Position numbers and translations under genes: made by a program. A model generated the notes under the pieces. The model ran no database searches. It was not told the DNA's origin and worked only from the letters and a program-made list of their open reading frames with translations. Positions 1 to 64,000 of a DNA stretch of 64,000 nucleotides are shown in pieces; within the stretch, counting starts at the first letter, position 1, and each line of letters opens with the position of its first letter. Location of the stretch: positions 124,001 to 188,000 of the forward strand of contig NIVC01000016.1 in NCBI GenBank assembly GCA_002269645.1, given 5' to 3'. Source of the DNA: Macrostomum lignano (Eukaryota).

Positions 1-1337
1 GTTCCAGTGCCGACGGGACACCGGCGAGACCTGCGTGCCGGCCAAGAGACCCGGATTCCGGCTCGCCAGCTGGTTCAGCAGGCCGCTGACTGGCCCAGCC
101 TGGTTTGTTGAGGAGGCGCTCAACCAGGGGGATGTGAGTGACCTTAATGTTAACCTCAGCGTTGACATTAGCGCTGACCTTAACATTGACCTAAAATTGA
201 CCTTTGGCTTTGACCTTAACACTGATATTAGCGTTGACCTTAGGATTAAGTTTAGCATTGGTATTAGGTCTTCACATTGACCTTAGCTTTCACCTTAGCT
301 TTTGATATCTCAGTTTTTCTTGCACCGTAGTCTTTTGTTATAACGTTAAGCTTAACATTCGTATTACAAACTCATCCCGATATTAATGGCCTTCACCTAA
401 GAAAAAATTTCAGAAATATTAGCCTTGGATAATTGGCCTGACGTACATTTGCTTCTTTTGCCTCTATTTTGAAGCAATGCCATACGAGCCGCACCTGTAT
501 TTGCCGTATACGTGTATAACAGCCCTAATTATTTATCCTCATCCCCAGCTGCTGTACGAAGTCGAGGGCAGCCAGCTCAACCATCTGAAGCGGCTCAGCG
601 GCCGCGCCCGCCAACTAATTAACATCGGCTGCACCAACTTCAGCGTGGTATTCAGCGAGGCCAGCGGCGACTACAGCCGGGCAGTGCGACTGTTGGCCGA
701 CAACGACGAGGTCCTGATGTACCGGGACAGGAAGCACCGCTACCGAGTCATCAGCGACGGCTGCAAGGTGAGCCTTTAACCTCTGGACACCCACCTCACG
801 CCCTATCCCAACCCCCCATTCTTTCTTGCCAGGACCCCTAGACACTCACCTCCATTCTTTCTTTCCACTCCTAGCCCTAGCCCACCTCACGCCCTATCCC
901 AACCCCCATTCTTTCTTGCCACTCCTACCCCTAGACACCCACCTCACGCCCTATCCAACCAACCCCAATTCCTGCTTGCCACTCCTACCCCTAGATACCC
1001 ACCTCACGCCCTGGCCCAACCCCCATTCTTTCTTGCCACTCCTCACCCACCTCACGCCCTATCCAACCAACCCCAATTCCTGCTTGCCACTCCTACCCCC
1101 TAGACACCCATCTCACGCCCTATCATAACCCCCATTCTTTCTTGTCACGATTTTTGTAACTGTGACCACAATAATATTTCGCCAATACAGTCGAGCACCC
1201 CGAGAAAGTCATCGCTAACCCAGCTGGAGGTAGCGGGTCGACCGCACTTGCTGCCGCTGCGGGACATACAACTGCGAGAGGTCGGTCAGCCGGGCCAAGC
1301 CTTCGGCCTTGAGATTGGCCAGGCGTGCTTTGTTTGA
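1..1337 (+). CDS. Fibrillar collagen, C-terminal propeptide (COLFI) exons; 5'-truncated by the window edge
   Basis: Exons <2..133, 549..767 and 1191..1337 join in phase 0 via GT-AG introns. They give FQCRRDTGETCVPA...WFVEE / SQLNHLKRLSGRARQLINIGCTN...LLADNDEV...YRVISDGCK / ...LLPLRDIQ...GQAFGLEIGQACFV*, which matches the collagen C-propeptide pattern (FCxxxTGETC, QLxFLRLLS, DGC, LPIxD, FGxxxGPxCF). Confidence 0.9.
138..310. repeat. Degenerate ~12-bp tandem repeat (TGACCTTAGC-like) in a collagen intron
   Basis: Recurring TGACCTT/TGACATT motif starting immediately after the splice donor at 134. Confidence 0.65.
780..1140. repeat. ~57-60-bp minisatellite in a collagen intron
   Basis: About 6 imperfect copies of CTAGACACCCACCTCACGCCCTATCCAACC...CTTGCCACTCCTACCC. 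Confidence 0.85.
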
Positions 1338-2128
1338 ATGCTGGCGATCGAGCGACCCCAGTCTGACTTTTCATATAGTCGTTATAACTAAATTACTTAT
1401 TATTATATCATTACTTTAATTAGTAAATCCTTTAATCTGTACCGACATCGTGGAATCTTAACAGTTACATCAGTTCCTGTGACATCTAATTATATTTTTT
1501 TAGTATTATAAAACGTTTTCAAGGTGAACTTTGGTTTGTTGAAATCATAGAATTTACTTTTAGTTAAGACGAGACTCAAACTTAATAAAAACGCGGTGTA
1601 GCTACTTATAATAACAATATTGCGTTTTTCTCTTCACTTAGCTATTGCTTACATTGCGCTGCGGTCTCAAGCAAAATTCAATTTGTTGTGTTCGAGTCAC
1701 AGGTTATCAGTTGAAGCAAGCACAGACTCCAAAGCCTAATGAACAGCAAGCAATGAAACTCAATCGTAGCAGCCCGTTGCTTAGCGCCTTAGCGGGTGGT
1801 ACTGGTATAAAATGGCGAGTGATACAGACAGGAACGCCTCTCACGGGTCACGGCCTCTCAGTCAAAGCGTCAAAGTCTTCTTCGAACTACGGTCGGTGTT
1901 AGTGTTAGGCCATAGACATCCTAAAAGCGCAGACATCATCCCCAAGCCATGGATGAATAGAGACCTAGCCTGATCGGATTGATAACTCAATATATACTCG
2001 TACAACATACTCGTACAAGTATAACTTATTAAAAGTGAAATATTATTAAAAACACGACACGGACGAAACACGATCGCTTTGTCAACATATTTTGTTTATA
2101 TTTCTTCATCTTACAATACTGTGATAAG

Positions 2129-2200
2129 TCCCTGATGGTCTAGCGGTTAGGATTCCTGGCTCTCACCCAGGCGGCCCGGGTTCGACTCCCGGTCAGGGAA
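2129..2200 (+). tRNA. trnE-CTC: tRNA-Glu (anticodon CTC)
   Basis: 72 nt, TCCCTGATGGTCTAGCGGTTAGGATT...GGTTCGACTCCCGGTCAGGGAA. Acceptor stem TCCCTGA/TCAGGGA; anticodon stem CCTGG/CCAGG around CT-CTC-AC; A and B boxes intact; T5 terminator at 2206-2210. Confidence 0.97.
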
Positions 2201-3447
2201 TATAATTTTTGCACTAGCGTCAGTCTTTACCAACCTCATTTTTTTCTACGACTACAATCAAACTTCTAAAGCAATATACGAATATACGATTATATTTTCG
2301 AAAGCAATTTTTGACTGCTAGAAAAGAACAAAAATAGTTTCAACGTAAACAACTATCCGTACTTGAAATTTTTATTACCTTGAAAATTTCCAGACTGTAA
2401 TAACCAACCAAACGTTTGAATTTTATAACTAATCGACTTCTGAATTGTTTTGAGTTTTTCAAATTAAATAACTATATAAAAACAGCCCTCACAATCGTAT
2501 AAAAATAATTTCCATTGAGCTTTTTATGTGTTCAATAACGCCTGCGACTGCAGAGGCGCAGAGAATTTATCAATCCCGATATGTATCGAAGAATAGATTT
2601 CAGATAGGCTTTTTGGCCTACTTAAACCAGCAGTTAAACAATAGATAGTTGGCATTGTATAGTGCTTTGGTACAGCAGTACTAACCTACTGGTAGTAGTA
2701 GGTATAAATCTTGAGGGCAGCCAGTACTCTTTTTAAAACTTGTTAGAAGTTGCTAATAACAGAAGAAATTCAATAACGCAATTGAATCTCACGTATGTAG
2801 CTTTTTGCTTGGCTGAACGTGAAGCCCAAAGCTTCGTTTTATAAATGTATTTATCGAACTAAAAAATAAGGCACTTTTTACTGCGAATTTGTGGGGCACC
2901 AAGCAAAATATCATTAAAAAGGGACCAGGGTTTTGATAAATTAGGACCTTTACGAAATAAGTTAGCGAGTACGAGTAGTGTGTATAGCTTCTTGGTACTA
3001 ATTTTTACTATTTCATTAAAAAAATAATAACTTCAGTCAGTCATGTCAGTCTTTCTAACTTAAATCTCTATTACATTGACTTCAATGGCTCAATAAAATT
3101 AATTTGTGTCAGCAGTGGTTCAATCATGTAGCACTACATTTGGAAAAGACCGACTTAAAGATGCACGTGCAAAACAAGGTACAGAAAAAATGACTAAAGC
3201 TGTAAATTTTCTCTTTGGACCGACGGGACTGGGCTCTATGTTTGGCCAACAATTCATTTTGGCCACGGATCGCATTTCATAAGTAGTATGGGTAGCATAT
3301 TATTGACAAATGATACCCAAAAGATGCAACATCAAATAGAATAAAAAGGACCTCGGTATAGACTAAAAGAGAGAGAGAGAGAGTAAAATTATAGAATTAA
3401 GCAATTCGTTAAGTTTTAGCTTAGCTCGTTAATTGAAGCGCGCCAAT

Positions 3448-4650
3448 TCAAAGTAGTGAGCAGCAGCACTGCTGCGGATAGTCCGGGAAGTACACTTTCC
3501 TGTCTAGGCCGTACACGAAGAACTTTCCGCCGTGACCGTCGAACTTCCAGCTGACCTCAGTGACTGGCGTCACCAGCACCTTGTGCCGCATAGCCAAGAT
3601 TCTGCCGTCCTTCTTGTACTTGGCGATCATGGCCGGCAGCAGCTCCTTGGAGAACTTCTGGATGTGCTCTTCCGGAAAGTCGGATAGAGGCACCAGTACC
3701 GCATTCTCATCGCAGTACACCTCCTGGCCCTTGACTTCGGACACCAGGTGATCAGGCAGGGCCGTCTCCTCGTGGATCTTGTCCTCGCTGTGCGTCTCCC
3801 ACTTGGTATGGTTCTGAACATACCACTTGAGCTTCTTGTGCCCGTCGCAGGTCTTGCACTTGTAATTGCCGTGGCCGTGGCACCGGCCGCAGGCGCGCTG
3901 GCCACTGCCGCTGCAGATGCCGCAAGGCTGAGGACCTTCGGGACCCTCCTGCTCGCCGCTGCCGCTGCAGTGGTCGCAGGCGAAGAACTCCTTGCCTTTG
4001 CACTCGCGACAGCGCACCTTGCCTTTGCCTTTGCAGTACCAGCACTTGCGCACAGAGCAGGTGTGGGGCACCTCCTTCTTCAACTTGTCCTCTTTCCATT
4101 GATTGGACGGCTTCATCTCCAGCTCCCAGGGCATCGGCGCGCTGCCAGCCTTCGGCGGATCAATGCTATCGCCCTTCTTGTAGCCGGTGGACTTCCACTT
4201 CACCTTGCGCTCCTCGACGAACATCTCGCAGCGGTAGACGATGGCGCTGTTAAGCTTCAGGTCGGACAGCTCCATGGACTCGGCGGCCCCAGTGCGCCAG
4301 CAGCTCTGCGACTGGACGTACTTCAGCAGGGCGTCGCGCACCGACTTGCCGTCCAGCCGGCCGACGTCCTTGGGAATGTCCTTGGGCAACGGCTTGTACT
4401 CGGTGTCGGTCGGCTCGTCAGGCGGCGGCAGGAAGCGGGTCTTCTTCCGATCGTCGCCCTTCTTCCGGTAGGTCGGCTGCCCGATGATGCTCTCGTAGGC
4501 GTCGACCTTGTCGGGCCGGTACTTGTGGTCCTTGCCCTTCGAGGCCTTCTTCGCCATCTTCTTCTCCTCATCGGAGCTGGACGAGGCCAGAGAAGTCTCC
4601 GAGGACGAGTAGTCGGTGTCGATTTCGATGTCGCCAAACTTGAAGCCCAT
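3448..4650 (-). CDS. SSUH2: SSUH2 (ssu-2 homolog) family protein with DnaJ-type CxxCxGxG zinc-finger repeats; intronless, 400 aa
   Basis: Repeated CxxCxGxG motifs (CWYCKGKG, CRECKGK, CDHCSGSG, CGICSGSG, CGRCHGHG, CKTCDG), C-terminal FFVYGLDRKVYFPDYPQQCCCSLL typical of SSUH2, and strong GC3 bias. Confidence 0.88.
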   Translation of the reverse strand: MGFKFGDIEIDTDYSSSETSLASSSSDEEKKMAKKASKGKDHKYRPDKVDAYESIIGQPTYRKKGDDRKKTRFLPPPDEPTDTEYKPLPKDIPKDVGRLDGKSVRDALLKYVQSQSCWRTGAAESMELSDLKLNSAIVYRCEMFVEERKVKWKSTGYKKGDSIDPPKAGSAPMPWELEMKPSNQWKEDKLKKEVPHTCSVRKCWYCKGKGKVRCRECKGKEFFACDHCSGSGEQEGPEGPQPCGICSGSGQRACGRCHGHGNYKCKTCDGHKKLKWYVQNHTKWETHSEDKIHEETALPDHLVSEVKGQEVYCDENAVLVPLSDFPEEHIQKFSKELLPAMIAKYKKDGRILAMRHKVLVTPVTEVSWKFDGHGGKFFVYGLDRKVYFPDYPQQCCCSLL

Positions 4651-6068
4651 GGTTGGTTATCGGGTGTATCTGAATTCTGCTATCTGATTTTCTGCGCTCC
4701 CAGATTCCTGTTTTCCGGTGCAGGGACCCTCGCTGTCAGCTTTCCGCTGCTTTTAGCTTCGATTTCTGCCCCCTCCATCTCCCCCCATGCCGTAGAGGGA
4801 AGCGGCATGGAAACGCGTGGCCTCTGCCTAGCAACCAGTTTTGCCCGCTGCCCCCGCAAGAGCAGGGAGGGAAAGAAACAGAAGCTGTGGGCAAGAGGGG
4901 GTAGAAATTTGAGCAGCCCAACACTCAGTATCAGCGGGTGCCCACCCCAAATCTGCCTAGCAACCGGGCAGGGAGGGGGGGTTGTCGGCGACCGGCGTCC
5001 CCGACAGTGGGGAAAACAATTGAGAAAGCGCTTAGGCTTCCCCACAGCGCCAGTTATCCACAGCTGGGGACAGCGCAGCTTGTGTTCTCATGCGCACTCC
5101 TTCATGGGTGCTGTTAATTTTCTTTTCAAAAACTTCTCTCCCTCACTCTCTTTGGTTCCTCTCTCCTTAGCTAGTATTCCCACTGCGTTGCCATAGAGAC
5201 GAAGCAAAACTCCCTGCGCCCAGCAAACACTGCAGCTTGGCTTAGAACTCCCGAACTGCAAACACCGGCTGCTTAAACTCAGGTAGAAAACGGTCCCCAT
5301 TAAATCCACAAGCAGTCTTTGAGACTGAAGAGGTACCTGGGCCTCTCTCTCAGCTATTCTGCATTTTCTTCAACACGATTGGCTTTCCTCTACATTTCCT
5401 GCAATTAGAATTACCTCTAGAAGAAAATGCCTGCGGGCCAACAGACTTTAAGTTTACCGTTGTCTTGGTAACCAGAATGTCTGATTGCGTGTATAAAAAA
5501 TCTAAAAATTCAGGAATACAGGATGAAAGCCTACTAGTTGCTAAGTTAAGCATATAATATGCTTCATTTGCCCTTCTGGCGACCCAGCTTTAGTAAAGAG
5601 AAACAAATATCTGCTGCTAAATGCATCACTCCTCAAAAAGACAGATCAATCCGTCTCCGCTACTGCAAGTAGCTTAGAAATAATCAACAGATTTTATTCC
5701 GCAATTCCGGTTTGCAACATGGCAAGCAAGCAAGTGAGACCAGCGAACTACAAATAAAACATGTAGAGTAGTTTTGAGCACCGATAGGAAACTAGATGCT
5801 CTGCACTCACCCCTGGTCAGGTCTGACCAGCAGTCTGAGCACTACTCAGTATTTATTATAGGACCTTTACAACTTGGTTTAGCATACTTCTGTACTTAAG
5901 CAAACAGTAATTGCATGAGACACCTGATACGCTACGGCAGGTGACTTCTATAATTATAAGACGAAGAAAAAGAAACGATGGGCGTGTCATGGAGTGCCGC
6001 CAAAAAGGCTTTTCAAGGTGTTCCATAGCCCAGCCCTTGCTCTGTAAACAAGAGAAGTTCAGTGAAAT

Positions 6069-9000
6069 ATGGACCTCGAGAATTCCAGTTTCGCAACTTC
6101 AAGCACGTCAAACGTGCTGGACTCCACCACGACCACCCCAGACTTGAAGTCCATCACCTGGGACGATGCAACCTGGATTCTGACGTCAACATTTGTTATC
6201 TTCACTATGCAGTCGGGTGAGACACTGATTTGGATTCGTGTGACTCCCAGGGCAGGGTCACACAAGAACTAATGGACGTTGCGGTTGTTTCAGGACATAG
6301 AATATTATATTTCTGAACGAAAAGTTTATGGATATCAATAGAGCTATAAGAAAGACACAACTTATCAAAAGATGAACACTGGGTCTGCCTCCTATCGAAA
6401 GCAATAACAATTTTTGTGGTGAAAAAATGAAAACTTCCTATCTCCTTAGTGTATTTTTGGGGGGAAAGTGGCCTTCAAAACATTTTCCATAGATTTCGAG
6501 TGTTGCGTTCTTCTAATTTAGTAGTACTTATGTCAAACACCTGATGGACGATTTTTTACCTTCTACTGTTAAAGTGATCACACGAAGCCTTCGAATAAAC
6601 TGCTCACAGAGCGCGATGGTTACGTCCTGATCCAAAGGCAACGATCTGTGGGTCACACATTGACACGAAAGTTGCTCTTAAAGTTGAAAGAGCCAACAAA
6701 TGAGACTTGTCTTTAAAACTACATTAAAATGCTTCTATTTAAGCTACTACTGAACAGAAAGTAGCTTACACGCAAATGTGCTGTAAATGCATTTGCATAT
6801 AAATGCAAATAGGTATGAAGTGAATTATCAACTACATTGGCGATTCTCATAAATCAAAAGCCAAATAAAATAGCCTAGAACAAGGACTACTGAAACTAGA
6901 AGGACGGGAACTACATTTCTAGGAAAATTACGTTACATACCGGAGATTCTCATTTTTCAGCCCAAAAATTGGTATTGCTTTTTATAGGAGGCAGACACAA
7001 TGGTTATCTTCTGGTATGTCTGGCCTTTCTTATCGCTCTGTTGGCATTCATAAAGCTTTTACCGTCTTTCTATTTATTATACTTGAGTAGTTCTTGGCCT
7101 AGAATGATGAGCCAAATTAACAATGATCTGCTGCTGTTGCAGGCTTCGGCCTGCTCGAATCCGGCAGCGTGAACCCTCGCAACGAGGTCAACATCATGGT
7201 GAAAAACGTTGTAGACGTCGTATTCGGCGGCCTGACCTACTGGATGTTCGGCTACGCGCTCTCGTTCGGCCCCGACCCGGGCAACAACCCGTTCGTGGGC
7301 TGGGGCGAGTTCTTTGTTGACGCCGGGCCCGAAACTATGGGCCAGAAGTTTACCACGTTCATCTTTCAGATGAGCTTTGCCACCACAGCTACCACTATAG
7401 TGTCCGGGGCTATGGCTGAACGGACGAAACTGACGTCCTACATTGTGTTCTCGCTGTTTAACACTGTGATCTATTGCATCCCGGCGCATTGGTTCTGGGG
7501 CGCGAAGGTGAGGAAAAAAGTTAGGGGACTTGCTTTGCAGCTAGTGATAGCAAGGGTTAATGCTAGCTGATCAGATCTGATAGCAATGGTTAATGCTAGC
7601 TGTGATCAGATCTGATAGCTATGGTTAATGCTAGCTGTGATCAGATCTGATAGCAAGGGTTAATGCTAGCTGTGATCAGATCTGATAGCAATGGTTAATG
7701 CTAGCTGTGATCAGATCTGATAGCTATGGTTAATGCTAGCTGTGATCAGATCTGATAGCTATGGTTAATGCTAGCTGTGATCAGATCTGATAGCAATGGT
7801 TAATGTTAGCTGTGATCAGATCTGATAGCTATGGTTAATGCTAGCTGTGATCAGATCTGATAGCAATGGATAATGCTAGCTGTGATCAGATCTGATAGCT
7901 ATAAGCTAGCTGTGATCAGATCTGATAGCTATGGTTAATGCTAGCTGTGATCAGATCTGATAGCAATGGTTAATGCTAGCTGTGATCAGATCTGATAGCT
8001 ATAAGCTAGCTGTGATCAGATCTGATAGCAATGGTTAATGCTAGCTGTGATCAGATCTGATAGCTATAAGCTAGCTGTGATCAGATCTGATAGCTATGGT
8101 TAATGCTAGCTGTGATCAGATCTGATAGCAATGGTTAATGCTAGCTGTGATCAGGTCTGATAGCAAGGGTTAATGCTAGCTGTGATCAGATCTGATAGCA
8201 ATGGTTAATGCTAGCTGTGATCAGATCTGATAGCAATAGTTAATGCTAGCTGTGATCAGGTCTGATAGCAAGGGTTAATGCTAGCTGTGATCAGATCTGA
8301 TAGCAATGGTTAATGCTAGCTGTGATCAGATCTGATAGCAAGGGTTAATGCTAGCTGTGATCAGATCTGATCGTAAGATCTCAATTATCGTTTTAAATTT
8401 ATTATTCAAACGCAACTTCAATATTTTAATGAATACATGTAGGGCTTCCTCAACGATCTTGGAGTTGTGGACATCGCCGGAGTTGGTCCTGTTCACCTTC
8501 TGGGCGGCACCACAGGTCTGGTGGCCACATTGCTGCTCAAACCAAGAACCGGGCGGTTCTGCGAGGGCCAGTCGGCACCTCCGATGGGATGTCCGACAAA
8601 CGTTATGCTGGGAATGTTCATGCTGTGGTGAGCATCGAATGCTTTGTAGTCACTTGGATTTGAAGGTTTAGTCTAAGACCGGGATCGGCAAACTCCGAAG
8701 CCTGTCTATCCGGCCCTCGGGTCATAATTGAAACTTCACAATAACAATGCGGCCCACTCAACGGTGATCATGAATTGTTTCAGCTCTCTCTCTCTCTCTT
8801 CTCTCTACTCCCCCCCTCTCTCTCCTGTTATCTTCTATCTTTTCTCTCATCCCATCTCGCCTCTCCTCTCTTCTCTCATCTCTTTTCTATTCCCTCTCTT
8901 TTTCACTCTCATTTGACCCGCAGCCACGAACTGGATTATTTATCTGGCCCTCGAGGTAAAAACATTTGCCGACCCCTGGGACTCTAAGAGTGCTCATGCT

Positions 9001-12000
9001 GTGCGGAGTGCTTCAAATACGAATGCCCGATGCATGATAAGAAAATCTTCAATAATATCGTAATATGAATAATAGCAATCTTTAGGTCTCGGGAGAAGTT
9101 TCTGATCTGTGGTGGAAGATATTTACAATGTATATTGTGAAGTAATTTATAACTGACAAGTGTGCTGGACCGACCTTATTAACGTGGACTGACTTATACT
9201 GCACCTTCACCACCTAAACCGAATGATCCTGAACCTGCCTAGGTGGGGCTGGCTAGGCTTCAATTGCGGCAGCACCTTCGGCATTCGCGGTGGCAAGTGG
9301 AAGCTGGCGGCCAGGTCGGCCGTGTCCACCATCATGTCTTCCATGGGCGGCGGTCTCTCCAGCCTCAGTCTGACGTGAGCTTTGCAATTTCTAGATAACT
9401 ACACCAACAATCCGTGAAAGTTTCCAGCAATGTCTCCCACTTAAACTCCTAGATTTATCCTGTGTAAGGGAAAATTCGACATTGCGGACATTGTGAATGG
9501 TATTTTAGGCGCCCTGGTGTCCATAACGGGTAAGCACGCATCTCTACAACTGACTTCTGATTACACGTTTACCAACAGCAAAAAGTAGGATCGAGCGTAA
9601 CAGACCAAACCTACCTGGCCATGCAGGTATGTGCGCCATTGCTCACCCATGGGAGGCGATAGTGATTGGCCTGTTGGCCGGACTGTACACAACTGGCACA
9701 ACGCGATTGGTAGAACGACTACGAATAGACGATCCAGTGGGTGTAATACCTGTGCACCTAGTCTGCGGCCTCTGGGGACTCACGGCTACCGGCCTTTTTG
9801 TTGAGCAGGTTTGGAATCTTAAATACACGTAGGGTACGGTTGACAATAAGTTGCATATTAACAGTAGGAAAATAATGGTATCGCTTCCGCCTCGATCTGA
9901 TTATCAATATCAAGACGTTCCAGACATTTTGACCCGCACATCTACATAAAGTTTCTGGATTTAAGACAAGACAGTCAATCTACGACCTATTCAAGGATTG
10001 CTTAGGAAAGTTCCATTGTTCAAGAAAATCAAATTTTACACTTTCAGTCTGAGGGTGAAACAGCGCCCCATGGAATTTCTGGGAGATACCAAAATGTCAA
10101 GATTGTGTCTGCATGGGGCTCCCAGTGTGGATTTTTGGACCCCCGGGACGGTACTTTCTAACTGACGAAAACATGTTGCACGCTGTGGATATAGTTTCTA
10201 AAAATAAGGAGTAAAATATTTCCTTCAAGTTTATATGCCCGAGTAGTTCCAGTCAGCGCAAGAATGTTTAAAAGGAAATTCATTGCATGGTAGTTCAACT
10301 GCTAATCATAGACCTAGCAAGCATTAGTCATCAACTAAAAAATGCTGCACACTCAGGACACTCTGGAGAACCTAACCAAAGGCAGATGCGGCCTGTTCCG
10401 CGGCTGCGGCCTCGGCCTGCTGGGAGTTCAACTGCTGGCAGCTCTGTGCATCACCGCCTGGGCTGTTGTGGTCACCCTCGCTCAATTACTGGTATGCGTA
10501 AATATGAACTTGTCAGACAGTTAGATAGTCACATGTATCTCGCAGAGTTTCAGGCAAATCCCACGGGGTGAACAGCGGTCATGGCTTTCTCATCGTCAAT
10601 CATGTGCAAACTGCCTTGGGGTTGGTCTTCCACGACATGGCACAACCAGCCCTAGGCCAAATCAATGAATAAAAACAGTACTCAGAGTCAGACGCATTAT
10701 CCCTGACCTTCTCAGAGAGACTGTACAGTCCAGAAGATTTTTAATGAGGGCAGCACTGTTAATTTTAATAAACAATTGCTGTCATGATTTTCACAATTAA
10801 GACCGCTTCAATAAGCTGGGTTTCTTGTGCCATAGCGCGCGTCATGACACATCAACTTTAATGTATTCCACATCCTGAATTTGGACCTTTGGATGACGAA
10901 TTGGCACCTTTGTTTTTCTCAAGCTGGATTCCACTATTTGATTTCTGTCGTAGTTACTGCAGTTTATTTTTCACTTGAAGCATCAATAATTTTTATTAAA
11001 ACTATGAAAAATTTCTATCAATTGTTAAATTTGAGTCATTTGTAAACATGGAGTCAAGGACTACTCAAGTATAGGACGGGGAACTTCAGTTTCTTAGAAA
11101 GTGTTGAGGCAGGTTTTCGCCAAAAAATACACTAAACGGAGATAGGAAGTTTTCAATTTTCAGCACAAAAATTATTGCTTTCGGTAGGAGGCAGACCCAT
11201 TGTTCATATTTTGATATGTTGTGCTATTCTTATAGCTCTATTGATATTTATGAAGCTTTTCGTTCAGAAAATTAGGATTCTATGTTTACTTTTTATTCTA
11301 CGTACAATTGCACATGTCCAGTGCCTGAAAAACATTAAAATGGCACGACTCGGCTCATTTGTTTTTATGAATCTACGATCGAGTATTTCATCAGTCTGAG
11401 CTGACTGTGTAACAATAGGTGTAACAGAGATGATAAAATAAAACCAATGAGTCGAGCTGAGCCATGCATTTTTATGATTTTAGGTACAGAAAATGTACGT
11501 AGAATAAAGAATATATAAAAATATATATATATACTTTTTTCCCAGAAACGTACTTTTCCGTCCTTCTACTTGAGTAGGTAGTTGCATAGTGTCTGCAGAC
11601 TTGTGCTCAGCAGTAAAAAGTGGTAGGGTAGAGACGGTATTTGATACCATCCTGAATTTGGATCCAGGATGCGAAATGGAACTGTGATTCTGACGACAAA
11701 ATAACCCAGTTCCTTGCTTTACTAAAAGCAAGATTTTAGTAAGATTTCAGCGCAGCTCGAACCGCGCACTCTAACAGTGTACACTCTTCATCCCCAGTTA
11801 ATCCAGCGGCTGATAGGTCTGCGAGTGTCAACCGAGGAAGAACTGCTGGGTGCCGACTACTGCGAGCACAAAATCATGAATCGAGCGCATTCAGGCGCGC
11901 CTGTACAAGTGACCAAGCAGCCAGGACAGTCGCCGCCACAGGAGCAGCCAGCAGATCTGGGCACACCACTGCCGCCATCGAAACCGCCTCCTGAGGATGC

Positions 12001-12085
12001 CGGTCAAGTAAACGGTGGTGTCAGAGGCGGAGGAGCAAGCCGGGTTCGAGTCCGAATGGCCAGGCCTTTGGAAACTACTTGCTAA
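6069..12085 (+). CDS. amt: Ammonium transporter (Amt family), 8 exons, 503 aa
   Basis: Exons 6069-6216, 7143-7507, 8443-8627, 9243-9374, 9453-9529, 9627-9808, 10357-10491 and 11798-12085 sum to 1512 nt in frame with GT-AG boundaries. Motifs: FTMQSGFGLLESG, FQMSFATTATTIVSGAMAER, DIAGVGPVH, WLGFNCGS, IDDPVGVIPVH. The twin-His and Phe-gate residues are present. Confidence 0.96.
6310..7075. mobile_element. Old foldback/MITE-like element (inverted ~200-bp arms at 6310-6530 and 6878-7075) in Amt intron 1
   Basis: The arms are diverged reverse complements (GGGTCTGCCTCCTA...AAGCAATA versus TATTGCTTT...TAGGAGGCAGAC). No TSD was resolved. Confidence 0.55.
7553..8370. repeat. 35-bp minisatellite (~23 copies) in Amt intron 2
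   Basis: Unit GCTAGCTGTGATCAGATCTGATAGCAATGGTTAAT, with shorter variants. Confidence 0.97.
8679..8978. mobile_element. hAT-type MITE (300 bp) with a central CT-rich tract, in Amt intron 3
   Basis: TIRs CCGGGATCGGCAAA and TTTGCCGACCCCTG (CAGGGGTCGGCAAA consensus type); subterminal GGCCCTCG on both arms. The TSD is only approximate (GTCTAAGA left; CTCTAAGA right, offset). Confidence 0.75.
11052..11275. repeat. Third copy of the Amt intron-1 repeat arm, in Amt intron 7
   Basis: Direct similarity to 6878-7075 and reverse-complement similarity to 6310-6530 (e.g. CTTTTCGTTCAGAA / TTCTGAACGAAAAG). Confidence 0.75.
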
Positions 12086-12208
12086 GATTATGCCTTCACG
12101 AGTACAGTGTTTACTTACCCCCTGGTTGGGCAACTTATGCAGAATGCTTCACTTCAGACTTAACATTAATATATGACGCGTTTCTTCAATTCAACGAGGC
12201 ATAGAGTA

Positions 12209-12806
12209 CGAGGGGTGTCCGAAAAGTTCAGACACTTTTAATCTCAGAGCAAAAACAGTCGCAGCTGCAAGCACAACTTTGATGTCAATTTAATGCGGCA
12301 CATCTACTTTTCTTTCCAATGAATTCAGTCGCGTGAATTTTGGTTAGTTCATTCAAAAGTTATGTGTGAAAACCATTGCAATGCAACTGATAGTCTTACA
12401 GTAAAAGGTGAAGTACATAACTTAGTTTTTTATGGATCTTGTTTGCTCTAATGTACAGTGCATCCCTCTCTTACCGTCCACCATTTCTGTGTTGAGTATT
12501 TTATACACTCCGTCACTTGTAAGCAAATCTCACTGTTTTGCACCTTGCGAAATTTTGCTTAGTCAAGTGTTTTCATTTTTGTGATTATTGACACCATAAT
12601 GAGTGTGCAATCGAAAGAAGTCCAAAGGAATGGGAAAAGTGTGTTGCTACAGGTGGAGACCATGTTGGGAAGGCTGCTTTGAATTCATTCATTTTTCATT
12701 GGAAAGAAGAGATGTGCCGCTTAAAAATGGCACCAAAGTTTTGCTTGCAGCTGATACTATGTTTGCTCTGGGATTCAAAGTGTCTGAACTTTTCGGACAA
12801 CCCTCG
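12209..12806. mobile_element. Tc1/mariner-type MITE, 598 bp, TA TSD
   Basis: TA|CGAGGGGTGTCCGAAAAGTTCAGACACTTT... and ...AAAGTGTCTGAACTTTTCGGACAACCCTCG|TA; imperfect inverted arms of at least 100 bp; no transposase. Confidence 0.9.
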
Positions 12807-13184
12807 TACATAAATTCAGTAAATAAAGCCACAAAAACTGAAAATTTATCAAACAAATATGAGCCCAACGCTCATGAAAAATTTCTATTCAAAATGATAC
12901 TCTTGTGCTGTAGCATTTATTGTTTTCCATTTAGAAAATAATTGCAACAAAATATCTATATACTCGTAGTAAAAATGCAATTAAAAGCAAGAATATCTCT
13001 TACAAAATAGTAATACAATTAGACTAAACTCAGAGTAAATAGGTGAACAAACACGAAATTAGCTACAAAATTAGGAAATTCTTAGATTTAGAAATAAATA
13101 CTAGCTAAATAATAATCATCCCAGATACAGAACATACTACTAAATATCTATCCGGTTAGTAATAAGACAGTTTTAATAAGACAA

Positions 13185-14035
13185 TCATGGACGAAGCAAT
13201 ACAATCTCGATGACGCGAAGTCCTCTCTCGCTGGGATCGATCATGCTGAGATTGCGCGGCCCAAATACAGTGCGATTGTACTCTTCCACTAGGCGGCTGA
13301 CCGAGCGCAGGCACTTCGTTGTCGAGTTCACAGGTATGGGCTTCAGGTTATATTGAGAAGCGTTACAAAAGGGAAGGAGATGGACAGTGGACTCAGACAC
13401 AAGATGGGTGGTGGGCTCAAAGACACAAGGAGATGGACAGTGGACTCAAAAGATACACTGAAGATGGACAGGGGACTCAAAGACAGGAGATGGAGGGTGG
13501 GCTCAAAAGACACAAGGAGATGGACGGTGGACTCAAAAGACACAAAGAGATGGATGGTGGACTCAAAAGAGAAAAGTAGATGGACAGTGGACTCAAGATA
13601 CACTGAAGATGGACAGGCGACTCAAAAGACACACGGGAGATATATAGTGTACTCAAGGCACAAGATTGTTGGGGATAATATAGACAAGAAAATGAAAAAG
13701 ACACAAGGGCAGTGAACTCAAAGATCAGCAAACGCTTGTACCTTTTCGTATTGCGTCTCCATGCAGATGTATGCCAAGTAGCCAGTCAGACAGGCAAAGC
13801 AGCTCTCCAGATAGACACTGGCCGAGCCAGTCTCAGCAGCAATCAGTAGCTGGTTAATGTTGCCAATGACAGCAGTGAACACTTCCTCTGGTATTCTGCC
13901 CTGCAATTTAGCTGGCAGTTCAGTTGAGAAGCGCAACTCAGTACCATGGCTATAGTCACGGGGTACAAAGGCTTTGTTGGCTGGAGGCAAGATTGTGGCA
14001 CTAGAGCTATTTGGTAGTGGCTTTGATGAGCTCAT
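13185..14035 (-). CDS. GOLGA7: Golgin A7 / ERF4 family (DHHC palmitoyltransferase accessory subunit), 2 exons, 140 aa
   Basis: Exons 14035-13742 and 13313-13185 (423 nt, phase 0). Motifs FVPRDYSHGTELRF, LESCFACLTGYLAYICMETQYEK and IDPSERGLRVIEI. Confidence 0.93.
13365..13640. repeat. ~30-bp minisatellite in the GOLGA7 intron
   Basis: Imperfect copies of GATGGACAGTGGACTCAAAAGACACAAGGA. Confidence 0.85.
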
Positions 14036-17000
14036 CTTAGCTTAACATAGCATTGAAAATTGTTGCATGCAATGAGTAAAAATTCTGAGTGTATCTTCTT
14101 CAGGTTTTTGTCAAAATTATATAAAATGCTATCATACCTGAACCCTTCTTCATAATTGAAAATTATAGGCAAAGCTAATAGAAAGGTTGTTTACTAATCT
14201 AAAAGTAATATATTCTTAGATTCTGCAATAAATAACTTAATTATAGAGTTAAAGTATTAATACTAGTCTATTATATACAATTAATAATATTGGCCTCTTG
14301 AAAAAAGAGTCAGAGAGCAAAATGATTTTTTAATAAAAAAATGCTAATTAATTTTGATATTTCAAAACTTGAATGCATACTAATACAGCATCTATATTAA
14401 ACAAAATTTAAAATTGTCACTATAAACCATCTTAGATACAATAATATGCCTAAGCAAGAGTTGGAAAACCTTATGCCATTTGTAATTTAATCAGCTGAAG
14501 TCAATCACTTTACCAATGCTTTAGGATAATAGCTTTCAATATTTGTAACTTTATATGCTAATGTTTTAAATATTATATATGAGGAAGGCCCCTCTCGTTT
14601 TATGTAAAAATTCAATTGCTAGTACGCATTTCAAACTCGCGCTAAAACTAAGAATGACATTTTGTTTTACTATTTGTGTTTTCCAAAATATTTTCACAAT
14701 TTATTTTTTGTTAAAACTAGACCTAAAAATTGGTATAAATAGAAGCGAATTTCGCTGAAAGAGGAGCAACCGGTTTGGTCTCATTTCATGACTTGCTCTT
14801 GCACCTTAAGTGGTAACATAGTTAAGAAGTGTTTCAAGTAAATATTGAAAAGTATTTTCCGAGTTTTTCATTTGCAGAAGTAAGAGTGAAGTAGATGGAA
14901 GTGTGTACCATATATACTACTAGGAAGGAAAGTATTGAGTAGTAAGAGAATTACAAAGTAGATCTAGATCGATATATGTAAGAATAACCAGAGGCTGTGA
15001 CCCTCTGATCTCAGTAACACCTAGGACTTGGAAAGTACATGCAATATGTATACCAGTAAAGCCAATATACCGCTCAAGCCAAATCATTAGAACACTACTA
15101 GGAACATTATAAATGCTACCAGAATAATAGAGGAGATACTTGTAAGGACTGAATAATATACTCAGACATATTCTAAGAAACAATATTACTAGACTTATTC
15201 TAAGATTAATAAACTCATAATTTATTAATAGAATAGTCTTGGTGACAGCTACCAACATTAAGACATTTAATAATAACCCCCCAACTTGGTGGCATTGTGG
15301 AATCATTTATAAAGACAGAAATTAAGCCCTGTAACAACTTAGTGACAGCTAGGGAATCATTTGTAGAGATAGAAGAATTATGCCTTTGACAACTTGGTGG
15401 CAGCTTTAGGATATTTAATAAATAGGAATTAGACAAGTAGCCCTGTTACAGTTGGTGGCTAACTGGTGAGATTCTGTATTGTACAGGAACACCACTTCAA
15501 CAACTTGCTTGCAGCAGTGGGATAATTTCAGTGAGAGCAACCACCCCTACAACAACTTTGGTGGCATTAATAGGATTTCTAGAGAGAGCTAAAAGGCCTG
15601 TTACATATAATATGAATTAATTTGATATTATACTTTTATATCATAATTTATGATAATGCTTTGTGTAGGAAAATTTCTCTCTTAGAAATACATTTGAGTT
15701 TAATTTCTAATATGGATAGTATAAAGCAAAATATTGAATAAAAATGATAAGATAATGAGCTATTTAGGTACATGCAGACAGCAATTTTTTCCTATGCAAA
15801 CAATGCAATATCCTGATTGCAATGGCTTATATCGCACAATATAAGCAAAGATATGCAGTTTATTAATATAGGCTTAGATAAAGTTAAGTTAATTATAAGA
15901 AAAAGTCAACTAGGCCTTAGTCTATAACAAATAAAAAATATTCATCATATTATACATACAAAATATTATTCTAAATTCCTTTAAACTGGAAGTTTATGAA
16001 ATATTGGAGACTAGACACAACAATGATTGCAAAATTGCTTGCATGGTCAATAAAGCCTAAACAAACATGCATCATTTAGCAATTAGCATATCTAAATAAA
16101 ACAAACTGATAGCAATTGATAACAAAAGGCATGTCCAGCAGCAGATAGAACAACTGGATTTGGGTTAGAATAGGCCTATACTCTTACTTTTTTTATTTGT
16201 AAATTTTAAATAATCTTGTTAATACTAATACTAATAGGTTGATTAAATATTCGAAACAAAAAAAATTTAAAGCGTAAAGTCCTAATAGATTTTTCAAAAG
16301 TCCAGTGACAAATAGAAAAAAAAATTACTTAATAAAAACATTTCCGTTTTTCGCAAGCATCTGCCGCCGCTATAGACTTCGCGGTCGCCACGCAGTTTGA
16401 ATTTAAAAACGTACAGTAGGTAACGTAAAACAATTTGATCAATTACAGGAATTTTAAATCGATCAAACTAAGTGAGCAGTTTCTAATGAAATAATATATA
16501 TATGTGAAGCGTAGATCAGTAAATCTTTATGAAATTTACTGATTTTGGACTAAAAAATTTCAGTCCAGCGACCACCGTCTTACCAACAAATTCGCAAAAC
16601 TCAAATGTGGAATTCGACAGACAAACTGTAAGTGTATGCAGGTCTAGTTAGTAGACACTGCCATTAAAATTCCCTCTTTAAGGCGTGTGAAATTGCGAAA
16701 AATCTTAGAATTGTATTATCATAAAACATGCGCAATAGGCGACTAAATTTGGTATATTTTTCTCAGAAATCGTACCTCAAGAAGTTATAAAAGATGGAAG
16801 AGTGGGACCATGATTGAATTGGAATTCACGGGTGTGACTATTGAAACCAAACCGGAGTCTAAAGAGATTAGTCGAGTTATTGAAATTAGAAATTAATGAA
16901 TACAGTAGTTTTGCATTCGGTGGCATGCATTACGATAGAATAAGCAAACTAAATATAAATTACTTAAATCCTTATTAGGCAAACCGGTTTCTCTAAAAGC

Positions 17001-17119
17001 GTGTATATATGAATCTAAACTAGGCTTCATTCATACATAATAATCCATACTGAGACACCGACACCAAACTTAAGCCAGTTAAGAGTGCGTATTTCAAGTT
17101 CATTATACTCGTAATTGAT

Positions 17120-20100
17120 TTAGCTCTGATCGAGATCGCCCTGCAGGCGGTGGTATTCCCGCAGGCGGAGCGCGTTAATCCGAATGAAGCCTTCAGCGTC
17201 CCGAGGCTCATAGTTGCCCTGCACGTCCATGCTGACCAGCTCCTGGTTGTACAGACTGAACTCCGAGTCTCTGGCGGTCACGTGCACTCCGCCCTTGAAT
17301 AGAGACAGCTGCACGGTGCCGGAGACACGCTCTTGGGATCTGGTGAGCGAATAGCGGGAGAGAATCTAAGGAAACAGTCTTATATTGATTGTTACGAGCG
17401 GAACGGAATATTTAGGAAGATCTGATAACAAAAACTAAAGATTAGTCGCAGAAAGGATTGAATGTTTTTGACAGTCTATAGCCTAACGCCTGCCTTGTTA
17501 CTCTGGGAGTCTGTCAGTTCAATTCACCAATCAGTTTGGTCCCTCTGCGAGTTAGTCAAATTACTCTTCAAGTGTGCCGGGTCTTTGTAAGTCTGTCATT
17601 TTGTTCCACTAATACTTTGGTCACTACACTAACCATGATCACTCCACTAACTCATAGGTCACCTCTACAAACTCTTTGGTCACTTCACAAACTCTTTAGT
17701 CACTCCACAAACTCTTTTGGTCACTCTAAAAACTCTTTGGTCCCCCCACTAACTCTTTGGTCACTCTACTAACTCTTTGGTCACTCCACAAACTCTTTGG
17801 TCCCCCCACTAACTCTTTGGTCACTCCACAAACTCTTTGGTCCCCCCACTAACTCTTTGGTCACTCCACAAACTCTTTGGTCACCCCACTAACTCTTTGG
17901 TCACTCCACAAACTCTTTGGTCACTCCACAAACTCTTTAGTCACTCCACAAACTCTTTGGTCCCCCCACTAACTCTTTGGTCACTCCACAAACTCTTTGG
18001 TCCCCCCACTAACTCTTTGGTCACTCCACAAACTCTTTGGTCACTCCACAAACTCTTTAGTCACTCCACAAACTCTTTGGTCCCCCCACTAACTCTTTGG
18101 TCACTCCACAAACTCTTTGGTCCCCCCACTAACTCTTTGGTCACTCTACTAACTCTTTGGTCACTCCACAAACTCTTTGGTCACTCCACAAACTCTTTGG
18201 TCACTCTACTAACTCTTTGGTCACTCCACAAACTCTTTGGTCCCTCCACAAACTCTTTGGTCACTCCATAAACTCTTTGGTCACTCCACAAACTCTTTGG
18301 TCACTCCATAAACTCTTTGGTCACTCCATAAACTCTTTGGTCACTCCACAAACTCTTTGGTCACTCCATAAACTCTTTGGTCACCCCACTAACTCTTTGG
18401 TCACTCCACTAACTCTTTGGTCACTCCACAAACTCTTTGGTCACTCCATAAACTCTTTGGTCACCCCACTAAATCTTTGGTCACTCTACTAATCTTTTGG
18501 TCATTTATATACTAAAAATTTACTAAATGACTAAATTTACTATTAGAAAAACTTTTTTCTGCAGCTATTACAAAAATTTAAAGGATTGCTTTTAAAAAAT
18601 GAAAGATTCATAAACTTTACTTTACGTTAAAAAGGAATTTATAGTTCAAGTTGATTAACGAATGAAAAATATAGTTTGAAATTACGATAGTCCAATTATG
18701 CCAATTGAAGTAAAGTAATACAACCCCCCCCCCCGATCCACCTACCGCTTGATGCAGTCGCGCAGGAATTTACACTCGGGTGAGAACCAGAAGCCTCTGT
18801 AGACCTGCTCGCCAAAGTCCAACGCCAGCCGTTGCTTGATGCGTCGCAGCTCGCGGTCCATCGTCAGCACCTCGATGTCGATGTGAGCCTGGCGCAGGAT
18901 TGTACCAGCGGGGGTCTCGTAGACTCCGCGACTCTTCATGCCGATGAACCGGTTCTCCACGATGTCAACACGGCCGATGCCATGCTCGCCGCTGCAACGA
19001 GCCATTTCGGTTGAGGCTTTGGTCACTCAGCCGGGCAATTTGGTCACTCTACCTAGCTGTTTGGTCACTCTACCTGGCTGTTTGGTCACTCTACCGGGCT
19101 GTTTGGTCACTCTACCGGGCTGTTTGGTCACTCTACCTGGCTGTTTGGTCACTAGCTGGCTGTTTGGTCACTCTACCTGGCTGTTTGGTCACTAGCTGGC
19201 TGTTTGGTCACTAGCTGGCTGTTTGGTCACTAGCTGGCTGTTTGGTCACTAGCTGGCTGTTTGGTCACTCTACCTGGCTGTTTGGTCACTAGCTGGCTGT
19301 TTGGTCACTAGCTGGCTGTTTGGTCACTAGCTGGCTGTTTGGTCACTCTACCTGGCTGTTTGGTCACTAGCTGGCTGTTTGGTCACTCTACCTGGCTGTT
19401 TGGTCACTCTACCTGGCTGTTTGGTCACTAGCTGGCTGTTTGGTCACTCTACCTGGCTGTTTGGTCACTCTACCTGGCTGTTTGGTCCCTAGCTGGCTGT
19501 TTGGTCACTAGCTGGCTGTTTGGTTACTAGCTGGCTGTTTGGTTACTAGCTGGCTGTTTGGTCACTAGCTGGCTGTTTGGTTACTAGCTGGCTGTTTGGT
19601 CACTAGCTTTCTGTTTAGTCATTCTACTGGGCCAATTTACTCTGTGTGGCTCTGCTTACGATGGGAGTCTGTTTGCCTCTCATCTGTATCAGCAAGCCTT
19701 TCCAAGTACAATTCTGCACAAAGAAACAAAGCCACGAACCCAATCTTGTTCAAGTAGGTGTACAGCTCCAGACTGCCTGTGATCTCCTCTCCCGTAGTCA
19801 GGTTTGTCACCTTCACCGGGATACCCTGCTCGAAGCGGATGGAAATCCTGGCGGCCTGATCGGGCGCCTCAGCTGGGCTCTTCGTCATCGTGCAGAGGTC
19901 CTGCGGCGCCTCCACCTTCGGGTCCTCCAGAATTCCCGACTCGTAGCTGGTCAGGTCAGGGTTTGGTGCGAGTTGCGGCTTATTTCTGACTGAATATTCT
20001 CTCCGGTCTTTCTCGGCTCTCTCCCTTACTTAACCTCTCCTTTCTCTCCCCTGTCTCTCTTCCTCTCCCGTCTCTCTTCCTCTCCCGTCTCCTTCTATCC

Positions 20101-21686
20101 CGTCTCCCTTCCTCCCTGTCTGCCTCTCTCGTCTCTCCCTCTCCCGTCTCCCCTGTCTCCCTCTCCCCGTCTCCCTCTCTCCCGTCTACCCCTCTCCCCA
20201 GTGGGTCGCTTTCACAAGCGCTAATTTTTATAACCGCTAACGACATTGACTTTCACAAGCGCTAAATTTCACAAGCGTAGCTAATGTGAAGTTTAGCGCT
20301 TGTGAAAGTAGGTGAGTTAGCGCTTATGAAAATTAGCGCTTGTGAGGCCTCCCCTCCCCAGTCCCCAGTCTCCCTCTCTCCCTGTCCCTCTCTCCCTGTC
20401 CCTCTTCTCCCCTGTCTCTCTCTCTGTCCTTTATCTTCCCTTCTCCCTTGTCTTTTCCCCGCCTCTCCCCCATCCCCCTTCTGTGGCTCCCGGGCAGACC
20501 CGTGGCGCACCTGATATGCATGAGGTTGCCGTCCATGCTCCATGGCGACTTAGGCGTCACCGGCAGCGGGATATTGTGCGCCTTGGCGTACTCGAACAGC
20601 GCCTGCCGGCCAGCGAATCTCTCGTAGAACTCGGGCAGCCGCCAGGGCGACACGACTTCGACTTGAGGACACAGGGCGTAGCTGGCCAGCTCGAATCGGA
20701 TCTGGTCGTTGCCTTTGCCTGTGGCGCCGTGGCTCACGTGGCTGGCGCCCTCCTCACTGGCCACCCGGATGATGCCGCTAGCGATGCAGGGCCGGGCCAG
20801 GGCTGTGCCGAGCAGATACCTGCAGAGGGCGGGGGCAGTTGCCTGCTGTCATGCTCGAAACTTACGAGCGCTAGTCAAGGACTGCTTAAGTCAGGGTTCG
20901 GCAGACTTTTTACATGTTCCTCACGGGCCAGGTGAAGAATCCAGCTCATGGCTGCGGGCTAGATGAGAGTGGAAAGGAGAGGGAATAGATGAGAGACGAG
21001 ATAAGAGATAAGAAAGAAGATAAGAGGAGAGAAGACGAGATAAGAGATAAGAAAGAAGATAAGAGGAGAGAAGACGAGATAAGAGATAAGAAAGAAGATA
21101 AGAGGAGAGAAGACGAGATAAGAGATAAGAAAGAAGATAAGAGGAGAGAAGACGAGATAAGAGATAAGAAATAAGATAAGAGGAGAGAAGACGAGATAAG
21201 AGATAAGAAAGAAGATAAGAGGAGAGAAGACGAGAGACGAGAGAATGGCGATAAGGGAGAGAGGAGAGGGGAAAGAGGAGAGGGGGAGAGGAGAGGGGAG
21301 AGAGGAGATAGCATACATACTACTTGCATACTACTGTCTCTACCCTATATGTACGTAGCTCTAATATATTTGGCAGCGCAGAAATTTGGAATTATTATTT
21401 GCACTATTTCCTGCCCTCACCTATCCTCATAGATGGCGTCAGCCTGCACGGCCGGGAAGATATAGTTATCAACGAAGTCCCTGCGCAGGTCCAGGCACAC
21501 GTATTTGATAGCGCCCAGCGACAAAGCCTTCTGCTTGGCCGCCTCGAAATCGTCATCCTGGCCAACATCGGCCGTGAATGCGATCACATCGTAGCCTTGC
21601 TCGATCAGCCAAACTAGAATACACGACGTGTCCAATCCGCCGCTGTAGGCTAGAACAATCTTCTTCTTTGGCTGACTAGCGCTCAT
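17120..21686 (-). CDS. ASS1: Argininosuccinate synthase, 5 exons, 415 aa
   Basis: Exons 21686-21421, 20819-20511, 19946-19740, 18991-18746 and 17339-17120 sum to 1248 nt in frame. Motifs [44 protein letters not shown] and [16 protein letters not shown]. Confidence 0.97.
17590..18500. repeat. 20-bp minisatellite (~45 copies) in ASS1 intron 4
   Basis: AACTCTTTGGTCACTCCACA and variants. Confidence 0.97.
19020..19610. repeat. 19/21-bp minisatellite in ASS1 intron 3
   Basis: TTGGTCACTCTACCTGGCTGT and TTGGTCACTAGCTGGCTGT units. Confidence 0.97.
20210..20346. repeat. Small modular foldback in ASS1 intron 2, flanked by CT-rich tracts
   Basis: Three copies of TTTCACAAGCG(CTAA) at 20210, 20251 and 20267, followed by three reverse-complement copies TTAGCGCTTGTGAAA at 20293, 20317 and 20333. 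Confidence 0.9.
20892..21310. mobile_element. Partial hAT-MITE arm followed by a 39-bp AG-rich minisatellite, in ASS1 intron 1
   Basis: CAGGGTTCGGCAGAC...GGGCCAG...GAATCCAGCTCATGGCT matches the arms at 8920-8978 (reverse complement), 44503 and 47090. It is followed by ~7 copies of AGAAGACGAGATAAGAGATAAGAAAGAAGATAAGAGGAG. Confidence 0.75.
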
Positions 21687-24600
21687 TGTGATACTCTTAT
21701 TGCTGTAGTAATAACAAGTTAATCTACGTCAGGTGAAAACTGGATTTTTGGGGCGCACTCTGTGAGTCACAAGAGCTAGGGGGCACTTTTATACCTCAGT
21801 AAGAAACTTCCAGGCCTCCGGTTCCAACACAAATACAATCTGTACATTTCTCTCACTCCCCAACCCCCTCCCCGCTCTGCGCCAGGGTAAATTAAAGGGG
21901 GAATGGAGGGGGTGGTGGGTGCAGCGATAAAAGAACGGAGTGAATGTACATTCCACCGGCCCAGTGTACAATCCGACCCGAACAAATCCAGTGGAATGGT
22001 CCAGTGAAAATTATAAAAAACCTTTATAAAGCCATTGCAACAGCTGTCGAGTCTTCTTATTAAACACACAATAGATAATGTAGCACGTCTAGCAGCTCTG
22101 ATTTCTAAAGTTACCGAGGTGAATGTATAACAGTAGTACCAGATAGTACGCGCTCGTACTAAGGAATAGCAGGAGCAATTATTGAATAAATACTACGAGC
22201 TCGGTTCGGTGAAGTAGCAATCCACGCAGACCTCTTTTATGTGCAGTTGTCATCATTGATTTTTTTAGTTGTCCCTGCAAGTTAAGCACCGGGTGTAGCA
22301 GCCACTAAAGCACATTTACCTGTATTGGGGGTCACTGAAGGACGATGGGTTATCCAAGGTTAACTTGGATAACGAAAAGTGGAAGCCAAAGAAACATAAA
22401 ATTCAATCTGGCACCAAGCTAAGATTGTTTACATTAGAACATGCAAATGCGTCATTCAAAGTAAATAATTTGAAGAGCGACAGACACCCGATTGAACTTC
22501 GAGATTAAAACCCGCTGCCTACCCCTAAGAATAATTAAAGTGCCTAACGAACCACGGCCTTAAAGAATGGCCGTTAGGGTGAATAGAGTTGAAATCGACC
22601 TGAAGAGTTTCGGAATTTTGAAAATTGCAGGCAATCAAAAACTTAAGCCACTTTGGCGTCTTCCCGCACACAAGTTTAATGCCGGCTAATGGTTATTGTA
22701 AATATTTCATAATCTCTCCATAAGTAAATGGCGTATCCAACGATGCCCGATGGTAAACCAACCTCAATCCCAAATTTTCACAAACCAACCTTTGGCTTAT
22801 GACGAGAAATAACGAAGTCAAAAGATGAATACAAACAAATCGCAACATAATTAAGTGAAATGAAATCCTATAGGTGACACCTTGAGACAGAAGAGCGCAT
22901 CAAAAGAAAGCAACGACAGACAATTTTAAAGGGTGCGCGATTTATTGATTCAATTTATTGACGGCTTAATAGTTTTGCAGCCTCTTCCCAGATGACGACC
23001 TCGACCTGCTTATTCGAAAGCAAATAATATACAGTTCATTTACACATCGACAGATTAACTACAGATTCCGCGCCAATAGTGGGATTAATTATATATTTAT
23101 ATCTAATATCCAAACTAAAAGTTCACCACAGACTTGTCGCGAAATTAAAAGGCTTTGAGTTTTTTTAATTGATTAAGAACTTATTAACAAAGCTAATGTA
23201 GTAAAAATGGTTGAAAAGCTAAGCGGCGGGAGGTTGGCAGTAAGGACAGGGGAGCCAGCCAATGAAAGTGGCGCTAGGTGGGGTAGAGAATGAAAGCAAT
23301 GTACATTACAGAATGTACACGCACTGTGTGAGCTTAAATTGGCCAATTGCAAAAGGTCAGGGTGGGATGTGGTGGGTGTATTTGCTTATCCGGAGCTAAA
23401 AATAGCAACACTAGAGTTAATAATGTACGGTTCATGTACATTGTACATGTAGGGCGAATGGTTTCCGTTTTATGAAGATTACTAAAAATAATTACCGACA
23501 GAATGCGACAAGTCTGTTAGTCAGAAGCCTCATTGAAACAATTTTACATTTTGCTCAATTATTATACTCGTATATCCGGCTCACATAGATGTGAACTTCA
23601 TTCACTATTTCCCAATATATAGTGAAATGAATTCAGTTCGACTGCTTTGATCCTAGCAATTCTTGAAGCTTCATAATTGGAGTAAAAATGAAGCTTAAAG
23701 GATGAAAAACCGCTTGAAAAGATCAAAATTAGCAAAGCCAAATTTAACGCTGTATTGATTTTGTCCGCTCAAAAACTCGACTATTCTTTAGACAGCTCAA
23801 GCCATTCCTAACTCCCCCCCCCCAAGGCGCTCAGCCGCACAGTTAACAATAATGAAAATAATAAATTGACAAAAAAGGTGCGCCGGTTAAAATGAAAAGC
23901 TAAAAAAAAACACGCACACACAAAATCCCGCTAAGGACAGAAAGCAATAAGGGTACTTACATCAGTGAAGGAAAACCAAAGGAACACAATTAACTAATTT
24001 AGATTATATAGCACACACTGCAGATAAGCCCGCAGACTGAGCTGCTCCCGCTACAATCGGATAAAGACCAGTTACTGTATAAATAAGCACGTAAAATTTA
24101 ATATATGTTCATTCAGTCTATAGTGGGTGCATCGCGCATTTAGCAAAGTTGTATTCATTTTTTTCTAATTAGAAGCGGAGCACATTAGTGATAATAATAA
24201 CAAATAAACAAATAAAAAGGAATAATACGACAGGAGCAGGATAAACTAGACACGGCTAAAGCGATCTCTCATACGCGAGTTTATTGTTTGATAAATAAAC
24301 AAATTTTTAATCAAATTTTCGAGCTGAGGCTAAGGGAGGGCTTAGGTGCAATGTTATACACGCGGAGAGACAGCGGCACATGCTACTGTAAGTAGCCATA
24401 CACTTTTTGCTCTATTCAAGAATTTCGGGACAAATTTTCTCTCTGAAATAAAAACCTGAACAAACAAGAGGGGATTCGGGAGAGGGGGTAGCGGGGCCAT
24501 TCTGGGACGAACAGGACAAGGTGCCGTCTATAACTTATTGCTTTGTTATCTGTTAGATTAGACTGAAGCGGAAATACAGAGCTAAATAGACAGTCGCTTC

Positions 24601-24694
24601 GTGATTGGCTGAGGAGGGCAGGCGACGAAGGGGGCTCAGTCAGATGGACAGACAGTCTGACATGCTGGAGCTGGCAGGTTCGGACAGCCATTCC

Positions 24695-25602
24695 TTACAG
24701 CTTTTCAACCTTGCTGGACACAACCACGGGGTTGGCCTTGCGGATCTCCTCCTGGCCGAGGCTCTGGTAGTCAAAGTCGCACTCGTGCTTGTCGCTGTAG
24801 CGATGGATGGCGCAGTAGACACCGCCGCAGCGACACTCGAAGCCTGGGGTGCGGGAGGAATGGGCCGGTGAGGTGGGTCACTGGCTGTGTGCGGTGAGTC
24901 ACTGGCTGTGTGCGGTGAGTCACTGGCTGTGTGCGGTGGGTCACTGGCTGTCTGCAGTGGGTCACTGGCTGTGTGCGGTGAGTCACTGGCTGTGTGCGGT
25001 GAGTCACTGGCTGTGTGCGGTGAGTCACTGGCTGTGTGCGGTGAGTCACTGGCTGTGTGCGGTGGGTCACTGGCTGTCTGCGGTGGGTCACTGACTGAAG
25101 AGGCTGAATGAGGCAAAACAATGTGATATTTTCATTCTTACAAAACCAGCAGCCTGACACTTACCTGTCAAGCCGGTTTTCTTCTTGCACACTCCGCAAC
25201 GATTGCGCTGCTTCTGCCGCGGCTTGTCCTCGGCGACCGGCTTTGCGACCGACTCTGACTCTGCAATTTGGGGGGTTGGCGACCTGGATAGCTGCACACC
25301 TCCCCCCTTACCTGGGAGATCCGCTCCCTTCCTCAGCTAGGCGATCCGCTCTCCCCCTCACATAGGGGATCCGCTCTCTCCCACACATAGGGGATCCGCT
25401 CCCTCTCTCACCTGTAGGATCCGCTCTCTCCTTCACCTGGGGGATCCGCTCTCCCTCACCTGGGGGATCCGCTCCCTCCCTCACCTGGGAGAGAGCATTC
25501 CATCAGTCTATCTCTAACATTCCATCAGTCTATCTATAACATCTATGAGTCATCTCTAAAATTGTATCAGTCATGTAGCACTCTTATTATTATATTTTAT
25601 AC

Positions 25603-25633
<31 letters not shown>

Positions 25634-27558
25634 GTTATTAAATGGGTACCAGCATTAGCTGGGGTAATTGAGGGTGTGTGGCGACCCCCCAGTCCTTGGA
25701 CTGAACAGCCGTACGCAGCCTTCAGATGCGCCGCGCAATAGCTGCGGCTGAGCTGTCGGTTGCACATCTGCCCATCAGAGCAGGTGTAATCAATTATTAT
25801 TATTATTATATTGCAATACTGAAGCCAACTGACTTACCAGCGGCTTTTGAAGAGACGGCCTCAGCAACGGAGCGGGCGGCAGCGGCCTCCAGCTGCTCAA
25901 CGGCGGACTCAGACGATGGAATGGAAGATTCTTCCAGCTGCTCAGCCTCCTTAGCCTTGGCGAGGATTGGCTCGCCAGTTGTCTCGACATCGTTTGCGGC
26001 AGTTGTAGCAGCGGCGGCCGGTTCCAGAAGTAGAGAGGCTGAATAGAAAGCAATAAATAAAATTCAAATGGGTCCAAATACAAAAACTTTTAGCAACTTT
26101 TCCCAGCTCAAACTGTAAGCAAACGGAATTGTACTTTTTCAAACAGAACTTGGCAACAATTGTGAAAAAAAAATAAGAAACACCCGCTCTCCATCTCTCT
26201 TATGCGTTTAATCTGTGAACTTTGGCCAAGGATACTGATGCTAAAACACTGTATGGGTGTCCAGTTGCTAACGGCACAGCTTCTGTCTATGGCCAAAACC
26301 GACAAATTTCTGAGGGTCGCATTGCAAAACCCGATAGCAACAAGTACTCGGTATGCCCAGGATGAAGTAGGGATAAAAAGGGGGAATAACTTTCTTAGAA
26401 TTGCATTGTTAGCAAGTGACCTATTTAGTGCCTTTAATAAATTTGATTAAAAAAACTGGTATCAACGATCCGCATTGCTTGGATATTAAATGCTTGCTAT
26501 TTTTACAGCATCTCAGCTGTTTAGCGCCCAGCAACTGCTGCGAATCAAGTTCGGTGCCAGTGCGTTTCCTGTCGGACAACTGGACAGGCCTGTCCGGCTG
26601 CTCGGACGGAGAAGCGGCGGCGGAGGCGGCACCGGACTCTGAACTCCCGAAAACAATGCAAAATTTGCTTGCTTGTTGAAAATTTCTGTCAGAGATCAGG
26701 CATTTAAATACTTGACACCAGGTTTGTGTGAGCAGATTAGCGTCCAGTTGCAGCCTGTCTGCTCTCGACAGGATCATTGTGAGCACTCCATCCGTGTATC
26801 TCATATTGTAAATGTTTCTGTCACTCTACCTATGTATCTGTCACACAGCTCTCACACTACCCATACATCTGTCACTCTACCTATGTATCTGTCACTCTAC
26901 CTATGCATCTGTCACACTACCCATGCATCTGTCACTCTACCAATGCATCTGTCACTCTACCAATGCATCTGTCACTAGCCATGCATTTGCCACTCTACCA
27001 ATGCATCTGTCACTCTATCCATGCATCTGTCACTCTACCAATGCATCTGTCACTCTACCAATACATCTGTCACTCTACCAATACATCTGTCACTCTACCA
27101 ATGCATCTGTCACTCTACCTATGCATCTGTCACTCTACCTATGCATCTGTCACTCTACCAATGCATCTGTCACTCTACCAATACATCTGTCACTCTACCA
27201 ATGCATCTGTCACTCTACCAATACATCTGTCACTCTACCCGTGCATCTGTCACTCTATCCATGCTCCGACTTACAACCCGAGAATTTGCCCATGAAGTTG
27301 CGATATTGATAAATAAAGTTGCAGAAGTCAGTAAAAGTTCCCAGCCATACCTGATGAAGCACTCAGGACGGCTGCAGCAGCCACGGCGGCAGTTACAGGC
27401 TTTTGAATTTTTTCATTGTCCTGCTTTTGCTTCTCTTTTTGATGCTCCTTGTAGCAGACGCTGCACATTCCGTCAAACTGGGTCAGGCCATAGAAGCCAC
27501 AGCCGATCTTGCACAGATTGGCCGCTATAGTTGACTCCTGGTCTTCATTGCCAGACAT
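24695..27558 (-). CDS. ZFAND5/6: A20/AN1 zinc-finger protein (ZFAND5/6 family), ~261 aa
   Basis: Exons 27558-27351 (A20: [10 protein letters not shown]...[10 protein letters not shown]), candidate 26638-26507, 26038-25838, 25260-25165 ([14 protein letters not shown]) and 24843-24695 ([25 protein letters not shown]...[16 protein letters not shown]). All junctions are phase 1. Confidence 0.93.
24870..25095. repeat. 21-bp minisatellite in the last ZFAND intron
   Basis: GAGTCACTGGCTGTGTGCGGT, about 11 copies. Confidence 0.95.
25300..25640. repeat. Compound repeats in a ZFAND intron (~25-bp GGGGATCCGCTCYCTC units, ~22-bp CATTCCATCAGTCTATC units, (ATT)n)
   Basis: Tandem copies are visible directly in the sequence. 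Confidence 0.8.
26815..27260. repeat. 20-bp minisatellite in ZFAND coding intron 1
   Basis: ATGCATCTGTCACTCTACCA, about 22 copies. Confidence 0.96.
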
Positions 27559-29559
27559 TGTTAATGAGGCCAACTGTGCTGCAGTATAAATTAGCAAAAA
27601 ATCATCATTCAGTATTTTTAGCTTTGATTGCTTTATATATACAGAATATAAAAACTATTAAAACTATAGAAGACACATTCTTTTCTTTATTGTGAGGCAA
27701 ATGTAAACTTTTGAGTTATAAATTTTGATACTTTTATATAACTATTTATTGCTTAAAAATCTACAATTCTATGCATTATGAGGCTTATTATTTTAAATAA
27801 ACTATACTATAATAAAACAGAATTAGTATTTAATAGGATAGTAAGTCAAAAGGACTTCCATTTTCTTAGGCAAAGCTAACTAACCATCATAGGTATTCAA
27901 CTCGAGATAATGGCCAATAGCTGAAAGGTCATAAGGGGGGTTCTAAAATGTGATAACTTAATGCTTATAATGATTGCCAGGATGTCAAGGCTTATAGAGA
28001 AATTGCTAAAAGGTTATAGCTCTTCTAAAAGGAATTCTCTAAGATTCTAAGGCTCATGGAGGGAGTTGCTATGATTTCATGGCTTATAGGGGGGCTCAAT
28101 CCATATACTAAAATAAAATTCTAAGGCTTAAGGCTCCTGTGGGAATTGCTGCAGTATAAATCAAGATCTAATATATTAGGCTAGATAGTTGGCTATTAGG
28201 GCAGATAATATTTTGCTTTAAATATCATTTTTTTAAAATCAACCATAGTGAATAAAGGTCAAAATCTATATTAGTTAGTTGTCTCCTAAATTAGGGGTGC
28301 AAATAGCCAATGTGAAGTATACGAGCTTTATATATTAAAATTATAACTATAGTATTTAATATTAGACACAATTTTGCATTTCTATTTTATTTCTTTATTT
28401 TTTATCTTATGTCTTATAGCACTTACTCTTGTCTTACTTTTCTTAACTCTTAAGACCCAATCTTGAATTTTAGGAAATTATAAAAAGTTGACTTCCAATT
28501 TATCTATTAAGATGAGGACTGAGATTATAATTAGACTAACTAATATTGCTGTAGGCTTATAGAATCAAACAAAGAATTATATTATGAGTCAAACATTTAT
28601 CATTGGCATTAAACTAATTTGTTTATATATTTTAGTATTATAGTTTTTAATTATAGATTTAGAATTAAATATTTTAATAATAGTTTATAATTTCTATAAA
28701 ATAGACTCTATAATCTATAAAATAGGGTTATTATAGTATAAGCCTAGTATAAGCCTAGTATATATGACTGTTGCAAAATCTAGGCCTAGCCCTAAGGCTG
28801 ATATTAGCAAAATACAAGTGTTATTAGGTGATAGCCAATAGAACAAAAAATCATAAATGTCTTATTCCAACTGCCTATTCCAGATATTATCATTTTTAAT
28901 GTAACTTATAAGTCTAAAGTACTATACAATAAAATGTATTAATTTAGGATGGGTGTCCCAAAAGTTATCAGAATCATTGCTTTAGCTCCCCAGTACCTTG
29001 ACCAACTTTTATGTTTTATATGTCAAACTAAAGATATTTCTTCAATGAAAAAATTGTCATTTGAATTTCCTTTCTATCTTGTTTTGGTTTTGGATTAGGC
29101 TATTAGGTATGGAGAAATGGAGAAAATTTTTCTATGGAGAAAACTCATCTAGAAACTTTAGCCAAAAGCAAGCACTTGGTATGGTTGTATAGAATAAGCA
29201 AGTGTTAGCACCATTATATATAATTAGCAATTTTACTGGTTTCATCCATAGACATTTCCACATCTTTCTGACAAATTCAAACTTGAATTTTGCAAAAAAT
29301 GATAATAGAAAAATGACATCACAGACATTCAAGGTTGTGTAACACTAGTTGCCATACATGCGCAACAGTCGGCCGAGTCGGCCGATCCGGCCGACCGATT
29401 TGGCGGCCAACCAAGTAAGTCGCAAAATTGATTAACCGCCAAAAAAAACGAAAAAACAAAAGACGAAAAAGGGGAAAGGAAAAGGAAAAAACGAAAAAAA
29501 GGGAGCAAAGAGAAAGAGAAAAACACAAAAAGAGTTGTAAGTGCTGTAAGTTGCAGCAC

Positions 29560-31330
29560 TGAAGACAAGGTAAGTCGCACCGAGGGCGAGCTAAGTCGCA
29601 CCGAGGGCAAGCTAAGTCGCAGCAGGACCGAGCTAAGTCGCATCGAGGGCGAGCTAAGTCGCACCGAGGGCAAAATAAGTCGCACCGAGCGAGAGCTAAG
29701 TCGCACTAAGTCGCAGCAGGACCGAGCTAAGTCGCACCGAGGGCGAGCTAAGTCGCAGCAGGACCGAGCTAAGTCGCACCGAGGGCGAACTAAGTCGCAG
29801 CAGGACCGAGCTAAGTCGCATCGAGGGCGAGCTAAGTCGCACCGAGGGCGAGCTAAGTCGCAGCAGGACCGAGCTAAGTCGCACCGAGGGCGAACTAAGT
29901 CGCACCGAGCGAGAGCTAAGTCGCACTAAGTCGCAGCAGGACCAAGCTAAGTCGCACCGAGGGCGAGCTAAGTTGCAGCAGGACCGAGCTAAGTCGCACC
30001 GAGGGCGAACTAAGTCGCACCGAGCGAGAGCTAAGTCGCACTGAGGGCGAGCTATGTCGCAGCAGGACCGAGCTAAGTCGCACTAAGGGCGAGCTAAGTC
30101 GCACCGAGGGCAAAATAAGTCGCACCGAGCGAGAGCTAAGTCGCAGTAAGTCGCAGCAGGACCGAGCTAAGTCGCACCGAGGGCGAGCTAAGTCGCAGCA
30201 GGACCGAGCTAAGTCGCACCGAGGGCGAGCTAAGTTGCAGCAGGACCGAGCTAAGTCGCACCGAGGGCGAACTAAGTCGCACCGAGCGAGAGCTAAGTCG
30301 CACTGAGGGCGAGCTATGTCGCAGCAGGACCGAGCTAAGTCGCACTAAGGGCGAGCTAAGTCGCACCGAGGGCAAAATAAGTCGCACCGAGCGAGAGCTA
30401 AGTCGCAGTAAGTCGCAGCAGGACCGAGCTAAGTCGCACCGAGGGCGAGCTAAGTCGCAGCAGGACCGAGCTAAGTCGCACCGAGGGCGAACTAAGTCGC
30501 ACCGAGCGAGAGCTAAGTCGCACTAAGTCGCAGCAGGACCAAGCTAAGTCGCACCGAGGGCGAGCTAAGTTGCAGCAGGACCGAGCTAAGTCGCACCGAG
30601 GGCGAACTAAGTCGCACCGAGCGAGAGCTAAGTCGCACTGAGGGCGAGCTATGTCGCAGCAGGACCGAGCTAAGTCGCACTAAGGGCGAGCTAAGTCGCA
30701 CCGAGGGCAAAATAAGTCGCAACGAGCGAGAGCTAAGTCGCAGTAAGTCGCAGCAGGACCGAGCTAAGTCGGACCGAGGGCGAGCTAAGTCGCAGCAGGA
30801 CCGAGCTAAGTCGCACCGAGGGCGAACTAAGTCGCACCGAGCGAGAGCTAAGTCGCACTAAGTCGCAGCAGGACCGAGCTAAGTCGCACCGAGGGCGAGC
30901 TAAGTCGCACCGAGCGAGAGCTAAGTCGCACCGAGGGCGAGCTAAGTCGCAGCAGGACCGAGCTAAGTCGCATCGAGGGCGAACTAAGTCGCACCGAGCG
31001 AGAGCTAAGTCGCACTAAGTCGCAGCAGGACCGAGCTAAGTCGCACCGAGGGCGAGCTAAGTCGCACCGAGCGAGAGCTAAGTCGCACCGAGGGCGAGCT
31101 AAGTCGCAGCAGGACCGAGCTAAGTCGCATCGAGGGCGAACTAAGTCGCACCGAGCGAGAGCTAAGTCGCACTAAGTTGCAGCAGGACCGAGCTAAGTCG
31201 CACCGAGGGCGAGCTAAGTCGCACCGAGCGAGAGCTAAGTCGCACTGAGGGCGAGCTAAGTCGCAGCAGGACCGAGTAAGTCGCAGCAGGGCCGAGGTAA
31301 GTCGCAGCAGGATTGAGTTAAGTCGCAGAG
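29560..31330. repeat. Subterminal 21-bp modular minisatellite with ~220-bp higher-order repeats, inside the hAT element
   Basis: Modules CGAGGGCGAGCTAAGTCGCAC, AGCAGGACCGAGCTAAGTCGC and CGAGCGAGAGCTAAGTCGCAC. Identical blocks recur at 29696, 29916 and 30136 (220-bp spacing). Confidence 0.97.
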
Positions 31331-31665
31331 CATCTTTAGGATTATTAGGATAGGATTAGTTTAGGATGAATTTAATGTATCACTTACTAGGGTGTAGGCT
31401 ACGTGTGCATTAACGCATCAATTTGAAAAATTAAGAATTACGAAGCCAGAAATGGCTAAGGAATAGAATAACTTATAAGCAGTAATTTTTCAGCCCTATT
31501 ACAATTGCAAATCATACTTTTAATAATATTTAATTAGCAAATTAAAACTGCAAGATTCTAACGGTCTTATATATGAACTTAGAAGAACTGTAGTCTTAAT
31601 GATTATGCATGTACCATTGTAATAATTGATTAAAATTGTAGCAGATTAAAACTGATAAAAAACTT

Positions 31666-34600
31666 TCAAAATAGTCCACTTAGCAAATCAGAATCAGAAT
31701 CTTTAATTTCCTCGTCTACGTTGGATTCTTTTTGCCGTTGACCTCCAGGAGCATCAGAACGCCAGTGTTTTTTCAGCCAATCATTGACATAAATATCCGG
31801 CTTAAATTTCATCAGCGGAGGCCCATTTATTCGAATCCGTAGTAGATGCTCCAATGTTTTTGGTGCCAAGCGTGTTCTCCTGTCATAGGCAATGTGCTTA
31901 TAGATAGAAAACCCTCTTTCAGCCTCAGCTGATGATATTGGCAAAGTTAACACAACCATAATTAGATTCTTTATTCTGGGCAGCCATTCAACAGTTCTTG
32001 TCTCTAGAAAGTGATAGAAAGTGACTCCAAAATTTCACCGGACCTTTGCCTTTGTAGGCACAGAAGTCAACACTATGCGAAGTGATCAAACTTTTTAGGA
32101 GTAGACCGAACTGACCAGAGATTGTCCTTTCTGTAGCGCGTTCTGAAGCATCTGCATCTCTAGAGTCTGAATCAGAAAGATGGTCCTCTGTTTCAGATTC
32201 AGAGCTGTCATCTTCCATTCCAAACCGTCTAGCAAGAGGTATGATTCTCGAACTGTATGTAAAGACAGTATGTAATGTTTCAGCATTAGGCAATAACACT
32301 GGGTTGAGCACATTAAATATTGAGTAGTCATCCTCAGGAAAATAATTACGCAGCTGATCAATTATGCTATCAATGATTCGACTGCGAATCTCATCCAGTG
32401 CTGGATAAGCTCCCATGTCAACAACACTGCCACGTCCACTAGCATCAAATAATCTATTTCTTAGAGATCTGTCTGCAGCAGAACCTGGTTGCTTCAACTC
32501 AAACCTCTCTGTTGGATCGCTGCTTCCAGGGCCGGAAGGACAAGCAAAGTTAGAATAAGATAGGTCTCTTGTGTGACATCCTGAATGGTATTCCAGCTGC
32601 GGATATCCATCTGCAGTTCCCAAAACTCGACGACACTTGCAGGAAGCCAAAAAGTCCACAATGCGAGGACCATTGTTCGTTTTTAAGGTTTCTAGTGAAT
32701 GGATAAGGTTAGTGTGGCGTTCTTGCAAGCCAATAAATGTACCCTTGGCTCTTTGAAACTGCAAGGACTCAAATTCCAGTAATTTTAGAATGTCCATGAG
32801 AAATAGATGTAATGAATAATACCGGACATTTTGCAATGTTTTCAATAATCCAGAGGCAGTTGCTTTACTTTCGTCATCAAAGCCTGAGGAAGGTGATTTG
32901 ATATTTTCTAAATTTGTCAGAAGCAAGTAGTACGACTTTCGAATCACATCAAGAGCAGACACTTCCGATGCAACCCACCTGATGCGATATATTCTTTTTA
33001 ATTCATAGAAAACCAAGTTGAGTGCTTCCGAAGTTTGTGCCAAAGATGCCTTACGTTTAACAGTGTGGCTCATATAAAATTTGTGTAGAGAATTTATATT
33101 CTTATCGAGATGTTGCATAAATGGGAAGATTTCAAAGGCATGATAGATTGAAAGTTCTAACTTATGCGCTGCACAATGGTGCTGAAAAAATTGTTTGCTA
33201 GCCCAAGGCCTCAGTTGACTTATTAATCCCACTCGACTTCCTGTCATTACGGATGCACCATCAGTTGTCACCCCCCATAGCCTTCGTTTGATTTCATCTT
33301 CTAGCTTGTCATCCGAAAATAAACGGATGAGAAGTTCATAAATGCTTCGTCCAGTCTCTACTTCAGTCAGACGTTTAAACCGATAAAAAAACATCAAAGG
33401 TTGGCTGTTTTCAAGAACTCTGAAGTATATCATGACGTAGCTGTTTGAATGAATATCAGACGTTGTATCTAGTACAATAGAAATCGGAAGATTGTCAGCA
33501 CTTTTAATGTAATTCACAAATGTCCGATGCATTGTATTACTGATTGATTCCACCATTGCTGCGGCACTTTTGCGATGCTTATGATGGCTCCCCATATCCA
33601 ACCCATTTTTTACTTGTAAATCAATCATATTTGGATGAGCACTGAATGGAATATTAGATTTGACTTCGGCATAAACTGTTGTCAAAACTCGGGCTGTTAT
33701 TTCATCTCGTTTAGTTTTAGCTAGTCTAGCGGCCTCATTCATCTGTTTGAGTTGCTTTGCAAGAACTGAAGTATGTTTTTCCTTCATCCACTTTATGGCG
33801 TCACTGTAAAGTGTATTTGATGAATGTTCCTGTAGTTTTCTTCGTACGCTATCTTTTGCATGACCTTTGGGAATGTAGCCTTGTTCTGTTGCAAAAGTTA
33901 ACTTACGTTGGCTCTCTAGATTTGTCTCCTTTTTCTTATGTGCATTCAAAAATTTTCTGCAGATCCGACATTGTATTCCAGATCTTGATAGATCTTCGGT
34001 GTTTTGAACATATTGAAACCATGTCTTCATTTCTTGTGACACAAATTTTCTTGAAAATGATCTGCAATGGTCAAATTAGAGAATATTTTGGGATTTGGAC
34101 TATTTGTGAGTATCTAAAAGCAATATGCTAATAAGTGCAATACACAGTACACTATACATTAATTTACAGTTCGTCAGTTTCCATTTACTTACTGTGACTG
34201 GTGCATCTCCAAAGAATGTAACCACTCCTCTCAAAAACCAGATGTATCCTCCCAGTCCTTTTTAGGGAAAACTTCAATATTTTCGCCCATCATAGAGGAA
34301 GACGAGGGCTTTGATGCTGAAGTGGCTAGACATGCGTCTGCAGATGTGCTTATGCATGGTATTTTTTTTTGCGATGGCCCTGCTTCTGCAGTATTTACTT
34401 GTACTATTTCAACATCACCTGAACCCCTTGAGTCGCTCGAATCTAAATCAACAATAGGACTTTGGCAAAGTGATCGTTTCGTTGATTGTCTTTGAATATT
34501 TACTTGCCTAATAATTTCCACTTGTAGTTTGCTTGTTTGCTGGTCATTCTCCAACAACTCTCTTCTTTCCTGTACATTTGCAGCAGAGCAAAAATTAGAA

Positions 34601-35820
34601 GTTTCTGCAGCAGCAGTTTGAACAGCATGATCTCGATTAGCTGCTATTTGCTCTGAAAATTCATAGGACCTGGCCAATTCACTACGGTGTGAGCTTTCAG
34701 AACATGGAGCTGGAGCAAGAGCTAGTCGCATTTCGATTCTTTCTGTTGCTGATGAAGCAGATGCTAATGCTGAGTCTGCCAATGTACCTGCTTCTCTTGA
34801 AGGTGTATTTATGATGGCTTCAATATTGTCCTCTAAAATCCAATGAGCACCTGAGCAGTCATTTTCTCTACCTGGAGTCAACTGTCCAAGTTTCCACCTT
34901 GTAAAAAGCAAAGGCTTTCGTAACTCACTGCCGGATTCAGGGCACCGGTTTATTGAATAGTCCTCATGACCAAGTTCATCCCATTCTCTTGCTGGCTTTA
35001 AGATGTAGTTGGGCTTGTCTCTTAGCCTACGATAAATGGACTAAAAAAATGTGCACCTGTTATTTTGCGTACTTCGTGCATAGATGATCATGTAATGCAC
35101 ATTGTTCCTAATAATTTCAGCTAATGAGTTATCAATGATAATTTTATCTTCATAAACAGGTCTTCTTTGTGTTGCATGCATTTTAGCTAGTCGCAGTTTT
35201 CCAATGCTACTGGCAGTTGTGGAACTTGAACTGTCCGATTCTGATCTAGAAAAGTCTCGTTGATACAAGAGAATAATGGCCATAGCACTTTTACCATTCC
35301 CATTCTTTAATGCATTTGGTTCTGTTGGAATTGTCTTACTAGCAGACTTGAAAAAATCAATGATGGATGACTGCGATGATCCACTAGGAGCGGAACTTGG
35401 CAGCCCATGTCTAGTTTTTCCCTGATACCCAATAGATGTATCGGTAAAAAACATATCTGCTGCTTCCTGCTTCTCTTTTGATGCAATAACAAAGAAACTG
35501 CTGTCCGTTTTGAAGCCCGAGGACCGATAGAAGTCAGCAGAAAATGAAACCACAGGTCGTCTAAAATCGCCGCTATATTCTTGAACTCCAATCAGAAGAA
35601 AATCACGGAGTCTCACTGGCACTGATCCTAATAGCATTGCAGTTGTGGAACAAACTTTCTTCAGCTCAATGAACTCTGAAAATTCTTGAGATCCAATATT
35701 AGGCTCATCAGTATTTAACTCATTTATAACAATTGAGCACTCACTCTCAGCTAGAATACCATTGATAGCTAGGATGCCACTTAGAATCAGTAGGCAAAGA
35801 CAACTAAGGCTGTACATCAT
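31666..35820 (-). pseudogene. hAT transposase (ZNF862/KIAA1586-like) with an in-frame N-terminal signal peptide and lamin-tail-like domain; disrupted
   Basis: hAT catalytic motifs IVLDTTSD, TTDGASVMTG, HCAAHKLEL, RW and SSAEAERGFS are present. The frame runs from ATG 35820 across TAG (35041-35043), TGA (34231-34233), a GT-AG intron (34192-34062) and a 10-bp duplication frameshift (32005-32024). Confidence 0.85.
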
Positions 35821-38171
35821 TCTGTGAAAGATTAAGTCGAGTATATGATTTTGGTGATAAAATAAAATTGATTTATGAGTATTACTATATAAATAAAACA
35901 TTTAAAAGCCCTTACCTTTACCAATTCATGTACAGAAAGTAAGTGTAAATACAACCAATTGCCTTGGTAGTTTAGTTATATGCTCGTATCAGATGCAGGC
36001 AGACAGCATAGGCTGCCAAGGTGCTATAAGTTAAGGTTAACTTTCACTATTTGGCTTTACAGACTGCTTTTATCGCTGCATGCATTGACTTAGCCTTAGC
36101 TTGTGCCATCATACTCATACAGCTATATATACATATGTATCTCTGCCACTCCCCACTTTTGCAACCTTACACTGTACAATCATGCCTAAAACACTCCGTG
36201 TCAAGTGTACTGTTCTAGTGCCACATGGGGTACAAATACGATTAGGAATGACAAGAATCAAAACCATACATGCACAATAGTTGGCCGATATGGACGACTG
36301 ATTTGGCGGCCAACCAAGGTAAGTTGCAAAAATGCCCACCCAAATAAATACCAAAGTAGTATTAAGTAGCTGACGAAGCATTTTGCCTTAATAAAGACAG
36401 TCATAGTTACTCCTGCCGTTTACCCAAAGTTGCGTTAATTTTGCTTTTAGGTTTTTTTCATGTAAGTCGCATTTTTGGCCGAAAACTACGTCGCATTTTT
36501 GTTAAAACTAAGTCGCACGGCCGACCAAATTTTGGAGGTTGCGCATGTATGCTAGTTGCTAACCTTCCTTTATATTTCCTGGTATAATTCAAAACAGAAA
36601 CAAGATAGAAAGGAAATTCAAATGACAATTTTTTTCATTGAAAAAATTATTTTTAGTTTGACACAAAACATAAAAATTGGTCAAGGTACTGAGGAGCTAG
36701 AGCAAAGATTCTAAGAACTTTTGGGACACCTCTTGTATATTGATTAACTATGTATATCATGTCTATATCTTGAAACATTTAAAAAAACAATGTGTTAAAG
36801 AAACCAAAAGCAAAACAAAATAGCAAAGCCAAAAGTAGGCCTAGCAGTAATTGTTTAAATAGGCCTAGGCCCTAAGTCAATATGGTATTCCTTCAATTTA
36901 TGATTATTTTGTCACTTATATTTTGGTTCATAACCCTATATCATTTTCTATTTTAGTGATCACGGCTTGTTCAAAAGAAGCAATTTTTTAACTAGGCTTG
37001 TTCATTTTACTAGAAAACTAAATGAATTAGCCATTTCCCATGGCATGGCATTTACAAAGATCTTATATATATGCACTATGGTTTATGATCATTCAAACAG
37101 TAGAAATATATAAATGTTTATGAACCAAAGATCCTAAACCAACTAAGATAACTGTCATATAACAATTGTCAACATAGTTATACTTTGCTATATTCAGTTG
37201 TTTTAGAGTTCATAAGCAGCTATATAAAAATATAGAACTAGAAGTTTGACACAAATTGCTTTTTGTAGCTTTATTCTATTGATTATGGTTCAAAAGTCAC
37301 AAGTGCTTAAATTTCAAAAAACATGATAAATAGGACCTTACTGTGGAATAACCCAAATGATTATAAACCAAAAACAAAGTGGATATATAGGATTGTCTTC
37401 ATTGAACAGTTCTAGAATATGAAATGATATAGGCCTAATAAAAAACTTTTACTTTCAGTTCACCAAACTGAATTTATTGGATCCTTTTTATCAAATAGTT
37501 ATATCTATATAAACATCTCTATTTTATATTATTCTGGTTAGCATTGCCATTTGATTGTTTGATAACAAAAATAAAAAGGATTTAAATGATTTAAGATTAG
37601 GGGCCTATTAGTTTGAAATGATTAAAACTACTTCTTTGTTATCTTTCTTATGAGGATCTTTACCAATTTTAGGGACTATAAGTATAAAACCAAAGGAATG
37701 GCATCAATGCTATCTAGACTAGAACAATGAGAGCTAGTTCTTATAAATTTATTTGAACTTTGAAATTCTATCTATTATTTAACTTCATAAGATCATAAGA
37801 CTAAATAGGCCTATTATTATTATATAAATACTATATTGCCTTGGCATAATAAAGGCAACATGGTAGCATACACTATCTATATACCTGGATGGAATTCTTG
37901 CAGAAAAATCATAATGCGTTATGCGATTGCGCGAAAAAAAATCGATTTTGCATCAAAAAATCCAGAAAAAATGTGACACAAAATTTTAGACAAAATTGCT
38001 AATTCTTAATATATGCAAAAGTGTGCTTGAGATATTGGATTTTGCAAAAGATAATCCTACTAGCTAAGATCACGAAAAAAAAAAATAAAAACTAAAAACT
38101 AAATAAGGCACAAAAGTAAAATTTCAAAAAAATTCTCTAAAAAGTAGAAACTCATAACATTCTCTAACATA

Positions 38172-39490
38172 CGAGGGGTGATCAAAAAGTTCTGCAACCT
38201 CTTGTTATAGCTTTTAGGTATAGAATCGGCAAAATCCCAAAACTTATACATATGTGGCTATATCTGTTTGCTATATTTATATGCATTTTTGGCTTCCAAA
38301 TGTGCTCCAGTCAAATTTCACAGCCATATATTTTCCATGTGTTTTTGGTAGCTGATGGAAACATCAAAAGACAGTGTTCGCTTCTACATCTTTATGCGCA
38401 TGCAACTTGGCTGCTGAGCGACTGAGATTCATACCGATCTAGTGAATGTTTTAGCTGACTCTGCTCCATCATTTGACACAGTTGCCCGCTGGCTGCGCCA
38501 TTTCTCGGAAGGCCGGGACAGCTTCAACGATGAACCAAGGTCTGGCCGACTCCGGACATCCGTGACCGAAGATGTTGTGGCCCGTGCCGATGCAATAATT
38601 CGTGAGGATTGGAGCATTATGCTGAGATTCCTTGTCTATGAGCTTGGTGTCAGCCATGGGAGTGCTCATAACATTATGCATGAGCAACTAGGCCGCACAA
38701 AGACCTGCGCTTGGTGGGTACCCCATCTTCTCACTCCGGAGCAGCAAGCAGAGAGGGTGCGTATCTGTCGCTTTCGGCTGCAAATGTTTGAGCCCCACGG
38801 CCCACGACGACTGTCGGATGTCATCACAAGAGACGAATGTTGGATCTCCTTCTTTACCATGAAGGATAAGCAGTCCAACATGGTCTGGCTGGCAGAAGAT
38901 GAGCCAAGGCTTGAGGTGCTGAAGACCGGATTCCGCAGTCGGAAGCGGATGTTCACCATTTTTTTTCAACTCTCAGGGTGTTGTATCGGTGAACATCCTT
39001 CTAGCGGGTGCCACAGTGACTGCCAGGTACTACACAGACACTGCTCTGCCAGGCGTGCTGCAGGAGTGGCAGGGACGTGCGCGAACCAGGCATGGACCTC
39101 GACTCCTGCTGCACCATGACAATGCGGCACAGCACAGAGCGGCCTCAACCATGGCGTACCTGGAGCAGCAAGGGGTCCAGCTGCTGCCCCATCCACCTTA
39201 CTCTCTAGACCTAGTACCCTGTGACTTTTGGCTGTTCCCGAGGATCAAATCCGTCATTTTTGGGAGGCTGTTTTCACGCATACAATACCTTGCCCAAGCG
39301 GTACATTCAGCTCTACAGGGTATACCAACTTCGGAGTACCATGACTGCTTTCGGACATGGTGCACACGCATGCGACAGTGTATAGATGGTGGTGGAAAGT
39401 ACTTTGAGGGAATGTGACATTGACTAGACGCCTCGGCTGCTGTAACACTGACTTGTGAGGTCACTTGCAGAACTTTTTGATCACCCCTCG
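38172..39490 (+). mobile_element. Mariner (DD34D) transposon, 1319 bp
   Basis: Perfect 26-bp TIRs CGAGGGGTGATCAAAAAGTTCTGCAA; TA TSD on both sides. Confidence 0.97.
38355..39417 (+). pseudogene. Mariner transposase, inactivated
   Basis: Motifs WVPHLL, TRDECW, LHHDNA, PHPPYSLDLVPCDFWLF and GKYF. Premature TGA at 38415-38417 and a +1 frameshift in the T8 run at 38959-38966. Confidence 0.95.
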
Positions 39491-40870
39491 TACATATTTG
39501 GACGGAAAAATTGAAGTCACTATATTTTCTTAGAATTCATTTTTTGTTATTGTCTTACTGATTACTTTATTTATTATTCATTGACCATTAATGAAGCTTT
39601 TATAGGTTCAGGCAGTTGCTAACCCATTAAAAAACTTGTTTTTACCATTTTGTGACGTGCTAAGTACCAAAAAAAATGCAACCAATAAAAAATATTTTGC
39701 GCGCCATAAAAAATTGCATAATTCTGTTTGACTTAAGAAATACAAGAATTCCATCCTGGTCTATATATAATAGTAGTAGGCCTATGATTTATGAAAGTTT
39801 GAGTTATAACTTATATTATTAGGCCTAAAGGCCTAGTGCCAACACTCAATAGATTTTTAATTGACTTTATCAATTAATTAACTACACAGTATTAGCAATG
39901 TGATTTAATTGAGGACTAGGGCCTAGCCCCACAGTAAGTACTAGACCTAGACCTAGGCAAGGGCCTATATCATTAATGTAGGCCAAGGGCCTAGGCCTAT
40001 GCTCTATTATTATTGAAATTCTACCCTCGCCCTAATGTTGTTAGGCTAACAACATTAAGCTACATTAAGCTAATGTTGTTAATGCTGTTAAACATTAAGC
40101 TAAGGCCTAATGTTGAAGGAATTTTATTAATAAGCCCTCCACTAAAAAGATACATCATTCACAGAAGTGAACTGAATTAATGCATGACCACAAACTACGA
40201 GTGTAAGTATAGCCATGCAAAATTATGACATGGGAGTTGAGCCATAAAACAACAAGCAGACAATCAGCTGATACATCTGGCGCCACTTATACTATATGGG
40301 CCTAAGTTGTATTGTAGGGCCTAGTGTAACATATATAGTGTACACTGTAAGGCCAAAATGTGACAAGTAAATTTTTTAAAGAATTAAATAAGAAACAGAG
40401 TTATATAGAATAATATATATAGACAATATATACCGTGCTTATAAATCCAGACATAGAAATGAGAGCTTATGATTGTCTTTTCTCTGGTTGTCATGCTCAA
40501 GATGGAGCAAAACAAAGACGGATGTGTGCACAACTAAACACTCCGTAAACCGGTACTGCGTTACAAAAATTGAGGTGGTAAAACAAAAAAAACACTGTAT
40601 CACAAACTTTAAATAAAAAACTGCCAAAAGTAACATTTTTAATTTTAAAAACAAGGAGTTCTAAAATTTTAATTTGTTTGGCATTTAATAAGTGCTTTCT
40701 ATAATGAACTCTTTTTTGTCCTTTGGTTTAAATTTTGCTGAATATTAGGTCCAATTTAAGTACCATGACAACAAGAGCCAAGGCTCCTGGGATATAGGCT
40801 TGACGTTCGTTCTCAGAAGGTCGGATCAGATGATTTCTTTGGGTGGTAAAAACTACAATACAACATACAA

Positions 40871-40898
40871 TCTCCTCCTAATACTAAAACTGACGCGA

Positions 40899-40933
<35 letters not shown>

Positions 40934-43355
40934 ATGTAGCAAGTGAACTCCTACAATTCTGCCAAGTCAGCGTTGAAACTTATATGGGAAAACTGCAAAT
41001 TTTCCGGAGCAGGCTTTGGGCTATTTTAATTTTTAATTTTCCAATTTTAACATCCCCAAAAAAGCAGAAAACTGCTTTTTAAACCCCCAATAACCTTCTT
41101 TGGCCACTCTGCCTGGGGCTGCAGCCAGTTTGTAAAAATAGCCACCCCAACCTCCGCCCGCGGGCCGCTGTGTATTGAGGGGTGGTGGGTGCGCGTGTTC
41201 TGCGTTCAATGCAAATAAAACCCCCCGCGTGTTGGGGGGCTGAGTTAAATTTAATGCTTCCCCCAGAACGGGGGTTGGGCTTGGGCTGAGTGTACATAGC
41301 AGTTGTACAGTGTAAACAGATAGACTGTGTCGAGATTCATTTGGTTTTATTATTGGCGCCTTTTTTCTATAGGCAGCCCTGTGTATTAGTTTGGCAGTGA
41401 AATTCAATGAATTGCGAGCTTCTCTAGCAAGCAGTCGGGAAATCGGTAAATTTCAAACGCTACTAACTGTTCCTTGAGTTTTAAACTTTGAGAGGAGAGA
41501 CTTATATTGCTGGAAAGATCTTGCAACGCTGAGTTTAGGGATATAAGTTGTTTGCTTTAAATATGAAAAGAAAAAGCACCGCATTTAAAAAACTATTTCC
41601 ATACTTTTAACTTTCTGCAAAAATTGTACTCAGTTTTGCGTGACGTAATAGATAAAGTTGGGGGGAGGGTTCAGCTTCTCACTGCTGCTGTGTATTGGAG
41701 GGTTGATTTAGATTGCGCAATGTTTTTGTTAACTTTGACTGAGACTGATACTGACTGACTGTGAAATCGGTTGCGCAATGAATTGATTCAATTAGTTCAA
41801 TATTTTTATCAGTGCCTTTTAACACGAAGCTGTGCGTAGTTCGAACCCTAACCCTAACCCTAACCCTAACCAATGAATCCGGAGAGTTGAGTTGTTTGAC
41901 GGAAAAAATTCGATTGAGTCCAGTTTAGCGGAGACGATTTCAATGTTTTAATTTTGACGGAGGAGATAATTAATGATTGATTTCTGTTTTATGGAGACGA
42001 TTTTGATGGATTTAAGTTTCAAGGAGAGGATTTCGAAGGAGATCCAGTTTCACGGAGAGGATTTCGATGGTTTTCAGTTGCACGGACAGGATTTCTGCTT
42101 CGCGGAGAAAATCTTGATAGATTTGGCATCTTCAATCAGTCAGAGAAGAGAGTAAAGAGAAGAATGAAAAGAGAAGAGAGATGAGATGATAGAAAACAGA
42201 GTAGAAATGAGTGGAGAAATTAGACATGACAGATGGGAGAGAAGAGGGGAGTAAGGCGGGAACGAAGGAGAGAGAAGAGAAGAGGAGAGAGGAGATGAAG
42301 GGAGAGGATATGAGAGAGGAGATATGAGATAGCAGAGAGGAGACAGGAGAGAGAAGAAAGGAGGGATAAGAGCGTACAGAGGCAATAGAAGAGAGGAAAG
42401 AGAGGAGAGAGGTGAGAGGTGAGAGGAGAGAGATGAAAGATCAGAGATCAGAGATTTAAGAGAAGAAAGTAGTGAGGAGAAAGAAGAGGGTAAAGATGAG
42501 AGTGCAGAGAGGAGAGAAACGAGAGGAGACAGGTAGTAGAAAGGAGTGTAAAAAACAGGAGATAAGAAAGGAGAGGGTGAGTGTGAGAGCATATAGGAAA
42601 GTGTAAAAGGGAGCAGAGGAGAGAGAATAGATAAGTGAGTAGAGAAGAGATATGAGGGAGGAGAGATTAGAGATTAGAGAAGAGATGAGAGGAGATAAGA
42701 GGAGAGAAGAGAGAATGGAGAGGAGAGAAAAGAGAGGAGAGGAGACAGGTGATGCAGTAGAAAGGAGGGAAGAAAGATGGTAGATAAGAAAGGAGAGGGT
42801 GAGAGCGTATAAGAGATACGAGAAATGAGAGCAGAGAGAAGAGAGAAAAGGGAAGAGAGAAAGTAGAGCGAAGACGATAGATAAGTGAGTAGAGATGAGA
42901 TATGAGTGAGGAGAGAAAAAGGGAGAGATAAGAGAGAAGATAGGAGAGTAGACAGGAGAGGGTATAGACGAAAGACGAGGGAGAAGAGATAAATAAGGGA
43001 GTAGAGATGAGAAAAGAGAGAGAAGAGATAAGCGAGAAGAGTAGGAATAGAGGAGAGAGAGAGAGAAGCGAGAGAAGGGAGAGAGGAGGGAGAAGAGAGA
43101 TGAAATATCAGAGATGAGAGAGATGAAAGAGTGGAGAGGAGTAATTAGTGAGGAGAAAGAAGAGAGTAAAAATAAAAATCAGAGCGCAGGGCGCAAGAGA
43201 TGAGAGATGGGAGTTGATAGATTGTAGAGGATTTGGAGATGATTTGGAAGATGAGATTCAAGTCATGGAATTTCAGCTGATGGGAGTTCTTCCCCTTCAG
43301 AATTCCGGTGATGGGAGTTCTTCCCCTTTCTCCTCCAGAGGAGGAGTTCCACTCG
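40871..43355 (+). mobile_element. Non-autonomous Helitron-like unit Z (diverged relative of A and B)
   Basis: A|TC start followed by an AT-rich leader and (CTGT)n; shares GCCACCCCAACCTCCGCCCGC with A and B; AG-rich core; 3' hairpin CTCCTCC-AGA-GGAGGAG 9 nt before terminal CTCG. Confidence 0.7.
41844..41871. repeat. Short telomere-type repeat (AACCCT)4.5 inside Helitron-like unit Z
   Basis: AACCCTAACCCTAACCCTAACCCTAACC. Confidence 0.85.
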
Positions 43356-45934
<2,579 letters not shown>

Positions 45935-47474
45935 TCTCTAACTATAAAAATCAAAACTCTGTCTGTGTGTCTGTCTGTCTGTGTGTCTGTGGACAATTTT
46001 GATCGCTATGGACTCCCAAACCGCTCAACCAAATGACACCAAACTTTACACCCACCCTAAACTTACTACGGAGAATGTCTTAGGCTACCTTTTAATTTCC
46101 TAGACTCAAGTCTTCCTACCTAAAAGTACAAAAAACTGCTCAAAATGCGCGATTTTTTCACTAAATCCTCCATAGCGCCGCTCCACTTCTACCGATTCTC
46201 TTCAAATTTGACACAGGCAATTTTCAACTATTTTGACACAATCGTGTAAAATTTCAAATCTCAAAGTTAATCCTGAAAGCCGCTGTGCACTTTTAAAGTT
46301 AGGCTGTTTTTTTCAGCGAGGCAGCCACCCCAACCTCCGCCCGCCTGCCTCTCTTTTCCGATCTGGGCAAAGGGTGTGAATAGGTTTTAAAATGCCTAAC
46401 TTTTGGCTGCCATAGTTTTGCTCCACGTGAAGCGATTGACTTCAAATTTGACACAATTCTTTATTGACTCATTCTCTGCCTACATGTAAAGTCTCAACTC
46501 TGTATCTCAATCAGGACAGAAACTGTAAGCATGTGAAGTTTGTCTGCTTTTTCTGTTGTTTGCCGCTCATCCAACTCATTCCCCAGACGAAGGGTCAGGC
46601 GATAGGGCTCAATGTACATAGCGAATGTACAGTGTTTTGGAATAACTTTTTAATAGCCTTCTCTGTACCCCCGCGAGTGGAGAGGCGTGGAGAGGAGAGA
46701 GTTTAGTGAGAGATTCAATTTCAAACCACTGTCCTCTGAATAGACAAGTCTGCAGCAGTTAAACAGGGATGGCAAATCAAGGCGATGTGGGATGGTTTGT
46801 AAAAATATCGAAAAATTAATGAATAACTGATTACAATGCAATCCTACTAAATTAGTTACACCATGAAAATTTTAACATTAGGATTCGCATAAGGTACTTT
46901 AAAATTTAAATGGCCTCCTAAGAAATGCATATTTCCATGGTTGTTAGACTGCTGCAGACTGTTGTGTTGGAGCTGGAGATATACAAATTTCTCTCAGGGC
47001 TGCTAATTGACCAGAAAGATGACGTGATTAAAGCATGAGAAATGATAACAACCATGATAGTACTACGTCCCACAAACTGGCTTTCGAAGCAGGGATCGGC
47101 AGATTTTTATCTCAAAGGCCAGATAAAGAATCCAGCTCATGGCTATGGGCCAGATGAGAGTGGAAAGGAGAAGGAAAAGACTGTTGGAAAGAGAGGAGGG
47201 GCAAGAGAGAGGGGAATAAGAGAAATGATAGAAGATAACAAGAGATATGAGGGGTGAGGAGAGAGCAGAGAATATGCGAGGAAAAAGCGAGACGAGGGGA
47301 GAGAGGAAAGAGTAGAGGTGAGAAGAGGGAGAGAGAAGAGGGGAGAGATAAGACAGGATCGATGAGAGAGGAGAGTAGAGAAGAGTGAGATGAGAGTAGA
47401 GATGAGAGGATCGAGAGGAGAGATTAGAAAGGATCAAGGAGAGGAGATAAGAGGGGGAAGAGGGGGAGAGGAGT

Positions 47475-47546
<72 letters not shown>

Positions 47547-48800
47547 GAGAAAGAAGAGAGGAGAAAGGAGAGATGATAGAGTAAAGAGAAGAGAAGGAGA
47601 GAGGAAAGATATGAGATTGTAGAGATGAGAGATTAAGGAATACACAGCAGGGTGCAGAGAGACGAGAGAAGAGAATAGAGGGGAGAGAGTATAGAAGAGG
47701 GGAGAGAGGAGAGGAGTAAGGAAAGAGAAGTCAGAAGAGGGGAAAGAGAAGAGTACACAGGAGAGAGGGGAGTAGAGATGACAGAAGAGAGAGAGGGGAA
47801 TGAGAGAGCAAAGATGAGAATGAACAGACGATATATGAGAGGAGAGAAGTGGAGAGGGAAGAGAGAAGACAAAAGAGGGAGAGAGTATAGAAGAGAGAAG
47901 AGAAGAGACGAGAAGAGAGAAGAAAGGAGAGAGAGTCCTGAGTCAAAAAGGGGAAAGAGAAGAGTACAAGAGGAGAGAGGTGAGAGAACATATGAGAGTA
48001 AAGATGACAGATGAGAGAGGGGAGATGCGAGAGCAGAAACGAGAGTAAAAAGGCGAGAGATGGGAGAGTAGAGAGAAAAGAGGAGAGATAAGAAATAAGA
48101 TATGAGTGGAGACAAGGGAGAGATGAGAAGTGAGTGAGGAGAGAGGAGGGGAGGGGAGAGAATCGAGAGGACAGCGGAAATTGGTGAAAAGGATGAGAGA
48201 GGAGAGGAAAGAGGGGAGAGATTAGAGAGATGGAGGAGAGAGCAGAGATATGTGAGGAGAGAGAGCAGAGAGAAATGAAAAAAGACAGGAGAGAAGATAA
48301 AGGAAGAGAAAGGAGAGATAAGAGAGCAAAGACGAGAGAGAAGAGAGTTGAGGGAAGAGACGATAAGAGAGATGAGAGGAGAGAGAAAAGAATAGAGGGG
48401 AGAGGGAAGAGACGAGAGAAGAGGGGAGAGAGGAGAGAGGAGAGAAAAAGAAGAGATGAGAAAAGAAGAGACGAGACGAGAGACGAGAGAGAAGAGACGA
48501 GAGAGAAGATAGGAAACAGAAGAGAAAATAGAAGTTGCAAAGGATGCAAGGGACATTAGGGAGAGGCAGTGGCAGAGGCCAGAGTTTGCCTGACACTCTG
48601 TGTAGCATCCCAGCCAATATCAATATCAATGCTTGCTTCAAATGTCCTAATTTTACACAAATGTATATATTTTATGTTTAACTCTATCCAACTATTAACA
48701 AGTTTTTGTTTGAGTTTGACTCCGATTTTAGAATGCATGCAAAAATAATTCCGGGGAATAGAGTTCCCCAGGTTCAAAATCCGCGGGTTTCAACAGCTTG
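45935..48800 (+). mobile_element. Non-autonomous Helitron-like unit B (diverged paralog of A), head-to-tail with A
   Basis: Junction CTTG|TCTCTAACTATAAAAA; collinear with A along its length with many substitutions; same 3' end CCGCGGGTTTCAACAGCTTG|T. Confidence 0.82.
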
Positions 48801-48815
48801 TATACTATAATACAA

Positions 48816-51381
<2,566 letters not shown>

Positions 51382-52507
51382 TGATTATATGCAGATCTCA
51401 AATTTTATGATTCATACCATGACACTTGACGTACACTGTAAATGTACATACAGTATTCATGGACACTGATAAGCAAATTCTTAATTGAAAAAAATACAAA
51501 ATTGATGACAGCGACAGGCAATTTGCAATGGCAACTATTTACATGCCCTTTGAACAATAGTCAGCCCACCCAGTCCCAGATCGGACACATTCCAATGCAA
51601 AAACGTAGATTTCATTTCTACATGTATCAGATACGAGAATAATACAATTATGTGACCCTTTTGTTTGGAGTGCAATAAATGCGAGTTAATCTAGTATTTT
51701 TTAAATAACAAATAATATTGGTTAGTTATTGAGCCAGAATCTCGAGTTTATTGACGCATGAGGAAAAATCAATTCCGCGCACAACAGATTTACCGCGGCA
51801 AAACGGCCTAAAAGAACAGCATTAATTGAAGTACAATAAAGTCAATTAAAAATTTACGCTGCATTTGACCTGTAGCATTATTGCACTGGCGACCTAAGGC
51901 CTAGTTGCATGATCGAATCAATATGCTGGTCCATACAGAGCATATCCGCAATCACCGAATCTCCAGGGCCTGCGGGGCTGGAGCCCTGGATTTACTGCTG
52001 ACGCCAGGCCGCGCCCTGCCCAACAGGTTTAGTAGCAGAGGAAATTTGATTCAAAGCGGAGTTATAGAGATGCCAAAGCCCAATCTAATCAATCGCAAAG
52101 TCTGCTTGTCTTTCGGCAATACTGAAATAAGAGCCAAGCAGTTTCTTCTGATTGCTTTCGAAGAAATATCCCATTACCGCGAATCGATCCTCTGTTTTTA
52201 TCAAATACGAACGTTTTTTCAGGTTTGGATTATGTATAATTTATGCCTGACTTTCATAAGTATGTCACCACAAACTACGCCTCTGGCTAGATGAGTCTCT
52301 GGTCCAAACCTCAAAAATGCTTGCAGATCCCCGCCCGGGGGAGCATTTGGTCCGACAGAACAGCTGACGGCTTCAGTGCAAGTCTCTCTAGCTGGTTCAT
52401 ACGCCATCAAACGTCCGCAACAGACAGAAACAACACAAAAAATGACATTCCAGAGGCAGTGAACAGTCTGTGATTTGAAATCTAACTAACAAAAGAGCAC
52501 CTCAATT

Positions 52508-52792
52508 ATGGAAAATTTCGCTGAAAGCAACGCGGCGTCTACAACACCGTCGGCGACTCCCCGCTCGGCTTCACGCCCAGCGGAGACGGCGACAGCATCG
52601 GCTGTGGCAAACTCAGCGTCGAACTCCGGACTGAAGTTTGGCCAGGCTCTGATCCTGCCAGACGGCCAGCTGGTCCTGGTGAGCACGAGCAGCCAAAGCC
52701 TCCAGCATCAGCAGCCGGCTCGAACCGTCCTCAGCCACAGGTTTGTCAGCCAACAGACAATTTTAAGCTCCGCTGTGCAGCAGCAGCAACAG

Positions 52793-52824
<32 letters not shown>

Positions 52825-52850
52825 GCAGCAGCAAATCCGGCAGCAGATTA

Positions 52851-52881
<31 letters not shown>

Positions 52882-53839
52882 CTACATCCTTCATCCAATT
52901 CGTCAACAGCCGGTTGTGTGCGCTCAGCCCGTGTACTATCTTCAGTGCCTGCCTGCCAGGCATCACGTTGCCTCGGTGCACCAGCCACAAGTGATTCCAG
53001 CGCCAGTTCACCGGGCCCAACAGTTTGGCACAAGTGTGCAAATTGTGCAGCAGCAGCAACAAAATCATATTCGATGCCAGCAGCAGTTCAAACCAGCCGT
53101 CGCCGCTGTCATTCGAGCACCGTCGACTCCACCGCCTTCATCGTCTTTGTCTTCTTCTTCCTCGTCTCTGTCGTCGTCGTCGTCCTCGTGCTCCTCGGCA
53201 TCATCGGCCGCGCCCAACAAAACTCTTCGCGTGATGCCGAGGATCGCCGCCGACTCGCCGGCCCAGCTTCAGCAGCAGGCCATTGAACACCAGCGGCAGC
53301 AGCAGCAGGCCTGGTCCACCTGCGCGCTGCCCATTTCGGTGGCGAAGCCTTCCTTCATCGGCACCAGGCTGGAGCATCATCAAGGAGCCGGCAGTCTCGA
53401 CAGGCGCCAGCGGCATCGGGAGGAGGCCCCGCTGATGAAGCCGCAGCACCAGCAGCGTCGGGCCTGCGGCTGGGAGGAGGCGACGCGGCTCTTCTACGAA
53501 CGGCTCTGGCAGCGAATGCGGAGCCGCGACTCCTGCGAGGTGCTGGCCAGACGGCATCACAAGCTTGGCGGCGCTGCCGCAGCCGCTGCCGCTGCTGCCG
53601 CTGCCGCTGCTGCCGCCGCCGCCGCCGCCGCTGCCGCCGCACCGACTCCAAGCGATGCTTCAAAAGATGACAACGCCTCGAGCGGCTCCGCGAGCGGCGT
53701 AGGCGGCAGCCACACCTTCGCGATCCCCATCAACGCCAAGCTGTTTGAGAAGGCCTGCACGATTCCTTTGCCACCAAAGGACGCCGTGTACTTGTGGCCG
53801 CTGACAAAATCGGCTACCGCTGTTGAGACGCCAAGATGA
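52508..53839 (+). CDS. Hypothetical low-complexity protein (polyQ, polyS, polyA), 443 aa, single exon
   Basis: 1.3-kb GC-rich ORF starting at ATG, preceded by a CTAAC...AG acceptor-like signal, with mixed CAG/CAA and GCC/GCT codon runs. No recognisable domain. Confidence 0.65.
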
Positions 53840-54502
53840 TGCCACTTGGACAGGTGGGTCGTCAATATTCAAAAGTGCATTGCATCGATAATCTCTTGTG
53901 TATTTAATCTCGATGTGTTTGAGAACTGTGAACTCGTTTCCAACTGTGATTACCCACTGCTCACGCCTATGCACGTATCTCGCATTTTTATTTTATATTG
54001 GGTTCATTAAATTTGTGTTTTGTGGTCAGCTTCAACCGCTATATGAGTATAGAAACTGATGCTATTAAGTCTTAAAACGTTTTAAACAGAAAAATTTCAA
54101 CAATATTCAAATTTAAAATCAAAACGCGCGACAACTTTTTTGAAAGGGAAAATGAAAACCTGACAAAAGTTAAGATCAATAAAAAACCCGCTGACCAAAG
54201 AACCAAATTTATTAGTTTGCAGAATCTGGAGAGCTGGAAGGACAGTTACAGCTTATGCTAATTAATTTTTGCTTACCTGGATTAATCTCAAATACTTTTC
54301 CTGACCTCAGCAATGGCTGTGCGCTAAACTAAACTATAGTACAACTCTGATTGCCGCCATGGACCTAGAAACCCAGTATTTTATAGGGCTAGATAAACTG
54401 TCCCCAAGTCTTACAAACCGAGTTTCTGTGTCGCGTTAATTCATTCCCAGTTGAATATTTGTAAAGGCGAAACGCGTTCGGAGGGAAAAAGTGTTGGCGA
54501 AA

Positions 54503-55181
54503 ATGCCGAGTTCTCCTCCGCGGATTTCCGAACTGATTGATTTATGTAATGCAGCAGGTAATTTCTGTTGTCTCCAGGCTGCAAAGTTGTCATAAAGCAT
54601 ACAAATATTTTCGTTTTTAATAACTATTGGCTTTTGTTGACAAACATGAGCGCTCAATATCGCCCCCGCCCCAGTGTGTAATTCAGTTTTGAGGTCTTTG
54701 TCGCGAGTTCTTCCCTGCCAAAGAGAATTATATGGAATTCGAACTTAATTTTCTTTGCGCTGAAAATGTCTTTCTTAAACTGCCAAGCTGTCCCCAATTC
54801 TGTTTGCTGCCTTCTCCCATTGGGAGCAGAAATATAAAAACCTGCTCCTCTCCTCAGTCTGCGAATCCTAGATCCCAAAATGGGATTGTTTCAGGTTTGA
54901 AACAGAAATTTAACAAATGGAAATGTCAGTAAGTTGATGATCAAGTATCTGCCTTGCGGTCTTCTTAATTCATAACGCTTGAAAAGAAGTCATTGGCCAC
55001 AGCACAGTGTCTCAGTGTCTCAGTGTCCCAGTGTCTCAGTGTCTCAGTGTCTCAGTGTCTCAGTGTCTCAGTGTCTCAGTGTCTCAGTGTCTCAGTGTCT
55101 CAGTGTCTCAGTGTCTCAGTGTCTCAGTGTCTCAGTGTCTCAGTGTCTCAGTGTCTGTTTCTGTGTCTGTGTCTCAGTGTC

Positions 55182-55226
<45 letters not shown>

Positions 55227-55227
55227 G

Positions 55228-55278
<51 letters not shown>

Positions 55279-55307
55279 GTGTCTGTCTGTCTGTCTGTCT
55301 GTCTGTG

Positions 55308-55350
<43 letters not shown>

Positions 55351-55359
55351 GTGTCTGTG

Positions 55360-55431
<72 letters not shown>

Positions 55432-55665
55432 AGCCCAGCAGCAGGCCAGATGGGATACCCCAATGTTTATCTCCACCAGCGGCGGCCGAGATGGCGGCGG
55501 TCCGATAGCGGCGGGGCTCCGCGGCATCTAATAAAAACGCCCGATACCCCAGGCCGCTTCTTCCCGGCCCCCCGCCAGCCCGCTGAGGCATTCCTGTCTG
55601 CCCAGCCGATGGGATCTTCTGCCACTCGGGATGTTTTGAGTGCCAAACCCCATGTAGCTTCATAA
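54503..55665 (+). CDS. Possible small 3-exon ORF (106 aa), unknown product
   Basis: 54503-54557, 54895-54928 and 55434-55665 join in frame (321 nt) with donors GTAATT and GTAAGT and acceptors TTTCAG and CTGTCAG. No homology recognised. Confidence 0.3.
55005..55430. repeat. Compound satellite (CAGTGTCT)n followed by (CTGT)n
   Basis: Visible directly in the sequence. Confidence 0.97.
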
Positions 55666-56169
55666 TTTGTTATCCGCCGTGAATTCGCCCAGAAACTGCT
55701 GCAGTTATTTTTACAGCATTCGACGGTGGAAGGCGCGCAGCAGTGAAACGGCAGTTTATGCATGTATAATTGAAATCTTTGGCAGAGCAAACTGCCAATG
55801 CAGAATTTGGTGAGGGCGGGGGGCACCGTTTAAAAACGAGCGCAGAGAGTTATTTATTTGCACTGGGCATCGTAGCGACACTGTTACAGCAGAACCTGGC
55901 CGCTTTCGCCATCCGGATGCTTTTGCTGCAACTTTGGTTGCTGTGCAAAGAGGCAGGGGGGAGCTGCAGCTGCATCATTTGATACTCGTACAGGAGGGCA
56001 GTTGAATCGCAAAATTTTTGATAAAAATTTTCATATTTAAAAATTTTGATGGCAGAAATATTAAGCAATGAATATATAGGCTTGTCAATTTACACAAAGT
56101 CAGTCCGTGTTCTGTTGGGCTTGGGGTGGCCTCTGACCATCGATCGTTCGCGCAAATGGAGCCACGTCT

Positions 56170-57010
56170 ATTAACTCATCTGGCGCCATGTCTATTAGCC
56201 CATCTGGCGCCATGTCTATTAGCCCATCTGGCGCCATGTCTATTAGCCCATCTGGCGCCATGTCTATTAGCCCATCTGGCGCCATGTCTATTAGCCCATC
56301 TGGCGCCATGTCTATTAGCCCATCTGGCGCCATGTCTATTAGCCCATCTGGCGCCATGTCTATTAGCCCATCTGGCGCCATGTCTATTAGCCCATCTGGC
56401 GCCATGTCTATTAGCCCATCTGGCGCCATGTCTATTAGCCCATCTGGCGCCATGTCTATTAGCCCATCTGGCGCCATGTCTATTAGCCCATCTGGCGCCA
56501 TGTCTATTAGCCCATCTGGCGCCATGTCTATTAACCCATCTGGCGCTATGTCTATTAGCCCATCTGGCGCCATGTCTATTAACCCATCTGGCGCTATGTC
56601 TATTAGCCCATCTGGCGCCATGTCTATTAGCCCATCTGGCGCCATGTCTATTAGCCCATCTGGCGCCATGTCTAACCTATCTGGCGCCATGCCTATTGGC
56701 TTATCTGGCGCCATGTCTATTGGCTTTTCTGACGCCATGTCTAATAAACTGGCGCCATGTCTATTAGCCCATCTGGCGCCATGTCTATTAGCCTATCTGG
56801 CGCCATGTCTAACCCATCTGGCGCCATGCCTATTGGCTTATCTGGCGCCATGTCTATTGGCTTTTCTGACGCCATGTCTAATAAACTGGCGCCATGTCTA
56901 TTAGCCCATCTGGCGCCATGTCTATTAGTCCATCTGGCGCCATGTCTATTAACTCATCTGACGCCATGTCTAATAACTTATCTGGCGCCATGTATAATAA
57001 ACCATCTTAC
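56170..57010. repeat. 24-bp minisatellite (~33 copies) downstream of the peptidase stop codon
   Basis: TGGCGCCATGTCTATTAGCCCATC; homogeneous on the left and degenerating to the right. Confidence 0.97.
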
Positions 57011-57095
57011 GCCATTTCTATTATCCCATCTGGCGCTATATCTTTATCAACCTGGCACCAACCGCAATCAATCAAAGCCAATTCGAATCCATCGT

Positions 57096-60000
57096 TCAGT
57101 CAGCAAAACTGTCAGACATAATTTTAGTCACCGAAGCCAGACTCAGGATACTGGTCTCAACCAGCTTCATCAACTGTCGCCTCCTGTCCGCTTCCTCGGC
57201 ACTGTTTGATGGGAAGCTGGCGGCGAAGAGGTTGGCGAAGGCCGGCTCGTCCGCCAGCAGGTTGGCAATGGACTGGCTCGGGTACACCGACCTGTACACG
57301 AAGGCCTGCTGCACCTCCATCAGCTTGTCGTTGGCCATCCTCAGCCGCAGGAGGGCTCGAGCCGGATCCTCCTGCACCGGGCCGCCGTCCAGCCACAGCC
57401 GCCGCAGCGGCTCGAGCGTCTCAGATTCGAAACGGCGCAGCGCCCGTCTGGCGCGACGCATCTGGCGTCGAAACTCGGCCTCCATGGTCGCCCAGCCAGC
57501 CGGTTGGTCCTGGGTTCGAGTCCACAGCGACACCCTGGCTTGGCCAACCAGCCTGCCCATGGCGTACTCGATCTCCTGGGAGAACTCGGTGAGATTCCCG
57601 GCAGCACGGCGGAATCCAGCAGGGTGTACACAATGCCCAGGTAGTTCTGCACTGTGGCCAGGTGCGCCCTGCCTCCGGGGTCGATCATCCGGTAGAGCCT
57701 GGCGGTGTCGTACCGGCTGTGGTAGAGGTCGTACACAACCATGCGAGTCTCGTTGGGCCGGATGTAGGACAGGTCCACGATGGGGACGCCCAGCGTGCGC
57801 CAGAACACGTAGTAGTCGGAGTAGGCGTCTGGCGTCTTGTAGAAGTGGTAGCGACTGTCGCCGTTGGGGTCCGGGTTGGGCACCTGTTGCAGGAGAGGGA
57901 GCGAAGAGGGAGCGAAGAGGGTCAGAGGAGGCTGGATCGGGCGTCAGAGATACCAGTATGGAGTGTCAGGAGGGCTGGATCGGGTGTCAGAGATGCTAAT
58001 ATGGAGTGTCAGGAGAGGCTGGATCGGGTGTCAGAGATACTAATATGGAGTGTCAGGAGAGGCTGGATCGGGTGTCAGAGATGCTAATATGGAGTGTCAG
58101 GAGAGGCTGGAACGGGTGTCAGAGATGCTAATATGGAGTGTCAGGAGAGGCTGGAACGGGTGTCAGAGATGCTAATATGGAGTGTCAGGAGAGGCTGGAT
58201 CGGGTGTCAGAGATACTAATATGGAGTGTCAGGAGAGGCTGGAACGGGTGTCAGAGATGCCAGTATGGAGTGTCAGGAGAGGCTGGAACGGGTGTCAGAG
58301 ATGCCAGTATGGAGTGTCAGGAGAGGCTGGAACGGGTGTCAGAGATGCTAATATGGAGTGTCAGGAGAGGCTGGAACGGGTGTCAGAGATGCTAATATGG
58401 AGTGTCAGGAGAGGCTGGAACGGGTGTCAGAGATGCCAGTATGGAGTGTCAGGAGAGGCTGGAACGGGTGTCAGAGATGCAGTATGGAGTGTCAGGAGAG
58501 GCTGGAACGGGTGTCAGAGATGCTAATATGGAGTGTCAGGAGAGGCTGGACGGGTGTCAGAGATGCTAATATGGAGTGTCAGGAGAGGCTGGAACGGGTG
58601 TCAGAGATGCCAGTATGGAGTGTCAGGAGAGGCTGGAACGGGTGTCAGAGATGCTAATATGGAGTGTCAGGAGGGGCTGGATCGGGCGTCAGAGATACCA
58701 GTATGGAGTGTCAGGAGGGGCTGGATCGGGCGTCAGAGATCCCAGTTAGCCAACCTCGTCGATGAGCTTGTCCAAGAAGCCTCGCCACCGTCGGAACGCG
58801 TGCACCATGACCTTCCAGTTGCCCATGATGTCAGTGTCCGTGTTGACGTACGCCACCAGCCGCCTGTCAGCCCGGCGCAGCTCCTCGTCCAGCCACTCAG
58901 CGCTGCCGATGAGGTTCCACTCCTCGGCGTCCCAGCTGCAGGCCAGCAGGGTCCGTCTGGGCCGCCAGCCGGTCCGCTGCAGCTCCGCCAGGGCGCGGGT
59001 GATCACCAGCAGGGAGCTGACGCCGCTGTGCGGGTCCAGCGCCCCGGAATGCCAGGCGTCTCGGTGGCCGCCGAGCAGCACGACCCTGTCCGGCTCCACC
59101 GCGCCCTTCACCTCCGTGCAGATGTCCCGGATGGGCAGCAGGCCGCGGCGCATCGGCCAGCGGATGCGGAGCCGTCGCAGTTGCCTCGGCGAGCCGGCGG
59201 CCGACGACTTGGCGAAGTCGCGCAGCTGACGGGCGTCGGCCGCCGAAATCGGGATGGCCGGCTGGCTGGGCGGCGGTGGATCGAATTTGCTGCGGACTGC
59301 GAAGGCCTGCAGGTTTGGCAGTTGAAAATCATAGGACTTGGGATTTGGGATTCCCGATTTCTCGATTCGATCGTGTGGAATTCGGGATTTAGGATTTAGG
59401 ATTTGGGATTCGGGATTTGGGATTGAGGATTTCGGATTCGGTATTGGGAATTTGAGAATCGGGACTTGAAATTTGAGATTCGGGATTTGGGATTCGGGAT
59501 TCGACTTAGAGATTGAAAATTCGGGATTTGGGATTTGGGATTTGGGATTCGGGATTTGGGATTCGGGATTTGGAATTCGGGATTTAGGATCGGGATCTAG
59601 GATTAGGTACTGGGGATTTGAGAATCGGGACTTGAAATTTGAGATTTAAGATTTGAGATTTGGGATTCGGGATTCGGGATTTGAGATTCGGGATTCGACT
59701 TAGTGATTGAGAATTCGTGATTTGGGATTTGGGATTCGGGATTTGAGATTTGAGATTCGGGATTTAGGATTCGGTATTGGGGATTTGAGAATCGGGACTT
59801 GAAATTTGAGATTTGGGACTTGAAATTTGAGATTTGGGATTTGGGATTCGGGATTCGACTTAGAGATTGAGAATTCGGATTCGGGATTCGGGATTTGGGA
59901 TTCGGGATTTGGGATTCGGGATTTGGGATTCGGGATTTGGGATTCGGGATTTGGATTCGGGATTTGGGATTCGGGATTTGGGATTCGGGATTTGGGATTG

Positions 60001-62174
60001 GATTGGGATTCGGGATTTGGGATTCGGGATTTGGGATTCGGGATTTGGGATTCGGGATTTGGGATTCGGGATTTGGGATTCGGGATTTGGGATTCGGGAT
60101 TTGGGATTCGGGATTTGGGATTCGGGATTTGGGATTCGGGATTTGGGATTCGGGATTTGGATTCGGGATTTGGGATTCGGGATTTGGGATTCGGGATTTG
60201 GGATTCGGGATTTGGGATTCGGGATTTGGGATTCGGGATTTGGGATTCGGGATTTGGGATTCGGGATTTGGGATTCGGGATTTGGGATTCGGGATTTGGG
60301 ATTCGGGATTTGGGATTCGGGATTTCGGATTCGGGATTTCTGATTTTGGATTTGGAATTCGGGATTCAGAATTCAAGATTTATAATTGGGATCGATGATT
60401 CAGAAGTTCTGACATGCAGAGCAGCACGGCCAACCTTTGACGGATACATGGGAGTAGTCGGATCGCCCTTGATGGCCGTGGCCAAGGTAGACTTCATCCA
60501 GATCAGGGTGTCGGGCACCCTGGGCCGTCCGGGTAGATGGCCACGCCCGGCCGCGGCTCTGGAGCCAACTTCTTCAGCAGGCCGGCCGTCATGCCGAGCA
60601 CGCTTGAGTTGACAGCTGCCGAGCTCGGTGAGCTGGCGCCAGCCTTGAGGTTGGCAAGCGGTGGGATTATTGGGATTAAAGTGGGATTCTTGGGATTACA
60701 GTGGGATTATTGGGATTACAGTGCGATTATTAGGATATAGTGGGATTATTGGGATTAAAGTGGGATTATTGGGATTACAGTGGGGTTATTGGGGATTAAA
60801 GTGGGATTATTGGGGATTACAGTGGGGTTATTGGGGATTAAAGTGGGATTATTGGGGATTACAGTGGGGTTATTGGGGATTAAAGTGGGATTATTGGGGA
60901 TTACAGTGGGATTATTGGGGATAACAGTGGGGTTATTGGGATTAAGTGGGATTATTGGGGATTACAGTGGGGTTATTGGGGATTAAAGTGGGATTATTGG
61001 GGATTACAGTGGGATTATTGGGGATTGCCGTAGGATCGTTGCGGATTGCAGTGGGATTATTGGGATTACAGTGAGATATATTGGGATTACAGTGGGATTA
61101 TTGGATTACAGTGGGATTATTAGGATTACAGTAGGATCATTGCGGATTGCAGTGGGGATTATCGGGATTACAGTGGGGATTATCGGGGATTACAGTGGAT
61201 TATTGGGGGATTGCAGTGGGATTATTGGGGATATACAATGGGATTGTTGGGATTGCAGTGGGATCATTGGGGATTATAGTGGGATTATTGGGGATTACCG
61301 TTGAGTAAATAATACGAAAAGTGATTAAGGATTGAAACGGCCTAACCTCCAGCCCGACGTCCACCAGCACCACAATGTCCGCCAGCTGCTGGCGCAGGTT
61401 GTCGTCGGAAGTCCACGCCACCAGCTGGGCGAGCTGGTCCTCGGTAGCCAACCTGTAGCTGCCGTTCAGAGCCTCCGTGTACGGCACTATGGAGGGCAGG
61501 GCGCCGACCACCCCGTCCTCGGGCGTCAGCGGCGGGTCCAGCCGGAGCTTCTCGTCGCACAGCTCGGCCGAAGACGAGTTCTGCGCCGCCTGGCGGCAGA
61601 GGAAAACGCCGACCTGATTCTGCGGCACCTCGCCGGTGCTCAGGAAGCTCAGCGCCACTGAGTAGGTCCGGTTCAGCACCGGCAGGCCCTGGCCGCGCCA
61701 CTGGCCCGCTACATAGTCCGCGTGGAACCCGGCGTCGGGACTGCCTGCTCGCGACTGCCGGCTGGCCAAGATGGTCACGTGACCCTCCAGCTCCTTCGGC
61801 GAGTTGGCCAGCCGCCGCAGCCGAGCCCGGTTGGCCGCCAGCTGTCCGCCGTCCGGCCAGAAGCTTCGGCCGGCATCGCTGGCTGGCGAGCCGGGGTGGA
61901 CGCGGGTGGCGAGCAGGGTGACGGCAAAGCTGATGAGGCAGCCCAGCACGAAGGCGCACAGGGCCACCCCGGCGACACTGTAGACACCTCCGCTGACCCC
62001 GCCGCTGCTGCCGCCGCCGCCGCCGCCGACGGAGCCGCCGTTTCTGTGTCGTCCCGGCCGCGACACCAGCGTGGCGTCGTCTTCGACCATCTCGGCGGCC
62101 TCATAGGACGCCTGGCGGTGCGCAGGCGGCTGCCGCTGCAGCTGGGTTGGAAAACTGTCAGCTGATGTTGACAT
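57096..62174 (-). CDS. M28B metallopeptidase (glutamate carboxypeptidase II / NAALADase-like), type II membrane protein, 4 exons, ~792 aa if two 1-nt frameshifts are corrected
   Basis: Exons 62174-61347 (TM helix VAGVALCAFVLGCLISFAVTLLA), ~60643-60435 (YPDGP...GDPTTPMYPS), 59306-58755 (GGHRDAW, GALDPHSG, SWDAEEW, YVNTD) and 57883-57096 (SDY, YHSRYDT, RMANDKLMEVQQAF). All Zn ligands and the catalytic Glu are present. Confidence 0.9.
57920..58740. repeat. 44-bp minisatellite filling peptidase intron 3
   Basis: ATGGAGTGTCAGGAGAGGCTGGAACGGGTGTCAGAGATGCTAAT, about 18 copies. Confidence 0.97.
59335..60370. repeat. 7/14-bp (GGGATTC-GGGATTT)n satellite filling peptidase intron 2
   Basis: Visible directly in the sequence. 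Confidence 0.97.
60660..61300. repeat. ~10/20-bp GGGATTA-core satellite filling peptidase intron 1
   Basis: GTGGGATTATTGGGATTACA variants. Confidence 0.95.
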
Positions 62175-62850
62175 CGCGTGAGCCCCAGAGCTCGGATTCC
62201 AAGGCAGGAAGGAGGGCTGCAGAGCTCCGGCGTGCTTTAACTCTCGGCACGCAGGCCCGTCTGCAGATCCGCCGCATCCTCGAATTCCGTGCTGATTGGC
62301 CGATGCCTCGCGCACCTGTCATTTCCGTCGGCTGCTTTCGTGAAAAAGAGGGGAAATTAACCCGCTCGAGCTCGGCCCGCCAGCGGCAAGGAAACTGTCT
62401 GGGGAATTTCTGGGCAGCTTTATCCAACTTTATCAGGCGATAGAAAGGTTTGGACATGAAAAATAGACAGGACAGAAAGCGTGCCAGAGGATCTAATAAA
62501 GAAGAGAGAGGGGGCAGGCAGATATGGCAGAGAGGACGCGTGAGGAGCAGAAGAAGGCAGGGAGAATCGCGAGCAGAAGATAAAAAAGGCGATGGGTACT
62601 TCGACATCCACGTGAGGGAAATTGCACTGCGGGGAAACGAGTTCCCACCGACAGACAGTAGCGAACAGGATGAGGCTGCCCTGCTGCTTGCACTCGCAGA
62701 ACTGCAAAGTTGTTTCGCTTTGGCCCAATTTTGCTGACAGAAAACTCGCTACTTCTGGCCATTCGGGCTCAGCTTTGCCGCCGCGGGTCGGCCGCAGACC
62801 GGCTGCCTCGGCTGCGTGTTCCAGGGATGAGGCTCACTGTGAGACCTGTG

Positions 62851-62851
62851 G

Positions 62852-62918
<67 letters not shown>

Positions 62919-62919
62919 C

Positions 62920-62951
<32 letters not shown>

Positions 62952-62952
62952 C

Positions 62953-62985
<33 letters not shown>

Positions 62986-63004
62986 TAGACAGACAGACAG
63001 ACAC

Positions 63005-63083
<79 letters not shown>

Positions 63084-63084
63084 C

Positions 63085-63147
<63 letters not shown>

Positions 63148-63172
63148 CACAGACAGACAGACAGACAGACAC

Positions 63173-63211
<39 letters not shown>

Positions 63212-63410
63212 GGCAGGCAGACAGGCAGACACTGGGACACCAAGACACTGGGACACCAAGACACTGGGACACCAAGACACTGGGACACCAAGACACTGGG
63301 ACACCAAGACACTGGGACACCAAGACACTGGGACACCAAGACACTGGGACACCAAGACACTGGGACACCAAGACACTGGGACACCAAGACACTGGGACAT
63401 CCAGACACTA
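62851..63410. repeat. Compound satellite (ACAG)n followed by 16-bp (GACACTGGGACACCAA)n
   Basis: Visible directly in the sequence; reverse-complement relative of 55005-55430. Confidence 0.97.
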
Positions 63411-64000
63411 AGCCAGTCACAAGTTCTAAGTTGCACTGCACGATATGAACCTGCACTGTTCACTGATAATCCCCAACAGTGACTTGGTGACTAAAAATTC
63501 AAAATCCTCAATTCCAAAAATCGCAAAACCTTCTAGCTGTGGTCGAACTGATTTCCCCTCTCGAATAGACCTGTCTTTTGTCGCAAGTCCTTCAGTTAAG
63601 CTTCCAGCTGTTGCCAGCCAACCGAAGCACCGAGGAAGCACAGAGGTACAACCGTGACATTTCTGAACAGGGTAAGGATGCAATTTCTGCATGATTTTTT
63701 CACCGGAGATGCGACAAGCATACAGTGCACTTTCTGAACAAAAATCATACCGCATAAGTTCTATATAAGCGCACTCTACCGTGTATTGCACACTGGAACA
63801 GCTTAGAAGCAATAGAAATTTCTGATATCTTAATGCCTGCGCTGGGTAGTTGACGGCAATGGGGGCCCAACTTTTCGCATTTGCGATTGCTGAAGTAGAA
63901 GTGAATTTTTCTTCCAGGCGGTACAGAAAAAACCTTAATTAGAAACTAGGGCGGGTCTGGCCAGTCACATTTGGACTGCCGATGACAACTAGGGACCGTA

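What the first reader, a model, noticed from the sequence alone, without database searches (positions are those of the whole stretch)
31666..35915. hAT transposase apparently fused to a signal peptide and a bacterial-type lamin-tail-like domain
Seen: the three minus-strand ORFs (35041-35901, 34231-34911, 31988-34042) form one reading frame. It reads through a single TAG (35041-43) and a single TGA (34231-33, one C>T from CGA), then a canonical intron (GTAAGT at 34192; CTAAT...TTGCAG at 34062). The result is ~1300 aa: MMYSLSCLCLLILSGILAINGILA|ES (signal-peptide-like), IVINELNTDEP...EFIELK, FFVIAS, LKNGNG..AIILLY, DYSINRCP and WKLGQLTPGREND, then an Ala/Ser linker, a CRIC...H zinc finger and the full hAT DDE core. 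A 5'-UTR intron (35915-35822) ends one base before the ATG, which suggests a real spliced transcript. Knowledge: VINE...EFIEL and TPGxxN are hallmarks of secreted bacterial lamin-tail domains (LTD), for example in ExeM/NucH-type nucleases; hAT transposases act in the nucleus. Inference: an ancestral element encoded a secretory/LTD-transposase fusion, or two alternatively processed products. This could be relevant to membrane or DNA binding or to cell-to-cell/horizontal spread.
Basis: partly seen in the sequence, partly recalled or inferred. Interest (0 to 1): 0.82.

Follow-up and report, generated by a model that had tools for sequence, protein, structure and literature searches.

The report
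hAT transposon with signal-peptide LTD transposase
This is a decayed copy of a flatworm cut-and-paste jumping gene whose enzyme, across a whole family of such elements, has a secretion signal and an extracellular-type lamin-tail domain in front of its DNA-cutting part; I found no description of this combination, and it is hard to reconcile with an enzyme that must work in the nucleus.

Summary
Minus-strand ORFs 35901-35041 and 34911-34231 share a frame, and a 131-nt GT-AG intron joins them to the hAT ORF.

The locus is one copy of a 7,199-bp hAT transposon (29353-36551) with 14-bp terminal inverted repeats (TIRs) and an 8-bp target-site duplication (TSD), CTAGTTGC. The genome is Macrostomum lignano or a very close relative. 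Other copies lie at other sites with their own TSDs.

A 68%-identical subfamily copy is intact and annotated as one 1,313-aa protein (PAA51197.1). At least 28 further 50%-identity clusters carry the same architecture, several as uninterrupted ORFs: signal peptide, N-domain, linker, zinc finger, hAT.

The N-domain is a divergent lamin-tail domain (LTD). It matches the LTD repeats of an amphioxus membrane protein (hhalign 99.6%, E=1.8e-24). Pfam and Foldseek do not confirm this directly. dN/dS is 0.16 for the N-domain and 0.13 for the catalytic core.

A signal-peptide-like N-terminus is present in 72 of 87 members. A basic, NLS-like cluster precedes the transposase part in 41 of 49.

The fusion is therefore ancestral and under selection. 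Its role is unknown. "Bacterial-type" is not supported. No literature was found.

The parts
29353..36551 (-). Complete hAT DNA transposon, 7,199 bp, with its gene on the minus strand. This is a decayed copy.
   Evidence: Paralogous copy L006 (M. lignano NIVC01002610.1) aligns at 97.4% from 36551 down to 30804 and on through the tandem array to 29353. Homology stops exactly at the TIRs, and the flanks differ.
36552..36559 (.). 8-bp target-site duplication CTAGTTGC, gene-proximal side
   Evidence: Identical to 29345-29352. L006 has CTTGGGTT on both sides and L007 has TAACATCC on both sides.
29345..29352 (.). 8-bp target-site duplication CTAGTTGC, other side
36538..36551 (-). 5' terminal inverted repeat, read on the minus strand as CATACATGCGCAAC
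   Evidence: Perfect 14-nt inverted repeat with 29353-29366.
29353..29366 (-). 3' terminal inverted repeat, read on the minus strand as GTTGCGCATGTATG
36265..36551 (-). 5' subterminal region laid out like a miniature inverted-repeat element (MITE) of the same family. It holds three TAAGTCGCA-like motifs and a degenerate internal 3'-end-like sequence at 36265.
   Evidence: A solo 297-bp copy with its own TSD TCCAGAAA lies at L007 15122-15418 and is 89.9% identical.
35822..35915 (-).
   Evidence: Only the sequence motifs are present. There is no transcript evidence; untested.
35749..35820 (-). Start codon (35820) and signal-peptide-like N-terminus MMYSLSCLCLLILSGILAINGILA, residues 1-24
   Evidence: Maximum 9-residue Kyte-Doolittle hydrophobicity is 3.08. 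The same feature directly precedes the domain in 72 of 87 family members, against 1 of 41 hAT-only N-termini.
34810..35748 (-). Divergent lamin-tail domain, residues 25-337. Motifs: C-S-IVINELNTD, EFIEL, FFVIAS, NGNGKSAMAIILL, VH.MIIYARS..NRCTFF, SINRCP, WKLG.LTPGRENDC.
   Evidence: Profile search hits amphioxus LTD protein P0075 at E=1e-26. P0075 carries 8 Pfam LTD domains, E=7.5e-95. hhalign gives 99.6%, E=1.8e-24, over all 181 columns of the repeat. dN/dS is 0.16. AF2 model: pLDDT 78, pTM 0.82, beta-rich.
35041..35043 (-). Private nonsense mutation TAG inside the LTD, codon 260; relatives have Glu
   Evidence: FFESIY in P0001 and P0049.
34261..34809 (-). Ala/Ser/acidic linker with no transmembrane segment. 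It contains the remnant of the family's basic cluster (SQKKIPC at 34374-34354; QRKRP in P0001, SERKRP in P0049).
   Evidence: dN/dS 0.40. A basic cluster upstream of the W-motif is present in 41 of 49 members, against 120 of 350 control windows. No transmembrane-grade window was found.
34193..34260 (-). Conserved KDWEDTSGF(R)EEWLHSLEMHQS motif at the end of exon 1; contains the private TGA
   Evidence: The motif W-E/D-x-T/S-x-x-F...W...HQ is conserved in all full-length relatives.
34231..34233 (-). Private nonsense mutation TGA, codon 530; CGA (Arg) in other copies
   Evidence: L002 and L006 read ...GGTTTTCGAGAGGAG....
34062..34192 (-). 131-nt phase-2 GT-AG intron. If it is retained, the donor gives an in-frame TAA at once (CAG TAA).
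   Evidence: An intron at the same position and phase occurs in the intact L007 element (104 nt, removed in annotated protein PAA51197.1) and in L005.
33938..33970 (-). C-x2-C...H zinc-finger start (CRICRKFLNAH) of the transposase N-terminal DNA-binding region
   Evidence: The C-x2-C is conserved in relatives. The Pfam zf-BED match is only E=0.4.
31666..34061 (-). Exon 2: zinc finger, hAT RNase-H-like catalytic core and hAT dimerisation domain. Candidate DDE residues lie in ISIVLD (33484-33455), TTDGAS (33271-33251) and AEAERGFS (31935-31906).
   Evidence: 98% identical to M. lignano hAT proteins carrying PF27073 and PF05699. Pfam Dimer_Tnp_hAT E=1.4e-7. Hermes transposase is the only PDB sequence match; its D180, D248 and E572 regions align with these motifs. 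dN/dS 0.13.
32005..32014 (-). Private 10-bp tandem duplication (TCACTTTCTA) that frameshifts the ORF before the dimerisation domain
   Evidence: Absent in L006 and P0043 (...FWSHFLETRTVEWLP...). The same truncated end ...SLSRDKNC occurs in annotated M. lignano protein P0036.
29571..31328 (-). Internal minisatellite: about 84 copies of the 21-bp unit CTAAGTCGCACCGAGGGCGAG, lying between the transposase gene and the 3' TIR
   Evidence: TRF. 90 of the window's 100 plus-strand GTCGCA sites lie in the element. The array is also present in L006 and, at about 68% identity, in L007.

Best explanation
Window 29353-36551 is a dead copy of an autonomous hAT cut-and-paste DNA transposon of Macrostomum lignano or a very close relative. 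It has two private stop codons and one 10-bp duplication. Its single two-exon gene natively encodes a protein of about 1,310-1,340 aa with these parts in order: a signal-peptide-like N-terminus; one divergent, Cys-containing LTD of the kind found in extracellular animal LTD-repeat proteins; a low-complexity linker ending in a basic NLS-like cluster; a conserved W-E-D-T-x-x-F...W...HQ motif; a zinc finger; a hAT DDE core of the ZNF862/FAM200-ZBED5-like branch; and the hAT dimerisation domain.

Shown here: the element's ends, TSD and mobility; the fusion being ancestral and widespread; LTD homology; purifying selection on the LTD as strong as on the catalytic core.

Inferred: an ancestral hAT captured the 5' exon (signal peptide plus LTD) of a secreted or membrane LTD gene of an animal host and kept it because it serves the element.

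Most likely mode of action (inference, about 0.35): the gene has a dual fate. One pool of product enters the ER or secretory pathway through the signal peptide. A second pool reaches the nucleus through the basic cluster and carries out transposition. In M. lignano the phase-2 intron would be the switch: retention gives a signal-peptide/LTD/linker protein that stops at the donor TAA; cis-splicing gives the full fusion; spliced-leader trans-splicing to the same acceptor could give a transposase-only mRNA starting at MKTWF.
For: Anatomy. 14-nt perfect TIRs and the 8-bp TSD CTAGTTGC. Paralogous copies with different flanks and their own perfect TSDs: L006 CTTGGGTT, L007 TAACATCC, solo MITE TCCAGAAA. 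The 90% cluster of the hAT part has 18 members on at least 15 M. lignano contigs.

Fusion. The intact L007 element has exon 1 of 543 aa and exon 2 of 775 aa, equal to the annotated 1,313-aa PAA51197.1. That annotation derives from RNA-seq-based transcript models (PMC5730564). Uninterrupted or annotated fusions: P0009, P0054, P0056, P0061, P0065, P0088, P0107, P0109, P0111, P0140 and others. 30 of 158 N-domain proteins in hand also carry hAT. The roughly 360-aa 'LTD-only' hits are exon 1: in L008 the 362-aa ORF is followed after a 95-nt GT-AG intron by a 700-aa hAT ORF in phase.

LTD..

Selection. dN/dS is 0.16 for the LTD, 0.40 for the linker and 0.13 for the hAT core, window copy against L007.

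Signal peptide. A hydrophobic core precedes the domain in 72 of 87 members, against 1 of 41 and 44 of 850 in controls. No later transmembrane segment. Three Cys are invariant or nearly invariant (C232, C269, C298), and a fourth at the domain's N-terminus is in most members.

Basic cluster. 41 of 49 members against 120 of 350 controls, at a fixed distance of 17 residues in one subfamily.

Catalysis. DDE-bearing motifs align with Hermes, and PF05699 and PF27073 match.

Intron. The in-frame TAA at the donor occurs in three lineages. Trans-splicing is frequent in M. lignano. Annotated models P0043, P0007 and P0036 start at MKTWF.
Against: Pfam's LTD model does not hit the window's N-domain at E<=1; only 2 of 26 family members hit, at E>=0.017. 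Foldseek against the PDB gives no match at E<=0.001. The best matches are generic Ig domains at E about 0.01, and no lamin tail is listed. The signal peptide was judged by a hydrophobicity heuristic only, and 15 of 87 members lack it, some of which are full-length (P0168, P0176). dS between the two subfamilies is 0.9-1.4, near saturation, so the dN/dS values are approximate. No transcript, protein or localisation data were examined for this element. The dual-fate model is inference, and its splicing switch cannot apply to relatives with intron-free ORFs. The Met of MKTWF is not conserved outside Macrostomum. The taxonomic spread of the family could not be named, because nearly all relatives come from unnamed assemblies.
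Confidence: 0.85

Rival explanations
1. Intercellular delivery. The transposase is secreted from cells that express the element and taken up by other cells, for example oocytes or germline precursors. The LTD acts as the binding or uptake module, and the basic cluster acts as the nuclear import signal or as a convertase site that releases the enzyme. Protein made where the transcript is not silenced could then mobilise copies in the germline.
For: A signal peptide together with an NLS-like cluster is the signature of proteins exported from one cell that act in another cell's nucleus (general knowledge of parasite effectors). Here the signal peptide is in 72 of 87 members and the basic cluster in 41 of 49. 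There is no transmembrane anchor, so the product would be soluble and secreted. The LTD is of the extracellular, Cys-containing kind. R-x-K/R-R occurs in 9 of 49 members.
Against: No uptake or endosomal-escape mechanism is evident. There are no expression or localisation data. A 1,300-aa enzyme crossing two membranes has no precedent among transposases. Furin-type sites are in a minority.
Confidence: 0.12
2. The N-terminal hydrophobic segment is not used as an ER signal. The LTD works inside the nucleus as a chromatin-, lamina- or DNA-binding or oligomerisation module of the transposase, and its conserved cysteines may bind zinc.
For: Lamin LTDs act in the nucleus (general knowledge). The transposase must be nuclear. 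The conserved basic cluster fits an NLS. 15 of 87 members lack the hydrophobic start.
Against: The n-h-c layout directly after Met and directly before the domain is kept in 83% of members at 30% identity, against 2-5% in controls. The nearest LTD relatives belong to a membrane protein with its own signal peptide and a C-terminal transmembrane segment.
Confidence: 0.15
3. Self-limitation. The signal peptide diverts most of the product away from the nucleus, so transposase dose stays low. The LTD is retained mainly because it lets the diverted product fold and leave the ER.
For: It explains how a signal peptide and a nuclear enzyme can sit in one chain. The linker evolves faster than either domain.
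Against: Selection for self-restraint in transposons is weak in theory. It does not explain purifying selection on the LTD as strong as on the catalytic core (dN/dS 0.16 against 0.13).
Confidence: 0.1
4. The upstream ORFs are separate cargo or a chance alignment of frames next to a hAT gene. Alternatively, the locus is a domesticated single-copy host gene rather than a transposon.
For: In this copy the parts are separated by stops and an intron. Many database hits contain only the N-domain.
Against: Uninterrupted fused ORFs exist in distant relatives, and an intact annotated fusion exists in M. lignano. N-domain-only hits end at an intron and are followed by the hAT exon. The element has TIRs, TSDs and many copies at different sites.
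Confidence: 0.02

Closest known systems
hAT superfamily DNA transposons, the branch that includes the sources of the domesticated vertebrate genes ZNF862, KIAA1586 and FAM200/ZBED5 (Pfam PF27073, PF14291, PF05699). Hermes is the solved structural reference.
   Same: Short TIRs, 8-bp TSD, DDE RNase-H-like core with an inserted domain, a C-terminal hAT dimerisation domain and an N-terminal C-x2-C zinc finger. The distant sequence relatives are named ZNF862-like or KIAA1586-like. ZNF862 is listed as hAT-derived in PMC3257199.
   Different: About 540 extra N-terminal residues: signal peptide, LTD, linker with a basic cluster, and the W-E-D-T motif. hAT-only relatives at 27% identity or less lack them. 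The element also carries a 1.8-kb internal 21-bp minisatellite. None of the four TSDs seen shows the central TA that I recall as typical of Buster elements (from memory, Arensburger et al. 2011; four sites are too few to decide).
Lamin tail domain (LTD, Pfam PF00932) in extracellular animal proteins, for example Branchiostoma floridae LOC118427361 (XP_035693005.1; UniRef C3ZWX4 'LTD domain-containing protein')
   Same: Motif order is the same along the whole 181-residue repeat: VINE.N.D...EFIEL...FF.IGS...NG..A..L...VD..VYS...S..RC...F....TPG..N.C. hhalign gives 99.6%. Both proteins start with a signal peptide.
   Different: The transposon has a single LTD, not eight. About 100-130 residues of insertions expand it, and it has two further conserved Cys. 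It is not recognised by the Pfam model itself. It is followed by a transposase rather than a transmembrane anchor.
Bacterial LTD-bearing secreted nucleases (ExeM/NucH type) and nuclear lamins
   Same: An LTD joined to a DNA-acting enzyme, or to a nuclear protein; the hallmark motifs are shared.
   Different: No specific similarity to bacterial LTDs was found; the best recognisable relative is from an animal. The enzyme here is a DDE transposase, not an endonuclease/exonuclease/phosphatase-type nuclease. Lamins have no signal peptide.
Drosophila P element (splicing-controlled transposase versus truncated product). This is a comparison of how it might work, not a membership claim.
   Same: Retention of one intron would end the ORF at once and give a truncated N-terminal protein. 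Here an in-frame TAA lies at the donor in three lineages.
   Different: The truncated product would lack the DNA-binding zinc finger, so it could not act as a P-type repressor. No tissue-specific splicing data exist here.

Membership tests
hAT superfamily transposon | 8-bp target-site duplication | tested here: met
   CTAGTTGC at 29345-29352 and 36552-36559. L006 has CTTGGGTT twice, L007 TAACATCC twice, the solo MITE TCCAGAAA twice.
hAT superfamily transposon | Short terminal inverted repeats at the limits of inter-copy homology | tested here: met
   14-nt perfect TIR CATACATGCGCAAC/GTTGCGCATGTATG. Homology with L006 stops exactly there.
hAT superfamily transposon | C-terminal hAT dimerisation domain (PF05699) | tested here: met
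   E=1.4e-7, 31.6 bits against a cut-off of 21.4. It aligns with Hermes residues 455-505.
hAT superfamily transposon | DDE catalytic triad in an RNase-H-like core | tested here: met
   ISIVLD, TTDGAS and AEAERGFS align with the Hermes D180, D248 and E572 regions; the N-terminal part of that alignment is weak. Near-identical M. lignano proteins carry precomputed PF27073 FAM200-ZBED5_RNase-like. dN/dS 0.13.
hAT superfamily transposon | BED-type zinc finger upstream of the core | tested here: inconclusive
   The C-x2-C...H pattern is conserved in the family, but the Pfam zf-BED match is E=0.4, below threshold.
hAT superfamily transposon | Multiple copies at non-homologous sites (mobility) | tested here: met
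   18 cluster members on at least 15 contigs. Copies 97.4% identical have different flanks.
Buster versus Ac subfamily of hAT | TSD consensus (nnnTAnnn for Buster, nTnnnnAn for Ac; recalled from Arensburger et al. 2011) | tested here: inconclusive
   Four TSDs were seen. None has a central TA, and matches to the Ac pattern are partial. Four sites are too few to decide.
Lamin tail domain (PF00932) | Match to the Pfam LTD model above the gathering score | tested here: not met
   No hit at E<=1 for the window's N-domain or for P0049, P0056, P0078, P0081, P0088 and P0140 at E<=0.01. 2 of 26 members hit at a best E of 0.017; LTD is the only family matched by more than one member.
Lamin tail domain (PF00932) | Homology to bona fide LTDs by profile comparison | tested here: met
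   The family profile hits amphioxus P0075 at E=1.1e-26. P0075 has 8 LTD domains, E=7.5e-95. hhalign of 26 N-domains against its 8 repeats gives 99.6%, E=1.8e-24, over 181 of 181 columns.
Lamin tail domain (PF00932) | Ig-like beta-sandwich fold resembling solved lamin tails or LTDs | tested here: inconclusive
   The AF2 model with 26 sequences has pLDDT 78 and pTM 0.82, mostly strands with three or four helices in the insertions. Foldseek against the PDB finds nothing at E<=0.001. The top matches are Ig/VHH domains at E about 0.01 with TM 0.18-0.35, and no lamin tail is listed. A PDB sequence search is insensitive even for the genuine LTD profile.
Secretory signal peptide | N-terminal n-h-c region directly after Met, conserved in homologues | tested here: met
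   A 9-residue Kyte-Doolittle maximum of 2.2 or more occurs within 40 aa before the domain in 72 of 87 members, against 1 of 41 hAT-only N-termini and 44 of 850 random windows. Acidic residues follow the hydrophobic core. This is a heuristic only.
Secretory signal peptide | Prediction by a trained method and experimental cleavage or secretion | not testable with these tools
   No SignalP, DeepTMHMM or experimental data were available.

The most novel reading that the evidence does not exclude
A family of animal DNA transposons encodes a transposase that is exported through the secretory pathway and acts in the nucleus of another cell. The LTD would serve as the extracellular binding or uptake module, and the basic cluster as the release and/or nuclear import signal. 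This would be a protein-level route for a cut-and-paste element to reach germline nuclei, or neighbouring cells, while escaping transcript-level silencing there.
Probability: 0.1. Interest if true: 0.92.

Novelty: new variant of a known kind. Interest (0 to 1): 0.7.

Why it matters
DNA transposases are regarded as purely nuclear enzymes. Their known accessory domains are DNA-binding or regulatory ones such as BED, THAP and KRAB. Here a whole family of hAT elements keeps a signal-peptide-like start and an extracellular-type LTD in front of the enzyme. The profile found 287 proteins at E<=0.001 among 1.84 billion representatives, and at least 28 clusters at 50% identity outside M. lignano are demonstrably fused. 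The LTD is under purifying selection as strong as the catalytic core. Either the cell biology of this transposase is unusual (secretory routing, dual targeting or intercellular transfer), or the LTD has an unrecognised nuclear role. Both can be tested in M. lignano, a flatworm with working transgenesis and RNAi. The case also shows a transposon capturing a host exon for a secreted protein and keeping it over long evolutionary distances. Finally, it warns annotators that the many 350-400-aa 'secreted LTD proteins' in assemblies are first exons of transposase genes.

Tried and rejected
1. Pfam on the reconstructed N-terminal 543 aa gave no family at E<=1.

2. PDB sequence searches with the 7- and 26-sequence profiles gave only chance-level hits: a Dsb oxidoreductase at E=0.07, and FGF1 residues 75-134 against profile positions 177-234 at E=0.018. 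I treat both as chance. The genuine LTD profile also fails to find solved LTDs, so this route is uninformative.

3. The first AF2 run with 7 sequences was unusable, with pLDDT 48. The second, with 26 sequences, was good. Foldseek against the PDB and against BFVD (predicted viral protein structures) gave nothing significant.

4. I first considered the 148-160-nt inverted repeat 28952-29097 / 36585-36730 as the element's TIRs. I rejected it because it has no TSD, lies outside the homology with other copies, and the true 14-nt TIRs lie inside it.

5. The third word-indexed homologue search, run with the family alignment, returned 10 proteins and no organism names. Two cluster look-ups of 20 family members named only the amphioxus LTD protein, so the taxonomic spread stays unknown.

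7. Literature searches for LTD with transposase or transposon, and for hAT with signal peptide, found nothing relevant.

8. A search for a transmembrane segment that would make the fusion a type I membrane protein, with the transposase on the cytosolic or nuclear side, found none.

Full report
**1. The observation.**

On the minus strand, ORF 35901-35041 ends in TAG and ORF 34911-34231 ends in TGA. The two share one frame. The donor CA|GTAAGT places the end of exon 1 at 34193, and the acceptor TTGCAG| places the start of exon 2 at 34061. This defines a 131-nt phase-2 intron that carries the frame into ORF 34042-31988.

The joined sequence ...EEWLHSLEMHQSQ|SFSRKFVSQEMKTWFQYV... aligns residue for residue with uninterrupted ORFs in distant relatives and with an annotated spliced protein. 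The join is therefore not an accident of frames.

A 10-bp tandem duplication (TCACTTTCTA, 32005-32014) shifts the frame just before the hAT dimerisation domain in ORF 31959-31666. With the three lesions masked, the CDS is 1,337 codons.

**2. What the locus is.**

The hAT half is 98% identical to a cluster of Macrostomum lignano proteins with 18 members on at least 15 contigs. One annotated member, P0036, even shares the frameshifted end ...SLSRDKNC. The window is therefore M. lignano or a very close relative.

A paralogous copy, L006 (NIVC01002610.1), aligns at 97.4% from window 36551 down through the gene and a tandem array to 29353. Homology stops there on both sides. At those limits lie perfect 14-nt inverted repeats (CATACATGCGCAAC / GTTGCGCATGTATG), flanked by an 8-bp direct duplication. 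The duplication is CTAGTTGC in the window, CTTGGGTT in L006 and TAACATCC in a third element in L007. A solo 297-bp miniature copy (MITE) in L007 has TCCAGAAA.

This is the canonical signature of a hAT cut-and-paste transposon. The element spans 29353-36551 (7,199 bp). I first took the longer inverted repeat 28952-29097 / 36585-36730 for the TIRs. It lies outside the element and belongs to an older repeat that the hAT inserted into.

Inside the element, 3' of the gene, is a minisatellite of about 84 units of 21 bp, CTAAGTCGCACCGAGGGCGAG. Its core recurs three times beside the 5' TIR. Ninety of the window's 100 plus-strand GTCGCA sites lie in the element. By analogy with the subterminal repeats of other hATs, these are candidate transposase-binding sites. 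That is inference.

**3. The fusion is real and ancestral.**

The element in L007 belongs to a subfamily with 68% amino-acid identity to the window copy, and it is intact. Exon 1 is an open 543-codon ORF. A 104-nt phase-2 intron sits at the same position as in the window, and exon 2 is an open 775-codon ORF. GenBank annotates the locus as one 1,313-aa protein, PAA51197.1. That annotation was built from RNA-seq-derived transcript models (PMC5730564). This is indirect evidence that the spliced mRNA exists.

Both stops in the window copy are private. Relatives have Glu at the TAG and CGA (Arg) at the TGA.

A profile of the N-domain was searched against 1.84 billion representative proteins. It found 287 proteins at E<=0.001. 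Among the proteins in hand, 30 carry both the N-domain and the hAT part. Many are single uninterrupted ORFs of 1,000-1,250 aa, including P0054, P0056, P0061, P0065, P0088, P0107, P0109, P0111 and P0140.

The numerous 350-400-aa 'N-domain only' hits end inside the conserved W-E-T-T-x-x-F motif. In the one locus I could fetch (L008), the 362-aa ORF is followed, after a 95-nt GT-AG intron and in phase, by a 700-aa hAT ORF. These hits are therefore first exons, not separate genes.

**4. What the N-terminal module is.**

Pfam does not recognise the module. However, the family profile hits a 1,693-aa protein, P0075, at E=1e-26. P0075 carries eight Pfam LTD domains (E=7.5e-95) and is Branchiostoma floridae LOC118427361, a protein with a signal peptide and a C-terminal transmembrane segment.

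A profile-profile comparison of 26 N-domains with its eight repeats gives 99.6% probability, E=1.8e-24, over all 181 columns of the repeat. The transposon domain is thus one LTD expanded by insertions. It has three invariant or nearly invariant cysteines, plus a fourth at its N-terminus in most members. LTD is also the only Pfam family that more than one member touches weakly.

An AlphaFold model built with the 26-sequence alignment is confident (pLDDT 78, pTM 0.82) and strand-rich. Foldseek finds nothing significant in the PDB. The best matches are generic Ig domains at E about 0.01. The fold test is therefore inconclusive. 'Bacterial-type' is not supported, because the nearest recognisable relative is from an animal.

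**5. Targeting signals.**

The 40 residues before the domain contain a signal-peptide-grade hydrophobic core in 72 of 87 testable members. The control figures are 1 of 41 N-termini of hAT-only relatives and 44 of 850 random internal windows. The layout is Met, often K/R, 10-15 hydrophobic residues, small or acidic residues, then the conserved Cys.

No transmembrane-grade segment follows, so a translocated product would be soluble. A basic cluster lies 13-40 residues before the W-motif in 41 of 49 members, against 120 of 350 control windows. Examples are PKKKRV, SERKRP and N-RRKRR-LS, the last at a fixed distance of 17 residues in one subfamily. R-x-K/R-R occurs in 9 of 49. The cluster reads as a nuclear localisation signal or, in some members, as a convertase site.

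**6. Selection.**

Between the window copy and the intact L007 element, dN/dS is 0.16 for the LTD, 0.40 for the linker, 0.16 for the W-motif and zinc-finger stretch, and 0.13 for the hAT core. dS is high (0.9-1.4), so the ratios are approximate. Even so, the LTD is clearly constrained like the enzyme.

**7. The transposase part.**

Pfam finds the hAT dimerisation domain at E=1.4e-7. Hermes is the only PDB sequence match. ISIVLD, TTDGAS and AEAERGFS align with its catalytic D180, D248 and E572 regions. Distant relatives are named ZNF862-like or KIAA1586-like and carry PF27073 and PF14291. ZNF862 is a known hAT-derived gene (PMC3257199). Those relatives lack the LTD.

**8. How it works.**

Shown: the element moved by hAT-type cut-and-paste, and its transposase is natively an SP-LTD-linker-zinc finger-hAT chain that is under selection.

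Inferred: an ancestral hAT captured the first exon of a secreted or membrane LTD gene.

The role of the module is open. My preferred model, at about 0.35, is a dual fate: one ER or secretory pool and one nuclear pool. In M. lignano the phase-2 intron could act as the switch.

- Retention ends the ORF at the donor (CAG TAA). The same in-frame TAA occurs in L007 and L005.
- Cis-splicing gives the fusion.
- Spliced-leader trans-splicing, which is common in this species, onto the same acceptor would give a transposase-only mRNA beginning at MKTWF. Several annotated models start exactly there.

This switch cannot apply to relatives with intron-free ORFs, and the Met is not conserved outside Macrostomum.

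The rivals are:

- intercellular delivery of a secreted transposase (0.12);
- a purely nuclear LTD with an unused hydrophobic start (0.15);
- self-limiting diversion (0.10).

Separate cargo, chance alignment of frames, or a domesticated host gene are refuted for this locus.

**9. Novelty.**

Full-text searches linking LTD with transposase or transposon, or hAT with signal peptides, found nothing relevant. The proteins exist in databases only as 'hypothetical' or 'HAT C-terminal dimerisation domain-containing' entries. I rate this a new variant of a known kind: an ordinary hAT element with an undescribed, conserved, secretion-type N-terminal module.

**10. Limits.**

There was no trained signal-peptide predictor. 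No transcript or protein data were examined for this element. No organism names are available for nearly all relatives. The structural confirmation of the LTD fold is inconclusive.

Noticed in passing
window 38170-39492: A 1,323-bp mariner-like element with perfect 28-bp TIRs (TACGAGGGGTGATCAAAAAGTTCTGCAA). Two overlapping plus-strand ORFs (38442-39119, 38989-39417) carry mariner transposase motifs (HHDNA..H, PYSLDLVPCDFWLFP) and are split by a frameshift.
   Followed up: partly
window 28952-29097 and 36585-36730: Two inverted copies of a repeat of about 150 bp (89% over 148 nt) lie just outside the hAT element. Without the hAT they would be about 290 bp apart. The hAT therefore appears to have inserted into a foldback or MITE-like structure.
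   Followed up: partly
window 36265-36551; L007 15122-15418: The 5' 287 bp of the hAT element is laid out like a MITE of the same family, with a 5' TIR and a degenerate internal 3' end. A solo 297-bp copy with its own 8-bp TSD TCCAGAAA lies 220 bp beyond the intact element in L007.
   Followed up: partly
window 29571-31328: A 21-bp minisatellite (CTAAGTCGCACCGAGGGCGAG, about 84 units) is carried inside the transposon. It is conserved as an array, but variable in length, in the L006 and L007 copies. Its core TAAGTCGCA also occurs beside the 5' TIR. These may be transposase-binding repeats; not tested.
   Followed up: partly
window 42100-51400: A large inverted duplication (43356-45935 against 51379-48815, 98.7%) and related blocks at 74-77% identity. 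The ORFs there are Ser/Leu/Pro-rich and of low complexity.
   Followed up: no
window 7545-8377, 17605-19632, 56154-57043, 57917-58746, 59311-60400, 60658-61301: Many further minisatellite arrays. This fits the report that simple and tandem repeats make up 15% of the M. lignano genome (PMC5730564).
   Followed up: no
L008 4290-7072: In the unrelated Logan contig that carries another LTD-hAT element, an LTR-retrotransposon gag-pol follows directly downstream. The contig therefore comes from a repeat-rich eukaryotic genome of unknown identity.
   Followed up: no
N-domain profile positions 177-234 (window about 35160-34990): The segment VDMVVYsRrs..nrC.iFE.L... weakly resembles FGF1 residues 75-134 (E=0.018 against PDB sequences). 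It is not significant and I treat it as chance.
   Followed up: no
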